Shown: positions 1 through 64,000, counted from the stretch's first letter. The stretch is DNA of 64,000 nt from a virus (IMGVR_UViG_3300030118_004979:4400-68399), one strand, 5' to 3'. The notes: a model not told the origin generated them from the letters alone. Translations and numbers: made by a program.

Positions 1-1
1 C

Positions 2-622
2 GAGTTTGAAAAACACTATGTAGTAACTCCAAACATAGACAAAAGAACCAAACAGGGTAAACAAGAGTATGCAGAATTTATGTTAAAAAATCAGTTCAAA
101 ACTTTAATTTCTGAAAGTGATTTACAAACTATACAGATGATGTCAGATAAATTATCACAAGATTCATTGTGTAAAGATTTGTTAAAAATTGGCAAACCTG
201 AACAAATTATAGCATGGAATAATCCTGAATATGATGTAAATTGTAAAGGTATGCTAGATATACACTGTAATATAAATGACATAATTGTAGATCTAAAGAC
301 AACACAAGATTGTAATTTAAAACCATTTACAAGATCTATTAAAAAGTATATGTATCACAAGCAAGCTGCATTTTACACTGATGCTGTAAGAGCATTGTCA
401 TACTATATAGTAGCTATAGAAAAGAATCCACCATTTAGTTTAAATGTATTTGAAATTAGTGGTGATGTTCTAGATCAAGGCAGGGACTTATATAACCAAG
501 AACTTTATCTTTACAAAAGATGTTTAGATGAAGACAATTGGCCTGGTCCATCTATGGCTATTTGGAAAGATGTTCAAGACAGAGAGCCTATAGATATAAA
601 TAATTTTGAAGATATATTATGA
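2..622 (+). CDS. PD-(D/E)XK exonuclease, RecE/exonuclease VIII-like (DUF3799); 5' end lies outside the window
   Basis: Frame is open from base 2 (EFEKHYVVTPNIDKRTKQGKQEY..., the DxRTKxGK motif). Also CKGMLD..IVDLKTT, YHKQAAFY and AIEKNPPF motifs. Confidence 0.8.
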   Translation, partial: EFEKHYVVTPNIDKRTKQGKQEYAEFMLKNQFKTLISESDLQTIQMMSDKLSQDSLCKDLLKIGKPEQIIAWNNPEYDVNCKGMLDIHCNINDIIVDLKTTQDCNLKPFTRSIKKYMYHKQAAFYTDAVRALSYYIVAIEKNPPFSLNVFEISGDVLDQGRDLYNQELYLYKRCLDEDNWPGPSMAIWKDVQDREPIDINNFEDIL

Positions 623-1011
623 AAAACTCAGTAATTTTTGAAGGGGGCATTGATAAAGTTAGTACTTTAGCAGATGGTAGCTTACGTATTTACGTAGGCA
701 CCCCTGAGTTATCAAACGAAACCATGGTAAAGGTGTTTTCACTAATTAAAAAGCCTGGTTATGTTTTGGTATCAACAAGTTCTTTTAATCAAGAACAAAT
801 AGATGCAGTTGAAAAAGCAACTGTAAATGCAGAGTTTAGTGAAAAAACTCCTAGTCAAAGACTTAGGGGTGTTTTCTACAAACTATGGGAACAAACACAG
901 CCAAAGTCTATGAATGGAGACACAGGTGAATTAGAATATGTAGACTTTGATTTGTATTATAAAAGACAAATGAATAAACTTATTGATCACTATAAAACTA
1001 AACTAAACTAA
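619..1011 (+). CDS. hypothetical phage protein
   Basis: 130-aa ORF coupled to both neighbours; KTPSQRLRGVFY motif is common in phage replication modules. Confidence 0.7.
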   Translation: MKNSVIFEGGIDKVSTLADGSLRIYVGTPELSNETMVKVFSLIKKPGYVLVSTSSFNQEQIDAVEKATVNAEFSEKTPSQRLRGVFYKLWEQTQPKSMNGDTGELEYVDFDLYYKRQMNKLIDHYKTKLN

Positions 1012-1292
1012 TGACAGAACATGATGAGCAATACTATGAAAGAAATAGAAATGGCTTTGATTATATCACAGACACAACAGATTCCCGTATTCCCCACTAT
1101 TACGTAGGCTTATACTATAAATATGAAGCTAGAAAAATTATAGAAGACTACGATCTTTCGTATAACTTAGGGACTGCATGTAGTTATATACTCAGATCAG
1201 CTAGGAAACATAGCGATGGAGGTATATCTGATATAAAAAAAGCTATTGCTCATCTTGAATTTGAATTAGATAAAATTAAAAATAAATCATGA
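1011..1292 (+). CDS. DUF3310 (SaV-like) protein
   Basis: PHYY...YNLGTACSYILRSARK...DIKKAIAHL pattern. Confidence 0.75.
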   Translation: MTEHDEQYYERNRNGFDYITDTTDSRIPHYYVGLYYKYEARKIIEDYDLSYNLGTACSYILRSARKHSDGGISDIKKAIAHLEFELDKIKNKS

Positions 1293-1358
1293 TGGTATTT
1301 ATTATAACCCTTTCAATTATATTTTTGACTTTATATATTGGAATTAAAAAAGAAAACT

Positions 1359-1502
1359 ATGATCAGAAATAAAATTATGTATATAATATGTTATTTAGGC
1401 TTTACACCTAAAAAATACAGAAGACCTGTATTTACGGAAAACAATAAATATTTATGTTTAATTACAGGTAAAATTAGACGTAACTTTTCCATTTACCAAT
1501 AG
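1359..1502 (+). CDS. small hypothetical protein (47 aa, not in ORF track)
   Basis: ATG 1359 to TAG 1502, MIRNKIMYIICYLGFTPKKYRRPVF...; last plus-strand ORF before the convergence point. Confidence 0.35.
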   Translation: MIRNKIMYIICYLGFTPKKYRRPVFTENNKYLCLITGKIRRNFSIYQ

Positions 1503-1650
1503 GACACTCAGAACTAGACAGTTTAGTTTTTAAAAACATAAAACATAAACATTCTTTACACTGTTTTGTAGGTTTAAAAAATCTATTACAAGATTTACAT
1601 ATACTCATTCTATCTTCAGATATATTTTTTGGAACTATAAATTCTTTCAT
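1474..1650 (-). CDS. DUF6171-like Cys-rich zinc-binding protein (58 aa, not in ORF track)
   Basis: Translated manually: MKEFIVPKNISEDRMSICKSCNRFFKPTKQCKECLCFMFLKTKLSSSECPIGKWKSYV. ATGA overlap with the upstream gene stop. Confidence 0.75.
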   Translation of the reverse strand: MKEFIVPKNISEDRMSICKSCNRFFKPTKQCKECLCFMFLKTKLSSSECPIGKWKSYV

Positions 1651-2930
1651 ATACTTACATTATAGTTTAATATACCTTGTAAACCATTTTGTCTGTTATA
1701 TATGAAAGCTTGTGCTTTTTTAATATTACCTATAAAACCTTTTGAATCATGCCAATAATCTGTTGCTGACATTGAAGATAAGTTCCTTACGGTTATACCG
1801 TTAAGTTCTTCTATTGCTTGTAACTTCATAGCTTTATTGGTATGATAGTGTCCTCTATGCACTTCAACATAATTTACATCACTCCATAAATTTTTAAATC
1901 TTTGCGATATAATACCTGGCAAATCAGCCGTCTTTGGTCCATCACCATGATCACTAATTATTAAATTGTTACCATAGGGTATAGCCTTCATTAAACAATC
2001 CGAATTATCTACTTTTACATTATCATTATTTTCGTAGTATAACTCTAAAAGATCACCTAAATGCATTATTGATTCTCTATCATGATTACCTGGTATAACC
2101 ATTACATGAACATTAGCTATTTCATATAGTCTATTTATAGCTTTGATCATAAGCTTTCTAGCTGTACGGTACATATCAATATGAAAATCAGAATTAAATT
2201 GTGGCGTACCTTTTGTAGTGCTTGGTATTGGCCAATCACCATCAGAGTTTAATAAATCTTGTCCTACAATAAATAATATCTTGTCTATGTAATACCCTTG
2301 CGCCCTATACAAAAGATGCTCTATGGCGCTTAAAAGGCGTTCTTCAGCAATTTCCATGCTGTATTCATCACCTTTTATACCAATCTTACCAATATGTAAA
2401 TCAAATGCAGATATTTCTAATAAGTGTAAATCATTACGATCATCAGGTCTTTCCCTTTTTATTAGCTTTACTTTAGGTGACAAGTTTGCTAAGTCTTCTA
2501 TTATATTTTGTTTGACTTTTTTTATGTTTAACTCAGTCTTGATTCTTTTTAACCAAGCCTTAGTTCTAAACATCGTAACTGTCACAGGTTTTCTTTTTTC
2601 ATCAAAACCTGTTACTTCATATGTACCTATATCATACTTGTCTACCTCCCATAAATCTAAATCTACGGAACAAGCAGCTAATAAATCTTCAAGTGATTTT
2701 ACTCTAGTACAATTTTCAGCAGTTAATACTGCTTCATTGTTTGCTTCTTGAAAGCTTATAACTTCTTTCTCTTTAGGTTGTTTGTCTGGATTATCTTTTC
2801 TAAGTTTTCTAGCTACAGTTCTGATCTGTTCATAATTAGTTCCAAATATCTTGGCAGTATCAGCATACTTGCTTCGTAACAAATGTGGATTTGCTAATAA
2901 ATATTCTTTTATTTTATCATTAAGTGACAT
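1647..2930 (-). CDS. calcineurin-like metallophosphoesterase with N-terminal HTH-like region
   Basis: All five motifs present: FDLHIG, GQD, PGNHD, DHGD, GHYH. Confidence 0.85.
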   Translation of the reverse strand: MSLNDKIKEYLLANPHLLRSKYADTAKIFGTNYEQIRTVARKLRKDNPDKQPKEKEVISFQEANNEAVLTAENCTRVKSLEDLLAACSVDLDLWEVDKYDIGTYEVTGFDEKRKPVTVTMFRTKAWLKRIKTELNIKKVKQNIIEDLANLSPKVKLIKRERPDDRNDLHLLEISAFDLHIGKIGIKGDEYSMEIAEERLLSAIEHLLYRAQGYYIDKILFIVGQDLLNSDGDWPIPSTTKGTPQFNSDFHIDMYRTARKLMIKAINRLYEIANVHVMVIPGNHDRESIMHLGDLLELYYENNDNVKVDNSDCLMKAIPYGNNLIISDHGDGPKTADLPGIISQRFKNLWSDVNYVEVHRGHYHTNKAMKLQAIEELNGITVRNLSSMSATDYWHDSKGFIGNIKKAQAFIYNRQNGLQGILNYNVSI

Positions 2931-3173
2931 TTATTCTTTTATACCATATCCATGTTGACTGACTAGTTCTAAATTTATTGGTTTTAATGTATGTTTTGAT
3001 TTGTTACCGATTATCTTCTTAACAACTTTATCCACAACTTTTTGATCAGTAAATATAGATCCTTTATTATACCCTTTGACTATAACTTCTTTTATGATAT
3101 AAATCTTATTTCTTGCGTCTTTAAATGTCCAATTACTTAACCATATAGGGACATTGAAATCTTTACTTTTCAC
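2931..3173 (-). CDS. hypothetical protein
   Basis: 80-aa ORF abutting both neighbours. Confidence 0.6.
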   Translation of the reverse strand: MKSKDFNVPIWLSNWTFKDARNKIYIIKEVIVKGYNKGSIFTDQKVVDKVVKKIIGNKSKHTLKPINLELVSQHGYGIKE

Positions 3174-3721
3174 GACTTAATAACAGTAAACTGTGTATAC
3201 TGTTGAGAACTTACTACGTAAAAATATATTGTTTTATTAAAATTACCAAAGTGTCTAGTAATACCAGAGTCTTCTAATGATATGACAGAAGCATGTGGTA
3301 TATCCATAGTAAATATTCTAATAAAGTTACCAGTTTGCTGTGAAGATATTCTACCTGCGGATACAGTAGCTGCAGCTTCTCCAGGACCTGTTATACTCCA
3401 ATACATACTAATTACAGCATCATTACTACTTGAGTTCCAATGTGATATAATTACATCTTTTAAAGCTTGTCCTGGGTTTAGTTCAGTTAATGTATATAAT
3501 GTATTTACTGTATCTGTTTTAACAAAGCTTAAATTATCATTTCTAGAAACTGATTCCGTCTCTATAGGTTGTCTAGATCTAGCTACTATTTCTTGTCTTC
3601 TTCTTTGTCTTGTAGTAACTTGTCTTTCCACAGTTCTTCTCTGAACTTGACGATTAACCTCAAACTGAGATCTTCTGTATTCAGATTTCTTAATAAATTT
3701 ATTGTCTTTTTCTTTAGCCAT
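3170..3721 (-). CDS. hypothetical protein, basic N-terminus plus beta-rich C-terminal domain (probable structural)
   Basis: Arg-rich N-terminus; lies next to a tail fibre gene. Confidence 0.55.
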   Translation of the reverse strand: MAKEKDNKFIKKSEYRRSQFEVNRQVQRRTVERQVTTRQRRRQEIVARSRQPIETESVSRNDNLSFVKTDTVNTLYTLTELNPGQALKDVIISHWNSSSNDAVISMYWSITGPGEAAATVSAGRISSQQTGNFIRIFTMDIPHASVISLEDSGITRHFGNFNKTIYFYVVSSQQYTQFTVIKS

Positions 3722-3724
3722 AAT

Positions 3725-5095
3725 TTACCATTTTATTTCTATTGCAGCGCTAACAAAAGCTTTACCACCAGCACTAACAGCACTACTATCACCTTTTACC
3801 ATAATCATTATGTGACTGCCAGCTGCCACTGTTGTATTATTTATATCCCCCACAGCCACTGCTACTGTTTTTACTTTATTATTATTTGTTGATGAAGCTA
3901 CAACTACTTCTTCAAATATTGTTCTAGGATGATCATTTGTATCTGCCGCTAATTCAGAAGGAACATATTCTACAATAGCTACTGTAATATTACCACTACC
4001 AGCATTACATGTAACTTGCATATTAATAGCATTTAAATTACAAGCAACAGGAACGTGAAAACCAGCAGATCTAAATAGTTTAGATTGTGTAACCTCTGTG
4101 CTACTACTGATTGTTGCACTACCATAATCTAAAGCAATTTCAAACGGAGACTTTGTATCTTCAACATCTTCTGTAAATTGATAATTTGTAGTTAACGTAC
4201 AAAAACCTTTTAAATTTACAAACTGAGCGTATATACCAGATGATGTTGATGGTGTGTTAACAGTTAAATTACCTGCTATTAGAGCGTTCTGCGAAGTGTC
4301 TAAAGTTAATGCTGTTGTGTTATTGGTAAATAAAGCAACTTCACCATCACTTTGTACAGAACCTATATAAAAACCATCACCTCCCCCACCTCCAGTAGGA
4401 TCAGAAGTTCTAATCATATAATCTGTAACACCACTATTATTTACAAAATTAATTTGCTGGTCATCATCATCAGTAGTGTCTTTTAATATTAACTTTGGAC
4501 CTCCAGTTTCAATATTAATTGCATTTTCAAAAGTTGCACCTGCATTGAAAAGAGCCTTACCTTGTTCAGACATATCAAGAGTTAAAGCAGTAATATCTGT
4601 AGCAACACTTGATTGTGTGTCTGTTCCTTTAAATATAATATTTTTATCAGTAGCACCATTATCTATAGTTAAATGACCAGTTGAATTTGTTATAAAACTA
4701 TCACTAGCATCATGATGTATTTGTAAATCACTACCACTACCAAATTTAGCTTTTACATTATCAGTAAAATGCATATCCTTACTAACTGTAATATTTACTT
4801 CGCTTCCATTTATTTTAAAATATTCTTCATTAGACTCTAAATCACTTGTAGTTTGAAACACAACACTACCTCCAGCTTCTGTATTATTTATAACAATATT
4901 TGTTCCATCAAAAGAATAACCTGTTAATGCAAGTTCTGCAGTAATATCTGTAATAGGTCTTTGAACTAACGTCCCATTAGTTTTTATAATTAACATATTA
5001 TCATCACTTGATAACCCAGAGGATACTTCTTTAAATATTACTGTATTATCAAATATAGTTTTAAATCTATTAATATGTTTACCTAAAAACTTCAT
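3725..5095 (-). CDS. tail fibre / receptor-binding protein
   Basis: KFGSGSDLQIHHDASDSFI repeat typical of marine phage fibres; TALTLD repeats; Thr/Ser/Gly/Asn-rich; C-terminal beta-sandwich. Confidence 0.7.
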   Translation of the reverse strand: MKFLGKHINRFKTIFDNTVIFKEVSSGLSSDDNMLIIKTNGTLVQRPITDITAELALTGYSFDGTNIVINNTEAGGSVVFQTTSDLESNEEYFKINGSEVNITVSKDMHFTDNVKAKFGSGSDLQIHHDASDSFITNSTGHLTIDNGATDKNIIFKGTDTQSSVATDITALTLDMSEQGKALFNAGATFENAINIETGGPKLILKDTTDDDDQQINFVNNSGVTDYMIRTSDPTGGGGGDGFYIGSVQSDGEVALFTNNTTALTLDTSQNALIAGNLTVNTPSTSSGIYAQFVNLKGFCTLTTNYQFTEDVEDTKSPFEIALDYGSATISSSTEVTQSKLFRSAGFHVPVACNLNAINMQVTCNAGSGNITVAIVEYVPSELAADTNDHPRTIFEEVVVASSTNNNKVKTVAVAVGDINNTTVAAGSHIMIMVKGDSSAVSAGGKAFVSAAIEIKW

Positions 5096-5556
5096 TAGGC
5101 AATATCAACATATTCTATAAAAACTTTTTCTTTTTGTAATGCTTTAGCAATATCTGGATATATTCTTTTATACGCGTTAGTGGATTTGCCAATAAACCCA
5201 TCTTTGATGATAACATTATTCTCCTGCGAATCACCAACAAGAAGACACCCAGCAGTATGTTCATCAGTATTACCAGTATGAATGAGAATGTACTCAAAAT
5301 TTGGTACACCAATAACATGTAACATTCCTTTATGGAATGAAAACCTTTTTTTATATTTTTCATGGAAGCCTCCTTCTTTTCGGAGTTTTATTTGATAAGT
5401 TCCTTGTGGCACTCTAGTTTCACCACGAACCTTATTATCTCTATGTTCATCTTCTAATGTATAACATAGAAAATCTAATTTATTATTTTTTTCTAAAAAA
5501 AGTAAGCCAGAAGTACTATCCTCCTGGCTACTAATTCTTAATACCTTAAGTTTCAT
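5095..5556 (-). CDS. DUF5675 protein, putative endolysin (L,D-transpeptidase-like His/Cys catalytic pair)
   Basis: CYTLED..GETRVPQGTY..ILIHTGNTDEHTAGCLLVG; lies near the holin. Confidence 0.75.
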   Translation of the reverse strand: MKLKVLRISSQEDSTSGLLFLEKNNKLDFLCYTLEDEHRDNKVRGETRVPQGTYQIKLRKEGGFHEKYKKRFSFHKGMLHVIGVPNFEYILIHTGNTDEHTAGCLLVGDSQENNVIIKDGFIGKSTNAYKRIYPDIAKALQKEKVFIEYVDIA

Positions 5557-5566
5557 GTTACTTCAA

Positions 5567-5992
5567 TTAGTCATCAGAACTAATTCCTGTATCAGGTCCA
5601 TCACATAACAAGTACTGTGCTTTTTGTGCAGCAGTTGTTGCTTGTAAATCTAGATTAGTTGAACCGTCTCCAGCACCATCTACATGCACTGGTGAAAACA
5701 TACATTCACCTGGCTTAAGATCTGCTATAACATCACCATCTGGTTTTACTGCAATAGGATAATCTGTATCTACATTTTTTACAAATGTAAAAATCATATC
5801 TTTATTATTACTGGCACTTGATATAGTAGTAGCTCCTGTGCCTACAAGAATTTCTCCTGTATGTAAAATATTAGAATCTACTGTTGTGCTTGATGTAGTA
5901 AAACTTGGTGAATAAGATAATACTGCATTTCCATCTGAATCTACTAAACTAAGTGATCCAGATACTTGTATTGATAATGATTGTGTAGCCAT
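5567..5992 (-). CDS. small beta-sandwich virion protein (paralog family with 6003-6392 and 39042-39503)
   Basis: FVKNVDTD...IADLKPGE motif shared with its neighbour. Confidence 0.55.
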   Translation of the reverse strand: MATQSLSIQVSGSLSLVDSDGNAVLSYSPSFTTSSTTVDSNILHTGEILVGTGATTISSASNNKDMIFTFVKNVDTDYPIAVKPDGDVIADLKPGECMFSPVHVDGAGDGSTNLDLQATTAAQKAQYLLCDGPDTGISSDD

Positions 5993-6002
5993 ATTTTTTT
6001 AT

Positions 6003-6392
6003 TTATGCGTTTGAATCTATTTCTATTGCTGCGTACTCAATTGTAACAGTAGCTGTATCAGCTTTTGCTACAGTAGTACCTGTTCCTCTTATAATAGTCA
6101 TTAAAAATTGACCTGGCTCAAGTATACCTATTAGATCATTTGCACTTGAAGCACCATCATAAATTTTTACAAAATTAGTATCATCAAGATTTCTAACATA
6201 TATCATTCTTCCATGACCTGGAGCTGCCATTACTGTTGTATCTCCATCATGCGCTACATCAAATCTACCTGTTGCTATTTGATCTACACCAGTAATATTA
6301 AGCGTATATGATCCAGTCTGTGATAATGAATATCCAGTGCCTGAAGTGGCCGTCATATTAATTGAACAATTTAAAGTATAATTTTTTGCCAT
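6003..6392 (-). CDS. small beta-sandwich virion protein
   Basis: IYVRNLDDTNFV...IGILEPGQ; has its own upstream promoter element. Confidence 0.55.
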   Translation of the reverse strand: MAKNYTLNCSINMTATSGTGYSLSQTGSYTLNITGVDQIATGRFDVAHDGDTTVMAAPGHGRMIYVRNLDDTNFVKIYDGASSANDLIGILEPGQFLMTIIRGTGTTVAKADTATVTIEYAAIEIDSNA

Positions 6393-6406
6393 CTTATTAT
6401 TTTTTA

Positions 6407-6414
6407 CAAATTTA
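6407..6414 (-). promoter_or_regulatory. Bacteroidota -7 promoter element TAAATTTG
   Basis: Matches TAnnTTTG 14 nt upstream of the 6392 start. Confidence 0.6.
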
Positions 6415-6678
6415 ACAAATTTTTACCATTTTATCTTTTTCTTTATGTGATTTTATTCTAGCACATTTTTCGTATTCTTCGCTATCAATATAATAATTTA
6501 TTAAATCATCATATATTTTATTTGGTATTCTTTTTTTTGGATTAAAAGGTAAACTACACCCATTGTATTCAAATAACTCTAAAAAAGTCATTTGTCTTGT
6601 TACAATTAAATATGCATTTCGCATTGATTCATGATATAATTGTTCTTCATCTGTGTACATCCTATTAAGGATTTTCAT
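6412..6678 (-). CDS. hypothetical protein with C-terminal UVR-like motif
   Basis: YYIDSEEYEKCARIK resembles the UvrB/UvrC coiled-coil motif. Confidence 0.55.
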   Translation of the reverse strand: MKILNRMYTDEEQLYHESMRNAYLIVTRQMTFLELFEYNGCSLPFNPKKRIPNKIYDDLINYYIDSEEYEKCARIKSHKEKDKMVKIC

Positions 6679-7067
6679 TTTTTAACTTTTTCTAGAGATC
6701 TACCACCAAAATACGCACCTATTACTGTAATTAAAACTAATTGTAATAAATCCACATACGAATCTTTTACCTCAAAACTTATAAAACCAGCATCAATAAA
6801 TACAAGTAGCACTGTGCTAATTACTAAAAATACTAATACTAATGGTCTTATGTTTTTACTTAACCATGAGTCAGAGTTCATATCAAGTTTCCATCTTTCA
6901 GTAACTTGTTTTTGCATTTCAGCTTCATAACCCATAATTAAATCTTTTATCTTTCTTTCTGCTTCTAGCTTTTCTTCTTTTGTAGTTGTAAGATTATCTA
7001 ATACACCACCTACATTTTTAACTAATTCACCAGCTCCTGCTGAAAATATTTTACCTAATACACTCAT
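6675..7067 (-). CDS. holin (GTA-type 3TM holin family)
   Basis: RWKLDMNSDSWLSKNIRPLVL, two hydrophobic helices, GAYFGGRSLEK. Confidence 0.8.
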   Translation of the reverse strand: MSVLGKIFSAGAGELVKNVGGVLDNLTTTKEEKLEAERKIKDLIMGYEAEMQKQVTERWKLDMNSDSWLSKNIRPLVLVFLVISTVLLVFIDAGFISFEVKDSYVDLLQLVLITVIGAYFGGRSLEKVKK

Positions 7068-7273
7068 GATTTTTTTCTTATATATTCTAATATAATATCT
7101 ATTTTCTTTTTTATTTCTTCCATATTAACAGCATTTTTTTCATGATGTTTTGAAAATGTATTCTTAACTTCATGTATGCTAAAAAAGAAAAATCTATATA
7201 AAGCATATAATGCTCCTAGTAATAATACTAAAGGTAATCCGTATCCTTCTATTAATTCTAAGATCTCAGCCAT
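7064..7273 (-). CDS. small membrane protein (lysis-associated?)
   Basis: N-terminal TM helix (YGLPLVLLLGALYALY) plus coiled coil; overlaps the holin start. Confidence 0.6.
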   Translation of the reverse strand: MAEILELIEGYGLPLVLLLGALYALYRFFFFSIHEVKNTFSKHHEKNAVNMEEIKKKIDIILEYIRKKS

Positions 7274-7275
7274 AA

Positions 7276-7527
7276 TTAATAACCTCCACCACCTCCACTT
7301 GTAGATCCACCAGATGTTATATTAGTTGTACCACCTAATGGACCAAATTGTATATTACTTTGTCTACTACCTGTAGCTGTACTATGAGATGAACCACCCA
7401 TATAACCAACTACTCCACGTACAACGTGTGTATGATATCCTGTTAATCCATTAGCTCTAGCGTAATTTAAAGCCTCTTGTATTGTAGAATATACAGGCAC
7501 ACCTCCTATTGTTCCTAATACTGCCAT
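7276..7527 (-). CDS. small protein with GYHTH...YMGG..H putative metal-binding motif
   Basis: HxH...H pattern; Gly/Ser-rich tail. Confidence 0.55.
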   Translation of the reverse strand: MAVLGTIGGVPVYSTIQEALNYARANGLTGYHTHVVRGVVGYMGGSSHSTATGSRQSNIQFGPLGGTTNITSGGSTSGGGGGY

Positions 7528-7859
7528 TAATCTAATTGTCTAAATAATGTTTCTGGTAATCTACCACCACTAGCACATTTCCATCTTCTTCTAGCTTGTC
7601 TAATTCTAGAGTTTGGATTATTCCTAGTTTTAGCACTACTTCTTTTCAATTGACCTAAACTTCTAGCACAATATGACTTTCTACGTTTAGCAGCTTTGCT
7701 ACCTGGTTTTACTTTACCAGTAACAGCTGTTTTAAGTTTACTTCCAGGATTAGCTTTTCTAAATAGAGCTACTCCCTTACGAGTCATACCAGCGCCAGAC
7801 TTTGTCTTACGATAGTTACCACCTTTGCCAATAGTACGTCTTATTTGCTTTTGAGGCAT
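7527..7859 (-). CDS. small basic protein (RRKSYCARS type) ending in RQLD
   Basis: Lys/Arg-rich; TAATG coupling on both sides. Confidence 0.75.
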   Translation of the reverse strand: MPQKQIRRTIGKGGNYRKTKSGAGMTRKGVALFRKANPGSKLKTAVTGKVKPGSKAAKRRKSYCARSLGQLKRSSAKTRNNPNSRIRQARRRWKCASGGRLPETLFRQLD

Positions 7860-8212
7860 TAATCTAATTGTCTATATGATGCTCCATACTTTTCTCCTTT
7901 TGCCTTCATGCCATGGCCTGCCTTTTTCATTTTCATTCCATACATAGCTTTTGGCATCTTCATACCCATTTCAGCTTTTTGCATAGACATTCCATTTAAC
8001 ATTTTACCACCACCAGCATAGTTCATCATATCTCTTTTCATTTTCATTCCGCCTGGTGCTTTTTTCATTTTACCACCATACATCATGAAGCCCATATTAT
8101 TTCTGACGTCTTTAGGTAATTTAGCTAAACCTGGATTCTTTACAGAATCAACTGGCTTAAGTTTACCACCCTTTTTGTACATCATCTTTTTTTTCTTTTT
8201 AGCGTGTTTCAT
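7859..8212 (-). CDS. Lys/Met/Gly-rich basic protein with KAxxGMKM repeats, ending in RQLD
   Basis: YKKGGK, MYGGK, YAGGGK, KAEMGMKM, KAMYGMKM, KAGHGMK. Confidence 0.7.
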   Translation of the reverse strand: MKHAKKKKKMMYKKGGKLKPVDSVKNPGLAKLPKDVRNNMGFMMYGGKMKKAPGGMKMKRDMMNYAGGGKMLNGMSMQKAEMGMKMPKAMYGMKMKKAGHGMKAKGEKYGASYRQLD

Positions 8213-8223
8213 TTTATATAATA

Positions 8224-8481
8224 TTAATCAAGTTGTCTTAAAAATTTTCCTCCACTCTTGTACCTACTCACTCTTCCTTTTTTCTTTTTTTCCCTTGCAG
8301 CTCTTCTTTTCTCTCCAGGTGTTAATTCACTCCATGTTTTAGGAGTATCCTTAGAAATACGCTTAGTAGGTCTAAATGTATTTTCACCTTTACTATAATC
8401 TTTTTCACCAGAAGGCGTTCTCCAATCTTCTTTAAACCAACGTTTTAATCTTAATCCAGCTTTTGTTTTTCTAACAGCCAT
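8224..8481 (-). CDS. DUF5872-like basic protein ending in RQLD (start reassigned to MAVRKTK at 8481)
   Basis: LKRWFKEDWRT...FRPTKRISKDTPKTWSEL motif; ATG directly follows the upstream stop. Confidence 0.7.
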   Translation of the reverse strand: MAVRKTKAGLRLKRWFKEDWRTPSGEKDYSKGENTFRPTKRISKDTPKTWSELTPGEKRRAAREKKKKGRVSRYKSGGKFLRQLD

Positions 8482-8482
8482 A

Positions 8483-8701
8483 TTAATCGTGTTGGAATAT
8501 TCCTTTACCGCATTTATCAGATGATGATAAAAATCTACCACCTGATTTATACTTCATTCCTTTTGATCCTTTCTTTTTACTTTTATTTCCCCAATTAGCA
8601 GCACCTACTTTTCTGCACTTAGCCATAGCACCACTTCTGTATGCTGATGTCTTAGGTCCATATCTAGCTACTACTTTATGATAACAAGCGTCTTTAGGCA
8701 T
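8483..8701 (-). CDS. small basic protein (DACYHKV...SAYRSGA type) ending in FQHD; start reassigned to 8701
   Basis: MPKDACYHKVVARYGPKTSAYRSGAMAKCRK; start overlaps the upstream stop. Confidence 0.7.
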   Translation of the reverse strand: MPKDACYHKVVARYGPKTSAYRSGAMAKCRKVGAANWGNKSKKKGSKGMKYKSGGRFLSSSDKCGKGIFQHD

Positions 8702-8987
8702 TTTTTCTAGTTTTTCTGATCGCTTCTTTACCTCTTCTAAATATAGAAGCAACCTGTGTTTTCTTCATTACTTTTGCCCTTTGTTCCCCAACAGTTAATA
8801 TTTGTATTTTTCTAGCAAACGGTTTACTAATCTTTTTTACCTTTGCTACAGTAGCTCTAGCATCTGCAGGTGTAGCAAATTTAATTCTAACAGTATCTTT
8901 TGGATTTTCATCTGTGTACAGTCTACGTCCAGTATTCTTAGGTTTTTTACCTGTTCCTTTTTTAGGATCTCTAACTTTTCTTGGCAC
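8694..8987 (-). CDS. small basic protein (GRRLYTDENPKDTV type); probable GTG start at 8987
   Basis: Lys/Arg-rich; the GTG overlaps the end of the 8971-9138 ORF. Confidence 0.65.
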   Translation of the reverse strand: MPRKVRDPKKGTGKKPKNTGRRLYTDENPKDTVRIKFATPADARATVAKVKKISKPFARKIQILTVGEQRAKVMKKTQVASIFRRGKEAIRKTRKNA

Positions 8988-9138
8988 TTCTATGAACTTT
9001 TTGTACATCAAAACTAGCGCTTAAACTAGCTCCTCTATGTGCTTTAAACTTACCAGTATGTTTCATTAGCTTATAAGTATTATTACCTTTTTTCATCCAA
9101 TGAAAACCTGCTGGTGCTTTTACTGTTTTTCTAGCCAT
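8971..9138 (-). CDS. small basic protein (55 aa, not in ORF track)
   Basis: MARKTVKAPAGFHWMKKGNNTYKLMKHTGKFKAHRGASLSASFDVQKVHRSAKKS; fills the gap exactly. Confidence 0.65.
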   Translation of the reverse strand: MARKTVKAPAGFHWMKKGNNTYKLMKHTGKFKAHRGASLSASFDVQKVHRSAKKS

Positions 9139-11473
9139 CGTTTTTAACTATCAATTTATTTATTACTTTATTGCCATATAAAATTATAATATTATACAAC
9201 CCATTATCAAAACTTGATAAATCTAATTGTACAACATCTTCAGCTTCTAAAAGCATTTTACCTTCTATATTATACAATATTATACTTACAAAGTTACTAA
9301 AATAAATTTTTTCACTTGTTGGATTAGGATATATATTAATTTCCATATCTCTTAAATTAAATTCTAAACCCTGTGGATATCCTTCTTCACAATAATTATA
9401 TGTAAGCTGACATATAGTATCCCATGCATTTTCACAACAATAATCATCTACATCTATAACCCAAGCATAACACGGATCATTTAACCAATAAGGACTGCCC
9501 GCACCAGTGATACAACCAGCACTATAAAGGCAGTTAAGACTGTCATTAACATTAGCTTCACTGTTGTAGTTATGTGCTGATTGGTCCATACATCCTTGTA
9601 CAATAGCCTCACATGAACCATTGTCAGTATTAGCTGTTGAATCATAATTAAAGGCAGTACTATCAGTGCAACCATAGATGTAAGGTATACAACTGAAATC
9701 TTCTGTATTTGCTTGTGGGTTGAAGTTGAGCATGCTAGGATCAGTGCAACCAAAGATAAAAGGCACGCAAGTATTATTATCTGCATTTGCTAAAGGATTA
9801 TAGTTAAACATTGTGCTATCTGTACATCCATAGACATAAGGCTCACAAGAACCATTGTCTGTGTTTGCTAGTGGATTGTAATTATACATGACAGGATCAG
9901 TACATCCATATATATAAGGTATACAAGTGTCTGGTGCAGTAGCAAGAGAATTATAATTATACATCAAAGGGTCCATACAACCATATACATATGGTATACA
10001 ACCTCCATTATCTACGTTAGCTAAAGAATTATAATTAGACATAGTGTCATCCATACACCCAAAAATAGCTAAAGTATTGCAACTGTCTTGTACATTAATA
10101 TCTGTATAGTATCCATTTGAAGTATCTACATGATATTCTAAATATGCTGGTGATATACATCCTGGATTATAGTAACATGTTGTTGATATGTTTGCGCTAT
10201 CTACATAATTATAAGCCAAACTATCTACACAACCATATACTTTTTCTATGCAATTATTACCACAATATGTTAAGCCTTCGTATAATTTAAATGGAACTAC
10301 AAAAGGTGGTCTAACACTAATAGCGGTATCACCTTCAGGACCAATTAAAGTAAAGCCACATTCTAATGCTGTATTTTGTGCTTGTTGACTTACAAATAGT
10401 TTTGCACTAACCTCTTCTATAGCATATAAATCTATAGTAAAATATTGATTAAAACCACTATTCATATAAAAAACTGATGTATCATCTTCTTGGTATATTT
10501 CTAAACGTGTACCAACCCAACCATTGCCCACTAAATCATGTAAAATTAAATCATACGTACATACATCTATATTCTCCATAGTATTAGCTAGACTATCATA
10601 ATTAAACATAGTGCTATCAATACATCCATAAATTTTTAAAACAGAACAACTACTATCATCAATAGTAGCTAATGGATTATACTCTACATAATCATCATCC
10701 ATACAACCTGGTACAGGCGGTGGCGGTAAACAAGTGTCAGATATAAAAATATGTGTGGTATCACTTCCAAAGTTTGGATCTGATCCATATATTATAGTGT
10801 CTCCACATTGCATTATATAATAAGAGCCGTCTTGACCACCCCAGTTGCTACCAGCTAAACCGTCTCCATAATCATCATATATAGTAAAACTAAATTCACC
10901 AACAGGTATACATACTGGTATAAATTGTGGTTGGTAATTAGGCGCATTTACATAAGGGCCATTTGCAAAAATTATATTTCCTAAACTATCCTTTATATCC
11001 CAACTGGTTTCATCACCAAACTGATCTAAATTTATATTAATTAATGTAGGCACACAATTAACATAAGATGGAGGAGGTGGTGGTTGAGGCAAACATTGTG
11101 GCACTGTTCTAGTAGAATACAAACCACTTTGAAATGTTACAGTAGGTTTATTTATTATTGTATCACCGCAAACAGATAAAAAATAACTACCATCCATACC
11201 ATCACCAAAAGTATCTCTAATCAAAAAAACAACAGTATTAATAGGTCCGTTTATAAAAAGAGTGTCTACGTAATTATGATAAGGTAATGTTAAATCACCT
11301 GGACTTATATAACCTATAGTATCACCATATAAACTATCTGCAAATAAACACCATGATGTTTCTGTAGGATATTGATCAGTTGTTAAACTTAACACTGCAG
11401 GTTTTTGTCCACAACATTTTTTTGTTGTAAAACAACTCTGTAAAATAAGTAGTATAAAAATAAATTTTTTCAT
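9131..11473 (-). CDS. secreted Cys-rich repeat protein with T9SS (Por) C-terminal sorting domain
   Basis: Signal peptide; two or three beta-sandwich units (ETSW..DxYGDG); ~11 GC(T/M)D..NY..AN.D..C repeats; C-terminus INIYPNPT..YNIEGK..LDLSSFDNGLYNI..KLIVKN. Confidence 0.8.
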   Translation of the reverse strand: MKKFIFILLILQSCFTTKKCCGQKPAVLSLTTDQYPTETSWCLFADSLYGDTIGYISPGDLTLPYHNYVDTLFINGPINTVVFLIRDTFGDGMDGSYFLSVCGDTIINKPTVTFQSGLYSTRTVPQCLPQPPPPPSYVNCVPTLININLDQFGDETSWDIKDSLGNIIFANGPYVNAPNYQPQFIPVCIPVGEFSFTIYDDYGDGLAGSNWGGQDGSYYIMQCGDTIIYGSDPNFGSDTTHIFISDTCLPPPPVPGCMDDDYVEYNPLATIDDSSCSVLKIYGCIDSTMFNYDSLANTMENIDVCTYDLILHDLVGNGWVGTRLEIYQEDDTSVFYMNSGFNQYFTIDLYAIEEVSAKLFVSQQAQNTALECGFTLIGPEGDTAISVRPPFVVPFKLYEGLTYCGNNCIEKVYGCVDSLAYNYVDSANISTTCYYNPGCISPAYLEYHVDTSNGYYTDINVQDSCNTLAIFGCMDDTMSNYNSLANVDNGGCIPYVYGCMDPLMYNYNSLATAPDTCIPYIYGCTDPVMYNYNPLANTDNGSCEPYVYGCTDSTMFNYNPLANADNNTCVPFIFGCTDPSMLNFNPQANTEDFSCIPYIYGCTDSTAFNYDSTANTDNGSCEAIVQGCMDQSAHNYNSEANVNDSLNCLYSAGCITGAGSPYWLNDPCYAWVIDVDDYCCENAWDTICQLTYNYCEEGYPQGLEFNLRDMEINIYPNPTSEKIYFSNFVSIILYNIEGKMLLEAEDVVQLDLSSFDNGLYNIIILYGNKVINKLIVKNDG
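9530..10712 (-). repeat. coding repeats of about 25-26 aa (GCxDxxxxNYxxxANxDxxxC)
   Basis: Seven near-tandem units at ~9530-10070, plus four upstream units partly separated by a spacer domain. Confidence 0.8.
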
Positions 11474-11811
11474 TAAAAATCTTCCATTAATAGTTCATCA
11501 ATTATATTTTGTATTTCTTTTTTTGTTGCCATTAATTTAAAACTTAAATCAGCCTGAAAACGTTTTACCTCTTCACCATCTTTAATTAATAAAATTGTTG
11601 GCACTACTGCTATTTTATATTTCTTTTGACAATCACCCTTACTAATATCCATGACTTCATGTTTAACATCATTAAGTTTATCAAACCATTTTACTTCATT
11701 AGCAGAGTTCCATGTGGCATTAAAATAAATCGCTGTGATCTGAGAAAAACAACATTCTGTATATACCGTACAAAAAAATAACGCTAATAATAATTTCAAA
11801 CATTTTTTCAT
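11473..11811 (-). CDS. exported thioredoxin-fold protein lacking CxxC (WNSAN)
   Basis: Signal peptide ending FS|Q; YFNATWNSAN aligns with FxATWCxxC; YKIAVVPTILLIKDGEEVKRF carries the cis-Pro loop. Confidence 0.7.
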   Translation of the reverse strand: MKKCLKLLLALFFCTVYTECCFSQITAIYFNATWNSANEVKWFDKLNDVKHEVMDISKGDCQKKYKIAVVPTILLIKDGEEVKRFQADLSFKLMATKKEIQNIIDELLMEDF

Positions 11812-12089
11812 CTTAGTTTATCTATTTTATCTTCCATTCTAATCATTCTTTCTTCAAGTTTTTTTACATTAGCTTCTGTATTTATTATTGACTGTCTTAT
11901 CATTTGATCTTTCATGTCAAACTCCATACGAGTTACCTCTGGTTCTGCCACAGGTAGTTCTTTAGCTTCAGCAATATCTGCTTGTAAAGTAAACCACATT
12001 CCTATTAAGGCTGATAAACCTGCACCTATTGCTATTAAAGTTTTTACACTAACTTTAAAACTTGTATCTTCATTTAATTCTTTAGCCAT
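11808..12089 (-). CDS. single-pass membrane protein with C-terminal coiled coil
   Basis: TM segment LIAIGAGLSALIGMWFTL, then heptads VKKLEERMIRMEDKIDKL. Confidence 0.65.
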   Translation of the reverse strand: MAKELNEDTSFKVSVKTLIAIGAGLSALIGMWFTLQADIAEAKELPVAEPEVTRMEFDMKDQMIRQSIINTEANVKKLEERMIRMEDKIDKLR

Positions 12090-12259
12090 TATATTTCTAT
12101 TCCAAAGTTAAACAACATTAATCTAAATCTTGAACATGTACCTCCAACACATGCACAATAGTGAATGTAGAATAAAGTCATTGTTCCTAACCTAAGTTCT
12201 ATTCTATATACTTCTTTTTTATTATTAGCTTTATAGCCATTTATCCAATTTACTTTCAT
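12089..12259 (-). CDS. small hypothetical protein (56 aa, not in ORF track)
   Basis: MKVNWINGYKANNKKEVYRIELRLGTMTLFYIHYCACVGGTCSRFRLMLFNFGIEI; TAATG coupling at both ends. Confidence 0.65.
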   Translation of the reverse strand: MKVNWINGYKANNKKEVYRIELRLGTMTLFYIHYCACVGGTCSRFRLMLFNFGIEI

Positions 12260-13287
12260 TATAATAATATATAATTTATACCAACTTTAAAATCATACCA
12301 CTCTCTATTCCAATACTTATTGTATTTACCCTCTGCAAACAAACCTAAATTTTTATTGTACTTATAACCAAATATCATACCGCCTGAATAATCTGTCCAT
12401 TGCCCATCTATATATTCATGATAGCTATATTCATTATTCATATTATAATGATATGGTAAAATATTTGCCCATGCATGCAACCAATACATTTTCGTGTAAT
12501 AGTAATAATCAAAACCTAATACCAATGAGTGATTCCATTTAGCAGATAATTCATTTCTCTTTTTCTCTACATAATCTCTTAATACAGTAGGTATAATTAC
12601 TTCTTTCCAAACATCAGAGGATGTTGCTACTATATTACCATCAGGATCTTTATATTCATTATTAAATACATCTATATTATAACCCTCTTGTATAGCTAAA
12701 TATGTATAATGAATATCTCCATTATCCAAAACCCATTCTTCTAAAGGATCATAACCATAAGGCTCTGCTATACGCTGTACAGCACCTATGTTGAAAGATA
12801 AATTATTATTATATTTATGTCTATATCTTTGAGATGCTTCGTAGTATTTTATGTCTGCAAAACCATCTTGTAAATATTCTATTTTAGTTAACCAGCTATT
12901 ATCAACATATCTAATAAAATAATGCTGATCTAAATAGTCATCTCCTTCTTGTCTTTTTTTATTAAACTCAAATAAAAATTCTAGCCCGCTAACTTTACCT
13001 AAAGTAGCAGCGTCTGACCATGATGTCTCAGTTCCATCGTAAAATGTTTGTGCTTTATTTTCATATCCAAACCTAGCTATTTTTCTAATACCTAAGCTTA
13101 AATTGTAATCAAAAGGAGTTTTTACAGTATTTGTTTGTAATCCATTCTGAATAGAATAAACATCTACATCTGATATAGAAGTTCCACCGTTAGCGGCAAC
13201 ATAAAATGTAGAAAATTTTAAATATTTATTTATTTGGGCATTAGTGCTAAGACTAAATAATAGTAATATGTATATAAACTTATTCAT
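12259..13287 (-). CDS. putative outer-membrane beta-barrel protein
   Basis: Signal peptide STNA|Q; Tyr/Trp-rich amphipathic strands; C-terminal strand YDFKVGINYILL. Confidence 0.65.
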   Translation of the reverse strand: MNKFIYILLLFSLSTNAQINKYLKFSTFYVAANGGTSISDVDVYSIQNGLQTNTVKTPFDYNLSLGIRKIARFGYENKAQTFYDGTETSWSDAATLGKVSGLEFLFEFNKKRQEGDDYLDQHYFIRYVDNSWLTKIEYLQDGFADIKYYEASQRYRHKYNNNLSFNIGAVQRIAEPYGYDPLEEWVLDNGDIHYTYLAIQEGYNIDVFNNEYKDPDGNIVATSSDVWKEVIIPTVLRDYVEKKRNELSAKWNHSLVLGFDYYYYTKMYWLHAWANILPYHYNMNNEYSYHEYIDGQWTDYSGGMIFGYKYNKNLGLFAEGKYNKYWNREWYDFKVGINYILL

Positions 13288-13564
13288 CCATTTGTAACCA
13301 TTCAGAACTTCTTAATACATTAAGTATTTCTTCATGATTGTATTTTGTTTTTCCACTAAAAAAATCTACATCATTTTCATTTTCATCTTTCCATATAGGA
13401 TCATTACCCTGATATTTAACAATTGCTTTATTTTTAGATACATTATATCTTAAAAAATCTTTACTTAAATTTAATAAATATCTGTTTCCATTTTCATCAA
13501 CTCCAAAATTCAAACTATCAATGTCTGATGACTCTACTATTACATATGTATAATTATTATACAT
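13280..13564 (-). CDS. hypothetical protein (often next to fibre/lectin genes)
   Basis: LRYNV...AIVKY...YNHEEILNVLRSSEW pattern. Confidence 0.55.
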   Translation of the reverse strand: MYNNYTYVIVESSDIDSLNFGVDENGNRYLLNLSKDFLRYNVSKNKAIVKYQGNDPIWKDENENDVDFFSGKTKYNHEEILNVLRSSEWLQMDE

Positions 13565-14856
13565 TATCTTAAACTTGTTGAAACTAAACTAGCATCAGCA
13601 ACTGCAAACGCTGCACCACCAGTATATTTTTTTAAACTTGCAGAATGAACTTCATAAAATCCACCTACGCTTAATGTAGTTAAAGGAAATATATGTATTC
13701 TTTGATCTGTGTTGTCTATACATTTAAATACATTTTCAACTATTGTAGGCACATTAGCTACTGTACTAGTAGTAGCTCCATGAGTTGTATTTGTAGTATC
13801 AACGGCAGAAGTTAATTTTTGCACAGCACATCTTACATTGCTACCATCTGATGTAAGTACAACAGCTCTAAATACATAAAAATCACCAATAGTTAAGTCA
13901 CTACTTACAGTATGATATATTCTTTGATGAAAACTTGATGTGCATTGTGTGTTGATAGTACACCTTACACCACCCCCATCTAAAGCTGTAAATGTTCTAA
14001 CACCAGAATCTCCACTATTTTTTTCTATTGTCCAATCATTAATACTAAAATTAGATCCTAATCTTGCACTATCTGAAGAAGTTCCGTGTGAACTTAAATC
14101 AGAGTTTTCTACTAGCTCTGATCCCAAGGCTGTATTTTTTAAATTAAAAATAACAGATGTTGAATCTTGTATACCATCTACTATACCTGTTCCAAATTTA
14201 TACCATGCTAATAAATTACCACTTGCAGATCCGTCATTATGATTAAAAGTTTTTCCACCATTATATATTTCTGTCATTTGATCATCTGTAAGAGCTGTAT
14301 TATAAATAGCCATATCACCAAGCTTTCCATGATGAGATGAAGCACCTGTTCCATTAGCTGCTCTTCCAAATTGAAGCCTATTAAATGTGCCTACTACCTC
14401 TTCATCTATTATTGTTATGGCACTTAGTGTAGCTGGATCAATTCTAGTTCCATTAAAAAATAAAGATAATTGAGGTGTTGCAGTATTGTATACCATGGCT
14501 AAATGATTAAAATCATCAGATTCTACTGCGTCTTTTGGTCTATCTAAAACAGTACTGACTGTTGTTCCTTCCGATTTGTATATAGCTCTAAAACGTTCAT
14601 CAGCTGTTATATATTGTAATTCTATTTTATTATTTCCATCAGTATCTTTACATGCGCTAAAAAATGCTTCATTACCATTACTTGTGTTTATCTTTACCCA
14701 AACACTAACAGAGCCTTGTTGAAATCCTATTAAAGATGCTAATGTAGAAGCGTCCACATAATCACCAGTTCCATCAAGTTCTAAAACTCTTTTTGTAGTG
14801 GTTGCAAATCTTTTTTTACTATTTGCTAAACTTAATGAACTAGCTACACCTAACAT
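13564..14856 (-). CDS. LamG/concanavalin-A-like lectin virion protein
   Basis: LELDGTGDYV, SVSVWVK, FNHLAMVY, GKLGDMAIYNTALTDDQMTEIYN, LLAWYKF; followed by a CBM-like domain. Confidence 0.8.
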   Translation of the reverse strand: MLGVASSLSLANSKKRFATTTKRVLELDGTGDYVDASTLASLIGFQQGSVSVWVKINTSNGNEAFFSACKDTDGNNKIELQYITADERFRAIYKSEGTTVSTVLDRPKDAVESDDFNHLAMVYNTATPQLSLFFNGTRIDPATLSAITIIDEEVVGTFNRLQFGRAANGTGASSHHGKLGDMAIYNTALTDDQMTEIYNGGKTFNHNDGSASGNLLAWYKFGTGIVDGIQDSTSVIFNLKNTALGSELVENSDLSSHGTSSDSARLGSNFSINDWTIEKNSGDSGVRTFTALDGGGVRCTINTQCTSSFHQRIYHTVSSDLTIGDFYVFRAVVLTSDGSNVRCAVQKLTSAVDTTNTTHGATTSTVANVPTIVENVFKCIDNTDQRIHIFPLTTLSVGGFYEVHSASLKKYTGGAAFAVADASLVSTSLR

Positions 14857-15263
14857 CAGTCACCAATATACGCTATAACTGCACCCGTGTTTATTGCTAT
14901 TCTTTTGTATCTTCCAACTATTGTTGTTCCTAAAGGAAATGTTTGTGCGTTTGTAAGCTCTTGACCTCCACCGCCAGACTCTAATGTTTCAGAACCCACT
15001 GCTATTGAATGTGATCCTCCATTTGCACCTCCTGAATATATATCAGCACCAGATGTACCTTCTGTAGTAACGTACTGCATATCGCCCTTATTTGTATCTG
15101 CTACTAAACCACCATGTGTATCAAAAGTAGTATTTTGATCTAATATAAGTATAGCTACAAATACTTTATTTAAAGGTGGTGTTATTACTCCAGAACTACC
15201 AGATGTAAAAACTGATCCTAATTGACCAAAGCTTTTATTATATAAATCATCTATATTTGCCAT
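14856..15263 (-). CDS. small virion structural protein
   Basis: FGQLGSVF...FPLGTTIVGRY..I...GAVIAY pattern; first gene after a promoter element. Confidence 0.55.
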   Translation of the reverse strand: MANIDDLYNKSFGQLGSVFTSGSSGVITPPLNKVFVAILILDQNTTFDTHGGLVADTNKGDMQYVTTEGTSGADIYSGGANGGSHSIAVGSETLESGGGGQELTNAQTFPLGTTIVGRYKRIAINTGAVIAYIGD

Positions 15264-15275
15264 AATTTTTTTTTA

Positions 15276-15283
15276 CAAAGTTA
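15276..15283 (-). promoter_or_regulatory. Bacteroidota -7 element TAACTTTG
   Basis: Intergenic, 12 nt upstream of the 15263 start. Confidence 0.65.
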
Positions 15284-15289
15284 ATAAAT

Positions 15290-18200
15290 TTATTCTTTTT
15301 CTAGAGACGTCACCTCACCAACATACTTAACTGCTTTTTTAGCAGTGCCTATACTAGAAGGTATAATAGTATAATTAACAAAACGTCCACTATCTGTTGT
15401 AACAAATATATCTTTTTCAAGTTTTTTAAGATACTTTAATGTTACTGTATCTGGCTCATCCTCATCATCTAGCATTGATATTAAAGCTATAATAACTGTT
15501 GCTATACCCAAGCCTCTTAAATGTGCTTTTATTTCTTCTTGTTTAGCAGGAGATAAAGATTTAAACTCATCATAAAATTGATTCATAGAAATTTCCCCTC
15601 TAAAGTATCTTCTAACAAACTGAGCTGCAAATCTAGTTGAAGCTTGATAGCTACCTATGTTTACTTCACCAAATCTATTTATTTCTTCACCACCAAATCT
15701 GTCATTAATTAATGTAATAAACCATTTTTTAAATTGTAAAATAGCTCTACCAAAAGAATACATAGATAATAAACTTGCATCTAAAGCTGTATATCCTTCA
15801 CCATGTAATGTAGCTATTTTATTATTAATATATCTAACCCTTTGTTCATCTATAATACCAGTGTTATATTCAGCATCTGTTAAAAAACCCAAGAAACTAG
15901 CCCCTTGTATATAGTGTTCTGTTTTATCCATAAAAATAAATGAAGCCTTTTCTATTTTACCCCATAAACCTTTTCTTTCAGATAAATGAACAAAATCATC
16001 AAAACTATGCTGAACTACTCTATATCTTTTTAATATATCTAACGCCTTGCCACGATCTTTAAAATATCTAATTTCACCTTTTACAAACTGACTTCCACCT
16101 CTTTTTCTTAACTCTTGATATTTACCTGCTAATAAATTACCAGCACCAATAGAAATATCAAAGCCTAATAATCTAAGAGAAGTAAGTTTGACAAAACCAT
16201 CTATTACTTTATCTCCTGTCTTACCTACAAAACTTTGTTGTTTACCTCTTCCTAAAAATCCTTCTTTCCACCAACCTGTTAAATATTTTACTGCATTAAC
16301 ATTATCTAAATTTTTATTGAATGCTATTGCCGCATCTGTTAGTATAGATAAATTATTCATACCACCAAATCTTTGTAAATCAGCTTCAGTGCCATCATAC
16401 TTTTTATCACCATTACTAAATAAAGATCCACGAACAAATTCTAATAAAGCTGTATTAATATCTAAAGTAGTTAGTTCAGACTTTATGCCTTTTCTTCTTT
16501 CATACTCCTGTATAATTTCTAAATCTAAATCTGTAGTGCCTTCTGGTTTTTCATCCATAAATCTTTTTAAAATAGCACCATGATTTATCAAAGTATCATA
16601 TTCTACATCTGATAATTGTATTAAACTACCATCTTCGTTTCTTCCTATTTTTTTAAACTTCTTAGCTTTTCTTCTTAGTTTTTCTAACTCATTTATTTTT
16701 CTACCAGTAGTTAAACTAATAGCTACTGTCCTGCCTTTATAAACTTCATTTTTCCACTCATAAAAAGTTTTTAATTTTTCTTTACCATCTAAATCTATAC
16801 CCTTTACTTTTACTCTATCATAATCAGAAGAATTAATAATCATATTATATAATCCAAACAAACCACTTTTATCATATGATTCTAATACACCCATTTGCAT
16901 ACCAGGCACATATGTTTCTAAAGACTTCATACCACTATCTCTTTGAGCGTCAAACATAATTTTAGTAATTGCTCTATATTCTAAATAATAATCTCTTTCT
17001 TCTTTTGTTAAATTATTTCTTTTTGTAGCATATTCTTGTTTAGATAATAATCTTATTTTACCATCTTCTTCTACTATAATATTTCCATATATCATTCTAT
17101 ATTTTTCGGATGGTCGTAGTGATGCTGACAGCCTTTCTAACACTGTTAGTCCCTTATTTTTAGATTTAACTAATGCATCATTTTTTTCTTTTATTCTTTT
17201 TCTATAAACATTAAAACGATTTATATAGTTTGTATATTCTATTTCTGCTTGATTAATTAATTCTTGTAGCTCTGGTCTATCACTAGTCATATTATTTGCA
17301 CCTAACCAAGTTCTAAAATTAGATATATCTTTTTGTTGCGCACCATCTTCTCCTGGTATTACATATTTAAAGTTTTGTTTTTTTGCAGACTCTTGTAAAA
17401 ACTTACTTTGTTTTTCAAACATTTTTTGTCCTATAGATTTTTCTATTAAATATGACATACCTTTTGTAGCTGTATTATCCATTTTTCTAAACTGATTAGC
17501 TAGATCTACTAAGTCTTTAATAGTATACGAACTTAAAGGTTTTCTTGATAAAGTGTTTTCAAACTTTTTTACTATATTAAAATCATTAAGATATGTAGAA
17601 TATCTAGTTTTAAGTATTTGATACGTTCTTGATTTTTTATCAATTACTTCACTTCTTATACCTTTATCAGCTAGCCACTGATTAAAAGTAAACTCTTTGT
17701 CCATATCGCCTAAATAATCTTTATTGAATGATGTGTTAGGGCCTACATATTTTTTTGCCTTTCTTTTTGGTCCTTTAAAAGCATCTTCTTCTATAACTAT
17801 AAATCTATCGTTTTCTGAACTCTTTTGTATTTCTTCTAATACTGAATATTTATCTTTTGGATTAACCACCATTTGTTCAGCCAACTCTAACTCTACTGTG
17901 CTACCTTCATCATACTCTCTATTTTGATCTTCTTGAATAATTCTTTCTATTTCGTTATTAATACTTTCCATATATTTTTGATCAAAGAAAGGTGTAAATG
18001 ATATAGCTTTCGGATAACCTGTAAATCCAAATTCATTAAACTCTGCTTCTAATTCAAAAATTAAATTCTTTTCTTGATCACTAAGTTTAGCAAAACTTTT
18101 TCTTATATCGTTAATAGTTTTATATGATGTAAGTTCATTAATCTCTACTGTATTGTATGTTAATGTTTTAGTGCCATCTTTCTTTTCTACAATTTCTAAT

Positions 18201-21200
18201 ATTCTATTTAAGAATAAATTATCAGGTTTTAATTGTTGTAAATCTTCTAGCTCTTGAATTAATGTTTTAGGATCTCTAGCGCCATATAATAATGTCATAC
18301 GTTTTTTTAAATTATTAACGATGACTTGATTTATTATTCTTGATTTTAAATGCGCTCTTTTATTATCATTTAGAAACTGTACTGCAGATTCAGTTGTTAA
18401 TAAACTCTGCATATATGGAGTATATCTTATATCTGTTACGCTTGCTCTATTTAAAAAACTATCAAACAAATTCATAGCATGACTTACTATAGGATTACTT
18501 TTACTATCTCCTAATGTATATGGTATATTTAATCCAACTTTTGTTTTTCTTGTTTTAATGTTTACAGTCTCTGGATTTATTATAATTTCATTATTAATTA
18601 TTTCTTCTATTTGATCTCTTATAATTTTTAACTCTAATGGATTTTTTTCTATACTTTGATGCACCGTAAATGCTTTACCAAAAGGTCTAACTACATCATT
18701 ATTAAACTGCTGTAAACCATACAACATTAATACAACATCTATGTTAGCAGATCTATCATTATTTAATAAATCTTGTATATTTATATTAACACCATCTTTT
18801 AGTCTATTAGATAGTTTTGTCCAGTTTGTTTTGCTAGATAAGTTTTTACCTAATTTTTCATTTTGCAAAAAAGTTATTAAAGAATTAAATGACATATCAT
18901 ATTCTTTACCAAACATTTTTTCTATATCACTGTTTCTTGAAACATAACTTTTGCTTTGACCTTTTTTAAAAGCCATGTATTTTTTTACAATAGGGCTATT
19001 AAATATTAAAGATATATCTTCAAGACTATACCCTAATCTTCTAAGTGTTACATATGGAAATATACTTTGGTAGTTTAATCCAAGTTTTTCTGCATATTGA
19101 TATTTAGCATTATCTAATACTATATTTAATAACTGTGCCACACCATACCAATTACCTGTATTGTTTTCTAATGTAGTATCATCAAAAAATTGAGTAACTT
19201 CTCTAGTCTCTCCTTGTAAGTTTGTAAATGATATATTAAAAGGTAGTTGTTCATTGTTATTAGAAAATACATTATATACTCTTTGTAACGCCGCAACAAT
19301 ACCTACTAGACGTTTAGAAGGAACATTCTCTTCAAACATTTTAGCATCACCCTGTGGTAATAATTGTGTAGGTATATCAATTTTTGATAGCTCTGTATTT
19401 TTTTCTACACTTTCAATAGATTTTTTAGACACTTCGTCAAAGTCTATATTAGATTGTAATTCATTTTTCTTTTCTGCTTTACTTACTAGTTGTATATACT
19501 TATCAAAAAAATCATTAGTCTTTAATCTCCAGCTTTTATTTTTAACTTTAGTTTCAATATCTGTCCATTTAAAATTCATATGCACAGAATCTCCATCTAA
19601 ATCTGCACCCCAATATGAACTTACTTTTGCAGGTATAGATATATTAGAAGATGGAGTGTTAGCCAATCTATCGTGAAACTCTTTAACAATAAATACAGCG
19701 CTACTTACTTTACCATGTGCTGGTATTCTTGTGCCTATAAATATATCTCCTATATTTACTCCTTGAGCTTTAAGATATTCAGGAACCCATGCTTCTGATA
19801 CAATTATATTTGGATTCTCTTCTCTTAAATCTAATATAGCAGATTCAAAATCACTTTTATTCTGTTCATTAGTAAACTTATCTGCGATAAAATTACCATT
19901 ATCATCAAAGTAATCATCAGGAGTTTTGTAAGATTGTAATCCTAAGCCTAAACTAGAACTTTGATATGCTATAGATCCTTTAGTATACATTTTAGTACCC
20001 TTGTGCGCTATACGCCCACCAGCTATAGAATTGTATATAGAATTTAAATATGGATATCTAGGATCAGTAAAACCAAACATAGAGTCTACTAGTATACCAA
20101 AAACCTCTGGACTCATTGAAGTTTTGAATGAATCTCTTTCTTTTATCACATCATCTTGTGTTGCACCCTCATCTTTAATTAAAGCTTTATTTCTTTCTAT
20201 ATTATTAGCTTCCATTACTTCTTTTCTAAGCTGTAGCATTTCATTTACTAAGGCTTGTTCATCAACACCTATATTAGTAACTAAATGATAGAATAACTGT
20301 GACGGAAAAAATCTTTCGTTAGATTGTTTATCTAATTCTAATTGTATACCTAATCCTTCACCTGATAATGGTGTATATCCATCTTGCATATATAATTCAT
20401 TCTGTAATCTATTTATTGTATCTATATCTTCATTTACATCATAAACATACTTAGATCCTTGTGGTCCAGAAACACCATCTTTAAATACTTTAGTAGAAGA
20501 CTCTGAAACGGCCATAACTAAATTACCATGTTTAAATATATTATCTCCTTTAAAATCTTCTATGGTATTTTCAGATATCATTCTATGTCTTTCTCTTAAA
20601 ACATCTGCAATTTTTTTCAACTCAGGACTTGCTTGTTCCATTTTAGGTGTTAATGGATGCACAGCATATTTTAAATATACTGTTTCTCCAGATTTTATAT
20701 CTGTATGATAATATACAAATTTTAAAACACTACCTACTTTTTGTATATCTCCATACTTGGAGGCTACAGCCTCTATTTGTTCTGGCAACATATAACCCAT
20801 AGCATCATTTTCTATATAGTTATTTTCTTCTTCAGTGGTTATATTTAAATTATCATCTACATATAAGTCTTTAAATATTACAGGCTCTACTCCAACATTT
20901 TTATCAAACTCTGTATGACTTGCAATAGCACCCGCAGCTCTTTTTATATAATCTGTCTCGCTTTGTGATTGTCTATGATCATGTATAAAAACTTGTTGAG
21001 CCATAAACTTATTAGCTAGATATGATGTTAAGAATGCATCATAGGCTTCTCTTTTATTTTTTATTGCATTGTATTGCGTGTTACCTTCATATAGTTCTAG
21101 ATTATTTTTAATATAATCGCTAAATTGTTTTACTAATTCAGGCATTTCTTTAATAGATAAATTACCATCTTTTTCTACAATTGTGTACGGAAATATATCT

Positions 21201-24200
21201 TGACCTTTTGTATATTTAGCATTTATAGCAGGATTATTTTTAAGTTTAGTTAATATAATATTTTTCATATTAGTATTATGAGCAGCAAAACTTTGTACAT
21301 AATACCTTCTGCTTTTATCTGAAAATACAGCTATAGGCTGACTATATGTAAAACCTTCTGTGTTTTTCTTTTGATTATATATTCCTATAAAATTAAAAAA
21401 ATCACTAGCAGTTAATTCTGTTGAAGTTAAAGCATTTAATGTTAATGACATATCTTCAAATTCTACACCTTCTTTGGATGATATAAAATATCTCATTAAT
21501 CCAGAGTTTATTTCTATACCAAATGGGTTTTGTAATATATTACCCTCTTCATTTAATAATAAACCTTTTTGTAATTTATTACGTAATATTTCTGTATATA
21601 TATTATTTTCTGGACTTAGTATATTAGATGAATCAAAATTATAGTCTTTACTAACTAACTCGGCTAATCTCATAGATTTATTATGTAAGCTATTTTGTTT
21701 GTTAAATATACTTACGCCTTGTTTTTCTACATTATCAACAATTGATAAAAAGTTTTTTGATCTTGACAATACAAGCCCTTGTGTTAATATTTGTCTTATT
21801 TCTTTTTGCCCTTTAAGATCTTTACCAACTTGATATTTAAAAAATCCAGTAGGTTTAAATTTATCTGTAGTTGGTTCAAATTCATTTTTACCTTTATATA
21901 CAACCCATGTTTTATCATTATCAAGCTTTATAGTTTTTCTTCTTGAGCCAGACTTTGTTGTAAAACCTATTTCTTTAAAATTAAAAAATATGTCTTCTAA
22001 ATATTGTTGCTTATCATCAAATAGTATAGGGTTGTTAAGTAAGGCCTGTTTATCAATTAATAATCCTTTTGGGCTATCGTCTAATAAAACACCTAATATT
22101 TCTTCTGCCGCTTCTCTTCTTGCAACTTTATCCTTAGGATCTACTTTAAATAAATTTGTATATATCTTTGCAATCTTATCATGCTTGCTTGTTCTGTCCT
22201 TTTGTAATATGTCTAATATAGATTTTAAAGCATTATCTTCTACAGAACTACTAGTAGCTGTATATTTTTTCCAAGTTCTTTTACCTTCTTTATCTATAAT
22301 TAAAGTATTGTTCATTAAAGTTTCTATCTGTAACCCATCTAATGGTGATTTTAATTCAATAATTTTTGCATTAGTTACATCAGAATTTTGATAAACACTA
22401 TCTAAAACAGTTAACATAGATTTTATTTCATGATTAGTGCTTTTTCTTAATAGCATTACAAAATCAAAAGGTTCATTCTTAGTAGATTTAGAAATAGTTA
22501 AAAGCTCATGCAATAAATTTTTTCTATCCATTGGTATTGCAGGATTTTTATAGTTGAATAATGCTACTATTTTTCTAGTAAATGCAGATAGTGTAGTGGG
22601 TAAAGCAATATCTTTTTCTTCTCTAGCATTTAAATCATTTTGATTTTCTGAATCTTCTGAAACATCTTCTATAGTTTCTGTACTTAAACCTATTTGGTTA
22701 ATAGCTTTATCTAATCTTTGATCTGCAATTTTAAGTTGATTTCTTTTTGTTGTTTGAATTACTATAGCCCTTACATAATCTCTAATTTTAAATAATTCAT
22801 CATCAGACAATCTATGATCTTTTTTCAAATCATTCATTACATTTCTTACTATTTCATCTTCAGTTAAGTTTCTGCCTATATAGTCACCTATTGATGCATG
22901 AACAACTGAATATCCAGAAACTTTTTTTAGTCTTGAATTAGAAGCTTTTTTCATAGACGCCCTAGCTGGATTGCTTACTGTAGGTATTGTATTTCTATCT
23001 GAACCAAAATCTAATAAAACATGTTTAATAGCAGCCTCTAAATCTAGATCTCCTATATTGTCAACAGAAAGATTTAATAGCTCTAGCGCTTCCTTTTCTG
23101 TTGTAAGATTTTTTATGTCTTTATAAAATTCAATTAAATCTTGTCTTAACTGTTCTTGTGCTTTTGTACCTTCTATCACTGTTTGTGATGTACCATAAGA
23201 ATATGCTTCTAAAGCTCTAGTAAAGGATTCTTCTATTAAAGGTTCTTGTAAATCTATTCTAACTTCTTTATGACCTAATGATTTAAGTTGTGTTCGTAGT
23301 TCTGTAAACAACTCATTCATTCTGTTATTATCATTTTTTCTTTCTGCTCTAGCTAAATTGTTTACAATATCTGTAAGTACATTACTATCCAAAACTTTAT
23401 TGGAAGATTTTTCTTGACTATAAAATTCACCAACTGTAATTTTTTGCCCATTAATATTCATTAATGTAAGCTCAGGATAAAGTAATTTAGTTGTTTTGAA
23501 TATACCTGACTTATATATAACTTTTCTAATACGCTTCATTAAAGGCGTATCTTTCATTAATCCATAATAAACATGACCAGCTTCGTGAATTATATCACTT
23601 TGTCTAGCGCCATCTATGTTTACAATTACACTACTTCCTAGAGCAAAAGCCACTGATCTTTGACCATACGAATCTATTAGTTGTTGTGATGTTAGATATC
23701 CTTTATATCCAGGAAACTTTTTATCAATAATACTTTTAACTAAATTGTATTCATATAAGTTAGTTCTATGAAAGTTTCTTGTAAAGTTTTCATCAATGTT
23801 AGGCTCTTCTGTAGGTAATGCTGTAGATGGTTTGAAAGAATCATATATTTTTTTTGTTCTTTCTTTTATTTCATCAATTACTTTTTTAGTTATATTTTTT
23901 GGATCAGATTTTTTAGCTCTTTTTTTAAGAGTTTGTTTAAAATCCCTTTGAGCAACCTTACCTACTTGTTCACCATTTATCTTTACAATTATTTCAGATT
24001 CGTATAATTGATCACCAAACTGATAAAACAAATCACCATCTATATCTACTACATTATCTTGTCCAACCTGTGGTTTACGAACCTCTAGTTCTATATTGAC
24101 ATCTTCATCGCTTTGTACAAATTTATCTGATACACCTGCTTGATCTACATAAGATATGGTTTCATCATCTTTGACTATAGTATAATATACTAAACCTCTA

Positions 24201-26743
24201 CCTTTTTCTATTTTAGCTTTTGGAATGGTTCTAGATCCTGCAGATTCTACCCTTTTATAGTCCTTAGTTTTAGGAACTACCTTTCTTTGGTCTTTTTTTT
24301 TTACGTCTTCTGGAGTTTCAGGAGACGTGTCTTCTTGTTGTTTATCGGCCCTTTCTTGTTCTTTAATAGTATTATTTACATCCTTATTTCTGATTTGACC
24401 ATTTCTTCCTGTACCTTTTATATTTAAAGCTTTTTCTTTTGTAAGCTTACCATCTCTGACTGCTTGTTTTAATTTTTCTTTAGCTCCTGGAAGTATGTTA
24501 TCTAAATTGTCAATTTGTTGTATGGTTTCTTTAAGATCTTTTTTAGCTGCTCTTTTTTGTCTTATACTTTGTACTGCTTGTGATATTTTAGTTATACCTC
24601 TACCTACTGCTGCAATTCCTGCAGGTACACTCCTACCTATAGCTTGACCAACTCTTTCTGTTCTGGAAGGTCTATCGGCTTTTTCTTGTTGAGCTTTTGC
24701 CTCTGCTTCTTGTTGTTCTGTAGCTTCTCTTTCTTTTCTTTGCTGTTCACCTTCTTGTGTAAAGGTTTCAAATTCTTCTTGAGATAATCCTTCCTGTTTA
24801 AATCTTTTATCTTTTTTTCCTGTAGTTTTTGCAGTACGTCTATTGTCTTTTGTTCTAGTATATATAGCTTGTATTTCTTTATTTAGCTGTTGCTCTTCTT
24901 CATTTTTTATATTTAACAACTCATTAGTTTCTTCGTTAAGTAAATCTAAATTTTCTTTAAGCTCACTATCATTATTTTTATATATATCTCTAAAATGCTG
25001 TTCTCTATCTTTTTGATTTTCTAATATCTGTTGCTTTTCTTTACCTATTCTAGCAAGTTCAACTTCATAAAAAAATGCTTGTTTTGCTCCAGCTTCAGTT
25101 AAACCTGTATTTACGCTGTGTTTTTCATACATCTTTTCTATATTAGTAATAGCTTCAAAAAATATGTCAGCAGTTTCTTGATTCATTTTACCACTATTAA
25201 CTTGCTCTTGAACTTTTGCCCTAACACCTGAACCATCACCTGAATAGTTCCAAATTTGTGAAGCTATAATATTATCTTGTTCTTTAGCTATATCTGTTCC
25301 ATCTTGATATTTTTGTGTCCAAGTATCTATGTTTTTATTTAGTTGATCTATTTTTTCATTTAATTGTAGTGTTCTTTCTGCCTCTGCATCATAGTAACCT
25401 CTAGCACCACCAAATACAGCGCCCATACCAACACTTGTCCAAAATATATCTTTTATTTCTTTTGGAGCTTGTGATGTAGGAGCTGTTTTTAACCAATCAG
25501 TCCAACTATCATATTCATTTCCTTTTGCTTGTTCTTCTGTAGCATATTTTGCCCACTCTTGATATACTTCTTGAAAACCTTCTGTAGTTCCTTCAAAAGC
25601 ACTATATCCCGCAGCTACACCTAAAGATGGCGCTGCTCTTTTTATTAAGCTTACAGTAAATGGTTTTATACCTTGACCAAATTTTACTTTGGTTGGTTTT
25701 GATGCTGCTAAGTTTTTAACTATATTAAAACTTCTACCTAGTCCACCAAACAACATACCATATGATATAATATCAACTCCTGCCCAAGCAAGATTTTTAC
25801 TTATAACGTTTTTAGCATAGCTAGCTGCTTGATCTGCTGTATATAATGGATTACCATTTTCATCAACATCATTAATCATTTGATTATATGATTCTCCAGC
25901 TAAATATGCTCCTTCCGCTACGTTAGCGCCAATACCACCACCAAACAAAGCTAGACCTTCTTTACCCCCTTTTGTTAAGCTTACACCTTTTTTGCCACCA
26001 TCATATAATAACTTTCCAGTTAAGCCAGTTCCTTTAACACCAAACTTGCCTGGCTTTCCTGCAACTCTTGATCCCTTTAAAGCAGTTTTACCAAATCTTC
26101 CAAGTAATGCATTAGTACCTCTAACAGCCACTTTTGCTCCAATACCATAAGGTACGATAAATGAAAGAGCATATGGTAATAATCTAGAAAATTTTGAAGT
26201 AAAGTACTCTTTAGTAAATAAATCAGAAAAAGTCATATCTTCAAATTTTTCTGATAATACTAATACATTATCATTTTGATATTGTTCTCCAACTCCTTTT
26301 AACCAATTTCCAAATTTTGTATCTGGTGTGGGTTCTCCTGGAGACACCCATGCTTTTAAAAAATTAATTGTATCACCTGTACCTACTAAAAGATCGCCCC
26401 ATCCAGCAGCAAAACCTCTAGTTGTTTTTTCTATATCTGTTCCTAAAAACGATCTTGGATCTTGTACAAGTTGTTCTGGAGCAGGAGTAGCACTTGCAGC
26501 GGCTAATCCTGCAAACTCATCTGTTATTCTTTGCTGTGATGCTATACCTTCTATAATTCTTTCTCTACTAATATCTCTTTGTGGTTCAGGCTTACCTAAG
26601 CTATCAAAAAAAGATACATTATCTTTAACTATAAGTTGATCATCATAGTTCTGTTTTACATCTTGTTCAGGTGATTGCGGTGTTTCTTGCAATCCTTGAA
26701 CTAAAAAATCTAAACTTTTTGTAAAATCTAATTTTTCTGACAT
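15290..26743 (-). CDS. giant virion-packaged RNA polymerase / cargo polyprotein (crAss-like) with zincin domain
   Basis: Catalytic WGADLDGD (19589-19612) preceded by RIPAHG; IIHEAGH zincin motif (23573-23587); N-terminal Gly-rich hydrophobic segments and EGFQE motif; C-terminal HGxGY...GRAILQFKKW; follows muzzle and cargo genes. Confidence 0.85.
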   Translation of the reverse strand: MSEKLDFTKSLDFLVQGLQETPQSPEQDVKQNYDDQLIVKDNVSFFDSLGKPEPQRDISRERIIEGIASQQRITDEFAGLAAASATPAPEQLVQDPRSFLGTDIEKTTRGFAAGWGDLLVGTGDTINFLKAWVSPGEPTPDTKFGNWLKGVGEQYQNDNVLVLSEKFEDMTFSDLFTKEYFTSKFSRLLPYALSFIVPYGIGAKVAVRGTNALLGRFGKTALKGSRVAGKPGKFGVKGTGLTGKLLYDGGKKGVSLTKGGKEGLALFGGGIGANVAEGAYLAGESYNQMINDVDENGNPLYTADQAASYAKNVISKNLAWAGVDIISYGMLFGGLGRSFNIVKNLAASKPTKVKFGQGIKPFTVSLIKRAAPSLGVAAGYSAFEGTTEGFQEVYQEWAKYATEEQAKGNEYDSWTDWLKTAPTSQAPKEIKDIFWTSVGMGAVFGGARGYYDAEAERTLQLNEKIDQLNKNIDTWTQKYQDGTDIAKEQDNIIASQIWNYSGDGSGVRAKVQEQVNSGKMNQETADIFFEAITNIEKMYEKHSVNTGLTEAGAKQAFFYEVELARIGKEKQQILENQKDREQHFRDIYKNNDSELKENLDLLNEETNELLNIKNEEEQQLNKEIQAIYTRTKDNRRTAKTTGKKDKRFKQEGLSQEEFETFTQEGEQQRKEREATEQQEAEAKAQQEKADRPSRTERVGQAIGRSVPAGIAAVGRGITKISQAVQSIRQKRAAKKDLKETIQQIDNLDNILPGAKEKLKQAVRDGKLTKEKALNIKGTGRNGQIRNKDVNNTIKEQERADKQQEDTSPETPEDVKKKDQRKVVPKTKDYKRVESAGSRTIPKAKIEKGRGLVYYTIVKDDETISYVDQAGVSDKFVQSDEDVNIELEVRKPQVGQDNVVDIDGDLFYQFGDQLYESEIIVKINGEQVGKVAQRDFKQTLKKRAKKSDPKNITKKVIDEIKERTKKIYDSFKPSTALPTEEPNIDENFTRNFHRTNLYEYNLVKSIIDKKFPGYKGYLTSQQLIDSYGQRSVAFALGSSVIVNIDGARQSDIIHEAGHVYYGLMKDTPLMKRIRKVIYKSGIFKTTKLLYPELTLMNINGQKITVGEFYSQEKSSNKVLDSNVLTDIVNNLARAERKNDNNRMNELFTELRTQLKSLGHKEVRIDLQEPLIEESFTRALEAYSYGTSQTVIEGTKAQEQLRQDLIEFYKDIKNLTTEKEALELLNLSVDNIGDLDLEAAIKHVLLDFGSDRNTIPTVSNPARASMKKASNSRLKKVSGYSVVHASIGDYIGRNLTEDEIVRNVMNDLKKDHRLSDDELFKIRDYVRAIVIQTTKRNQLKIADQRLDKAINQIGLSTETIEDVSEDSENQNDLNAREEKDIALPTTLSAFTRKIVALFNYKNPAIPMDRKNLLHELLTISKSTKNEPFDFVMLLRKSTNHEIKSMLTVLDSVYQNSDVTNAKIIELKSPLDGLQIETLMNNTLIIDKEGKRTWKKYTATSSSVEDNALKSILDILQKDRTSKHDKIAKIYTNLFKVDPKDKVARREAAEEILGVLLDDSPKGLLIDKQALLNNPILFDDKQQYLEDIFFNFKEIGFTTKSGSRRKTIKLDNDKTWVVYKGKNEFEPTTDKFKPTGFFKYQVGKDLKGQKEIRQILTQGLVLSRSKNFLSIVDNVEKQGVSIFNKQNSLHNKSMRLAELVSKDYNFDSSNILSPENNIYTEILRNKLQKGLLLNEEGNILQNPFGIEINSGLMRYFISSKEGVEFEDMSLTLNALTSTELTASDFFNFIGIYNQKKNTEGFTYSQPIAVFSDKSRRYYVQSFAAHNTNMKNIILTKLKNNPAINAKYTKGQDIFPYTIVEKDGNLSIKEMPELVKQFSDYIKNNLELYEGNTQYNAIKNKREAYDAFLTSYLANKFMAQQVFIHDHRQSQSETDYIKRAAGAIASHTEFDKNVGVEPVIFKDLYVDDNLNITTEEENNYIENDAMGYMLPEQIEAVASKYGDIQKVGSVLKFVYYHTDIKSGETVYLKYAVHPLTPKMEQASPELKKIADVLRERHRMISENTIEDFKGDNIFKHGNLVMAVSESSTKVFKDGVSGPQGSKYVYDVNEDIDTINRLQNELYMQDGYTPLSGEGLGIQLELDKQSNERFFPSQLFYHLVTNIGVDEQALVNEMLQLRKEVMEANNIERNKALIKDEGATQDDVIKERDSFKTSMSPEVFGILVDSMFGFTDPRYPYLNSIYNSIAGGRIAHKGTKMYTKGSIAYQSSSLGLGLQSYKTPDDYFDDNGNFIADKFTNEQNKSDFESAILDLREENPNIIVSEAWVPEYLKAQGVNIGDIFIGTRIPAHGKVSSAVFIVKEFHDRLANTPSSNISIPAKVSSYWGADLDGDSVHMNFKWTDIETKVKNKSWRLKTNDFFDKYIQLVSKAEKKNELQSNIDFDEVSKKSIESVEKNTELSKIDIPTQLLPQGDAKMFEENVPSKRLVGIVAALQRVYNVFSNNNEQLPFNISFTNLQGETREVTQFFDDTTLENNTGNWYGVAQLLNIVLDNAKYQYAEKLGLNYQSIFPYVTLRRLGYSLEDISLIFNSPIVKKYMAFKKGQSKSYVSRNSDIEKMFGKEYDMSFNSLITFLQNEKLGKNLSSKTNWTKLSNRLKDGVNINIQDLLNNDRSANIDVVLMLYGLQQFNNDVVRPFGKAFTVHQSIEKNPLELKIIRDQIEEIINNEIIINPETVNIKTRKTKVGLNIPYTLGDSKSNPIVSHAMNLFDSFLNRASVTDIRYTPYMQSLLTTESAVQFLNDNKRAHLKSRIINQVIVNNLKKRMTLLYGARDPKTLIQELEDLQQLKPDNLFLNRILEIVEKKDGTKTLTYNTVEINELTSYKTINDIRKSFAKLSDQEKNLIFELEAEFNEFGFTGYPKAISFTPFFDQKYMESINNEIERIIQEDQNREYDEGSTVELELAEQMVVNPKDKYSVLEEIQKSSENDRFIVIEEDAFKGPKRKAKKYVGPNTSFNKDYLGDMDKEFTFNQWLADKGIRSEVIDKKSRTYQILKTRYSTYLNDFNIVKKFENTLSRKPLSSYTIKDLVDLANQFRKMDNTATKGMSYLIEKSIGQKMFEKQSKFLQESAKKQNFKYVIPGEDGAQQKDISNFRTWLGANNMTSDRPELQELINQAEIEYTNYINRFNVYRKRIKEKNDALVKSKNKGLTVLERLSASLRPSEKYRMIYGNIIVEEDGKIRLLSKQEYATKRNNLTKEERDYYLEYRAITKIMFDAQRDSGMKSLETYVPGMQMGVLESYDKSGLFGLYNMIINSSDYDRVKVKGIDLDGKEKLKTFYEWKNEVYKGRTVAISLTTGRKINELEKLRRKAKKFKKIGRNEDGSLIQLSDVEYDTLINHGAILKRFMDEKPEGTTDLDLEIIQEYERRKGIKSELTTLDINTALLEFVRGSLFSNGDKKYDGTEADLQRFGGMNNLSILTDAAIAFNKNLDNVNAVKYLTGWWKEGFLGRGKQQSFVGKTGDKVIDGFVKLTSLRLLGFDISIGAGNLLAGKYQELRKRGGSQFVKGEIRYFKDRGKALDILKRYRVVQHSFDDFVHLSERKGLWGKIEKASFIFMDKTEHYIQGASFLGFLTDAEYNTGIIDEQRVRYINNKIATLHGEGYTALDASLLSMYSFGRAILQFKKWFITLINDRFGGEEINRFGEVNIGSYQASTRFAAQFVRRYFRGEISMNQFYDEFKSLSPAKQEEIKAHLRGLGIATVIIALISMLDDEDEPDTVTLKYLKKLEKDIFVTTDSGRFVNYTIIPSSIGTAKKAVKYVGEVTSLEKE

Positions 26744-28878
26744 TATGAATTAAAATATTTAATAATATCTTTTCTAATTTTTTTAGATGAGTTATATTCT
26801 TTTTTTGTCAAATTCTTTTTACTCCATTCATCATACGCAGTTGGTCCTTTTTTAATAGCTTCTACCATACCATTAGCACCATCTTTATAAAAACTTTCTT
26901 TTAAGAGTTTTGCACTAACGGCCATATACTCTGCACTATTTTGAACTTGTTGTCCATTTTGCATTTGAAAAGGATATTCTCTTTCTTGCATAGCATTTGT
27001 ATATAAATCGGTAAATACTAATGGTAAAGCGCTGCTTATTTTACCGCTTGGTACATTAGCCATTGTTAATCCCATGGTTAGTTGAGAGTCAAATGTATTA
27101 ATATAGTTATCCATTTCGCTAACTGAAGCAGCTCCAAATGCCGCAGCTACTTTATTTTTTACTTGCATTTTTCTTTCAACATCTAACATAGTTCTTTTTT
27201 GTTGCATTTCATAATCTAGGGCTTGTGTTTTTACATTGTTTAAATCTGTAGGATCTATTTTTTCATTTAATGCCATTCTAAATGAACTGTCTCCTAAATC
27301 TACTACATCATAATAAAAATCATCTGGACCTACATCATCATCTCTAAATTCAGCCATTAATACATGCTCTATTTGTGTATCTCCTGAAAGTGTATTTTTA
27401 ATTTTTTGTAAGTCTTCTGGATTATCTGTTTGTTTCAACAAAAATGAATTTAATTCACCGTTAGCATCTTTTCCTGATATTCTTAATCCAATATGAAAAC
27501 CATTTAATTGTAAATCTAGAACCCTATCTTCTGCTAACCAATCTAAATATTCTGATCCAGCTTTTCCTGGAGATTTTGTTATGTCTTGTTCTTTTATTAA
27601 CTGACCGCTATCATCATATTTACCTAACATAGATACACCATATACCATTCTATTTGCAGCATTATATTTAGGCGTTCCATCTTGGTAACTTCCATATAAA
27701 GCTTCCATTACAGCCGTCTCTTTATTAGTATTAGTTAAAACTCTATCGCTAGCTATAAGTTGTCTATTAAGTACAAAAGGATTAAACTCTCCGATTTTTT
27801 CAGTTTTATCACCAGGAGATACTCCCAAAATTCTATCTAAATTATCATATATAGCTCCACCACTATACTTTTGAAATAATGTATTTATGTCTGTAACACG
27901 CTTACCATCTATTACAACACCTTGTGTTGTTAAATCAATAAATGAATTTAAGTCATTAATTCCAGCTTGATTTATAGCATCTAAGCTAGACTTTATTTCA
28001 TTTGCAAATGTTGTATTTATAGCGTTTTTACTAAAGTATTGTTTACCACCTATTGCTGTTCCTCCTGTAATAGAATCATCTACACCTAATTCATCAATAA
28101 TAAATTGTTTCATTTCTTCTTCCCCTATTGTGTTAGCAAAGTTACTATACTCACTAAGAGGTATACCCTTATCGTTCATTATATCTTTAATTATAGCACC
28201 TCTATTTACTGAAATAATATCTTCTAAAGTAATATTAGTTCCATAAGTTTTATGTTGATATATTCTATCTAACTCTTCTTGATCATTAGGTAAGTAATCT
28301 GTTCTTTGTCCAGCATAATAAAAGTCATCTGATTCTCCATTTAACCATGAGTTAAATCTTTTATGTACACCTTTTGTTACAAATTGAGCATCTTCTGGAT
28401 CTTGTGAGCTTAGAATATATCTTTCTAAATCAGGTCTAACTTTATTAACCCTTTGAGAAACAGGATTTCCTTGTAAATTACTTTTATATTCTTGCATATA
28501 GTAATCTAAATTTCCGTATGCTCTAGCATTAGAAACTGATCCATATTTTCTTATAACATCTTGTATTTCATTCCAACCAGATTGTGAAGCATGCCAATCA
28601 TAAAAATCATCTACATCTTTTTGTCTTCTAAAATTTACTGACCTATTTTCGTCACCTACTTGTTGTTTTACAAATAAAACATCATCAGCTGTAGTTTGAG
28701 CTTGATTTATAAATTGTTGAACTGCATTTCTTTCTTTTGTCTCAGCTAATTTTTGTCTTTGTACATTTTGCAAAAGCTGCATAGCCTGCATCTCTTGTTG
28801 CATTCTTGTGTTCTGCAATTGATTTGCAGTTTGCAATGGACCTAAAAGTGAACTATAATATCCAAAATCTAAACTCAT
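26743..28878 (-). CDS. virion cargo (ejection) protein
   Basis: Lies between cargo genes and vRNAP; Gln-rich helical N-terminus. Confidence 0.6.
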   Translation of the reverse strand: MSLDFGYYSSLLGPLQTANQLQNTRMQQEMQAMQLLQNVQRQKLAETKERNAVQQFINQAQTTADDVLFVKQQVGDENRSVNFRRQKDVDDFYDWHASQSGWNEIQDVIRKYGSVSNARAYGNLDYYMQEYKSNLQGNPVSQRVNKVRPDLERYILSSQDPEDAQFVTKGVHKRFNSWLNGESDDFYYAGQRTDYLPNDQEELDRIYQHKTYGTNITLEDIISVNRGAIIKDIMNDKGIPLSEYSNFANTIGEEEMKQFIIDELGVDDSITGGTAIGGKQYFSKNAINTTFANEIKSSLDAINQAGINDLNSFIDLTTQGVVIDGKRVTDINTLFQKYSGGAIYDNLDRILGVSPGDKTEKIGEFNPFVLNRQLIASDRVLTNTNKETAVMEALYGSYQDGTPKYNAANRMVYGVSMLGKYDDSGQLIKEQDITKSPGKAGSEYLDWLAEDRVLDLQLNGFHIGLRISGKDANGELNSFLLKQTDNPEDLQKIKNTLSGDTQIEHVLMAEFRDDDVGPDDFYYDVVDLGDSSFRMALNEKIDPTDLNNVKTQALDYEMQQKRTMLDVERKMQVKNKVAAAFGAASVSEMDNYINTFDSQLTMGLTMANVPSGKISSALPLVFTDLYTNAMQEREYPFQMQNGQQVQNSAEYMAVSAKLLKESFYKDGANGMVEAIKKGPTAYDEWSKKNLTKKEYNSSKKIRKDIIKYFNS

Positions 28879-30542
28879 TATTTTTTCTTTTCAAATTGAT
28901 TAACTAATCCAAGATTATTTTGTGGTGAACCTGATAAATAATTATTCATAATTTGTCTCATAATAGAAGAGTTTCCAGACACACCAGATAAAACATTAGA
29001 TAAAGCTTGCGATGTAAATTGTGTGGCTGCTTGTTTATTAGCCAATTGCATTTGCATATCTTCTGTTCTTTCTTGCTCTGATCTTTGTTGATCATAATTT
29101 TCTTTAAACATCATTAAGTCTGCATAAGAGTCTTGATTTTGTCTTCTAAGTTCTGCGTCTTTTGCTGCTACCTCTAATAAAGCAGATGATCTTTTAGAAT
29201 CAAGAATACCACTTTGTGCTAAAAATTTAGCTCTATCTCCACCAGTGCCTCTAACAGCGTTATCTAATCCAATTCTATAAGCATTATCTATTTCTTTCTG
29301 TATTGCTCTTTCTTCTGCTGGATGAAAACCTTTTTTTGCCAGCTCTCTAGATTGTCTTAGGTGTTGATAAAATAGGGGTGATAACTCTGCTCTTTTTTGT
29401 GGAGTTATTTCTTTCATAGCATCAGTTAATCCTTTTTTACCAAGTATATATGATATTATGGTAGAAGGACCACCAATACTATCTAAAGTATTACTAGCCG
29501 CTTTTAGCACATCACCTAACTGGCCAGATAAATTCAAAGATGGTTTTTCTTGATTTTGCTCTTCAGTTGAATTTTCAGTAAGCTGCTGTGTCGTTTCATT
29601 TTCAGTATTTTGTGTTTGATTTAAATTTAAAGGCTGACTTAAATTTTCAAGCGGGCTTTCAACAGTTGGTGTTGCATCTATACTTTCAACACGAACTCCT
29701 GGTTTTGTTTTTTCTTGTGTAATAATTCTTTCTTGTCCGCTTGGATCTAAAACTATTACATCTTCTTTTTCTCCTTCTATTCTTGGTGTTTCTTCAGGCC
29801 CTTTATACTCGCCCTCTAATTGATATTGTCCATCTTTAAATATATATATTAAACCTTTGTCGTTTTCATAAAATTTACCTTCTTCAGCTTCACTATCTGG
29901 AACCATTAAAAATGGGCTATTAGTTGTTCCATCTCTTTTTTTTGGTTTTGGGTTAATTAAATTAAATTGTTTTCTAATTTGATTTCTTTGTTCATTATTT
30001 AAGGCTTGCCAATCTTGTAATTTATAACCAAATTTTTCTGCCTCTTCTTTTTCACTTTGTATACCTTCTTGAATTTGTTTTTCTAAATTACCTTTAGGTA
30101 AGTTTTTTAAATCGTCTTGTATATTTTTTGATTTATATAATCTATCTACTCTGTCTTGTACCTCTTCTTCTGATTGATCTTTTGGTTTTTCAAAAGTTTT
30201 CATAAAACCTCTAGTAGAATCTTGAACAGAATTATATGGTTGTTCCATATAAGTTTTAAACTCATTTTCTTCAAAAGCAAAATCTATTTGTCCTCTCCAA
30301 TTGGTTTCCCAGTCTGGAACTGCTTTTAGAAAAGCATCTTTTCTTGATTTTAAAGTATATTGAAATAATCCTATACCTGGATTTTCTACATCTCCCATTT
30401 GTACTGCATCAGAATAGTACATAGATTCTTTTGCTATATTAGCAAGTATACCAGCAGCTTTGATTTCAGTCATGCCTGGCTTAGTCATTAAATAATCAAA
30501 TATTTCTTTTTCTGATACTAAATTTTTTCCAGGTTTTGCCAT
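28878..30542 (-). CDS. virion cargo protein with N-terminal phage tail lysozyme domain
   Basis: AAGILANIAKES, GIGLFQYT..R and FEKP motifs of Phage_lysozyme2; helical C-terminal half. Confidence 0.75.
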   Translation of the reverse strand: MAKPGKNLVSEKEIFDYLMTKPGMTEIKAAGILANIAKESMYYSDAVQMGDVENPGIGLFQYTLKSRKDAFLKAVPDWETNWRGQIDFAFEENEFKTYMEQPYNSVQDSTRGFMKTFEKPKDQSEEEVQDRVDRLYKSKNIQDDLKNLPKGNLEKQIQEGIQSEKEEAEKFGYKLQDWQALNNEQRNQIRKQFNLINPKPKKRDGTTNSPFLMVPDSEAEEGKFYENDKGLIYIFKDGQYQLEGEYKGPEETPRIEGEKEDVIVLDPSGQERIITQEKTKPGVRVESIDATPTVESPLENLSQPLNLNQTQNTENETTQQLTENSTEEQNQEKPSLNLSGQLGDVLKAASNTLDSIGGPSTIISYILGKKGLTDAMKEITPQKRAELSPLFYQHLRQSRELAKKGFHPAEERAIQKEIDNAYRIGLDNAVRGTGGDRAKFLAQSGILDSKRSSALLEVAAKDAELRRQNQDSYADLMMFKENYDQQRSEQERTEDMQMQLANKQAATQFTSQALSNVLSGVSGNSSIMRQIMNNYLSGSPQNNLGLVNQFEKKK

Positions 30543-32134
30543 TATGCCATATTATTTTTTTTCCACTTATTTATATTTTTCTTTGCAACCATAGCTATTT
30601 CTTTATCATCCATATTAGGTTTAAATTGATCTGTTGCATGATCATAAATACCTGCTCCTTTTTTTACTTTAAATGGTAATACTCCTTTTTTAGAATATAT
30701 AGTTCCTGTATTGTCTACAGGCATCGGATTAGACTTATGCGTTTCTTTACCAGGTGTAATCATTTTACCACCCATAGCCTTTCTTATTGGTGCTGCAGCT
30801 CTTTTAAAATCACCTGAAGCTAAACCAGCTTCTACTTCATTTTGATCATTTACAACTAATTCATTACCTGTAAATTCTGCAACAATATTTTTAAGTTGTC
30901 CACCTTTTTGAAAAACTTCTACGTTTTCTCTAATTAATGGACTATCTAAATCCCATCTATAATCTTCTGTACCCACTGAATCATAACCTTTACTTTGTTT
31001 GAAAAATGGATCTAATAATGGTCCAGTTTTTATTCTACCTGTTTCTTTAACTCTATTAGAAACGTCTTTTGAATTAAAAGTTGGTAAAACTGGTTGTATT
31101 GACTCTGCTTTTATACTTCCAGGTTTTGTTACTTGAATACCACTACCCTCTTCAGATACACTTCTGCCTAAAAGATCTATTGTTCCTTTTTGACCTGTTT
31201 GAAGATTCAGTGAGCCGTCTGGATTTATTGTATATACTTTATTACCTTTCTCATCTACCACGCCTCTATCTTGGTAATAGTCATCATCATATTTTGTTAC
31301 AAAAGAAGTAAATGTATCAAGAATGTTTCCAGCTTGTGAGGGTATTGATACAATAGCCCTGCCTAACCCTCTAAAGAATTCTAAAACTCCACCGTTACCA
31401 TAACTTTTAGGATCATAAGGATTTTTCATTCTACCTCCATCTTTCATTATACCTATATTGCCACCATATTGATTTTGATATTTAGAAGATTCTTCTGCCC
31501 AAGCATAAGCTTCTTTCATACTTTCATTCTTACTTCTTAAATCTAATATAGCTTCACTAATATTTTGTTGTCTTTCATCTAAAGCTTTTTCGTACTTTTT
31601 AATTTGTTTTTTTCTTTTTTTATCAGCTTTATCTTCTTCAAATAAACCCAAACCTAAACCCAATACAGCTCCAACTATCGCACCAGGTCCTCCTGCTACT
31701 TTTGCACCTAATGATGCTCCTGAAGCTATAGATCCAGCAAATTCTAAATCTGAATATTCATATGGATTTTGATCTCTTGTTCCAGAGTATAATGCTAATG
31801 GTAAAGCTAAATCAAAACCTTCAGTAGTGCCTTCTGTTCCTAAAAACTTACCTAACTTACTATGAGTTTCTTCACCAATTTTTAAACTTTTACCTATTGT
31901 TGATCCTACTTGTGCCTGACCAACACCTAATAAAAATTTATCTACATCACTTAAATTAGAGCCTAATCTTTCTGTTTCTTCAACAATATTTATAGGTTCT
32001 GGATTTTCAGATAAAATTCCGCTTATGTTAGTTCCATATGCTTCACTTGAATATGGATTTACAGACTCAAAGTTTCCGTAGTTATAAAAACTACCATATT
32101 GCTGCATTGCTCTTAAGACGTCTGAATATGCCAT
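30542..32134 (-). CDS. virion cargo protein with glycine-zipper TM segment
   Basis: GASLGAKVAGGPGAIVGAVLGLGLG; several xxxGG motifs; directly downstream of the muzzle gene as in crAss-like phages. Confidence 0.65.
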   Translation of the reverse strand: MAYSDVLRAMQQYGSFYNYGNFESVNPYSSEAYGTNISGILSENPEPINIVEETERLGSNLSDVDKFLLGVGQAQVGSTIGKSLKIGEETHSKLGKFLGTEGTTEGFDLALPLALYSGTRDQNPYEYSDLEFAGSIASGASLGAKVAGGPGAIVGAVLGLGLGLFEEDKADKKRKKQIKKYEKALDERQQNISEAILDLRSKNESMKEAYAWAEESSKYQNQYGGNIGIMKDGGRMKNPYDPKSYGNGGVLEFFRGLGRAIVSIPSQAGNILDTFTSFVTKYDDDYYQDRGVVDEKGNKVYTINPDGSLNLQTGQKGTIDLLGRSVSEEGSGIQVTKPGSIKAESIQPVLPTFNSKDVSNRVKETGRIKTGPLLDPFFKQSKGYDSVGTEDYRWDLDSPLIRENVEVFQKGGQLKNIVAEFTGNELVVNDQNEVEAGLASGDFKRAAAPIRKAMGGKMITPGKETHKSNPMPVDNTGTIYSKKGVLPFKVKKGAGIYDHATDQFKPNMDDKEIAMVAKKNINKWKKNNMA

Positions 32135-35100
32135 TAGTTATAAGATTTACGGTATTTAGCCATTATTGCAAAGATATTAAATTTAATTGGACTGTTTGAT
32201 ATGAACTCTATTTTCAAATATTGACCTCTAGTTCTACTTCCAGATAAATTACCCCTTAAAGGAAATCTTAGTTGTCCTTCTCTATATCTACGATCAGGTA
32301 TAGACGAAGCAACATAGTTAGGTAAATTTTCTGATTTAAATTTTATAGCAGGATTATATCCTAATGGTTCTGTCATTGCTATAATTGCTGTATCAAATAC
32401 TTTAACACTTTCTGGATTTTCAGATATTGTTTTTTCTAATACAGCAGCTGACTGTCTACCAAAAAACCTTGATTTAAAACCAAAACTATCCCATTTCCAT
32501 AATTTTAGTGGTTCAGCTAGTAAGTTTTTATATACTTTCGTTTTAGCATTTTCATCTACTAATAATTTTACATCATGCTCTGTCTGTGTTGTAAAAATAC
32601 CAGGATCTCCATTAATCCATAAAAATGGATAAGCAGTATAATATGAAGTAAAAGCATTTAAACCTTCACTATAAACCACATTCATACCAACATAATTTGC
32701 TTCTTCATAATTACCATTGCTATCATATTCAAGTTTATTATTATGAAAGCAAATCATTAACTCTTTATGTTTATGATCAAATATAGAGTTTATACCCAAC
32801 CCTTTTAAAGGATTATCAGATGCATAGTTTCTAGTGTTTCCTGTTTGATATGCAGCTTGGTTATTATATCCTTTTACAAAAGAATCTAAATCACCTTCTT
32901 CTTTTATAATATTAGTAAGGTCTGATCTTATACCTAAAGAATCTCCTAATGAAATTAATTTTTCTGTATCATATTTAAATATTCTAGCAAATCTTGAATC
33001 TACAAAATATAAAGCCTGTTCGCTTGTTGTAACACTATGTGTGTGTCGTGATCCAAATTTTGTAGATATATAAATATGATTTTCTACAGTATCTCCTGTA
33101 CCCGTAAATAAACTTTGACCTGTGTCATCGCTAATTACAGATAATGGATTTACAAGTAGTTTAGCAAAGCCTTCATCTTGTAAAACATATATATCATTTT
33201 TAAAGTTTATAATTCTATTAATTTCTCCAAACTGCCCTTCCATATCATGAAACTGATTTATTGGAAATATTCTAAATGCATCACCTATTTCACCTAATAC
33301 TTTAGTGTTAGAGTATGCTATTTCATAAGGTAAGTCTTGCGCAGTTTGAACAATTCTTTCATTAATAACTAAACCTGATTTAATATTATTTTCTTGTGAA
33401 TAAACTTCATTGTAGTCCCAATCATTTGATGGTGGCGCTTCTTGATCACCTAGTATAGTATCACCCGCATTTAAACTTAAATTACCACGCATATCAGTGT
33501 TAGTAAATGACTCTACAGGAAACACTTGCCATCTTGCATATGAATTTGGCATATATGAAGTTCTTGTTTTTTGATGTGAATACAAATTTACAAATGTATC
33601 ACCACCAAATACTTTAGAATTATGAAATTGATGTGTTATATTATCATCAACCAATTCACTTGGTCTAACTGGATGAAAATTACCACATGGAATATATCTT
33701 GTTGCTTCTATACCTTGAATAGAAGATCCACCACAAGGTATGTTTTTTCTTACTATAGAACATAAATATTTAAAAGGAATATATGAATTAGAAGTTTCGG
33801 CGCTCCTGCTATTGCCCAAAAAATAATCATCTTTATTGGTATTAGTATTTGCAGTTTGTGCGATACCTGAATTATCTCTACTAAAAAAACCTTGATTTTG
33901 TAATATCATGGATACATTTCTTGGATGAAAATTATATCTACTACCATCTAATCCATCAGGATTTTTATCTACTGATAAAACTATAGTTCTTAACCCTTCT
34001 TGCATAGTTGATGCTGTATTATAATTTATGTCATCTTCTTTAGCTCCTTGTCCATTATCTACATATAAACCTTGAAATACAACTGAATATTGTCCATACC
34101 AAGGATAATCCTCTATAAATCCTAAAGTATTATTACTAAAACCTGACCATTCCCCTAAGTCAAACTCATCTACACCTTTAAATTGAGATCCAGGTATAAT
34201 AGCTCCTGTTGAAATTTCAACCGCTGAACCTATTGTGTTATATTGTCTATAGTCTACTTTTGGATTTGCTGTATCACCCAAATCCCAAGATGCGCTATAA
34301 TCATGACCAAAGGCATGACCTAAACCGCACTCCATACCAATACCCCAATATGTTTCGTAACTATAATATTTACCTATTAATAAACCATAGTTTTCATTTA
34401 AATCTATTTTTCTTTTGGAAGCAAATCTTAATGCATCAGTTTCAGTTCCATTAAAGTTATATGATACATATGACGTTGTAACACCACTAGGCTCAGTTCC
34501 ATTTCCATGATTAAAATAGTTAGTTGGAATAGTAAATTGAGAGGAAGTTCCATCATCGTTTGCTAAAGGCAATGTTTGATCTGCATATCTACTTTCATCG
34601 GATAGTTTTAGAACAGTGTCTATTCTTAATATATCACCTTCCCTAAAAGCATATGGTAAAGAACCAAAAGCACTATCAGGCGCATCTAATGTAAATAATT
34701 TTTCTGGTATTCTTGCATGTCTATTAAGTCTAGGATTACCTGATGAATCTTGTCCATATTGACATTTTTCATAACTACCAAAATATGCAGAATGCATAGA
34801 TTTTTGTCCTGGCGCTCCCATTCCTACATGACCAGTTTGTGAACGAACTGCTGGTGTCAAAGTTCTATAATTATGACTGTTTCTATTATGATTGAAAGAA
34901 GATAAACCTGATTCATATTCAGCTCTAACTCCTATTTCGCCATCACTAATACCACCTATGGTTAATTTTCCAGTAGTTCTATTTTTTATATATCTAGCAA
35001 AATGTGCATTTTCTGCTAATCCTATATAACCATTTAAATAGCTATCATACTCTATAAATGTTGGTGGTGTGTTTGGATCATTAACAAATGGAAAAGAAGG

Positions 35101-37926
35101 ATTATTATCACCTTTGAAATTTTCATTATCACTAACACTAAATTGTGATCCAGATGCATAACCAGATTCTAAAGCACCTACAAATGGACTAGCTGGCCAT
35201 CCATATTTCATAGTTTGATTTAATAAACCTTGTTGTAAAACTCTTCTTTCAGTTTCTAATCTTTCAGCTCTTACAACTCTAAACCCAGATATTTTTTTAC
35301 AAACTTCTTGTGGAATAATAAATTCAAAATTTACATACAAATCATATAAATAATGAAAGTCATTATGATTTTCAATATCAGAATCTTCTTCTGCATATCC
35401 TGGATAAAATTTAGCTCTTAAGGTTCCTTGTTGATTAGCTGGATTTTGATCATGAGGATAATTTCCAGTAGCTGTAACGGGTTCACCTACTTTTACGCCA
35501 TTAGAATATATATAAGCTTGTGTTTTTGGTGTTGTTGATCCAGTTGGACCTATACCACTAAACCAACATACATCCACTGGTGGAACTGAATGTCCATATA
35601 TATGTGTTAATCTATGATCTTTTATTCTTGGATGAGAAATTATTCCAGCGGCATCTCCACCATCAAAAAAACTATCTTGTGGGGTATATGATCCTGATAG
35701 CATATAAGATAAATTATAACTATGTTCTAAAGGATCAAAACCTCTACCTCTTAATGAATCAACATAATCTACATTAATCATTCTTAACACATCGTACATT
35801 TCAGGCATTTGTATATCTCCAATCCAAAGTACATTACCAGGACTACCATTTAAATCATATACCTGTACTCCAAATCTATAAAATTCCCCTCTTTGATATC
35901 CCCTTTGATTTCCAGATAAATGTGGATCTTTTGATCCCCCTAAATTCATAGATGCTTTAAATGTTGTTTGTGTTGCTTCAAAATTATTTAATCCACTTTC
36001 ACTATCTGTAGGATCAATTAAGGCTGATAATTTATTGTTAGAATCTCTTTGAATCAATACACCAAATTCATCAGTTTGATATCCATTAACATCATCTTCA
36101 TGCTGTATAGAATTAATATAAGGTTCTAAACCATCATTTGTAGTTATATCTGCTACTTTTTCTTTAACACCAAAACTTAATCTACATCCTCCTAATTCGT
36201 TTTCACCATAAGCATAGCTTTCTGCTCCTAATGTTAATCCATCTTGTAAAAACCTATATTCTTTTTCTGTTTTATAATTAGTTGCATCTGGCCTTTGTGT
36301 AAATAACGTTCCATATTGTGGTTCGGATTCATCACCAAAATTTTTACCATTTAAATAATCAACTATAGCCGTACCTGAAGCAGCATTTCCAGCATTGGTA
36401 TCAGATATTAATAATCTAGTATCAGATCCAAATTCTTTATAATAAGTTTTAACCAATGGATCTGTGCTGGTAATCATTCCTTTTGTAAGTTTTGCTCCAG
36501 CCGCATCAGTTACAGAATTAAAATCTTTAATCCTATATCTCAAAACTTTTACATTCCATTCTTCTTCACTTATAGTATTTTGTTTGGATCGTAAATTAGC
36601 AGCAAATAAAATATTATCTTTTATAGCAATATCTTTACATAAATCCCAAGTGTTAGTTTCTATTAAAACTTCTTCTAATCCATTTTCTATTTCTTTATCA
36701 AACTCTGAGTGTACAATAGTTACTCTATTGGCAGAATTATTTATATTTCTTCTATCTACTAATGCTACTCTAGGTGGAACATTAAAACTTTCATATAATA
36801 AAGCATATAGTTCTATAAATTGAAAATTAGGATCTACATCATCTATTGCTATTCTAAAGCCTTGACTACTAACTTCACCACTTGGTGATCCACCATATTC
36901 AGTTGAAGAGCCAAACCCCTCCTCTGATGTATGATACATATTACTCAATGGAGAAAAAGTTGTTTCACCACCATTTGCTGATATATATTTATAAGTATAT
37001 TGATAAACACCTGTAGGTAAAGTTCCATTCAATGTTTTGTCTAAAACTGGTTGTGATGGCTTCATCATTGGTGTTACATTTAATGTATTGGGTGGTAATT
37101 GATTTTTACCCTCTTGCCTAACATTTAAAGTTCTTAATGGATTTTTATTATCAGTCCAATAAAGCCTCGTTATTGTTTCGTTTTCAACTAGAGCCTCAAG
37201 TCTTATTGGAGAATCTATATCCATATTTAATTCAGGATATTTATCATTTAGAAAACTATAACAAACTAATAAATCTTCAACTCTTTCTATATTTTGTTCA
37301 CTGTTTAAAATTAATCTTAAAAATATAGTTCTTGTTGTGTCTTCTTGAAATCCTGCTATAACTATAACTAAATATATTTCATTACCAACTGATATACTTC
37401 CTACAATATTAGCTTGATTTGCAGCAGCTGAGTTCATGCCTACATTTCCAATATTAGTACCTACAGGTAAATTATCTCTATAAAAAGGAAATATTCCTTG
37501 ATTTCTATTATTTGTTGAAGGACCTGTGTTAGTGAGTGAGTATGGGCTACCTGATACTGGATTACGAGGGCTTGGATAAAATTCACCAACAACATTACCC
37601 AATTCATCAGTATTATTTGGATCTGAATATATTTCTGAAAATACAAAATCAGGTGACGCTGGACCTTGTGTGTCTATATCTGGTCTTGTGCCTAATATAC
37701 CTCCGTTTGTAGCATTATTATAAGATTGACTTTGTAATTTAAATAAATCTATGGCTAAAGAATTACCATCTATATTTTCTACAGTAAAAGTTTCTCCAGT
37801 TTTATTGGTTAGTCTTATATTTTGTCCTTTACTATAACTACCTTTTATTTGAAATCTTGGATCAGGATCTGTAACCAATCCATGAGTAAATCCCTCTACT
37901 CTACTTAATTGTTTTTTTTGAGCCAT
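32134..37926 (-). CDS. tail muzzle / stabilisation protein (crAss-like, P22 gp10-related)
   Basis: GQNIRL, LYWTDNKNPLRTLN, GVYQYTYKYISANGGET, YQRGEFYRFG, FGGDTFVN, YFVDS, RTRGQY motifs; 1930 aa. Confidence 0.8.
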   Translation of the reverse strand: MAQKKQLSRVEGFTHGLVTDPDPRFQIKGSYSKGQNIRLTNKTGETFTVENIDGNSLAIDLFKLQSQSYNNATNGGILGTRPDIDTQGPASPDFVFSEIYSDPNNTDELGNVVGEFYPSPRNPVSGSPYSLTNTGPSTNNRNQGIFPFYRDNLPVGTNIGNVGMNSAAANQANIVGSISVGNEIYLVIVIAGFQEDTTRTIFLRLILNSEQNIERVEDLLVCYSFLNDKYPELNMDIDSPIRLEALVENETITRLYWTDNKNPLRTLNVRQEGKNQLPPNTLNVTPMMKPSQPVLDKTLNGTLPTGVYQYTYKYISANGGETTFSPLSNMYHTSEEGFGSSTEYGGSPSGEVSSQGFRIAIDDVDPNFQFIELYALLYESFNVPPRVALVDRRNINNSANRVTIVHSEFDKEIENGLEEVLIETNTWDLCKDIAIKDNILFAANLRSKQNTISEEEWNVKVLRYRIKDFNSVTDAAGAKLTKGMITSTDPLVKTYYKEFGSDTRLLISDTNAGNAASGTAIVDYLNGKNFGDESEPQYGTLFTQRPDATNYKTEKEYRFLQDGLTLGAESYAYGENELGGCRLSFGVKEKVADITTNDGLEPYINSIQHEDDVNGYQTDEFGVLIQRDSNNKLSALIDPTDSESGLNNFEATQTTFKASMNLGGSKDPHLSGNQRGYQRGEFYRFGVQVYDLNGSPGNVLWIGDIQMPEMYDVLRMINVDYVDSLRGRGFDPLEHSYNLSYMLSGSYTPQDSFFDGGDAAGIISHPRIKDHRLTHIYGHSVPPVDVCWFSGIGPTGSTTPKTQAYIYSNGVKVGEPVTATGNYPHDQNPANQQGTLRAKFYPGYAEEDSDIENHNDFHYLYDLYVNFEFIIPQEVCKKISGFRVVRAERLETERRVLQQGLLNQTMKYGWPASPFVGALESGYASGSQFSVSDNENFKGDNNPSFPFVNDPNTPPTFIEYDSYLNGYIGLAENAHFARYIKNRTTGKLTIGGISDGEIGVRAEYESGLSSFNHNRNSHNYRTLTPAVRSQTGHVGMGAPGQKSMHSAYFGSYEKCQYGQDSSGNPRLNRHARIPEKLFTLDAPDSAFGSLPYAFREGDILRIDTVLKLSDESRYADQTLPLANDDGTSSQFTIPTNYFNHGNGTEPSGVTTSYVSYNFNGTETDALRFASKRKIDLNENYGLLIGKYYSYETYWGIGMECGLGHAFGHDYSASWDLGDTANPKVDYRQYNTIGSAVEISTGAIIPGSQFKGVDEFDLGEWSGFSNNTLGFIEDYPWYGQYSVVFQGLYVDNGQGAKEDDINYNTASTMQEGLRTIVLSVDKNPDGLDGSRYNFHPRNVSMILQNQGFFSRDNSGIAQTANTNTNKDDYFLGNSRSAETSNSYIPFKYLCSIVRKNIPCGGSSIQGIEATRYIPCGNFHPVRPSELVDDNITHQFHNSKVFGGDTFVNLYSHQKTRTSYMPNSYARWQVFPVESFTNTDMRGNLSLNAGDTILGDQEAPPSNDWDYNEVYSQENNIKSGLVINERIVQTAQDLPYEIAYSNTKVLGEIGDAFRIFPINQFHDMEGQFGEINRIINFKNDIYVLQDEGFAKLLVNPLSVISDDTGQSLFTGTGDTVENHIYISTKFGSRHTHSVTTSEQALYFVDSRFARIFKYDTEKLISLGDSLGIRSDLTNIIKEEGDLDSFVKGYNNQAAYQTGNTRNYASDNPLKGLGINSIFDHKHKELMICFHNNKLEYDSNGNYEEANYVGMNVVYSEGLNAFTSYYTAYPFLWINGDPGIFTTQTEHDVKLLVDENAKTKVYKNLLAEPLKLWKWDSFGFKSRFFGRQSAAVLEKTISENPESVKVFDTAIIAMTEPLGYNPAIKFKSENLPNYVASSIPDRRYREGQLRFPLRGNLSGSRTRGQYLKIEFISNSPIKFNIFAIMAKYRKSYN

Positions 37927-37927
37927 A

Positions 37928-39040
37928 CTAGAAATCTATTAAACCTCTATTATTTGTTAATGGTACTAAAGTATTCCACATATTTCCTATTTGTCTTATC
38001 TGTGGTGATGAAGGCATATTATCATCGCCTCTAGCTTTTGCACATAATTGATACCATCTTCGTTCTAAATCTTTTATAATATATTGTGGTACTTTTGCAT
38101 TGTAATAATCTATTAATTTATGTTGCCACATTACATAGTGAGCCACTGCCGTTGTGTGTGACTTCTTAAACATAGGCCACCCTCTTAAATCAGTTGGATA
38201 CTCTAAATAGGATATTACTATATCATCTAAATTATCATGTCCTATATTTAAACGATTGCCTTCTATATAGTATCTAAAGGCTCTTTGTATTGTATCATTT
38301 GCATCTTTACCTAATCTTCCTGTATGTATAGAAGAGGTTTCTCTAAGTTCTTTGTGTTGATGTGTTTTATCTGTTGATCCAACACGCACAGCTAAAAGTT
38401 TAATTAAATTTTCTGGTAATTTAATTTGTTGATTTGCATATACACCTTTACCTCCAGATAAATAATTAGAGTCTACAGTAATATTACTAGACTTAACACC
38501 CACTTCAAATTTATTTCCTTTTATTCCTATTTCTTTTGCTGTAACTGTTAGTGTCTTAGCTGTAGTATCAACAGCATACGTTGCTCGCTGTATTGCTTCA
38601 GGATAAACAAAGGCTGGTGTATTTGGTAGTACTGAAGCCACACCCCCACCTGCACCAAGAAAATTTCCAGTCAATTTTTCTAAAAGACCTGGCTCAGATG
38701 CATCATTATTATTTAATGTTTCAGTTAAAGTTGTACCTATTGTTAATTCATTTGGTGATTTTGCTCCACCTAAATCTGTGGGATTTCTAAAATATAGTCT
38801 TGCACCATTTAAATCTATATAATCTCCTGATTCAGGCTGACCAGTAAATGTAAAAGTGGCTGATGCTTTTGCTCCTGTTTTAGTATATGATGCTTCAGCT
38901 ATCTGATATGTTTCATTACTGCCTATAAATTTTTCAGCTTCAAAAGCCCATTCCAACCAAGCGTCTTCAAAATGCCTATAGTCTGGCAGCCCTAAATTTC
39001 TAGCAACTGCTGTAAATAATGTTAATGCGTCTATATACAT
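37928..39040 (-). CDS. tail ring (tubular) protein with inserted beta-domain
   Basis: WLEWAFEAEKFIG N-terminus and ISYLEYPTDLRGWP..W..LCAKARG C-terminus flank an insertion; immediately upstream of muzzle. Confidence 0.7.
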   Translation of the reverse strand: MYIDALTLFTAVARNLGLPDYRHFEDAWLEWAFEAEKFIGSNETYQIAEASYTKTGAKASATFTFTGQPESGDYIDLNGARLYFRNPTDLGGAKSPNELTIGTTLTETLNNNDASEPGLLEKLTGNFLGAGGGVASVLPNTPAFVYPEAIQRATYAVDTTAKTLTVTAKEIGIKGNKFEVGVKSSNITVDSNYLSGGKGVYANQQIKLPENLIKLLAVRVGSTDKTHQHKELRETSSIHTGRLGKDANDTIQRAFRYYIEGNRLNIGHDNLDDIVISYLEYPTDLRGWPMFKKSHTTAVAHYVMWQHKLIDYYNAKVPQYIIKDLERRWYQLCAKARGDDNMPSSPQIRQIGNMWNTLVPLTNNRGLIDF

Positions 39041-39041
39041 A

Positions 39042-39503
39042 TTATACTGATGCTATAAATAATTCTAGTTGTTGATTAGCACTTCCTTTTACCTTTAATG
39101 CTGTTGCATTATCTAGGGTTGTGCCACCATTACCTCCTTCACATTTTGTACCTGTAAATATAATACTGCTATCTGCAGCAACTTCTACATAAGCCGCATC
39201 ATCACTCTCATCATCTAATCCAACTTGTAGTGTATCTGAGGAGTCTAAATTAGTTACTCTAATATATCTAATATCAGCTCTAACAAAAGCACCATCTGCC
39301 GTAGTAGTTCCTAATGTTGCTATTTCTGTTAAATTAGTGTTTGCTAATTTAATTATTCTTTTATTTACATTTGCTATACTGCCATATGTATGTGTATATG
39401 TTTGTGCAAAGTCAATATCGTTTGTTGATCCATTTGCATGATCTACAGCTAATGCTTCTGTTATTGTTACTGTTAAACTTTGTGCTGTTAATTCTGTACC
39501 CAT
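39042..39503 (-). CDS. small beta-sandwich virion protein
   Basis: YIRVTNLDSSD motif similar to 5567-6392 pair. Confidence 0.55.
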   Translation of the reverse strand: MGTELTAQSLTVTITEALAVDHANGSTNDIDFAQTYTHTYGSIANVNKRIIKLANTNLTEIATLGTTTADGAFVRADIRYIRVTNLDSSDTLQVGLDDESDDAAYVEVAADSSIIFTGTKCEGGNGGTTLDNATALKVKGSANQQLELFIASV

Positions 39504-39504
39504 A

Positions 39505-39888
39505 TTATAAATTTATTATTTTTTTGGAAAATCCAAGAGGTAAAACTTTACAATTTCTAAATTTTGTAGGTCTCACCCATATTATTTTTTTATAAAAGTC
39601 AGTTAATATTGGAACTTGATATGTTACAATATTTCCTGTTTCTTTTGTTTTTTTATAGTCCACTCTTGTATGAAAAGCTCTTTTATGTTCTTTTTCTGCT
39701 AAATACATAAACCCCATACTATTAGGTAAATAAACTTTTCTGTCTCTAGCCACCATATCTCTAATCAATATCATACAAAATTTTTTAATAATGTTATAAT
39801 ATATTGTATATGGTATATTTAAATTTTTCTTTATACTATTATATATATCTCTAATAGATGTATATTTATCTTTATATTTAAGCCCCAC
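39505..39888 (-). CDS. IHF/HU-like protein of the crAss tail module (probable GTG start 39888)
   Basis: Basic; VYLPNSMGFM..VDYKKTKE..IIW pattern and position among ring genes. Confidence 0.6.
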   Translation of the reverse strand: MGLKYKDKYTSIRDIYNSIKKNLNIPYTIYYNIIKKFCMILIRDMVARDRKVYLPNSMGFMYLAEKEHKRAFHTRVDYKKTKETGNIVTYQVPILTDFYKKIIWVRPTKFRNCKVLPLGFSKKIINL

Positions 39889-40933
39889 CTCCTTGTAGTT
39901 TTGTAGAATCTTGTGCATCATTAATTAAATCTGATGGCATACTTAATTCAGTTCTTACTTCTAATGCTAATATTCTTTCTACTAAATCTTTAACATATTC
40001 CATAGGTAAAGGATATGGATCTATATCATCTCTATATTGTGCTGCAGTTCCTATTTTTGTTCTTTTAGCTACAACTTTTGTAGGATCTGAAAAAATTGCT
40101 CTTAAAGCTCCTTTATAAACCCATACAACAGATTTATTATCTAATGCGTCTGTATTATTCATATAGTTAGGAGATACTTGTAAATTAGTTATAGATACTG
40201 TTACCATATCTCTATCTAACTGATTTGTGCCAGATGTTGTAGAAAATTTAGCTAATGGTTGTTGGTTATATAAGTTACCTTGACCTGTTCTTATAGGTAC
40301 ATTAATTATTGATGTGCTTGCTGCTTGTCTGTTTGGATTAGAAGCTAAAACAGCTCTTCTAGATAAACTTACACTTCTTACAGATCTTAAATAATTATCT
40401 ACAGGTAATGGTTGTGGTACAGTAAAAACTAACCTACCATTATTTCTCCAATCACCCTGTATCAGCCTGTCTCTTTGTGGTTGTCCATAAGTGGTTCTAC
40501 TAAAAGCAGCTAAAGTATTTTGAGCATTTCCTGAAGAATCATATGTGATTGCAGAAAAGGCTGGTACATCTCCTTTTATTTGATTAGGATAAGTTGCATT
40601 ACTTCCTTGTTTTGGAATTAAACTTAAATAACGCACACCACCATCACCATACAGACTAGCGTCTGTAGGATCTGCATTACGAAAATCTGCTGTAAAGTTA
40701 TCTATATACTGAGCTACTACTTTATCAAATAAAGTGTATGCAGATAAATCATATACTTGAAATAAGTTATGATTTGTTAGCATGCCTCTGTTTAAATTAT
40801 CTGATATAATTTTAGCTCTATGATAATGTATCCAGCTTTTTATTTGTCTTAATGAAATACTCTCTTCAGTAGAATGACTACCACCATAAGCTAAGTTTTT
40901 GATATTGTATGCTATTTCGTTTAGAGTAATCAT
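39878..40933 (-). CDS. tail ring protein
   Basis: TLNEIAYNI..ISLRQIKSWIHYHRA N-terminus; AIFSDP..DPYPLP C-terminus. Confidence 0.7.
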   Translation of the reverse strand: MITLNEIAYNIKNLAYGGSHSTEESISLRQIKSWIHYHRAKIISDNLNRGMLTNHNLFQVYDLSAYTLFDKVVAQYIDNFTADFRNADPTDASLYGDGGVRYLSLIPKQGSNATYPNQIKGDVPAFSAITYDSSGNAQNTLAAFSRTTYGQPQRDRLIQGDWRNNGRLVFTVPQPLPVDNYLRSVRSVSLSRRAVLASNPNRQAASTSIINVPIRTGQGNLYNQQPLAKFSTTSGTNQLDRDMVTVSITNLQVSPNYMNNTDALDNKSVVWVYKGALRAIFSDPTKVVAKRTKIGTAAQYRDDIDPYPLPMEYVKDLVERILALEVRTELSMPSDLINDAQDSTKLQGGGA

Positions 40934-40953
40934 AGAATATTATTTGCGCTTTA

Positions 40954-40984
40954 CAAAATTAGTTAATTTTATCTAGTAAACAAA
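40954..40984 (-). promoter_or_regulatory. full Bacteroidota promoter TTTG-N19-TAATTTTG
   Basis: -33 TTTG at 40981-40984 and -7 element at 40954-40961 with a 19-nt spacer. Confidence 0.7.
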
Positions 40985-41022
40985 AATAGGCTTACACTAT
41001 TTCTAGTTTCGGCCTATTCTTG
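40975..41022 (-). terminator. stem-loop with U-rich tail (possible intrinsic terminator)
   Basis: CAAGAAUAGGC...GCCUAUUUUUG 11-bp stem with a 20-nt loop. Confidence 0.45.
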
Positions 41023-41046
41023 CAGCAGGGAGCAAAAGAAACTCGT

Positions 41047-42027
41047 CTACAAATTAGATTCATTATTTTGTACCTCATAATTAGAACTTTCAATTGCTGC
41101 AGACATCATTCTTGCAGCTATTTGAACTATTTCATGAGCCATAGATGAATTTAGCTGTGCAAATTCATTGGTAATTTTTCTATTTGTTGGTTCTCTAACA
41201 TATGATATTGTCAAACTATCAGAACTAGTTACTGTAGTAAGACTAGTTGGACTTGGCATTCGTAGTTCTAAATTAGAACCATAATTAACTCCACCATTTA
41301 TAATGTTTACACTAACAACTTGACCCCCTATAGTATTTACTGTAATTGATGCAGCACCCAATCCAGTCCCTGTGGTTAAAGGTGTTGTACCTGAAAGAAA
41401 TCCTATTCCAACAGGTATAGTTGCAGGAGATAAATACCCTGCTCCTGGATCAAGAATAGTTACTTGTATTATTTCTCCTGTGCTTGAATCTAATACATAT
41501 TGAAGCTTAGCGTCTCTAGCGCCAGGCATAACCGACTCATTATGAGGATAATAATATATGCCATTAGGATTAAAATCAATACTAGGATCAGTTTGAGCTA
41601 AAGTTGGTCCTATTGTCATTATAGGATGATCATAATCAGCTCTATTATATGGATCTTCACTAGCAGCTACTGTTCCATTATCTCCAGATAAATATTGAAA
41701 ATCTTCCCAACTTACTACTTTAGCCACCTTTCCATTTACAGTTCCTGATAATAAATGTAAATAATCTTCTACAGAACCATATGTTTGTCTTGTAGGATCA
41801 TCATCATATGGAGCAACCCCAGCCTTACCTCTAATAAAGATATTTTTAATAAAATAACCTAGCTTATCTCTTAACAATTGATTAGCACCCATAGCGTTAT
41901 AGTATTTATCAAAATACTCTACACCAGCTTTATTTAAAAAAGTATTTTTTTCTAATACAGTAAAATAAGCTTGATCTACTTTATCTATTAAAATATCTAA
42001 TTGCGCTCTGGCTTCGGTTAATGTCAT
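41047..42027 (-). CDS. tail ring protein with inserted beta-repeat
   Basis: MTLTEARAQLDILIDKV..FLNKA N-terminus; ISYVREP..HEIVQIAARM C-terminus. Confidence 0.7.
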   Translation of the reverse strand: MTLTEARAQLDILIDKVDQAYFTVLEKNTFLNKAGVEYFDKYYNAMGANQLLRDKLGYFIKNIFIRGKAGVAPYDDDPTRQTYGSVEDYLHLLSGTVNGKVAKVVSWEDFQYLSGDNGTVAASEDPYNRADYDHPIMTIGPTLAQTDPSIDFNPNGIYYYPHNESVMPGARDAKLQYVLDSSTGEIIQVTILDPGAGYLSPATIPVGIGFLSGTTPLTTGTGLGAASITVNTIGGQVVSVNIINGGVNYGSNLELRMPSPTSLTTVTSSDSLTISYVREPTNRKITNEFAQLNSSMAHEIVQIAARMMSAAIESSNYEVQNNESNL

Positions 42028-42752
42028 TATTTACTATTTTCTATTTCTTGTATATAAGAGCTTTCATTTAGTTTTGACTGTGATACTTCTTCAAGTTCAA
42101 GGCTTTTTGTTTCTTCTTTTTTACCTGTTCTTAATTGATGTTTAAGTAGCGCGTATGTATCTCCATTATCTTTTAACCAAACAATAGCTTGATCTTCAGT
42201 CAAACCAATATTTAATGTATTGTGTTTCCAAACACCATTTACTTTATTAAGTATTTTTTTATCTAAAGCTTTTTTCAAAAATATTCTATGCTCCTTATCT
42301 ATGTCATTTAGGTAAGACATAAACTTTTCTGGATTCTCATTAGCTATTTGAATTACTTTAGCTCTTAACAGCATTTCTTCCATTTTACTATCTACACCTA
42401 AAATCAAAGATAAATCTCTTAGATCTCTTTCTTCTAGTTTGCTAGCTGTAGTTATAGCTTTAGCGCTTTCAATAGAGCTTTTGGCTTTTTGCTGTTCATT
42501 ACTTGAAATATCTTCTATTGTAAATTTGCCTCTGATCAATGGATGATCTTTTAAAAATTCATATAACCTTTTGTCATATTCTTTGTTAATGTCTAAAGTA
42601 ACTATAGCTTGAAACATTTCAAAGCCCGATACTTTTATTCCATTAATATCAATGAGTTCTTTTAATCTACCCTCTCTGTCTTTATAATTTCCAAACTTAC
42701 AGTAATTAAACTTGCCTGGATTATTTGATTTGATTAATACTATGTGTTTCAT
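42027..42752 (-). CDS. conserved crAss-like head-module protein
   Basis: FLKDHP..NPEKF..ALDKKIL..G pattern; position downstream of the capsid gene. Confidence 0.6.
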   Translation of the reverse strand: MKHIVLIKSNNPGKFNYCKFGNYKDREGRLKELIDINGIKVSGFEMFQAIVTLDINKEYDKRLYEFLKDHPLIRGKFTIEDISSNEQQKAKSSIESAKAITTASKLEERDLRDLSLILGVDSKMEEMLLRAKVIQIANENPEKFMSYLNDIDKEHRIFLKKALDKKILNKVNGVWKHNTLNIGLTEDQAIVWLKDNGDTYALLKHQLRTGKKEETKSLELEEVSQSKLNESSYIQEIENSK

Positions 42753-42776
42753 TTTTCTTTTTTTAATTAATACTCC

Positions 42777-42983
42777 TTATTTGCTTATTGTTTTTCCTTT
42801 TCTTTCTCTTACAACCTTACCATTTTCTATCCAAGTTTTATTAGCAGACTCAGTCTTCCATTTAAAACCTGACTTGCCTCCAATATTAAATCTTACTTGA
42901 TTTTTTTTAGCATCCTCTACTTGTTTTTTTTCCCAAGCTTCTGGATCTTTAGCTATACTTTTTAAAAAATCTATAAAATTCAT
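42777..42983 (-). CDS. small basic hypothetical protein
   Basis: 68 aa; own -7 element 4 nt upstream. Confidence 0.55.
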   Translation of the reverse strand: MNFIDFLKSIAKDPEAWEKKQVEDAKKNQVRFNIGGKSGFKWKTESANKTWIENGKVVRERKGKTISK

Positions 42984-42987
42984 ATTA

Positions 42988-42995
42988 CAAATATA
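42988..42995 (-). promoter_or_regulatory. Bacteroidota -7 element TATATTTG
   Basis: Directly after a hairpin and 4 nt from ATG. Confidence 0.55.
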
Positions 42996-43004
42996 AAGAA
43001 TTTT

Positions 43005-43025
43005 GGGAGAGCATAAAGCTCCCCC
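43005..43025 (-). terminator. GC-rich hairpin after capsid-associated gene
   Basis: GGGGGAGC-UUUAU-GCUCUCCC; U-tail is weak. Confidence 0.5.
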
Positions 43026-43046
43026 TTAATTCAATATCTACATTTA

Positions 43047-43610
43047 TTATGCAGATGCAGATAATACTACACTAGCAGTTGCAATAGCAACAGTGTTGTA
43101 TCCAGTTAAATGCCAGTTAGCACCATCACAAAGACAAGTTATTCTCATACCTTCTAGGTCTTGAGAAGCACTTCCGTCAATAGTTAACTTAGAAGCATCA
43201 CCATCTACATCTCTAGCTGTACTATTAGCAGCACCATGTGCTATAGTTCCATAAAAATCTACTGCGTCAGCACCAGTAGTTAATATAAAATCTGCATCAT
43301 CGTCACTATCAACTAAAAAACAAAAATCGTAGTATACACCAGCCGATGTAGCCGCCGTAGGTAATGTTATTGTAATATCATTATCTACTGCAGATAAATC
43401 TACCGTATATAAAGTTCCAGATTCTGCTGTTGTTAATTGTCTAGTTACAGCAGATGCGTTAGTTAATGCCTCAACAGGTCTTGCTACCACCATGTGTGGA
43501 GCAAATTTTGCTTCATCACCAGCAGCTAAAGCACCGTTAGAAGTATCAACTCCTGCTGTAAACTTTTTGATTGCAGTTCTTAATTTATTAAAATCAAATT
43601 TTATTGCCAT
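43047..43610 (-). CDS. capsid decoration / head fibre-like protein
   Basis: LTTAESG..ITITLPTAATSAG..CDGANW; Ala/Thr/Asp-rich; two genes downstream of MCP. Confidence 0.6.
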   Translation of the reverse strand: MAIKFDFNKLRTAIKKFTAGVDTSNGALAAGDEAKFAPHMVVARPVEALTNASAVTRQLTTAESGTLYTVDLSAVDNDITITLPTAATSAGVYYDFCFLVDSDDDADFILTTGADAVDFYGTIAHGAANSTARDVDGDASKLTIDGSASQDLEGMRITCLCDGANWHLTGYNTVAIATASVVLSASA

Positions 43611-43634
43611 TTTTCTAAATTTATTATAGTTATT

Positions 43635-43676
43635 AAAAAAGAGGCCTGCATAAAGGCACGATCTTCTACAGACCTC
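43635..43676 (-). terminator. intrinsic terminator after capsid operon
   Basis: GAGGUCUGUA...UGCAGGCCUC stem followed by U6. Confidence 0.6.
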
Positions 43677-43692
43677 CGTTAGTTATTTATTG

Positions 43693-43995
43693 TTATGCGG
43701 ATTTATTATAATTCGCAACAGCGGTAATATCTGGGTGAGCAAACGCACTATTCAGACCATCAGCTATAGTAATGACACCGCTTGCAGTTGCAGCAATTCT
43801 TGCTACTTCTTTAGCTACGTCATCAGCCTTGCCTGAAGTACATGTCAGTTCAACACTACCTGCACCTCCGTCATCTCCTGCGAAATGAACATCAACTGCG
43901 GTAGCGCTTATTACTTCTATGTGGTGTATTTTTTCAACAGATACATAAGCACCATCATCTGCGTCTTTAACAAATCCTAAAAAAGCTCTAGGCAT
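43693..43995 (-). CDS. small capsid-associated protein
   Basis: Directly downstream of MCP, within the same terminator-bounded unit. Confidence 0.55.
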   Translation of the reverse strand: MPRAFLGFVKDADDGAYVSVEKIHHIEVISATAVDVHFAGDDGGAGSVELTCTSGKADDVAKEVARIAATASGVITIADGLNSAFAHPDITAVANYNKSA

Positions 43996-44022
43996 AATTT
44001 CTAAATTTTTAAGGGTTAATAA

Positions 44023-45564
44023 TTACGATGCACTCAATATACCACAAGACAATGGGTTTCTAACTAGAAGACCAGTTTCAGAAAGCACGTGTGCTTCAAA
44101 CTTGTCATCTGCATTAGCAGCCAAAATTGCGCTTTGGTCATAAGGGTTTACCATACCAGCTACATACTTCTTAATCATACTTCTATTTGTTCCTTCAGCT
44201 CCTTTAGTAACCATCTCAATGTTAGAAACACCTGATGTTCTTCCGAAGTCTAGGAATACCATTTTTGCAGACTCTTTTAATCTGTTGTCACCAAACGAGT
44301 TAGTTCCACCAGCAACAGAATGTAAATTTGGATCATCAAATACTGGGCAGTGAGCAATAGTAATTTTATTACCCAATGCACTATATGAAGTAAAGTTAGC
44401 GCCTAAATCAACATCACCACTTACACCTTGCATTGAACCACCAGTGAAAGCACCAGCAGGAGCAACAATAAGATCTTTCATAGCTCTGTGGAACGCTAAT
44501 CTTCCTTCTGTACCAGTCATTACAACATACTCATTACCTTCAGCTGAAGTAGCATTAAGAGATATCTTAGCGATAAACTCAGTAATAATATCTTCAGTTA
44601 AAGATCCTAAAGTATAAGATGCTTGGTTAGATGAATCAATTTGTGCTAATAGCCCATCACCAGTAACAATAGAAGTTGCTAATGTTCCTGATAATCCTGT
44701 TGCAGAACTGATAATAGAATCTGGTCTAGCAACACCTGAACTTTCATTAGTAATTGATTTTCTTCCATACCATCTTTGTAGTTCTTGTTGATACATAAAC
44801 TCATCCATCATCATTTGCTCTTTAGTGAAGTACCAAAGTCTTGAACCATTGTTTTCAATCCAAGAAACATCTGTAAGGTCTTTACCTGATACAGAAACTT
44901 TCTTTCTCATTGTAGTTAAATAGTTCTTGTGTGTTGAAGGATAAACGTAGTTTTCACCTACATCTGAACCGTTAGATCCATTTGGAAATGCAGATCCAAT
45001 TGAAGCAATAATAGCTTCATCAGCAACATCAGTTTCTAACAAAGGCTGTGCGCTTGCATCAATCATTTCAAATTTTACAATGAAATCAGTTGAAGCAGCA
45101 GAACCTGATGAGTTTGCTACTGGATCTTCCAATACAACAGCAACAGCTCCTGATTGAAATCTAACCATATCAAATTTATTTAAGAAATTACCAGTTCTTG
45201 TTCCAGCTGTACCATCAATGATAACTTCAAATACATCACCATTAGCATCTGCAGCATCTAATATAATTCCAGTTGTAGATGTTGGTGAACTTGTAAATGA
45301 TGTATCAGCAGATACTCCTTTAAAGAAACCAGTAGAAAATGATGGAGCGTTATATCTTCCCATAACTTTCCATTCAAATGAGTTGTCCCCTAGGACTTTC
45401 TCAGTAGCGAATCTTCCTGTTCTCTCTAACAGGTAAGTCGCAGCATAACGAGGATACTGTTGAATTAAAGTTCTAGCAATCTCTGGGTATTGCATTAGAG
45501 CTGTGTTCAACGCATTCTCGGCCGTAGTACCTGAACCGTAGGTACCTGTATAAACTCTAGCCAT
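44023..45564 (-). CDS. major capsid protein (crAss-like HK97 fold)
   Basis: FEWKVMG, NYLTTMRK, YVVMTGTEG..F, ITIAHCPVFDD, C-terminal ETGLLVRNP; order portal-scaffold-MCP. Confidence 0.85.
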   Translation of the reverse strand: MARVYTGTYGSGTTAENALNTALMQYPEIARTLIQQYPRYAATYLLERTGRFATEKVLGDNSFEWKVMGRYNAPSFSTGFFKGVSADTSFTSSPTSTTGIILDAADANGDVFEVIIDGTAGTRTGNFLNKFDMVRFQSGAVAVVLEDPVANSSGSAASTDFIVKFEMIDASAQPLLETDVADEAIIASIGSAFPNGSNGSDVGENYVYPSTHKNYLTTMRKKVSVSGKDLTDVSWIENNGSRLWYFTKEQMMMDEFMYQQELQRWYGRKSITNESSGVARPDSIISSATGLSGTLATSIVTGDGLLAQIDSSNQASYTLGSLTEDIITEFIAKISLNATSAEGNEYVVMTGTEGRLAFHRAMKDLIVAPAGAFTGGSMQGVSGDVDLGANFTSYSALGNKITIAHCPVFDDPNLHSVAGGTNSFGDNRLKESAKMVFLDFGRTSGVSNIEMVTKGAEGTNRSMIKKYVAGMVNPYDQSAILAANADDKFEAHVLSETGLLVRNPLSCGILSAS

Positions 45565-45647
45565 TTTTTTATTTTTAAATTAATTAAACATTTTACTTTG
45601 TCCAATTAACTTTCAACTCTATGCAGTCTTTGACTTACTATTTAAGT

Positions 45648-46679
45648 TTACTCTGTCATGAACGCTTTTGGATCAAACTTACCAGACTTTACTTTAAAGT
45701 TTGGCTTGCTTTTTCCAGTGTTAAGGTTTGGTGAGACTATACTATTCATTATAGCGGCTTTGCCGTCCTCTAAACCTTGAGTCCGAAGAATTTTTTCAAT
45801 CTGCTTTCTGTAAAGCATGAACATAGCTACGTCTGCGACATTGGCATGACTACTGTAAATATCGTCCATCATTTTACTTGTTGCATATCTATATACTTCT
45901 TCTTTCTGTTTTTTTGTCACCTTCCCGCCCATGAACTCATTCATGTCTTTGATTGTATTTTGTAATTCTTTTTTTGCTTTTTCTGCATTAGCCTTTTGTG
46001 CAGCAGCTGCACTTTGCTGTTGTTTTTTTAAGGTATTAGTATGCGACTCAATTGCATTGTTAATAACCTTTTTTACCTCTTTAGCTTTGATTTTAAGCAT
46101 ACCAGAGTCTTCTAGCTTGTCTAGTGACTCCTCAATTTCTGCATCATCCATGCCATTAGCTTTTAGTTCCTCACCTACTAAATCTCTGTCATTCAATGCT
46201 AAAAATTTTTGTAGTTGAACCACCTGAGTGTTAGATGTATCAACCTCTGGTCTTTGTGCTAAATCATTTAATGTGTTAATAATTTCTTCTTTACTTGCAC
46301 CCTCTATTCCTAATTCTTTAGAAACATCAGACCAGTTTATTTCAGAACTTGTTTGCTCATTGCTTTCAACTTCCTTTTTTTCTTCACCTTCCCAATTGTA
46401 GGATTCTTCTTTACTAGCCTCTGTAGTTTCTTCATCTTTGTTCCATGACCAGCCCTCCTCTTCTTGTGATTTTTCTTCAGATCCATCAGTAGACTCAACT
46501 GTATTTCCCTCAGTATTTTCTGTTGTTTCTTCCTCTTTTGATTCTTCAGAAATCGGTTTATCGGAAGCAAAAGCCAATGGATTAAACTTTTCATCACTTT
46601 CATTTTGTGGTGTTTCTTGTGTTTCTATTTCTGCTGCTTGTTCAACAGCTTCTACTATTTTTGATTCTTCTTTTGCCAT
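45648..46679 (-). CDS. acidic scaffold-like protein upstream of MCP
   Basis: Very Glu-rich N-terminus, coiled coil, conserved crAss-like position. Confidence 0.7.
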   Translation of the reverse strand: MAKEESKIVEAVEQAAEIETQETPQNESDEKFNPLAFASDKPISEESKEEETTENTEGNTVESTDGSEEKSQEEEGWSWNKDEETTEASKEESYNWEGEEKKEVESNEQTSSEINWSDVSKELGIEGASKEEIINTLNDLAQRPEVDTSNTQVVQLQKFLALNDRDLVGEELKANGMDDAEIEESLDKLEDSGMLKIKAKEVKKVINNAIESHTNTLKKQQQSAAAAQKANAEKAKKELQNTIKDMNEFMGGKVTKKQKEEVYRYATSKMMDDIYSSHANVADVAMFMLYRKQIEKILRTQGLEDGKAAIMNSIVSPNLNTGKSKPNFKVKSGKFDPKAFMTE

Positions 46680-46705
46680 ATTAATTTAATTTTTGTTCCC
46701 AAATG

Positions 46706-46713
46706 CAAAGATA
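46706..46713 (-). promoter_or_regulatory. Bacteroidota -7 element TATCTTTG driving scaffold/MCP
   Basis: Intergenic between portal and scaffold. Confidence 0.65.
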
Positions 46714-46721
46714 ATAATTTT

Positions 46722-49010
46722 TTAAATATCTTGAACTGCCCTGTCAAGCTCTTGTCTTGCTGTTTTTTCACCAACAGTTGTTTCAGGAGTTTCTTGATTT
46801 TTTTCTCTCATTCTTAATTCTGAATCTGCCACCTTTTTTATCATAGCAGAAGATTCTTTTGCATCATTAATATCACGCTGCGCATCTGTTTGCATCTTAG
46901 CAATTTTTATTTTAGTTTCAGCCTCTATATTAGCTATGTCTTTTTTAGCATCATTATCAACTTGTTTCAATGCTAATTGTTGTTGTATTTCAGCTTCCTT
47001 AGCTTGTTGAGCCATTTGTTGCTGTTGCATTAATATTTGTTGTTGCTGATCTTGCATACGTTTCATTTGCTCCATACCCTGCTCTAAAACTTTTTCAGCT
47101 TCAGTCATGGTATCAGCTTTTAACACTTTTATAACATTAAGAAGATCCACATTTCCTGATTGTAATGCTGCTTGTGATAATTGCTGAACAACTTGTTTCA
47201 TTGCATCATCTTTACCACTATCTCCAACATATACACCAAAATCTTGTAATGCTATGTTAGGCAAAACATTTAAAAATTTATATGCACCGTCTCCTAAAAT
47301 CATACCAGCTTTTTTACCACCAGCCCAACATATTTTCATAAGATTACAAAGTCTTTCAAAAACTCTTTGCTTAACTTCAGAGTGTGCTTGAAACCAGCTT
47401 TCTGTAATTGTTGCTGATTGCACCACACTTCTTTGCACGTTACCCACATATTCATATTGTCCTACAGCCCCTTCTCTTTGTCTACTAACGCCTGATATTT
47501 GTCCAGCCATTTCTTCTAACATAATTTTTAAATTAATTAGTTGCTGAACAGATTGTGATAATGTAAAGTCAATTTGCTGAAACTGATTAAATGAACTAAT
47601 TTGATTACCCTCATCTTTGGAGTTTATAGGTATAATACCATCAGTCTTTAAATGATAAAGGACTGTCTGTATATCCATACCTGCATTTGTAGGAAGCTGA
47701 GATACATCGTATACTACAGCCTTACCACCTGATCTTGCCATAGCTAGTTCTATTTGATAGATTACTATGTTATATAACATTTGAATATTATCTAATAAAT
47801 CAACTAATGATATAGGTTTGCCTGTTGTATTATTATATATACAACCTACATAAGACAATGGTGTAGTTCCAGGATCATCAACACTTCTTACTTGATTACT
47901 TCTTCTTGTAGCGTTTACTAAAATCTTACCACCAATTTTTGTAGCTTGCCATATATCATCTACATATTTAACTTCAACAGTTTCTCCTTTTCTAGCTTTA
48001 TAAGTATCTTTTACTAGCTTTCTGAATGGTCTATTAGGATCGTATTTATTATCTGAAACTTTAAATTTCAATGCTCTTAAAGATTTCCACTCACAAGATA
48101 CCACGCGTATTCTAGTTTCTTTACCATAACCAGCATCTATCCAATCAAAAGAACTATTATAATATTTTAAGTCAGGAGAACCACCATAAAGGTTTCTCAT
48201 TTTATCCAACTCAACTAAATCGCTTTCTGTAAGATCTTCTTTAAACTCATCGTTAATTTCATTTACAGTCATATATCTTTCTTCGCCCACCCAGCTAGCA
48301 TCATCTAAATAATCAGAATGTGAAGCACCATCAAAAACAATAGTTCTTGGATCTACACGCCTTACATATGGATCACCATTTTTAATGTAAGTTTTATAAA
48401 AAGATTTACCTGTTACTAATAAATCTCTAAACCCTTCTTTAAAAATATCTTTAACATGATATCTATTGATTATATATTCTAAACCATCTTGCGCCACCTC
48501 TTCTACCATTTCACGATAGTTATATTTCATATAAGTTTCTATATCTTCTGGCACAGCTATACCCTTACCTTGATCTTTAATTCTTATACCTTGTGTTTCT
48601 TCAAACTCTTGATGTATGTCTTTCAGCAAATCTGTCATTATAAGACCAACTTTGAAATCATGTTTTCTTAAAACAGCTTCTTTGTTTACCGTAGATACTT
48701 TCATATCTAAAGGTCTACGTAAAGACTCACCAACTAATAAATCTATTTTAGGTGTGATAATGGGATAGTTTACAAGTCTAGCTGGATATGTTAATCCATA
48801 TTGTTCTGTAATATAAGCATAGTCATCTTGATTTAGTTGACCATTATATATTTGATAATTTCTTATGTCTTTAGCTCTGCCTTCTTCATAGTTGTTTCCA
48901 TCATAAGACATAAAACTAATTATTGAGTCTAGAACCTGCTCACACCATTCAGGAGTTTTTTCTTCCTCTGGTATTATTAACGCAGGCATTGATGTGTAAT
49001 TATTCTTCAT
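46722..49010 (-). CDS. portal protein
   Basis: PARLVNYPIITPKIDLLVGE, ISGVSRQREG motifs; Gln-rich C-terminal barrel helix; follows TerL. Confidence 0.85.
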   Translation of the reverse strand: MKNNYTSMPALIIPEEEKTPEWCEQVLDSIISFMSYDGNNYEEGRAKDIRNYQIYNGQLNQDDYAYITEQYGLTYPARLVNYPIITPKIDLLVGESLRRPLDMKVSTVNKEAVLRKHDFKVGLIMTDLLKDIHQEFEETQGIRIKDQGKGIAVPEDIETYMKYNYREMVEEVAQDGLEYIINRYHVKDIFKEGFRDLLVTGKSFYKTYIKNGDPYVRRVDPRTIVFDGASHSDYLDDASWVGEERYMTVNEINDEFKEDLTESDLVELDKMRNLYGGSPDLKYYNSSFDWIDAGYGKETRIRVVSCEWKSLRALKFKVSDNKYDPNRPFRKLVKDTYKARKGETVEVKYVDDIWQATKIGGKILVNATRRSNQVRSVDDPGTTPLSYVGCIYNNTTGKPISLVDLLDNIQMLYNIVIYQIELAMARSGGKAVVYDVSQLPTNAGMDIQTVLYHLKTDGIIPINSKDEGNQISSFNQFQQIDFTLSQSVQQLINLKIMLEEMAGQISGVSRQREGAVGQYEYVGNVQRSVVQSATITESWFQAHSEVKQRVFERLCNLMKICWAGGKKAGMILGDGAYKFLNVLPNIALQDFGVYVGDSGKDDAMKQVVQQLSQAALQSGNVDLLNVIKVLKADTMTEAEKVLEQGMEQMKRMQDQQQQILMQQQQMAQQAKEAEIQQQLALKQVDNDAKKDIANIEAETKIKIAKMQTDAQRDINDAKESSAMIKKVADSELRMREKNQETPETTVGEKTARQELDRAVQDI

Positions 49011-49012
49011 AT

Positions 49013-50827
49013 TTAACTTAATTGCATCGGTATACCTTTGTATCCCATTTTATAATATTTAAAACCTAAATCTTTTTTATCTTCTTTTTCAGTTACTTGT
49101 ATTCTGTAGTTGTCTATATTATGTATTAAGCATAATCCAAAGGCCATAGCTCGGTCTGTATTTTGTAATCCATAATTAGCAAGTTCATCTATCAAATCCA
49201 AAAACCAAATATCTTCAATATTTTCTCTTATATAATCATCAATTAAATCTTCAAGTAAAGACTTAATCTGTTTGTTCATATGCACACCATATCTATTCCT
49301 TGTTTTTGAACCAGGGTTGTGTGCTGACTCTGGTTTTTCTTTTAAATATTTCAAGGCATTCATACGCTTGAAATAATCTAATATGCCTATCTTTGTGTAC
49401 TCAACTAGCATTTTAGAATTATAATAAACTGCAAGTTTTAGTACACCGTCCCAAAAATCTTCTTTTTTAGGCGGTCTGTCAGTATACTCTGCTACGACAT
49501 AATCGCAAGGAATATCTACATTTGCAAATCTACGATAAATTATCGCACTACCCAAAGAATCAGATGCTCCAGCTTTATCTTGATCATAAGAATCCACGCC
49601 ACCTATATCTAAATTCTTAAATTCTGGCATGGGATGTGCCAATATTTTATATGGACCATTTGGGTGTGGTCTCCATTTAACTCTAAAATCTTCTTCACCT
49701 AATTCCCAATCCAAATATCCACTTTGTATTTGACTTCTAAAATCTTTGCTGGATAGTATTCTTGATCTTTGTGCGTTCAGTAATGCTATATCAAATCTTG
49801 CTGAATGTGTATTAAGAAAAGCCTCTTCAACTGTTAATGGATAGTTTTGTATGTGTAAATTAAATGCCTGATTATCTCCTGACTTTTGTATATTATCTCT
49901 CTCTTCTGTAAGTTTTTCTAAGGCTTCTTGTTTCTTTTCTTTACCTGTTTTAATATCATAGTAGCCATAGTAAGCACGATTAGCTGGTATAAACATTGGT
50001 ATTAAATTATAAGCATCATGACTATAATACATGTCCATAAAATCTTTAGAGGCTTTAGTAATATCACCACCAGTACCCCCAATAATAGGTACACCAAATT
50101 GTATGTCCCCATCCATAAAACAAGCTTTAGATGACATATATGCATTCTTAAGTCTTTTAAATTCACCTGCTTCTTCAAATACCATTAACGATAAACGCTC
50201 ACCTTTAAATACTTCTGGATTGTCCATAGTACGACAGATAATAGTTGATTGATAACCGCCCACTTCCCATTTACCGTCTTTGTTCTTTTGCTTATAACCA
50301 CTACGCATTATATCACTAGTGTCTTTTAAAACAGAGTGTTTAAAGTTTGTATGAATACCATTCAATCCTTTTTTTGTTTTATCAAAGAATGCGTCTGCTG
50401 TGGCTTGTAAACCTGCTGCTACCCCCACATCATTAAATGGAAAAAACGTATATTCATGGGCTATTGCACCAGAGTTCATATAAGAAAACCCCTTGTCCCT
50501 AGCTTTAATTACTATCATCCCTTTTTGTTCTTGCTTGCAGGTTTCAATCAGATCAAAGTATTCATGATCCATTTCTCTGTACCAAGGATTTATTAATGTT
50601 TTACGATTACCTTTAGTACCATCATTACCAAGTATCATATAATAATTTAAATAAAAATAATACTTGCCAGATATTTTTTTCATACCTTTTGGTTTAAAAC
50701 CATTGATACATCTATCTGTTTCTCTACTCCAATATTCTTGATATTGAACAGAGTCTGGATTTAACTCAGGATGTCCGTGATTAGCTATAGGTCTGTATTT
50801 TTGTGGATCTTTTTTTATTTTAGCCAT
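49013..50827 (-). CDS. terL: terminase large subunit
   Basis: Walker A KARDKGFS, Walker B MVFEEAG, GGTGG, YPLTVEEAF, nuclease GGVDSYD and DRAMAF. Confidence 0.92.
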   Translation of the reverse strand: MAKIKKDPQKYRPIANHGHPELNPDSVQYQEYWSRETDRCINGFKPKGMKKISGKYYFYLNYYMILGNDGTKGNRKTLINPWYREMDHEYFDLIETCKQEQKGMIVIKARDKGFSYMNSGAIAHEYTFFPFNDVGVAAGLQATADAFFDKTKKGLNGIHTNFKHSVLKDTSDIMRSGYKQKNKDGKWEVGGYQSTIICRTMDNPEVFKGERLSLMVFEEAGEFKRLKNAYMSSKACFMDGDIQFGVPIIGGTGGDITKASKDFMDMYYSHDAYNLIPMFIPANRAYYGYYDIKTGKEKKQEALEKLTEERDNIQKSGDNQAFNLHIQNYPLTVEEAFLNTHSARFDIALLNAQRSRILSSKDFRSQIQSGYLDWELGEEDFRVKWRPHPNGPYKILAHPMPEFKNLDIGGVDSYDQDKAGASDSLGSAIIYRRFANVDIPCDYVVAEYTDRPPKKEDFWDGVLKLAVYYNSKMLVEYTKIGILDYFKRMNALKYLKEKPESAHNPGSKTRNRYGVHMNKQIKSLLEDLIDDYIRENIEDIWFLDLIDELANYGLQNTDRAMAFGLCLIHNIDNYRIQVTEKEDKKDLGFKYYKMGYKGIPMQLS

Positions 50828-51041
50828 ACCTTAATTTCCTGGTTGATCCTATGCCATATGGTCCTTTTCTTTTCTCTCTTGCCGCTAATTTATTATGATA
50901 ATTAACCTCCAAACTTACACCATGTATTTTTTGTGCAATGTTATCGTATATTTTAGCTTTATCCAAATCTCCTCTATTATAATTTTTATTATAAGCCCTA
51001 GTTAAATAACCTAATTTATATTCAAATTTTTTTTCACTCAT
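50820..51041 (-). CDS. small basic hypothetical protein
   Basis: 73 aa overlapping both neighbours. Confidence 0.55.
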   Translation of the reverse strand: MSEKKFEYKLGYLTRAYNKNYNRGDLDKAKIYDNIAQKIHGVSLEVNYHNKLAAREKRKGPYGIGSTRKLRYG

Positions 51042-53362
51042 AATTCATTTTCAATTTCATTTTCATCTTTATCTTCTTGATTATAAACGTAATCTCCATT
51101 TTCATCATATCTTGCTAGTATTTTTAAACTTTCATTATTATTGCAACAGTTTCTTTTTATGTAGCTAATATCATTTACATCTTCAAAAAGTTTATTGATT
51201 TTTTCATTTCTTTCAATCGCTGATTCAATAATGTTATCATTTTGATATTGAGATATTAAATCTTGTGGTAAATGTGAGGTAAAAATATTTCTTGGACAAT
51301 CTGATATGCTTTCAAAATCATATTGTTCTTCAAAGTCAATGTTAAAAGATTCTAATGTTCCAATTTGTTTGGGTATATTTATTTCATCTAATTCTGGTTG
51401 ATCAGGGTTACGAGGTGGTGGTGGTGGCACTACTACTACTGGCTCACATCTTGAACGATTTCTGCATTCCTGTCTTGTTGGATATGCATCAGCTCCTGTT
51501 CTAAAAATTGCCACCCAAAACAAAACATTTGATCTTGGCTCTTGTAATGGTGGTGCAGTAGGATATGTATGCGTGAACAATTTATTGCAATCTGCAATAG
51601 AAATTGTATTTCCTGATCCTCCAGCTCCTATAATAACACGATTACAATGACCTCTACATGTATAAAAAATTTCAGTTCTATTAGTGTTTATAGCCCCTGT
51701 ATCATCTATCCATCTTGCGTTTAATGGATTATTAAGTAAAGATGGATTATTTAAATAATATGAACTAGTTAAATTGTTTGAATCAAATTTTAAATATTCT
51801 TCTAATTGTTTTGTATTACCATATGTATATTGTCTTATAATACCATTAGGACCATAATTATAATCAATACCATCATTCCTTGCTGTGCTTTTAATAGATA
51901 ATTTTACATAATCATGTTCATTTTTCGTTATCTTATATACACCTGCGTCTGAACTAATTAATCTAACATATACTATATTTCTACCGCAAGGACTATAAGT
52001 ACAATTACCCACCCCACGTGAGTAGTTCATAAATTCATATATGTATGTTCCTACATATTCTTCATACTTATTATGTATTGTAATTTCTATTGTGTCGCCA
52101 GGAACTAAATAAGTTGTTTGAGGTAAAATTTGTCCTAAAACATCATATTTATCAAATTCAATTTCTAAAACTTTTGTCCAACCTAAAACTCCTTGACCTT
52201 GAGGGCCACTATTTTGTACATGTCTACTACCTATTTGAACATCAGCATATGTTTCGTAAACTATACCTTGATACCTCCAATACTCTATAAATCTAATACT
52301 AGATGCGTTTCTAGTGCTTTCAGAAATTCTAAAATTATAGTCTATGCCTGGAAACTCTACGTCTGGACATTTTTCAAATTTTCTTATAGCTCTTACAGAG
52401 TGTGGTACAATTCTGTCAGAAAAAGCAGGCATACCTGCCGTAGTAAATAACGCTTGTTGTGAATGTCCAGTAAATAACATTGAGTCCATAACATATGCCA
52501 TTTCATTATGAGTACCTGTAGGATCGTCAGGAAGTTCAGGCTTAGGGGTAGACGTCCAATAATATTTATTAGTAGGACTATCATGACTAGTTAGAAAATC
52601 CCCCATGTTATTATTTGGATTACCAAACGTAGGTTGAGCAGCTGGACCGATAGTAAGCATCATAACCAGCGCTTCAATAAAATTAGGTAAATAATAATCC
52701 TGATCACCAAAAGGTCCCACATAACGTTGAGCCACATCAAACGCCCAATTATGTGATGGAACTAATGGATTTCTATTAAAAAAAAGATTAGGTGAAGAAA
52801 AAATTCTTGCAGGATATGTATTATTTACAAAATCAGTTAGATATTCACCATCTCCCATACCAATAGTTGGCACAGCTAAAGCTATACTTAATAAATTATT
52901 TTGTAAAGGTGGTTGAACAAAAGGTGGTGCTAATATATCAACATCTACATTACCATATTCTGTTCCTTTAAATATCTCAACAATTTGCTGTGCAGAATTT
53001 CCTCTAAGAACTTGTGTAAAATCAAATTCTGGTGGCTCAAAAGAAAATCTAGATTCAAAAAATGGCATAAGCCCTTCAGCTGAATCATTTGGTGCCGCTT
53101 CAAAATAAAAGGGACTCCAGTTATACCACTGATATGGTATTGCAAAAATAATACCACCAGCAGGGCCTACATCACCCACTTGATAACAAGGACCTGTAGC
53201 GGGTGAACTTTGTGATCTTAATTCTTCAACACCATCTTTGAGTTCTTGTAGACTTGGAAAATTTTCTTCTTTAAATAATCCTGAGCCTATTAGAATCCTA
53301 CGATACTGTTGATACATAGACTCATCATTAGTAATATCAGTGTGTCTTTTTTTATAAGTCAT
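51038..53362 (-). CDS. large accessory protein with DUF1566/C-type-lectin-like domain
   Basis: YQVGDVGPAGGIIF..FEAAP..YYLPN..E..YYWTST..SVRAIRKF; Cys-rich C-terminal part. Confidence 0.6.
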   Translation of the reverse strand: MTYKKRHTDITNDESMYQQYRRILIGSGLFKEENFPSLQELKDGVEELRSQSSPATGPCYQVGDVGPAGGIIFAIPYQWYNWSPFYFEAAPNDSAEGLMPFFESRFSFEPPEFDFTQVLRGNSAQQIVEIFKGTEYGNVDVDILAPPFVQPPLQNNLLSIALAVPTIGMGDGEYLTDFVNNTYPARIFSSPNLFFNRNPLVPSHNWAFDVAQRYVGPFGDQDYYLPNFIEALVMMLTIGPAAQPTFGNPNNNMGDFLTSHDSPTNKYYWTSTPKPELPDDPTGTHNEMAYVMDSMLFTGHSQQALFTTAGMPAFSDRIVPHSVRAIRKFEKCPDVEFPGIDYNFRISESTRNASSIRFIEYWRYQGIVYETYADVQIGSRHVQNSGPQGQGVLGWTKVLEIEFDKYDVLGQILPQTTYLVPGDTIEITIHNKYEEYVGTYIYEFMNYSRGVGNCTYSPCGRNIVYVRLISSDAGVYKITKNEHDYVKLSIKSTARNDGIDYNYGPNGIIRQYTYGNTKQLEEYLKFDSNNLTSSYYLNNPSLLNNPLNARWIDDTGAINTNRTEIFYTCRGHCNRVIIGAGGSGNTISIADCNKLFTHTYPTAPPLQEPRSNVLFWVAIFRTGADAYPTRQECRNRSRCEPVVVVPPPPPRNPDQPELDEINIPKQIGTLESFNIDFEEQYDFESISDCPRNIFTSHLPQDLISQYQNDNIIESAIERNEKINKLFEDVNDISYIKRNCCNNNESLKILARYDENGDYVYNQEDKDENEIENEL

Positions 53363-53891
53363 TACTTTGTATTTCTTTACGTCTTTCTAAAAAACTCAGA
53401 CCTTTATCACCAGCAATCTTTACTCGCTCACCTCTTCTTTCTATAGCATCTAATAATGCTTGTCTAGTCTTTAATATCTTTTCTACACCTATCATAAGCT
53501 TTTGTAACATCTCTGCATTCTCTTCATCTAAATGCATTTTATCTATAAGATCAGTGAACTGATTAATCTTTTTATTAAAAGCTATAAGCTGTTCGTCCAA
53601 TGGATCAAACTGCAATTCATTATATTTATTACAAGCTGCAAGTAAACATGCGTCATTCATACCAGACCAAGAATATGTATCATAGATATCTTTACTGACT
53701 ATCTTTTTTCTTTCTTGCTCGTTGTAATGTCTATATGGGCTTTCGTAGTCATAGACTAACGCAACCCATTTGAGGGCCGCAGGCCCGAATTTTTCTTTCT
53801 TAATGAGTGTAAGAAACTCAGGAACCCCCGTGACTCCATCGTCATCCTTGTATATATCCCCTTTGCGATTTAAGTTCAATAAATACATCAA
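53352..53891 (-). CDS. conserved helical protein, possible terminase small subunit
   Basis: YDYESPY motif, helical coiled coil, near terL. The TerS role is inferred from position only. Confidence 0.4.
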   Translation of the reverse strand: MMYLLNLNRKGDIYKDDDGVTGVPEFLTLIKKEKFGPAALKWVALVYDYESPYRHYNEQERKKIVSKDIYDTYSWSGMNDACLLAACNKYNELQFDPLDEQLIAFNKKINQFTDLIDKMHLDEENAEMLQKLMIGVEKILKTRQALLDAIERRGERVKIAGDKGLSFLERRKEIQSNDL

Positions 53892-54121
53892 TCATTATAT
53901 TCTAGTTGTAAACTCAGTGTAAATATAATTTCGTCACTAAGTGGATGAACTTGATATTTCCAAGATGATTCTGTTAAATCAAAACCATACTCTTTAGTAT
54001 TACGTATTAAATCGTATTCATCTTCCATTAGAAGATAAAGATCATCGTACATTCTTTCTATAAAGTATTTATTATCGTCCCCTATAGAAACCTTTCCGAA
54101 TCTAGTTTCTATCTCTCTCAT
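53888..54121 (-). CDS. small acidic hypothetical protein
   Basis: 77 aa, coupled to the downstream gene. Confidence 0.5.
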   Translation of the reverse strand: MREIETRFGKVSIGDDNKYFIERMYDDLYLLMEDEYDLIRNTKEYGFDLTESSWKYQVHPLSDEIIFTLSLQLEYND

Positions 54122-54124
54122 AAT

Positions 54125-54709
54125 TTAGAATCTACCCCCTTGCGTAAATCTTTTTTTTCTCATATTAACAACTCCCTCTAGTTGCTTACCAGCAGCTATT
54201 CTATTGTCCAAAGCTTTTCTAAAAGAATTGACTGCACTGTTATATGGATTCATCATACCACCATTATCAAACTGACTAACATTCTTACCAAGCAACTCAC
54301 TACCCATTGCAAGCATAGGATTAGTAAATACTTGTAGTCCAGCCATACCTCCACCTGCACCGCCTCCTTCTCTTGAGAACTGATCTCCATATACAAGTGA
54401 TGATGGTCTACCAGACATATTCATTACACCACTAACATTAGGTCTTTCCATAAGTGGATCAGGCATATCTGGTGATGTAGCTGGCTCAACCTGTATAGGC
54501 GCATTAGGATCTGGCATATCAGGAGTGACGGGATCAACACCCATTATTGGATCTGTAGGTACTCCAGGATCAACAGGTATTCTTGGTGGAAAAAACGGCA
54601 ACAAGCTATTTATATTCTGTTTTCCTGTGCCTGCATTTGATTGTGGTGTTGTCTGTCCTCCAGTTACCTGATAAGGATCTTGAACATTAAATAAGCCTAG
54701 TCTAGCCAT
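54125..54709 (-). CDS. Pro-rich disordered protein ending FTQGGRF; first late gene
   Basis: PDMPDP repeats; FDNGGM and FTQGGRF motifs; promoter element upstream. Confidence 0.6.
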   Translation of the reverse strand: MARLGLFNVQDPYQVTGGQTTPQSNAGTGKQNINSLLPFFPPRIPVDPGVPTDPIMGVDPVTPDMPDPNAPIQVEPATSPDMPDPLMERPNVSGVMNMSGRPSSLVYGDQFSREGGGAGGGMAGLQVFTNPMLAMGSELLGKNVSQFDNGGMMNPYNSAVNSFRKALDNRIAAGKQLEGVVNMRKKRFTQGGRF

Positions 54710-54726
54710 AATTATAATTTTAAATA

Positions 54727-54734
54727 CAAAGTTA
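54727..54734 (-). promoter_or_regulatory. Bacteroidota -7 element TAACTTTG heading the late block
   Basis: 17 nt upstream of the 54709 ATG. Confidence 0.6.
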
Positions 54735-54879
54735 AAAAAATTATTTGTAATTGTGAGGGAGGGATTCTCTGTGCCTTTTTACCCCCTACCTTCTACATTT
54801 TTTTCACACCCACCCTATTTTTTTGTTGCACTTTTGTTTTATGTATATTTTATTGTATTAATCTAAATTTATTATTATT

Positions 54880-55002
54880 ATGAACACGCTTATTATTATA
54901 GTAGTTACTATCTTGCTTACGAAATACGGAATGTTTGATGCTAAGAGAATGTCGGATGACATCAAGATAATTAAAGATAACTTTAAAAAAGAACAGAAAT
55001 GA
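54880..55002 (+). CDS. small membrane peptide (40 aa, not in ORF track)
   Basis: MNTLIIIVVTILLTKYGMFDAKRMSDDIKIIKDNFKKEQK; ATGA-coupled to a 25-aa hydrophobic ORF (54999-55076) that ends in a terminator. Confidence 0.4.
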   Translation: MNTLIIIVVTILLTKYGMFDAKRMSDDIKIIKDNFKKEQK

Positions 55003-55061
55003 TATACCTTAAAATTATTATAGGTGTACTATTATTTGAATGGTATATTGACACACATATA

Positions 55062-55087
55062 AAGGGAGACGCTTAGTCTCTCTTTTT
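55062..55087 (+). terminator. intrinsic terminator
   Basis: GGGAGAC-GCTTA-GTCTCTC followed by TTTTT. Confidence 0.65.
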
Positions 55088-55513
55088 ATTTTACTTGTAA
55101 AAAAAATATAATTATCCCTGATTGTGTTTGTGTGATATAGTCTAATACTATACAAATACACACTTTTTTTTACATATACAATACTATAATATAGTTAAAC
55201 TATTGATTATCAATCTGTTATATAATATATTGTAAAAATACCGTTTATAAAATACTAACTAATCTATTTAATTGATTGATATGCTTTGCGTATTCGCTTT
55301 GCGAAGTTAGTGTTTTTTTTGGACAAAGTCAAGTGCAATCTATCAGATTAATGCAAAATTGTAATCAGTATACTATTTAACAGTTTAATGTTTTATATAT
55401 ATATTATAATGCAACTTATAACAATCACGAAAAGTATTCTAGAGTGCTTAGTAGTTAACCGCCAGAGATAGAGGCAACGGTTGCATTTTTTTTTATTAAT
55501 TAAAATCAAAACT

Positions 55514-55756
55514 ATGGAAACGTTATTCATTGAGTGTTCTTGTGGTAATACCACAGGTTTCAAACACTCACACAATGTAGCAGAATGCACGTCATGTGCT
55601 GCTGTCATACATATGGACACACCTGTGTATCATCAGGTGCAATACAAATCTCTTGACGAGATTGCCAAAGAGCAAGCTCTGATTGATATGCGTCAGCTAG
55701 ACTATATAGATTGGGCGCAAGTATTTGATACAGATAATATAAGAGTGGCTGTTTAG
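55514..55756 (+). CDS. small early protein with zinc-ribbon (CxC...CxxC)
   Basis: METLFIECSCG...ECTSC; A-rich leader. Confidence 0.6.
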   Translation: METLFIECSCGNTTGFKHSHNVAECTSCAAVIHMDTPVYHQVQYKSLDEIAKEQALIDMRQLDYIDWAQVFDTDNIRVAV

Positions 55757-55769
55757 TCACTCTTTTTTT
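55741..55769 (+). terminator. intrinsic terminator
   Basis: AAGAGTGGCT-GTTT-AGTCACTCTT followed by a T run. Confidence 0.7.
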
Positions 55770-55789
55770 GTTTAACTTAAAATTAAAAT

Positions 55790-55996
55790 ATGAACAATAC
55801 TAATTTTATACAAGAAGACTACGAGAAAATAGCTCGTATGCTTGAAAATAATTATTATAAACTTGAAGAGATATATAATCTACAACAAGAATATAATAGA
55901 AAACCATTAGACAAGTTAAAACTTGCTATATCTAAAGTTAAAAGTAATGTTAAAGCTAAGATACCAACAGTATCTATAAACTTTGACAGAAAATAA
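55790..55996 (+). CDS. small early hypothetical protein
   Basis: 68 aa; A-rich leader. Confidence 0.55.
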   Translation: MNNTNFIQEDYEKIARMLENNYYKLEEIYNLQQEYNRKPLDKLKLAISKVKSNVKAKIPTVSINFDRK

Positions 55997-56016
55997 TAAT
56001 CATTAAAAATTAAATC

Positions 56017-56328
56017 ATGAAAGATACTATTTTTGCAAAAGGTATGTTTGTTAAATCACATACCACTAATAATAATAAAGAAATAATCAGCGTTTCAATC
56101 AATGTAAATGACGTATGTCAGACATTGAAAGAACATTATAATAAAGACGCTAATGGTAATCCATGGGTAAACATCAAGTTGATCCCAAGAAAATCTGTTT
56201 CAGATAAAGGACTTACACATGTACCTGTTATTGATACATACTTTAAGAAAAATTCAGAGCAAAAAGCTATGGACAATCTTAAAGAACTAGCGAATATTCA
56301 GACTAAAACTGCTGATTTGCCTCTATAA
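56017..56328 (+). CDS. putative small single-stranded DNA-binding protein
   Basis: ISVSINV..WVNIKLIPRK..GLTH..DTY fold pattern; SSB-like tail ADLPL. Confidence 0.5.
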   Translation: MKDTIFAKGMFVKSHTTNNNKEIISVSINVNDVCQTLKEHYNKDANGNPWVNIKLIPRKSVSDKGLTHVPVIDTYFKKNSEQKAMDNLKELANIQTKTADLPL

Positions 56329-56549
56329 TGGGAATCCTTACTATAGCCTTGTTTACTGCCGTTGGCTACTATATAGTTTTATATAAAGCTATCGGCAGGC
56401 GCAAGCTAGTTAAATCTCAAGCATTTTGGGACATTTTATTTACATTTGCTATCCCAATAATATTTATTGGTACATTCAGTGGCGTGGCTACAGCTGTCGT
56501 TGCTGGTGTATTGTTTTCCATTTTCACGTTTCTTACACCAAGAGACTAG
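56328..56549 (+). CDS. small membrane protein (about 3 TM)
   Basis: Hydrophobic throughout. Confidence 0.6.
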   Translation: MGILTIALFTAVGYYIVLYKAIGRRKLVKSQAFWDILFTFAIPIIFIGTFSGVATAVVAGVLFSIFTFLTPRD

Positions 56550-56550
56550 G

Positions 56551-56577
56551 ACAACCCCTTCGGGGGTTGTTTTATTT
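56551..56577 (+). terminator. intrinsic terminator with C(UUCG)G tetraloop
   Basis: ACAACCCC-TTCG-GGGGTTGT followed by TTTATTT. Confidence 0.8.
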
Positions 56578-56604
56578 ATATTCTATAACTAAAAAAAAAT
56601 AATT

Positions 56605-56949
56605 ATGTATACCTTTGAACTATCTTCAGAATATCTGAAACAAATAAAACAACTTATCAAAACAAGACAAAAAACACCGTACGATTTGGCTCATGCATCG
56701 TTTAGAAAAAATAACGCTGACGTTATTATTAAACATGTAGATAGAAAAAATCTTGTAATTACATTTCTAGACGGTTCTGTTGAACAGTTCAAACCTACAC
56801 GTAGAAAATTATTCTACAAGTATATAGATAATTTAAACTACTTATATACAGTAGCACGTAAAGCATATGTATCAAGATACTTTGATATAATTAATAAATT
56901 TAATCATAGACATAATCAGAATACCATAGGTTCTATTGTGTCTATGTAA
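56605..56949 (+). CDS. early hypothetical protein
   Basis: 114 aa, basic. Confidence 0.6.
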   Translation: MYTFELSSEYLKQIKQLIKTRQKTPYDLAHASFRKNNADVIIKHVDRKNLVITFLDGSVEQFKPTRRKLFYKYIDNLNYLYTVARKAYVSRYFDIINKFNHRHNQNTIGSIVSM

Positions 56950-57033
56950 TAAAAAGGGGTGGGAGCGTGTGGCCATGGAATGATAACTAAACGTAGCTGT
57001 TATTACCGCCCCTTTTTTTCTAAAAATATAAAT

Positions 57034-57291
57034 ATGAAAATACACTATAATACATTAAAAATTATTAGATCAGCTTTTAATAAAAAATTTGTAATCTACA
57101 CAAGTGGTGTAAATAGTCTATCAATTCGTTTTGGATATTGGGACAAAATTGATCATCAATTATTAAACAATATGTTAGTAATGCATGAAAATGATGTATA
57201 TATAAAAGTAACAGAACAAACAATAAATGATGAAGACTGCGGTGATAAGTATTCTTATTCTGTAACAAAAGATATTAACTTAAATAATTAA
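57034..57291 (+). CDS. early hypothetical protein (start reassigned to ATG 57034)
   Basis: IRFGYW..DEDCG..Y.Y; the upstream GTG falls inside a stem-loop. Confidence 0.55.
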   Translation: MKIHYNTLKIIRSAFNKKFVIYTSGVNSLSIRFGYWDKIDHQLLNNMLVMHENDVYIKVTEQTINDEDCGDKYSYSVTKDINLNN

Positions 57292-57293
57292 TT

Positions 57294-57857
57294 ATGCCAA
57301 ATTGGTGCTGGAATCACCTAACTGTAACAGGTGATGAAAAAGAACTACAAGAATTTGTAGAAAAATCAACAAATGTTCAAAATAGACATCCTAAAGACAA
57401 AGAGTTTTCATTTGAAGGTACTTTACCACGTGGTGATCGTAAAGACTGGTACGACTGGTCTATAGGAAACTGGGGTACTAAATGGGATGCATGTGAACCA
57501 CATATTGAAAACGATGATAAAGAATATTTTGCTGTAACATTTGATAGCGCTTGGTCGCCACCAATAGCATGGTTAGAAAATATTGTACATATGTTTCCTA
57601 AACTTTATTTTACACTAGAATATGAAGAACCAGGTATGTGTTTTGCAGGTATTTTAGAAATACAACACAACAAAATACATGATGATAGATGTTGGGACAT
57701 TGAATCAGCCTCGGAGTGTTGTCATGGAGAAATTGATTGGGAACATCCTGAATACGATTATTATTGTACAATATGTAAATGTGAAACAGAAGCTGTTTCA
57801 GTGAGAAAAGATCAAATTAAAAGAAATCTTAACTATGATTATAACTATGAAAAATAA
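57294..57857 (+). CDS. Api92/YubB-like ferredoxin-fold protein (DUF1281-related)
   Basis: MPNWCWN, WYDWSIGNWGTKWD, FDSAWSPP, YEEPGMCFAG. Confidence 0.75.
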   Translation: MPNWCWNHLTVTGDEKELQEFVEKSTNVQNRHPKDKEFSFEGTLPRGDRKDWYDWSIGNWGTKWDACEPHIENDDKEYFAVTFDSAWSPPIAWLENIVHMFPKLYFTLEYEEPGMCFAGILEIQHNKIHDDRCWDIESASECCHGEIDWEHPEYDYYCTICKCETEAVSVRKDQIKRNLNYDYNYEK

Positions 57858-58095
57858 TATTGAAACTATATCATTTAACGTAAGTAAAACTATAAACATC
57901 GGAAACTTTGAAGCTATTAAAATCAATTATGGTCAAAGTGTTACTGTTGATCCTAGCAGAGATATTGAGACGCAGAGACAAGAACTAATCAACGATTGTT
58001 ATACTGTTGTTAAACAAGAAACATCTCATTGGGATAAAATAAAATCAGTGCAGCATGTTGATAGAAACAAAAACATTAATGTTATACAGAAATGA
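57835..58095 (+). CDS. hypothetical phage protein
   Basis: TINIGNFEAIKI motif. Confidence 0.6.
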   Translation: MIITMKNNIETISFNVSKTINIGNFEAIKINYGQSVTVDPSRDIETQRQELINDCYTVVKQETSHWDKIKSVQHVDRNKNINVIQK

Positions 58096-58355
58096 AAAAA
58101 TATTTGATAAAGAAACTAATCAGTGGTTATAGAATTAATCCCAGTTTATCTGGGATGACACTGGTTGGTATTCCACATAATGTCAAAGATAACAGTATAC
58201 AGGTTCAGTATGCTGATCAAAAAATGATAATAAATAGTAATACACCTTTATTAGGTAAAAAATCATTTAAAGATAAATTTGGACGTGATAAAACGTACAT
58301 ACTTTATTACTATGAATGGACACCTAATAAAACACAAATAAAATTAGAGTTATGA
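58092..58355 (+). CDS. hypothetical protein
   Basis: FKDKFGR..Y.LYYYEW; coupled to neighbours. Confidence 0.6.
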   Translation: MKKYLIKKLISGYRINPSLSGMTLVGIPHNVKDNSIQVQYADQKMIINSNTPLLGKKSFKDKFGRDKTYILYYYEWTPNKTQIKLEL

Positions 58356-58492
58356 AATATATATTAAAAACTAGTGGCAAAGAAATATACATATATAGAA
58401 AATATTGGTTGTTTAAATCATTGTACTGTATATTTCCACAAGAAGAATTAAAAGAAGCTATAGAATATTTAAATTATATTAATGACAGGTAA
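58352..58492 (+). CDS. small hypothetical protein (46 aa, not in ORF track)
   Basis: MKYILKTSGKEIYIYRKYWLF...; ATGA-coupled and fills the gap. Confidence 0.5.
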   Translation: MKYILKTSGKEIYIYRKYWLFKSLYCIFPQEELKEAIEYLNYINDR

Positions 58493-58745
58493 AGACGTAG
58501 AAAACTACATATGCAATACATATGGCAAACATGCATTAAGACATGATCCTTATGCCTTAGCAGAAGCAATAAATCAAACACAACAAGATATGGACTATGA
58601 AAACGAGTGGGATTTATTTTATTTATTAATTGAAAACAAACCAATACCATCTTTGTTAACACATAGTTATGGGTTTCATACACGTAATGGTAGAGGTATA
58701 ATAGAAAGAATTAAAAGTTATTATTATGAATACCAAGAAATATAG
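58482..58745 (+). CDS. hypothetical protein
   Basis: 87 aa in the early cluster. Confidence 0.55.
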   Translation: MTGKDVENYICNTYGKHALRHDPYALAEAINQTQQDMDYENEWDLFYLLIENKPIPSLLTHSYGFHTRNGRGIIERIKSYYYEYQEI

Positions 58746-58947
58746 AATATTTTTCAATAGAACATACTACTCATATATAGAAGTAGAATATCCAGATGAT
58801 GGTGCAGATCACAAAGAAATAATTAACGAATTGATTGAAGATGGTGATAAAGAGATTTGGACTGAAATGGCTGAAGCAGAATTATCACAGATGGGTATTG
58901 AAGATGAAGAGTGGGAAATAGTAGAAGTAAAATCTAAAAATAAATAA
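58726..58947 (+). CDS. small acidic hypothetical protein
   Basis: Glu/Asp-rich; such early proteins include DNA-mimic anti-defence factors (unproven here). Confidence 0.55.
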   Translation: MNTKKYRIFFNRTYYSYIEVEYPDDGADHKEIINELIEDGDKEIWTEMAEAELSQMGIEDEEWEIVEVKSKNK

Positions 58948-58949
58948 TT

Positions 58950-59366
58950 ATGGGTACAAGAAGTTTAACTTATATAAAAGATGAATACGAACATAATGAT
59001 AATATTATCATATGTATGTATCGTCAATATGACGGCTATTTAAGCGGTCATGGTAAAGAATTAGCAGAATTTTTGCAAGATTTTAATGTTGTTAATGGTT
59101 ATAATATGCATACTCCTGCTCGTTCTTTTAATGGTATGGGTTGTTTAGCAGCACAGCTTGTTGCACACTTTAAAGATGGTATAGGTAATATTTATTTATA
59201 TCCACCCAATACATCAGATGTTGGAGAAGAGTTTATATATGTAATATCACTAATTGATAATCAAATAAATATTGAAGTCAGAGATGTATGGAATAATAAA
59301 ATCATATTCAGTGGTACACCAAAGGAAGTATTGACGGAAATGGAAATCATAAATTATGGTGAATAA
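58950..59366 (+). CDS. conserved phage protein (MGTRS...YRQYDGY family)
   Basis: MGTRSLT..MYRQYDGYLSGHG..NGMGCLAAQL. Confidence 0.65.
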   Translation: MGTRSLTYIKDEYEHNDNIIICMYRQYDGYLSGHGKELAEFLQDFNVVNGYNMHTPARSFNGMGCLAAQLVAHFKDGIGNIYLYPPNTSDVGEEFIYVISLIDNQINIEVRDVWNNKIIFSGTPKEVLTEMEIINYGE

Positions 59367-59393
59367 ACTAATTAAAAATTAACATTCAATAAT

Positions 59394-60287
59394 ATGCTTA
59401 ATACAGAAACTATATTACAACAAAACGGCCTTGATTGGGAGGTCGTTAAAAAACCATTAATGTACTCAGGACAATGCACTCCTGAGGCTAATAATGGATT
59501 ACACGATACACCATACTATGCACTTGTCAGATCAGATAATGGTGAAGTATTAAATAGTGTATCAAAATCTTATACACCAACGCAAAACTATACTATCATA
59601 GAAACTATGCGAAATATTGCAAAAGACAATGATCTTGAAATTGTAACAGCATTATCATTGCATGGTGGTAGAAAAATTGTTGTTCAAATGCAAAGATATA
59701 ATAACATTACAGTTATTGGTGGTGAAAGAACACAAGAATATATATATGCTATGAATAGTCATGATGGTTCTTGTTCATTAAAATTTGGATTTATGAATAA
59801 AGTTATGTTCTGTCAAAATCAGTTTGCTTGGATGTCAAAAAATGCATTTGCAAGTTATAGACACACTAAATCTATACAAGATAAAGTGGGTTTATTGTCT
59901 GGAATGATTGATTTTACAGATCATGATAGTAAAATAGCTGATCTTCATGATTTTGCAACACAAAGTGTAACAAAACAACTTATAAAAGATACAGTAGATT
60001 ACTTAATTAACACAGATCGTCTAAATCCTCATAATTTACAATATAGCAATACAAATAAAGAATTTTCCACAAGATTAAAAAATCAACGTGAAAAACTTGA
60101 ACAATGTATTATGCTTGAAATGTATAGAGTAGGTCATAACAAATGGGGCTTATTTAATGGTGTAACACAGTTTACAACACATCACAAATCAGCTCCAAAA
60201 CGTACTTTTGGTCAACAAGAATCTATTCTTATTGGCGCATGTAGTAAAATGAATAATAGAGCTTTTGAGTATATTAAAAATTATTAA
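59394..60287 (+). CDS. DUF932 (TIGR03299-like) protein
   Basis: GLDWEV, NSHDGS, FCQNQ, RHT, WGLFNGVT motifs. Confidence 0.8.
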   Translation: MLNTETILQQNGLDWEVVKKPLMYSGQCTPEANNGLHDTPYYALVRSDNGEVLNSVSKSYTPTQNYTIIETMRNIAKDNDLEIVTALSLHGGRKIVVQMQRYNNITVIGGERTQEYIYAMNSHDGSCSLKFGFMNKVMFCQNQFAWMSKNAFASYRHTKSIQDKVGLLSGMIDFTDHDSKIADLHDFATQSVTKQLIKDTVDYLINTDRLNPHNLQYSNTNKEFSTRLKNQREKLEQCIMLEMYRVGHNKWGLFNGVTQFTTHHKSAPKRTFGQQESILIGACSKMNNRAFEYIKNY

Positions 60288-60525
60288 TATGAAAGTAATT
60301 ATAAATAAAAATCAACAAAAAATTAATTTTAAAAATCATGTTGGGACTATCATAATGATAGCCCAACAAAAAGCTGAAGCGGGATATGATAGGTTTTCCT
60401 ATCCAATACCGTACGGTCAGGGCATAAATTTAGAAAACTTAATTAATGCAGTAGAAAAACAAACTGAACAATCAGTGTATGCATTTTGTAGAAATGGAAT
60501 AATTAAATTTAGAATAAGAGATTAA
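60265..60525 (+). CDS. hypothetical protein
   Basis: ORF in the early operon; true start probably slightly downstream. Confidence 0.5.
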   Translation: MSILKIINMKVIINKNQQKINFKNHVGTIIMIAQQKAEAGYDRFSYPIPYGQGINLENLINAVEKQTEQSVYAFCRNGIIKFRIRD

Positions 60526-60529
60526 GAAA

Positions 60530-60775
60530 ATGAAAATAAAAAACCCAACTAAATATTGGACTAAAAAAGCTGCTGATCATTTGATCGGCAAAAAAATTGT
60601 AGCCGTAGAATATCTTCTTGATTCAGAGTTAGAAGAATTTATGTGGCACAAATCACCCCTAGCAATAAAGCTAGATGATAATCATTGGATTTATCCAACT
60701 ATGGATGATGAAGGTAATGACGGTGGTGCTATGTTTACAACTTATAAAGATTTGCCATGCATTCCAGTGATATAG
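60530..60775 (+). CDS. conserved hypothetical phage protein
   Basis: LIGKKIVAVEY..MDDEGNDGGA motif. Confidence 0.6.
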   Translation: MKIKNPTKYWTKKAADHLIGKKIVAVEYLLDSELEEFMWHKSPLAIKLDDNHWIYPTMDDEGNDGGAMFTTYKDLPCIPVI

Positions 60776-60975
60776 ATGTTTCTGTAAGTAAATTAATTGT
60801 ACTTGATTATCGTAAAAATATTACATTTATCTATACTTTGCCTTATGAATTTTGTAATCATAACATGCAAAAAGACTTTATAGAAGAAATAGTAATAGAA
60901 TTTATGCGTAATAATGGTCATAAATCTAAGTGGTGTCAGTGGATGTTTACTAAGAATGAAGTAATAATTAAATAA
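60757..60975 (+). CDS. hypothetical protein
   Basis: 72 aa, overlaps the upstream gene. Confidence 0.5.
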   Translation: MHSSDIDVSVSKLIVLDYRKNITFIYTLPYEFCNHNMQKDFIEEIVIEFMRNNGHKSKWCQWMFTKNEVIIK

Positions 60976-60976
60976 T

Positions 60977-60984
60977 TATATTTG
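60977..60984 (+). promoter_or_regulatory. Bacteroidota -7 element TATATTTG upstream of helicase
   Basis: 18 nt upstream of the 61003 ATG. Confidence 0.55.
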
Positions 60985-61002
60985 TAAATCAAAACAAACT
61001 TA

Positions 61003-62292
61003 ATGGATACACAAGAAATTGAACAAATTTTATTGGCTAAAATCATTGTATCAAATAAATTAATTGATGATATGGGTGATTACTTGCATAAAGATTTGTT
61101 TGAAGATCCATTTCACAAGTCAGTTTATCATGCAATAAAAACATTACATAAACAAAACAAAACTATTGATATATTATCTCTGTCTACTTACATAGGTGGA
61201 GATAATATAACAAGAGATATAGCTGATATTATAGTATATGATTCAGTTTACTACTCTGCACAAACTTGTGTAGCAGTATTAACAGAAAAATATCAAAAAA
61301 GTTTATTGGCTCACATTGTTAGTGATGTAAATAATAGCTTAAGTAACCAAGAAGAACTTGAACTTATTATAGATAAATTAAATGTAAATTTAGAAAAACT
61401 ACAAATTGCAGAACCTACTAAGCTTTCTGATATTAATCAACAAGCGATGAATTTTCTCAGTGATGTAGAACTTAGAATGAACACAGAAGGGTTACTTGGC
61501 ATATCTTCTGGCTTTGAATCTATAGATAAATTTACAGGTGGTTGGCAAGAAACAGATTTAATTGTTGTAGGTGGAGCGTCATCTATGGGTAAGACTAGCT
61601 TTGCTTTAGCTCTTGCTTATAATGCAGCTCTACACTCTTCTACACCAACAGTAATATTTTCTTATGAAATGTCTGCTATACAATTAATACGTAGACTTGC
61701 ATCTATGGATTCAGGTATTTCTAACAGATATATTACAAATGGTACAATCAATATGGAAGAACTAAAACGTATACATGGATCTATTTCTAATATACAAAAC
61801 CTACCATTACATATTGATGAAACAAATGTAACATCATTAAATTATTTATTACGTAGAATAAGAGAATATGTAACTACAAAGAATGTAAAACTTATTATGG
61901 TTGATTATTTACAGCTTGTAAGTTATAAATCAAAAGGTTCTACTAGAGAACAAGAAGTTAGTCAAGTGGCAAGATCATTAAAAAATTTAGCCAAAGAACT
62001 AAATATAACTATTATAGCACTTAGTCAGCTTAACCGTGGTGTTGGTATGCGTAATAACAGTAAGCCAACGCTTGCAGACTTACGTGAATCAGGCGAAATA
62101 GAACAAGCATCTGATGTTGTAATACTTATATATAGGCCTGAATATTATGGTATAGAATTTAATGATAATGGCACTTCAGCTAAAAACTCTGCAACTATAA
62201 TTTTTGCCAAAGGTAGAAACATAGGTGTAGGCGAAGTTACATTAGGATTTAAAAATGAGATAACTAAATTTGTAGACTATGAAACTATTTAA
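61003..62292 (+). CDS. dnaB: replicative DNA helicase DnaB
   Basis: Walker A GASSMGKT, FSYEM, MVDYLQL, LSQLNR, DLRESGEIEQASD, AKGRN. Confidence 0.93.
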   Translation: MDTQEIEQILLAKIIVSNKLIDDMGDYLHKDLFEDPFHKSVYHAIKTLHKQNKTIDILSLSTYIGGDNITRDIADIIVYDSVYYSAQTCVAVLTEKYQKSLLAHIVSDVNNSLSNQEELELIIDKLNVNLEKLQIAEPTKLSDINQQAMNFLSDVELRMNTEGLLGISSGFESIDKFTGGWQETDLIVVGGASSMGKTSFALALAYNAALHSSTPTVIFSYEMSAIQLIRRLASMDSGISNRYITNGTINMEELKRIHGSISNIQNLPLHIDETNVTSLNYLLRRIREYVTTKNVKLIMVDYLQLVSYKSKGSTREQEVSQVARSLKNLAKELNITIIALSQLNRGVGMRNNSKPTLADLRESGEIEQASDVVILIYRPEYYGIEFNDNGTSAKNSATIIFAKGRNIGVGEVTLGFKNEITKFVDYETI

Positions 62293-62440
62293 AATAATAG
62301 GCAGACATCCAATGCTTTCAATTGCGATTTTAACATTAATAATATTAATGATAACACCAATAATGATTGCTCTATTTATATCAACTTGCGTTGTCTTGCC
62401 TATGTATTTAACTGTTCAATTATTTTATAATAAAGATTAA
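62279..62440 (+). CDS. small membrane protein (53 aa, not in ORF track)
   Basis: MKLFKIIGRHPMLSIAILTLIILMITPIMIALFISTCVVLPMYLTVQLFYNKD. Confidence 0.55.
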   Translation: MKLFKIIGRHPMLSIAILTLIILMITPIMIALFISTCVVLPMYLTVQLFYNKD

Positions 62441-62445
62441 AATGT

Positions 62446-62453
62446 TATATTTG
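62446..62453 (+). promoter_or_regulatory. Bacteroidota -7 element TATATTTG
   Basis: 4 nt upstream of the GTG at 62458. Confidence 0.5.
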
Positions 62454-62457
62454 TCTT

Positions 62458-62706
62458 GTGAAAGACAAACAAAACAAAATAACTAGGGTAAAAGATATTG
62501 TATCTGAGATAGCTCATGATTTGAAAATTGATAAAAAATTAGTAAAAAAAGTATTACTATTTACGTTTCAAGAAATATCACTAACCTTATTATTAAAATC
62601 AAAACCTATAATGATCAGAAGATTTATAAAGTTCGTTATAGCAATGAAAAATATCAAAACAAAAACAAATGGATTTAAATCAACTAAAGAAAGAGTTACC
62701 TTATAA
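62458..62706 (+). CDS. HU/IHF-like DNA-binding protein
   Basis: DIVSEIAHDLKIDKKLVKKVL..I...L....I.IRRF.KF pattern. Confidence 0.6.
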   Translation: MKDKQNKITRVKDIVSEIAHDLKIDKKLVKKVLLFTFQEISLTLLLKSKPIMIRRFIKFVIAMKNIKTKTNGFKSTKERVTL

Positions 62707-63130
62707 GTGGCGTGTACAGTCCACTAGATTTGGTAAATCAACTTGTGTCGCATATATAGACGCAAGAGACTGTCAAGATTTACTAGATGAAGTAGTAGGT
62801 CCTGATAAATGGCAAAGTATATTTTATGAAGAAAATGGATTACTATTTTGTAAAGTAGGTATACTTTGTAATGATAATATTTGGATATGGAAATCAGACA
62901 CAGGATCAGAGTCTAATGTAGAAAAAGATAAAGGTCATGTTTCAGATGCATTTAAACGTGCATGTGTATCGTGGGGTATAGGTAGATTCTTGTATAGACT
63001 ACCAATACAAACACTTACTACAAAACAATGGAAGGGTAAAGAATATCCATATGCTCCTGAAAAAGATAAAATTATATTTGATGGAGACACCCTTACAAAA
63101 TATATAAATTGGAAACTCAAAAATAATTAA
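62669..63130 (+). CDS. Sak/Rad52-family single-strand annealing protein
   Basis: AYIDAR..LDEVVG..WQ..KSDTG..KG..SDAFKRACVSWGIGRFLY. Confidence 0.85.
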   Translation: MDLNQLKKELPYKWRVQSTRFGKSTCVAYIDARDCQDLLDEVVGPDKWQSIFYEENGLLFCKVGILCNDNIWIWKSDTGSESNVEKDKGHVSDAFKRACVSWGIGRFLYRLPIQTLTTKQWKGKEYPYAPEKDKIIFDGDTLTKYINWKLKNN

Positions 63131-63132
63131 TT

Positions 63133-63351
63133 ATGGAAACTTATATACCAAAAAACAGTATCAATATACCTGTTGAAGACGGCAATATAGCAAATTGGAG
63201 TAAGGAAGAACTCATGAAAGAACTGCAAAATCTAAAACAAGAAAATGCAAGACTTAGAAAAAACAATGAGACTTATAAATTGAAGTATATAGCGTTAATA
63301 GAAAAATTAGGAAACTTAAAAAATATAATAAATGAAAGTATTACCCTTTAA
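63133..63351 (+). CDS. small coiled-coil protein
   Basis: Heptad pattern LQNLKQENARL. Confidence 0.55.
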   Translation: METYIPKNSINIPVEDGNIANWSKEELMKELQNLKQENARLRKNNETYKLKYIALIEKLGNLKNIINESITL

Positions 63352-63913
63352 TTTAAACACTACAGTCGTAACAAGAGCTAAAGGTGAAAAAATAGATTAC
63401 ATAGAGCCTGGTTCTCATTTATGTAAGATTACAAGTATCACAACTTCAGATGATCTTGATAACTATAATGGATCTCCATTTATAGATTTTAATGTTACAT
63501 CAAATAATAAAGTTGGTAGATGTAGATTCTGGGCTGTTAAACAAACAGACAAACCTAAAACACAAGAATGGAAAACTAAACAAATAAAAGATTTTCTTAT
63601 TAATGCTGGTGTTAGAGATTTTTCTGATGATAGTCAAGCAATGAATGATGCTGTAGGCAAATCACTTATGATAGCATTTATATCAGAAGAATATATATCT
63701 ATAAATAAACAAACAGAAGAACCTGTAATCAGAGAATCTATCAAGTATAGATGGAGTTCTAAAGAAGGTGGTAAATGTACATATAGTCCTGACATGAATA
63801 AACAACTAACAGAAGACGAAATGTCTGAGTTTAGTATGAAACATAGTGAATGGACTAAAAACGCCAACACAGATTATGTTGGTTCGGATGTAGAGGACGA
63901 TTTACCATTTTAA
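63332..63913 (+). CDS. putative single-stranded DNA-binding protein (OB fold)
   Basis: YIEPGSH..I..I OB-like start; acidic tail VEDDLPF; adjacent to Sak. Confidence 0.65.
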   Translation: MKVLPFNLNTTVVTRAKGEKIDYIEPGSHLCKITSITTSDDLDNYNGSPFIDFNVTSNNKVGRCRFWAVKQTDKPKTQEWKTKQIKDFLINAGVRDFSDDSQAMNDAVGKSLMIAFISEEYISINKQTEEPVIRESIKYRWSSKEGGKCTYSPDMNKQLTEDEMSEFSMKHSEWTKNANTDYVGSDVEDDLPF

Positions 63914-64000
63914 GAGATAACAAATCCCAAGGGTATCAGGTAGAATATATAAATAAACTGTATGTTCCCTTCGTTACTAAAGGGGGTGTAAAGACACAAA

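Follow-up and report, generated by a model that had tools for sequence, protein, structure and literature searches.

The window analysed here, a 64,000-nucleotide stretch of a viral genome (IMGVR_UViG_3300030118_004979:4400-68399), carries four syntenic genes, g342, g93cc, g112 and g780, that are co-inherited among related phages and far better conserved than the virion core. The phage is crAss-like, as had been supposed, and its capsid protein matches PF23898 (E 2.6e-36). We hold with moderate confidence that the four genes form a conserved exported cassette with which a marine crAss-like phage changes the cell envelope of the Bacteroidota it infects.

Composition and conservation of the cassette

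Five ORFs lie on the minus strand of the region, at the positions given in a preliminary description of this DNA: g342 (12259..13287), g56 (12089..12259), g93cc (11808..12089), g112 (11473..11811) and g780 (9131..11473). Their stop and start codons overlap by 1, 4 or 8 nt, also as described, and the overlaps had been taken as the mark of a five-gene module. Given that 25 of the 47 minus-strand gene junctions genome-wide overlap (35/47 junctions are no longer than 10 nt), the overlaps do not mark the cassette as a unit. The small Cys-bearing protein g56 (56 aa) is a real conserved ORF with 33 distinct homologues, but a search of 161 related viral loci detected it in only 41, its position is variable and inspection of the sequence revealed no signal peptide or hydrophobic leader; it is probably a neighbour here and not a cassette member.

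What stands of the proposed module is four genes, whose synteny is above chance. Among the 161 loci g342 was found in 147, g780 and g93cc each in 142 and g112 in 139. The order g93cc-g112-g780 on one strand was present in 122 loci, and in these 122 loci the three genes were never separated or reordered; g93cc is always directly upstream of g112. All but four of the 122 loci also carry g342 (118 loci), upstream of the other three in 84 and downstream in 34, and loci in which g342 is only 31-33% identical still show the order g342-g93cc-g112. Co-occurrence in other phages, complete relatives included, was thus confirmed. The uniform GC content and the recurrence of this gene arrangement on well over 100 independent viral contigs exclude a chimeric host insert.

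Conservation was compared with two complete relatives, G005 and G007, and paired values below refer to these in that order. Identities were 69/62% for g342, 62/64% for g93cc, 55/60% for g112 and 47/46% for g780, as against 27/21% for the portal, 28/24% for the terminase and, for the capsid, 27% in G005 and none detected in G007. The capsid was 29-30% identical in three of five records and undetected in two, and g342 was present in all four complete records examined (the window's own, G005, G007 and G009). Given that the cassette was kept while the capsid genes diverged, it probably remodels the envelope of the infected cell, and the difference in conservation (46-69% for the cassette, 21-28% for the virion core) suggests that it does something important at the host envelope during the infection cycle.

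Predicted properties of the four proteins

The putative cargo protein g780 has 780 aa and 41 Cys. Inspection of its sequence identified a leader with a basic n-region and a hydrophobic core (mean Kyte-Doolittle 1.42 over 19 residues), at the end of which Gln23 is invariant in the g780 alignment, and the protein is predicted to carry an N-terminal Sec signal peptide. The model contains two related beta-sandwich domains at residues 24-245 (10739..11404, minus strand; AF2 blocks with pLDDT 80-91) and a third at residues 300-401. A predicted stalk of 26-aa two-Cys repeats (9530..10627, minus strand), nine of which were detected by regular expression, was modelled with low confidence and matched no Pfam family, and the protein also has an invariant Cys-rich knot. 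The N-terminal sandwiches gave weak fold matches to ferlin C2, CUB and galectin domains with whole-chain TM below 0.1; searches of Pfam, NCBIfam and PHROG assigned the passenger to no known family and an Atlas search was uninformative. The cargo family is abundant, with 2,926 relatives at E≤1e-3, and the 120 relatives listed had no informative name and were all on phage-sized contigs.

The preliminary description had proposed a type IX secretion system (T9SS) C-terminal domain (CTD) on this protein, and the searches support it; with such a domain Bacteroidota direct proteins to the cell surface. Residues 714-776 match PF18962 with 29.6 bits (curated cut-off 27), g780 matches TIGR04183 with 26.8 bits (curated cut-off 23), the tail scanned alone scored 34.8 bits and a six-frame search of the phage's 68,399-bp record returned the CTD (35.6 bits) as the sole match in the record. 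The corresponding model (residues 711-780, pLDDT 81-91) was matched by Foldseek to 8glk_D, the CTD of NucA as seen in the solved T9SS translocon complex of F. johnsoniae, with TM 0.81, rmsd 1.7 Å over 75 columns and probability 1.00. By these sequence and fold criteria the tail (residues 714-777; 9143..9334, minus strand) is a bona fide T9SS type A CTD. A recognisable CTD was found in only 33 of 103 homologous g780 tails; the other 70 are about 33 aa shorter and no library recognises them, and none of the 103 matches the type B model (NCBIfam, E≤0.05). The full seven-strand CTD sandwich is described as essential for secretion in a passage of PMC11285876. Because 70/103 tails are shortened and unrecognised, T9SS use may not be what unites the family. 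The MAG bins with related contigs disagree in taxonomy and the binning is unreliable; two Bacteroidota bins encode PorP/SprF.

For g112, the profile of the family retrieved 198 thioredoxin-type sequences from the PDB at E≤1 (best 2vim_A, E 3.8e-9), and the CGPC stretch of thioredoxin aligns to a gap in this profile. Scanned as one sequence, g112 stays under both the Pfam cut-off (18.8 vs 23.5 bits) and the TIGR cut-off. In the family of 56 sequences P71, the equivalent of the cis-Pro, is invariant, none of the Cys positions is fully or almost fully conserved, and the Gln at the end of the hydrophobic leader (Q24) is at least 90% conserved. The protein is therefore, as far as can be read from its sequence, an exported thioredoxin fold minus the redox cysteines, in line with the earlier suggestion of an exported thioredoxin without CxxC. 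Protein disulfide isomerase b/b' domains are redox-inactive thioredoxin folds, and g112 likewise keeps the cis-Pro without CxxC; it differs from them in being a stand-alone 88-aa phage protein with a predicted periplasmic location. Given that the cis-Pro is kept and the CxxC gone, its role is consistent with binding rather than catalysis.

The 93-aa g93cc, described earlier as membrane-anchored, has a single hydrophobic stretch at residues 17-35 (mean Kyte-Doolittle 1.82 in a 19-residue window), the one TM helix of this bitopic inner-membrane protein, followed by a linker rich in Pro and then by a charged helix at the C-terminus. This helix is predicted to be periplasmic because Lys precedes the TM segment and acidic residues follow it. 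The family alignment has 57% mean column identity; g93cc matches phrog_12220, a family of unknown function (E 2.1e-5), and no relative was found in the PDB.

The leader-bearing g342 models as a predicted outer-membrane barrel of 12 long antiparallel strands (AF2, pLDDT 75, pTM 0.70), as expected from its description as a signal-peptide beta-barrel candidate. A Foldseek search of the PDB placed the NanC porin first (E 1.4e-7), with autotransporter, FadL and porin barrels next, and the best 50 ranks were all outer-membrane barrels. The C-terminal residue is mostly F across the family; an insert of about 75 aa occupies residues 175-249 and a 30-aa turn (residues 70-100) is very conserved. No match was obtained in Pfam, NCBIfam or PHROG, and relatives of this orphan phage family are rare (413 of 1.84 billion representative proteins at E≤1e-3). 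Membership of the KdgM/NanC porins or of the autotransporter beta-domains was considered and rejected: the likeness is one of fold only (TM 0.38-0.59, 7-11% identity), with no PDB sequence match at E≤10 and no Pfam match.

Possible roles of the cassette

If the four genes serve to alter the host envelope, g342, g112 and g780 would cross the inner membrane by Sec, with leaders ending at the conserved Gln as in the Q-rule that passages of PMC5837995 and PMC10653852 describe for Bacteroidota SPase I substrates. The redox-dead thioredoxin g112 would keep the 41-Cys g780 secretion-competent in the periplasm, and g93cc possibly holds g112 near the membrane. The host T9SS would then recognise the CTD and move g780 across the outer membrane, where the disulfide-stapled stalk would hold the three N-terminal beta-sandwich domains off the surface. 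BAM would insert g342, which may be an outer-membrane partner or anchor, or an independent channel. As for the purpose, our best guess is surface remodelling late in infection, such as receptor masking, exclusion of other phages or adhesion.

It is unlikely, though deserving of weight, that there is no single machine and that the genes are independent exported accessories in a region where genes for the host envelope gather. They would then encode a porin-like barrel serving uptake or exclusion, an adhesin or binding protein that is secreted, and small periplasmic proteins. The genes could be inherited together because all of them need the same host envelope, with the barrel moving independently, and the shifting position of g342 (84 loci upstream, 34 downstream) fits this, as do the nearest folds of g342, which are monomeric substrate-specific porins such as NanC, the many kinds of phage-encoded barrels in viral metagenomes, and the small basic proteins and g56 that are interspersed among the cassette genes. 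The unbroken order of g93cc, g112 and g780 in 122 loci speaks against it, as does the persistence of all four genes across phages with core genes at 21-28% and of the four-gene set down to 31% g342 identity.

A role of the cassette in the lysis or egress of Bacteroidota phages is improbable on balance. Here g93cc would be i-spanin-like (N-in TM and periplasmic helix) and g342 its outer-membrane counterpart, the two breaching the outer membrane once the holin and endolysin have acted; g112 and g780 would help the progeny leave, perhaps by keeping them from readsorbing to debris. The holin (6675..7067, minus strand; phrog_3427, E 3.7e-30) has homologues that adjoin an annotated endolysin in Vibrio phage records, and the candidate endolysin (5095..5556, minus strand) is a DUF5675 protein (PF18925, E 2e-27), a type named as a C82-like peptidase lysin candidate in a portion of a preprint (10.64898/2026.04.11.717860). 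Both share the unusually high conservation of the cassette (holin 84/78% identical, DUF5675 protein 66% identical in G005). In all 38 module loci where a holin homologue was also seen, the distance to it, downstream and on the same strand, ranges from 3 to 6,229 nt and is 3-10 nt in three of the 38, and in G005 the order g93cc-g112-g780-g342-DUF5675-holin is contained within 9 kb. Moreover, no TM- or lipobox-bearing ORF fit for a canonical spanin adjoins the holin, and the TM helix and charge distribution of g93cc fit an i-spanin. Viewed from the holin the association is looser: 13 of the 19 holin loci that have 6 kb or more of upstream sequence lack any cassette gene within 10 kb, the cassette being elsewhere on the same contig in at least four of the 13, as shown by shared contig names and by G009, where about 34 kb separate g342 and the holin. 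At about 55 aa the periplasmic part of g93cc is short, no cassette protein matches a spanin family in Pfam, NCBIfam or PHROG, and no lipobox ORF or small lipoprotein gene of at least 40 aa overlaps or adjoins g93cc. We know of no precedent in membrane fusion by spanins for an adhesin-like 780-aa cargo and a beta-barrel.

A more specific proposal, equally doubtful, is that the phage comes equipped with a T9SS accessory kit, consisting of a barrel shuttle or anchor, a cargo and a private periplasmic chaperone line. In such a kit g342 would work like PorV or PorP/SprF, though unrelated to them, take over the phage cargo at the translocon of the host and fix it on the surface; the half-CTD tails of 70/103 cargo proteins may be completed by the barrel; and g112 with the membrane-tethered g93cc would be the chaperone line for the 41-Cys g780. 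If true, a virus would here for the first time extend a bacterial secretion system with both substrate and sorting components.

A virion role for g780 and its neighbours, as fibre or decoration, with the CTD-like domain a mere Ig-like binding module, has very little to recommend it: the cassette does have the lysis genes on one side and a giant 3,817-aa ORF with a Laminin_G_3 protein on the other, and the 26-aa Cys repeat does recur in large leaderless ORFs of related phages, but the virions of tailed phages are put together in the cytoplasm, N-terminal leaders with a conserved Gln junction are present on three of the four proteins, g342 is a predicted outer-membrane barrel ending in Phe, and no PHROG structural family was matched.

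Relation to known systems

An envelope-altering cassette of this kind would place a cargo of an abundant family, locked to three exported proteins of no known family, in phages of marine Bacteroidota, a group of major degraders of algal matter. Should the barrel be a viral shuttle, or the cassette the Bacteroidota answer to spanins, a gap in how these phages handle the outer membrane would be filled. The four genes are a defined unit that is testable with Flavobacterium johnsoniae genetics.

Some phages make outer-membrane or exclusion proteins, among them lambda Lom/Bor, T5 Llp and phi80/N15 Cor, that alter the surface or block receptors. They resemble the cassette in being phage-encoded and placed in the host outer membrane, but these proteins of Enterobacteria phages, either 8-stranded barrels or small lipoproteins, act alone, and the cassette has no sequence or fold relation to them in the families searched and by Foldseek.

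With T9SS type A cargo such as F. johnsoniae NucA, g780 shares the predicted Sec leader, a CTD of about 70 aa and its fold (TM 0.81); it differs in being phage-encoded, in a passenger of no known family and in the shortened unrecognised tail of two thirds of its homologues. The preliminary description knew of no characterised system of this kind. None was found in our literature searches either, but phage T9SS cargo had already been noted, in passing, in metagenomic papers: in the sections concerned, T9SS type A sorting domains are reported in genes of 'Cryophage' (PMC7468147) and of crAss-like BACON cluster 2 contigs (PMC6949934), and hijack of the host T9SS is presumed from bioinformatic observations only. 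The cargo described there consists of enzymes, PA14 or BACON proteins encoded by variable single genes, and going by these descriptions g780 is set apart as a Cys-repeat cargo of marine phages locked to three conserved exported partners. Phage T9SS cargo is thus in print, and according to the literature searches the accessory trio (g342, g93cc and g112) is not.

In the type B systems presented in parts of PMC12618676 and PMC9143113, where cargo is genetically linked to a PorP/SprF shuttle, the cargo gene likewise adjoins one that encodes an outer-membrane barrel of some 320-350 aa. The resemblance is not one of descent: alignment of the g342 family with seven PorP/SprF sequences gave an hhalign probability of 1.6%, neither g342 nor 10 distant relatives matched PF11751 at E≤0.1, and type B tails are absent among the 103 examined. 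The arrangement itself is similar, since g342 (342 aa) flanks the cargo block in 118 loci, and the pairing of cargo with PorP/SprF (ORFs of 323-345 aa in MAGs) was observed in the MAG loci L171, L174, L175 and L178.

Layout, spread and conservation of the cassette

On the minus strand, the five ORFs follow those for a 3,817-aa product and a Laminin_G_3 protein and encode the barrel g342 (12259-13287), the small Cys-bearing protein g56 (12089-12259), the single-helix protein g93cc (11808-12089), the thioredoxin-fold protein g112 (11473-11811) and the T9SS cargo g780 (9131-11473). The stop/start overlaps between them were exactly as given in the preliminary description. These overlaps were rejected as a marker of an operon-like unit since neighbouring genes commonly overlap throughout this genome, with 25 of 47 minus-strand junctions overlapping and 35 of 47 being at most 10 nt. 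The GC content was uniform across the cassette region, and a scan for sigma-70 promoters and terminators gave no excess over shuffled sequences (65 vs 72.6 and 3 vs 3.4, respectively).

Pattern scans of IMG/VR returned 397 g342 relatives and 105 g780 relatives. Eighty loci per scan and one from the phage's own record (161 loci, some contigs occurring in both sets) were searched using tblastn, and matches were obtained for g342 in 147 loci, for g780 and g93cc in 142 each and for g112 in 139. The last three genes were all present in 122 of the 161 loci, always in the order g93cc-g112-g780 and on one strand, which is the synteny across viral contigs that the preliminary description had proposed as a check. 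The barrel gene was found in 118 of these 122 loci, upstream of the trio in 84 and downstream of it in 34. The 39 of the 161 loci that lack the full trio were mostly cut by contig ends. The proposed module of five genes was thereby reduced to four that co-occur in related viral loci, as g56 had a match in 41/161 loci only. In 7 loci the best g780-like match was situated upstream of g342, and in the two of these that were inspected (L027 and L035) it was a different, leaderless Cys-repeat ORF in a locus that stops just past g112.

Contigs from MAG bins labelled Flavobacteriaceae kept the g342-g93cc-g112 order at only 31-33% g342 identity. The barrel was found on only 9 contigs in the MAG scan, from bins discordant in taxonomy (Parvibaculum, Nitrosopelagicus, Rickettsiales and others), and these were read as mis-binned phage contigs rather than as host genes. 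No cellular homologue was found.

All ORFs in the window were compared with two complete related phage records, G005 (89 kb) and G007 (71 kb). The only ORFs with more than 45% identity across most of their length were the holin (84% in G005 and 78% in G007), g342 (69% and 62%), g93cc (62% and 64%), g112 (55% and 60%), g780 (47% and 46%) and a DUF5675 protein (66% in G005, no match in G007). The corresponding values were 27% and none for the capsid, 27% and 21% for the portal and 28% and 24% for the terminase. Similarly, among five related records the capsid showed 29-30% identity in three and was undetected in two, and g342 identity in the same five was 62-71% where determined. This suggests that the envelope genes have either been exchanged among lineages sharing hosts or are under unusually strong constraint.

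The IMG/VR virus record of 68,399 bp, of which the window covers bases 4400-68399, was rated complete by CheckV. The capsid gene (44023-45564) matched PF23898, the major capsid family of Crassvirus, at E 2.6e-36 and showed 27-28.5% identity to capsids of gut crAss-like phages among the tblastn matches listed; all 62 capsid-matching records, including 29 Flavobacterium phage records, were below 60% identity. Given this distance from the gut capsids, the phage is judged from sequence to belong, as a remote marine member, to the crAss-like phages. In a phage collection of 50,697 records the 4.2-kb region had no megablast match, and g780, g342 and g93cc had no tblastn match.

The g780 cargo and its sorting tail

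The preliminary description held that the 780-aa protein carries a T9SS C-terminal domain (CTD), and this was upheld by both profile libraries: residues 714-776 matched PF18962 with 29.6 bits (curated cut-off 27) and the match to TIGR04183 reached 26.8 bits (curated cut-off 23). This was the sole match to a T9SS sorting domain in the entire record, and the same search gave none in 14 control genomes. The AlphaFold model, for which 53 homologues were used, was poor overall (pLDDT 63.5) and confident at four places, namely beta-sandwiches at 24-123, 140-245 and 300-401 and the CTD (pLDDT 81-91). With Foldseek, the CTD superposed on 8glk chain D, which is the CTD of NucA bound as a substrate in the T9SS complex of F. 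johnsoniae (TM 0.81, rmsd 1.7 Å over 75 columns, probability 1.00), and the N-terminal sandwiches gave only weak C2/CUB/galectin-like fold matches. An Atlas search with residues 22-250 gave scores of at most 0.80, which is chance level.

The protein contains 41 cysteines, and a regular-expression search found nine 26-aa repeats with two Cys each, in agreement with its earlier designation as a Cys-repeat protein; an invariant Cys-rich knot directly precedes the tail. The same 26-aa repeat recurs in 2-6 copies in related phages, in large leaderless ORFs of 426-1,927 aa (L035:3426-8009, L047:3389-8086, L078:113-5896 and L027:4776-6056), for which PHROGs gave no function. If these ORFs are virion fibres, a binding module would be common to the secreted protein and the virion.

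The g780 family had 2,926 members at E<=1e-3 in a collection of 5.8 billion proteins, and among the 120 matches listed all were unnamed or "hypothetical protein" and every contig was phage-sized. The C-terminal tails of 102 distinct homologues and of g780 itself were compared; 33 of these 103 tails matched PF18962 at E<=0.01, the same number matched TIGR04183, and none matched a type B CTD. The remaining 70 tails have a segment about 33 aa shorter that aligns to the last CTD strands, with a DLLGR-like motif retained as well as a KKxIK-like one at its end. Given that the full seven-strand sandwich is reported to be essential for secretion in P. gingivalis (PMC11285876), most members of the family would use another route or need a partner that completes the signal.

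With such short tails in most family members, a barrel linked to the cargo becomes interesting. Shuttle barrels of the PorP/SprF type are often encoded next to type B cargo in Bacteroidota genomes (PMC12618676). PorP/SprF barrels in MAGs are of the same size as g342, but they are not homologous to it, and membership of g342 in this group was rejected (hhalign probability 1.6%). At four MAG loci (L171, L174, L175 and L178), PorP/SprF-like genes adjoin ORFs with a typical type B CTD terminus, as in cargo-shuttle pairs.

The earlier statement that no characterised system of this kind is known holds for the full texts searched. In these we found no experimental characterisation, nor any account of a cargo tied to partners like g342 (barrel), g112 (inactive thioredoxin) and g93cc (bitopic helix protein). 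T9SS-tagged phage genes as such are already known from two bioinformatic mentions, in PMC6949934 (sorting domains in crAss-like BACON cluster 2 contigs) and PMC7468147.

Barrel, partner proteins and leaders

No family in Pfam, NCBIfam or PHROGs was found for g342. Its model has twelve long antiparallel strands and an inserted subdomain at 175-249 (pLDDT 75, pTM 0.70), and all PDB fold matches among those listed were outer-membrane barrels, the 12-stranded NanC porin ranking first (E 1.4e-7) and autotransporter barrels, FadL and porins after it, in support of the candidate beta-barrel of the preliminary description. The Atlas search returned only unnamed viral clusters and then autotransporter/OmpG barrels at 0.93-0.94. 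Only 413 relatives at E<=1e-3 turned up when 1.84 billion representative proteins were searched with a profile, and ten distant full-length relatives lacked any outer-membrane Pfam family. The C-terminal residue of the family is mostly Phe. From an even strand count and a periplasmic N-terminus we infer that the insert faces the outside of the cell; the turn at 70-100, which is extremely conserved and poorly modelled, would then be periplasmic. Among 93 distinct g780/g342 pairs, tail class had no clean association with barrel position, leader type or last residue. The barrel ended in Arg in 26 of 63 short-tail pairs vs 0 of 30 other pairs, a restriction that shared ancestry could explain.

The g112 family profile matched PDB thioredoxins, 2vim_A being the best (E 3.8e-9), and their CGPC stretch faces a gap; the family keeps the cis-Pro without exception and conserves no cysteine, as expected for the CxxC-less thioredoxin described earlier. 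A single hydrophobic helix (residues 17-35) is present in g93cc, with Lys before it and acidic residues after it, followed by a Pro-rich linker and a charged helix, and the only match was to phrog_12220, of unknown function. The leaderless g56 is conserved, with 33 distinct homologues. Complex prediction with mature g342, mature g112 and periplasmic g93cc gave ipSAE values of 0.00 and 0.00, which weighs neither for nor against binding. We regard the four-gene unit as real and abundant and the calls of T9SS cargo, outer-membrane barrel and thioredoxin fold as solid; mechanism and purpose of the cassette we infer.

The last leader residue is a Gln, which is invariant in g780 (Q23), conserved to at least 90% in g112 (Q24) and also present in g342 homologues among the rows displayed. 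This fits the Q-rule for signal peptidase I substrates of Bacteroidota (PMC5837995 and PMC10653852) and points independently to a Bacteroidota host. Some leaders carry the pattern C-x5-CC-x-Q, i.e. a lipobox-like Cys, CC five residues later (often as PKKCC), one or two residues and then Gln. It was seen in the family alignment of g342, at residues 12-23 of g780 and at residues 14-24 of g112, and occurred in 55/116 distinct g342, 5/106 g780 and 1/112 g112 homologues, the leaders of the other members being plain and ending in that Gln as well. The pattern may represent an unusual c-region of the signal peptide or else a Cys-rich tether that carries a lipid.

Lysis genes and other neighbouring ORFs

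Two likely lysis genes, as predicted from their family matches, are found on the minus strand, a holin (6675-7067; phrog_3427, E 3.7e-30), whose homologues adjoin annotated endolysins in Vibrio phage records, and a DUF5675 protein (5095-5556), a candidate C82-like endolysin in line with the proposal in a 2026 preprint that DUF5675 is a C82-like peptidase lysin (10.64898/2026.04.11.717860). Both are conserved far beyond capsid, portal and terminase in divergent relatives. Directly upstream of the holin, a 69-aa ORF (7064-7273) with one hydrophobic helix, a Lys-rich C-terminal helix and a weak, sub-threshold Pfam match is possibly an antiholin or second holin.

A lysis role for the cassette would agree with the position of the holin, which lay 3 to 6,229 nt downstream and in the same orientation in 38 of the 38 cassette loci where a holin was seen, and with the lack of a canonical spanin candidate beside the holin here. 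However, the linkage breaks when starting from the holin: only 6 of 19 loci with at least 6 kb upstream (a subset of the best 80 holin loci) show a cassette gene, and for at least 4 of the 13 without one, the contig carries the cassette at another place, as judged from contig names common to the scans and from the complete record G009, in which about 34 kb separate g342 from the holin. A lysis role was therefore kept as a rival and envelope remodelling as the main reading.

The 3,817-aa ORF (15290-26743, minus strand) carries an LDGD-type acidic motif (ADLDGDSVH, noted by reading the translation), which resembles the metal-binding DxDGD motif of crAss-like phage virion RNA polymerases. A run of very basic small ORFs (7527-8752, minus strand) has 23-33 Lys+Arg per 89-117 aa. 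Three consecutive ones (7527-7859, 7859-8212 and 8224-8541) share the C-terminal motif [FY]RQLD and a fourth (8483-8752) ends in FQHD; the shared C-terminus may mark internal or DNA-binding proteins for processing, packaging or targeting. Homologues of these basic ORFs adjoin the cassette in related loci.
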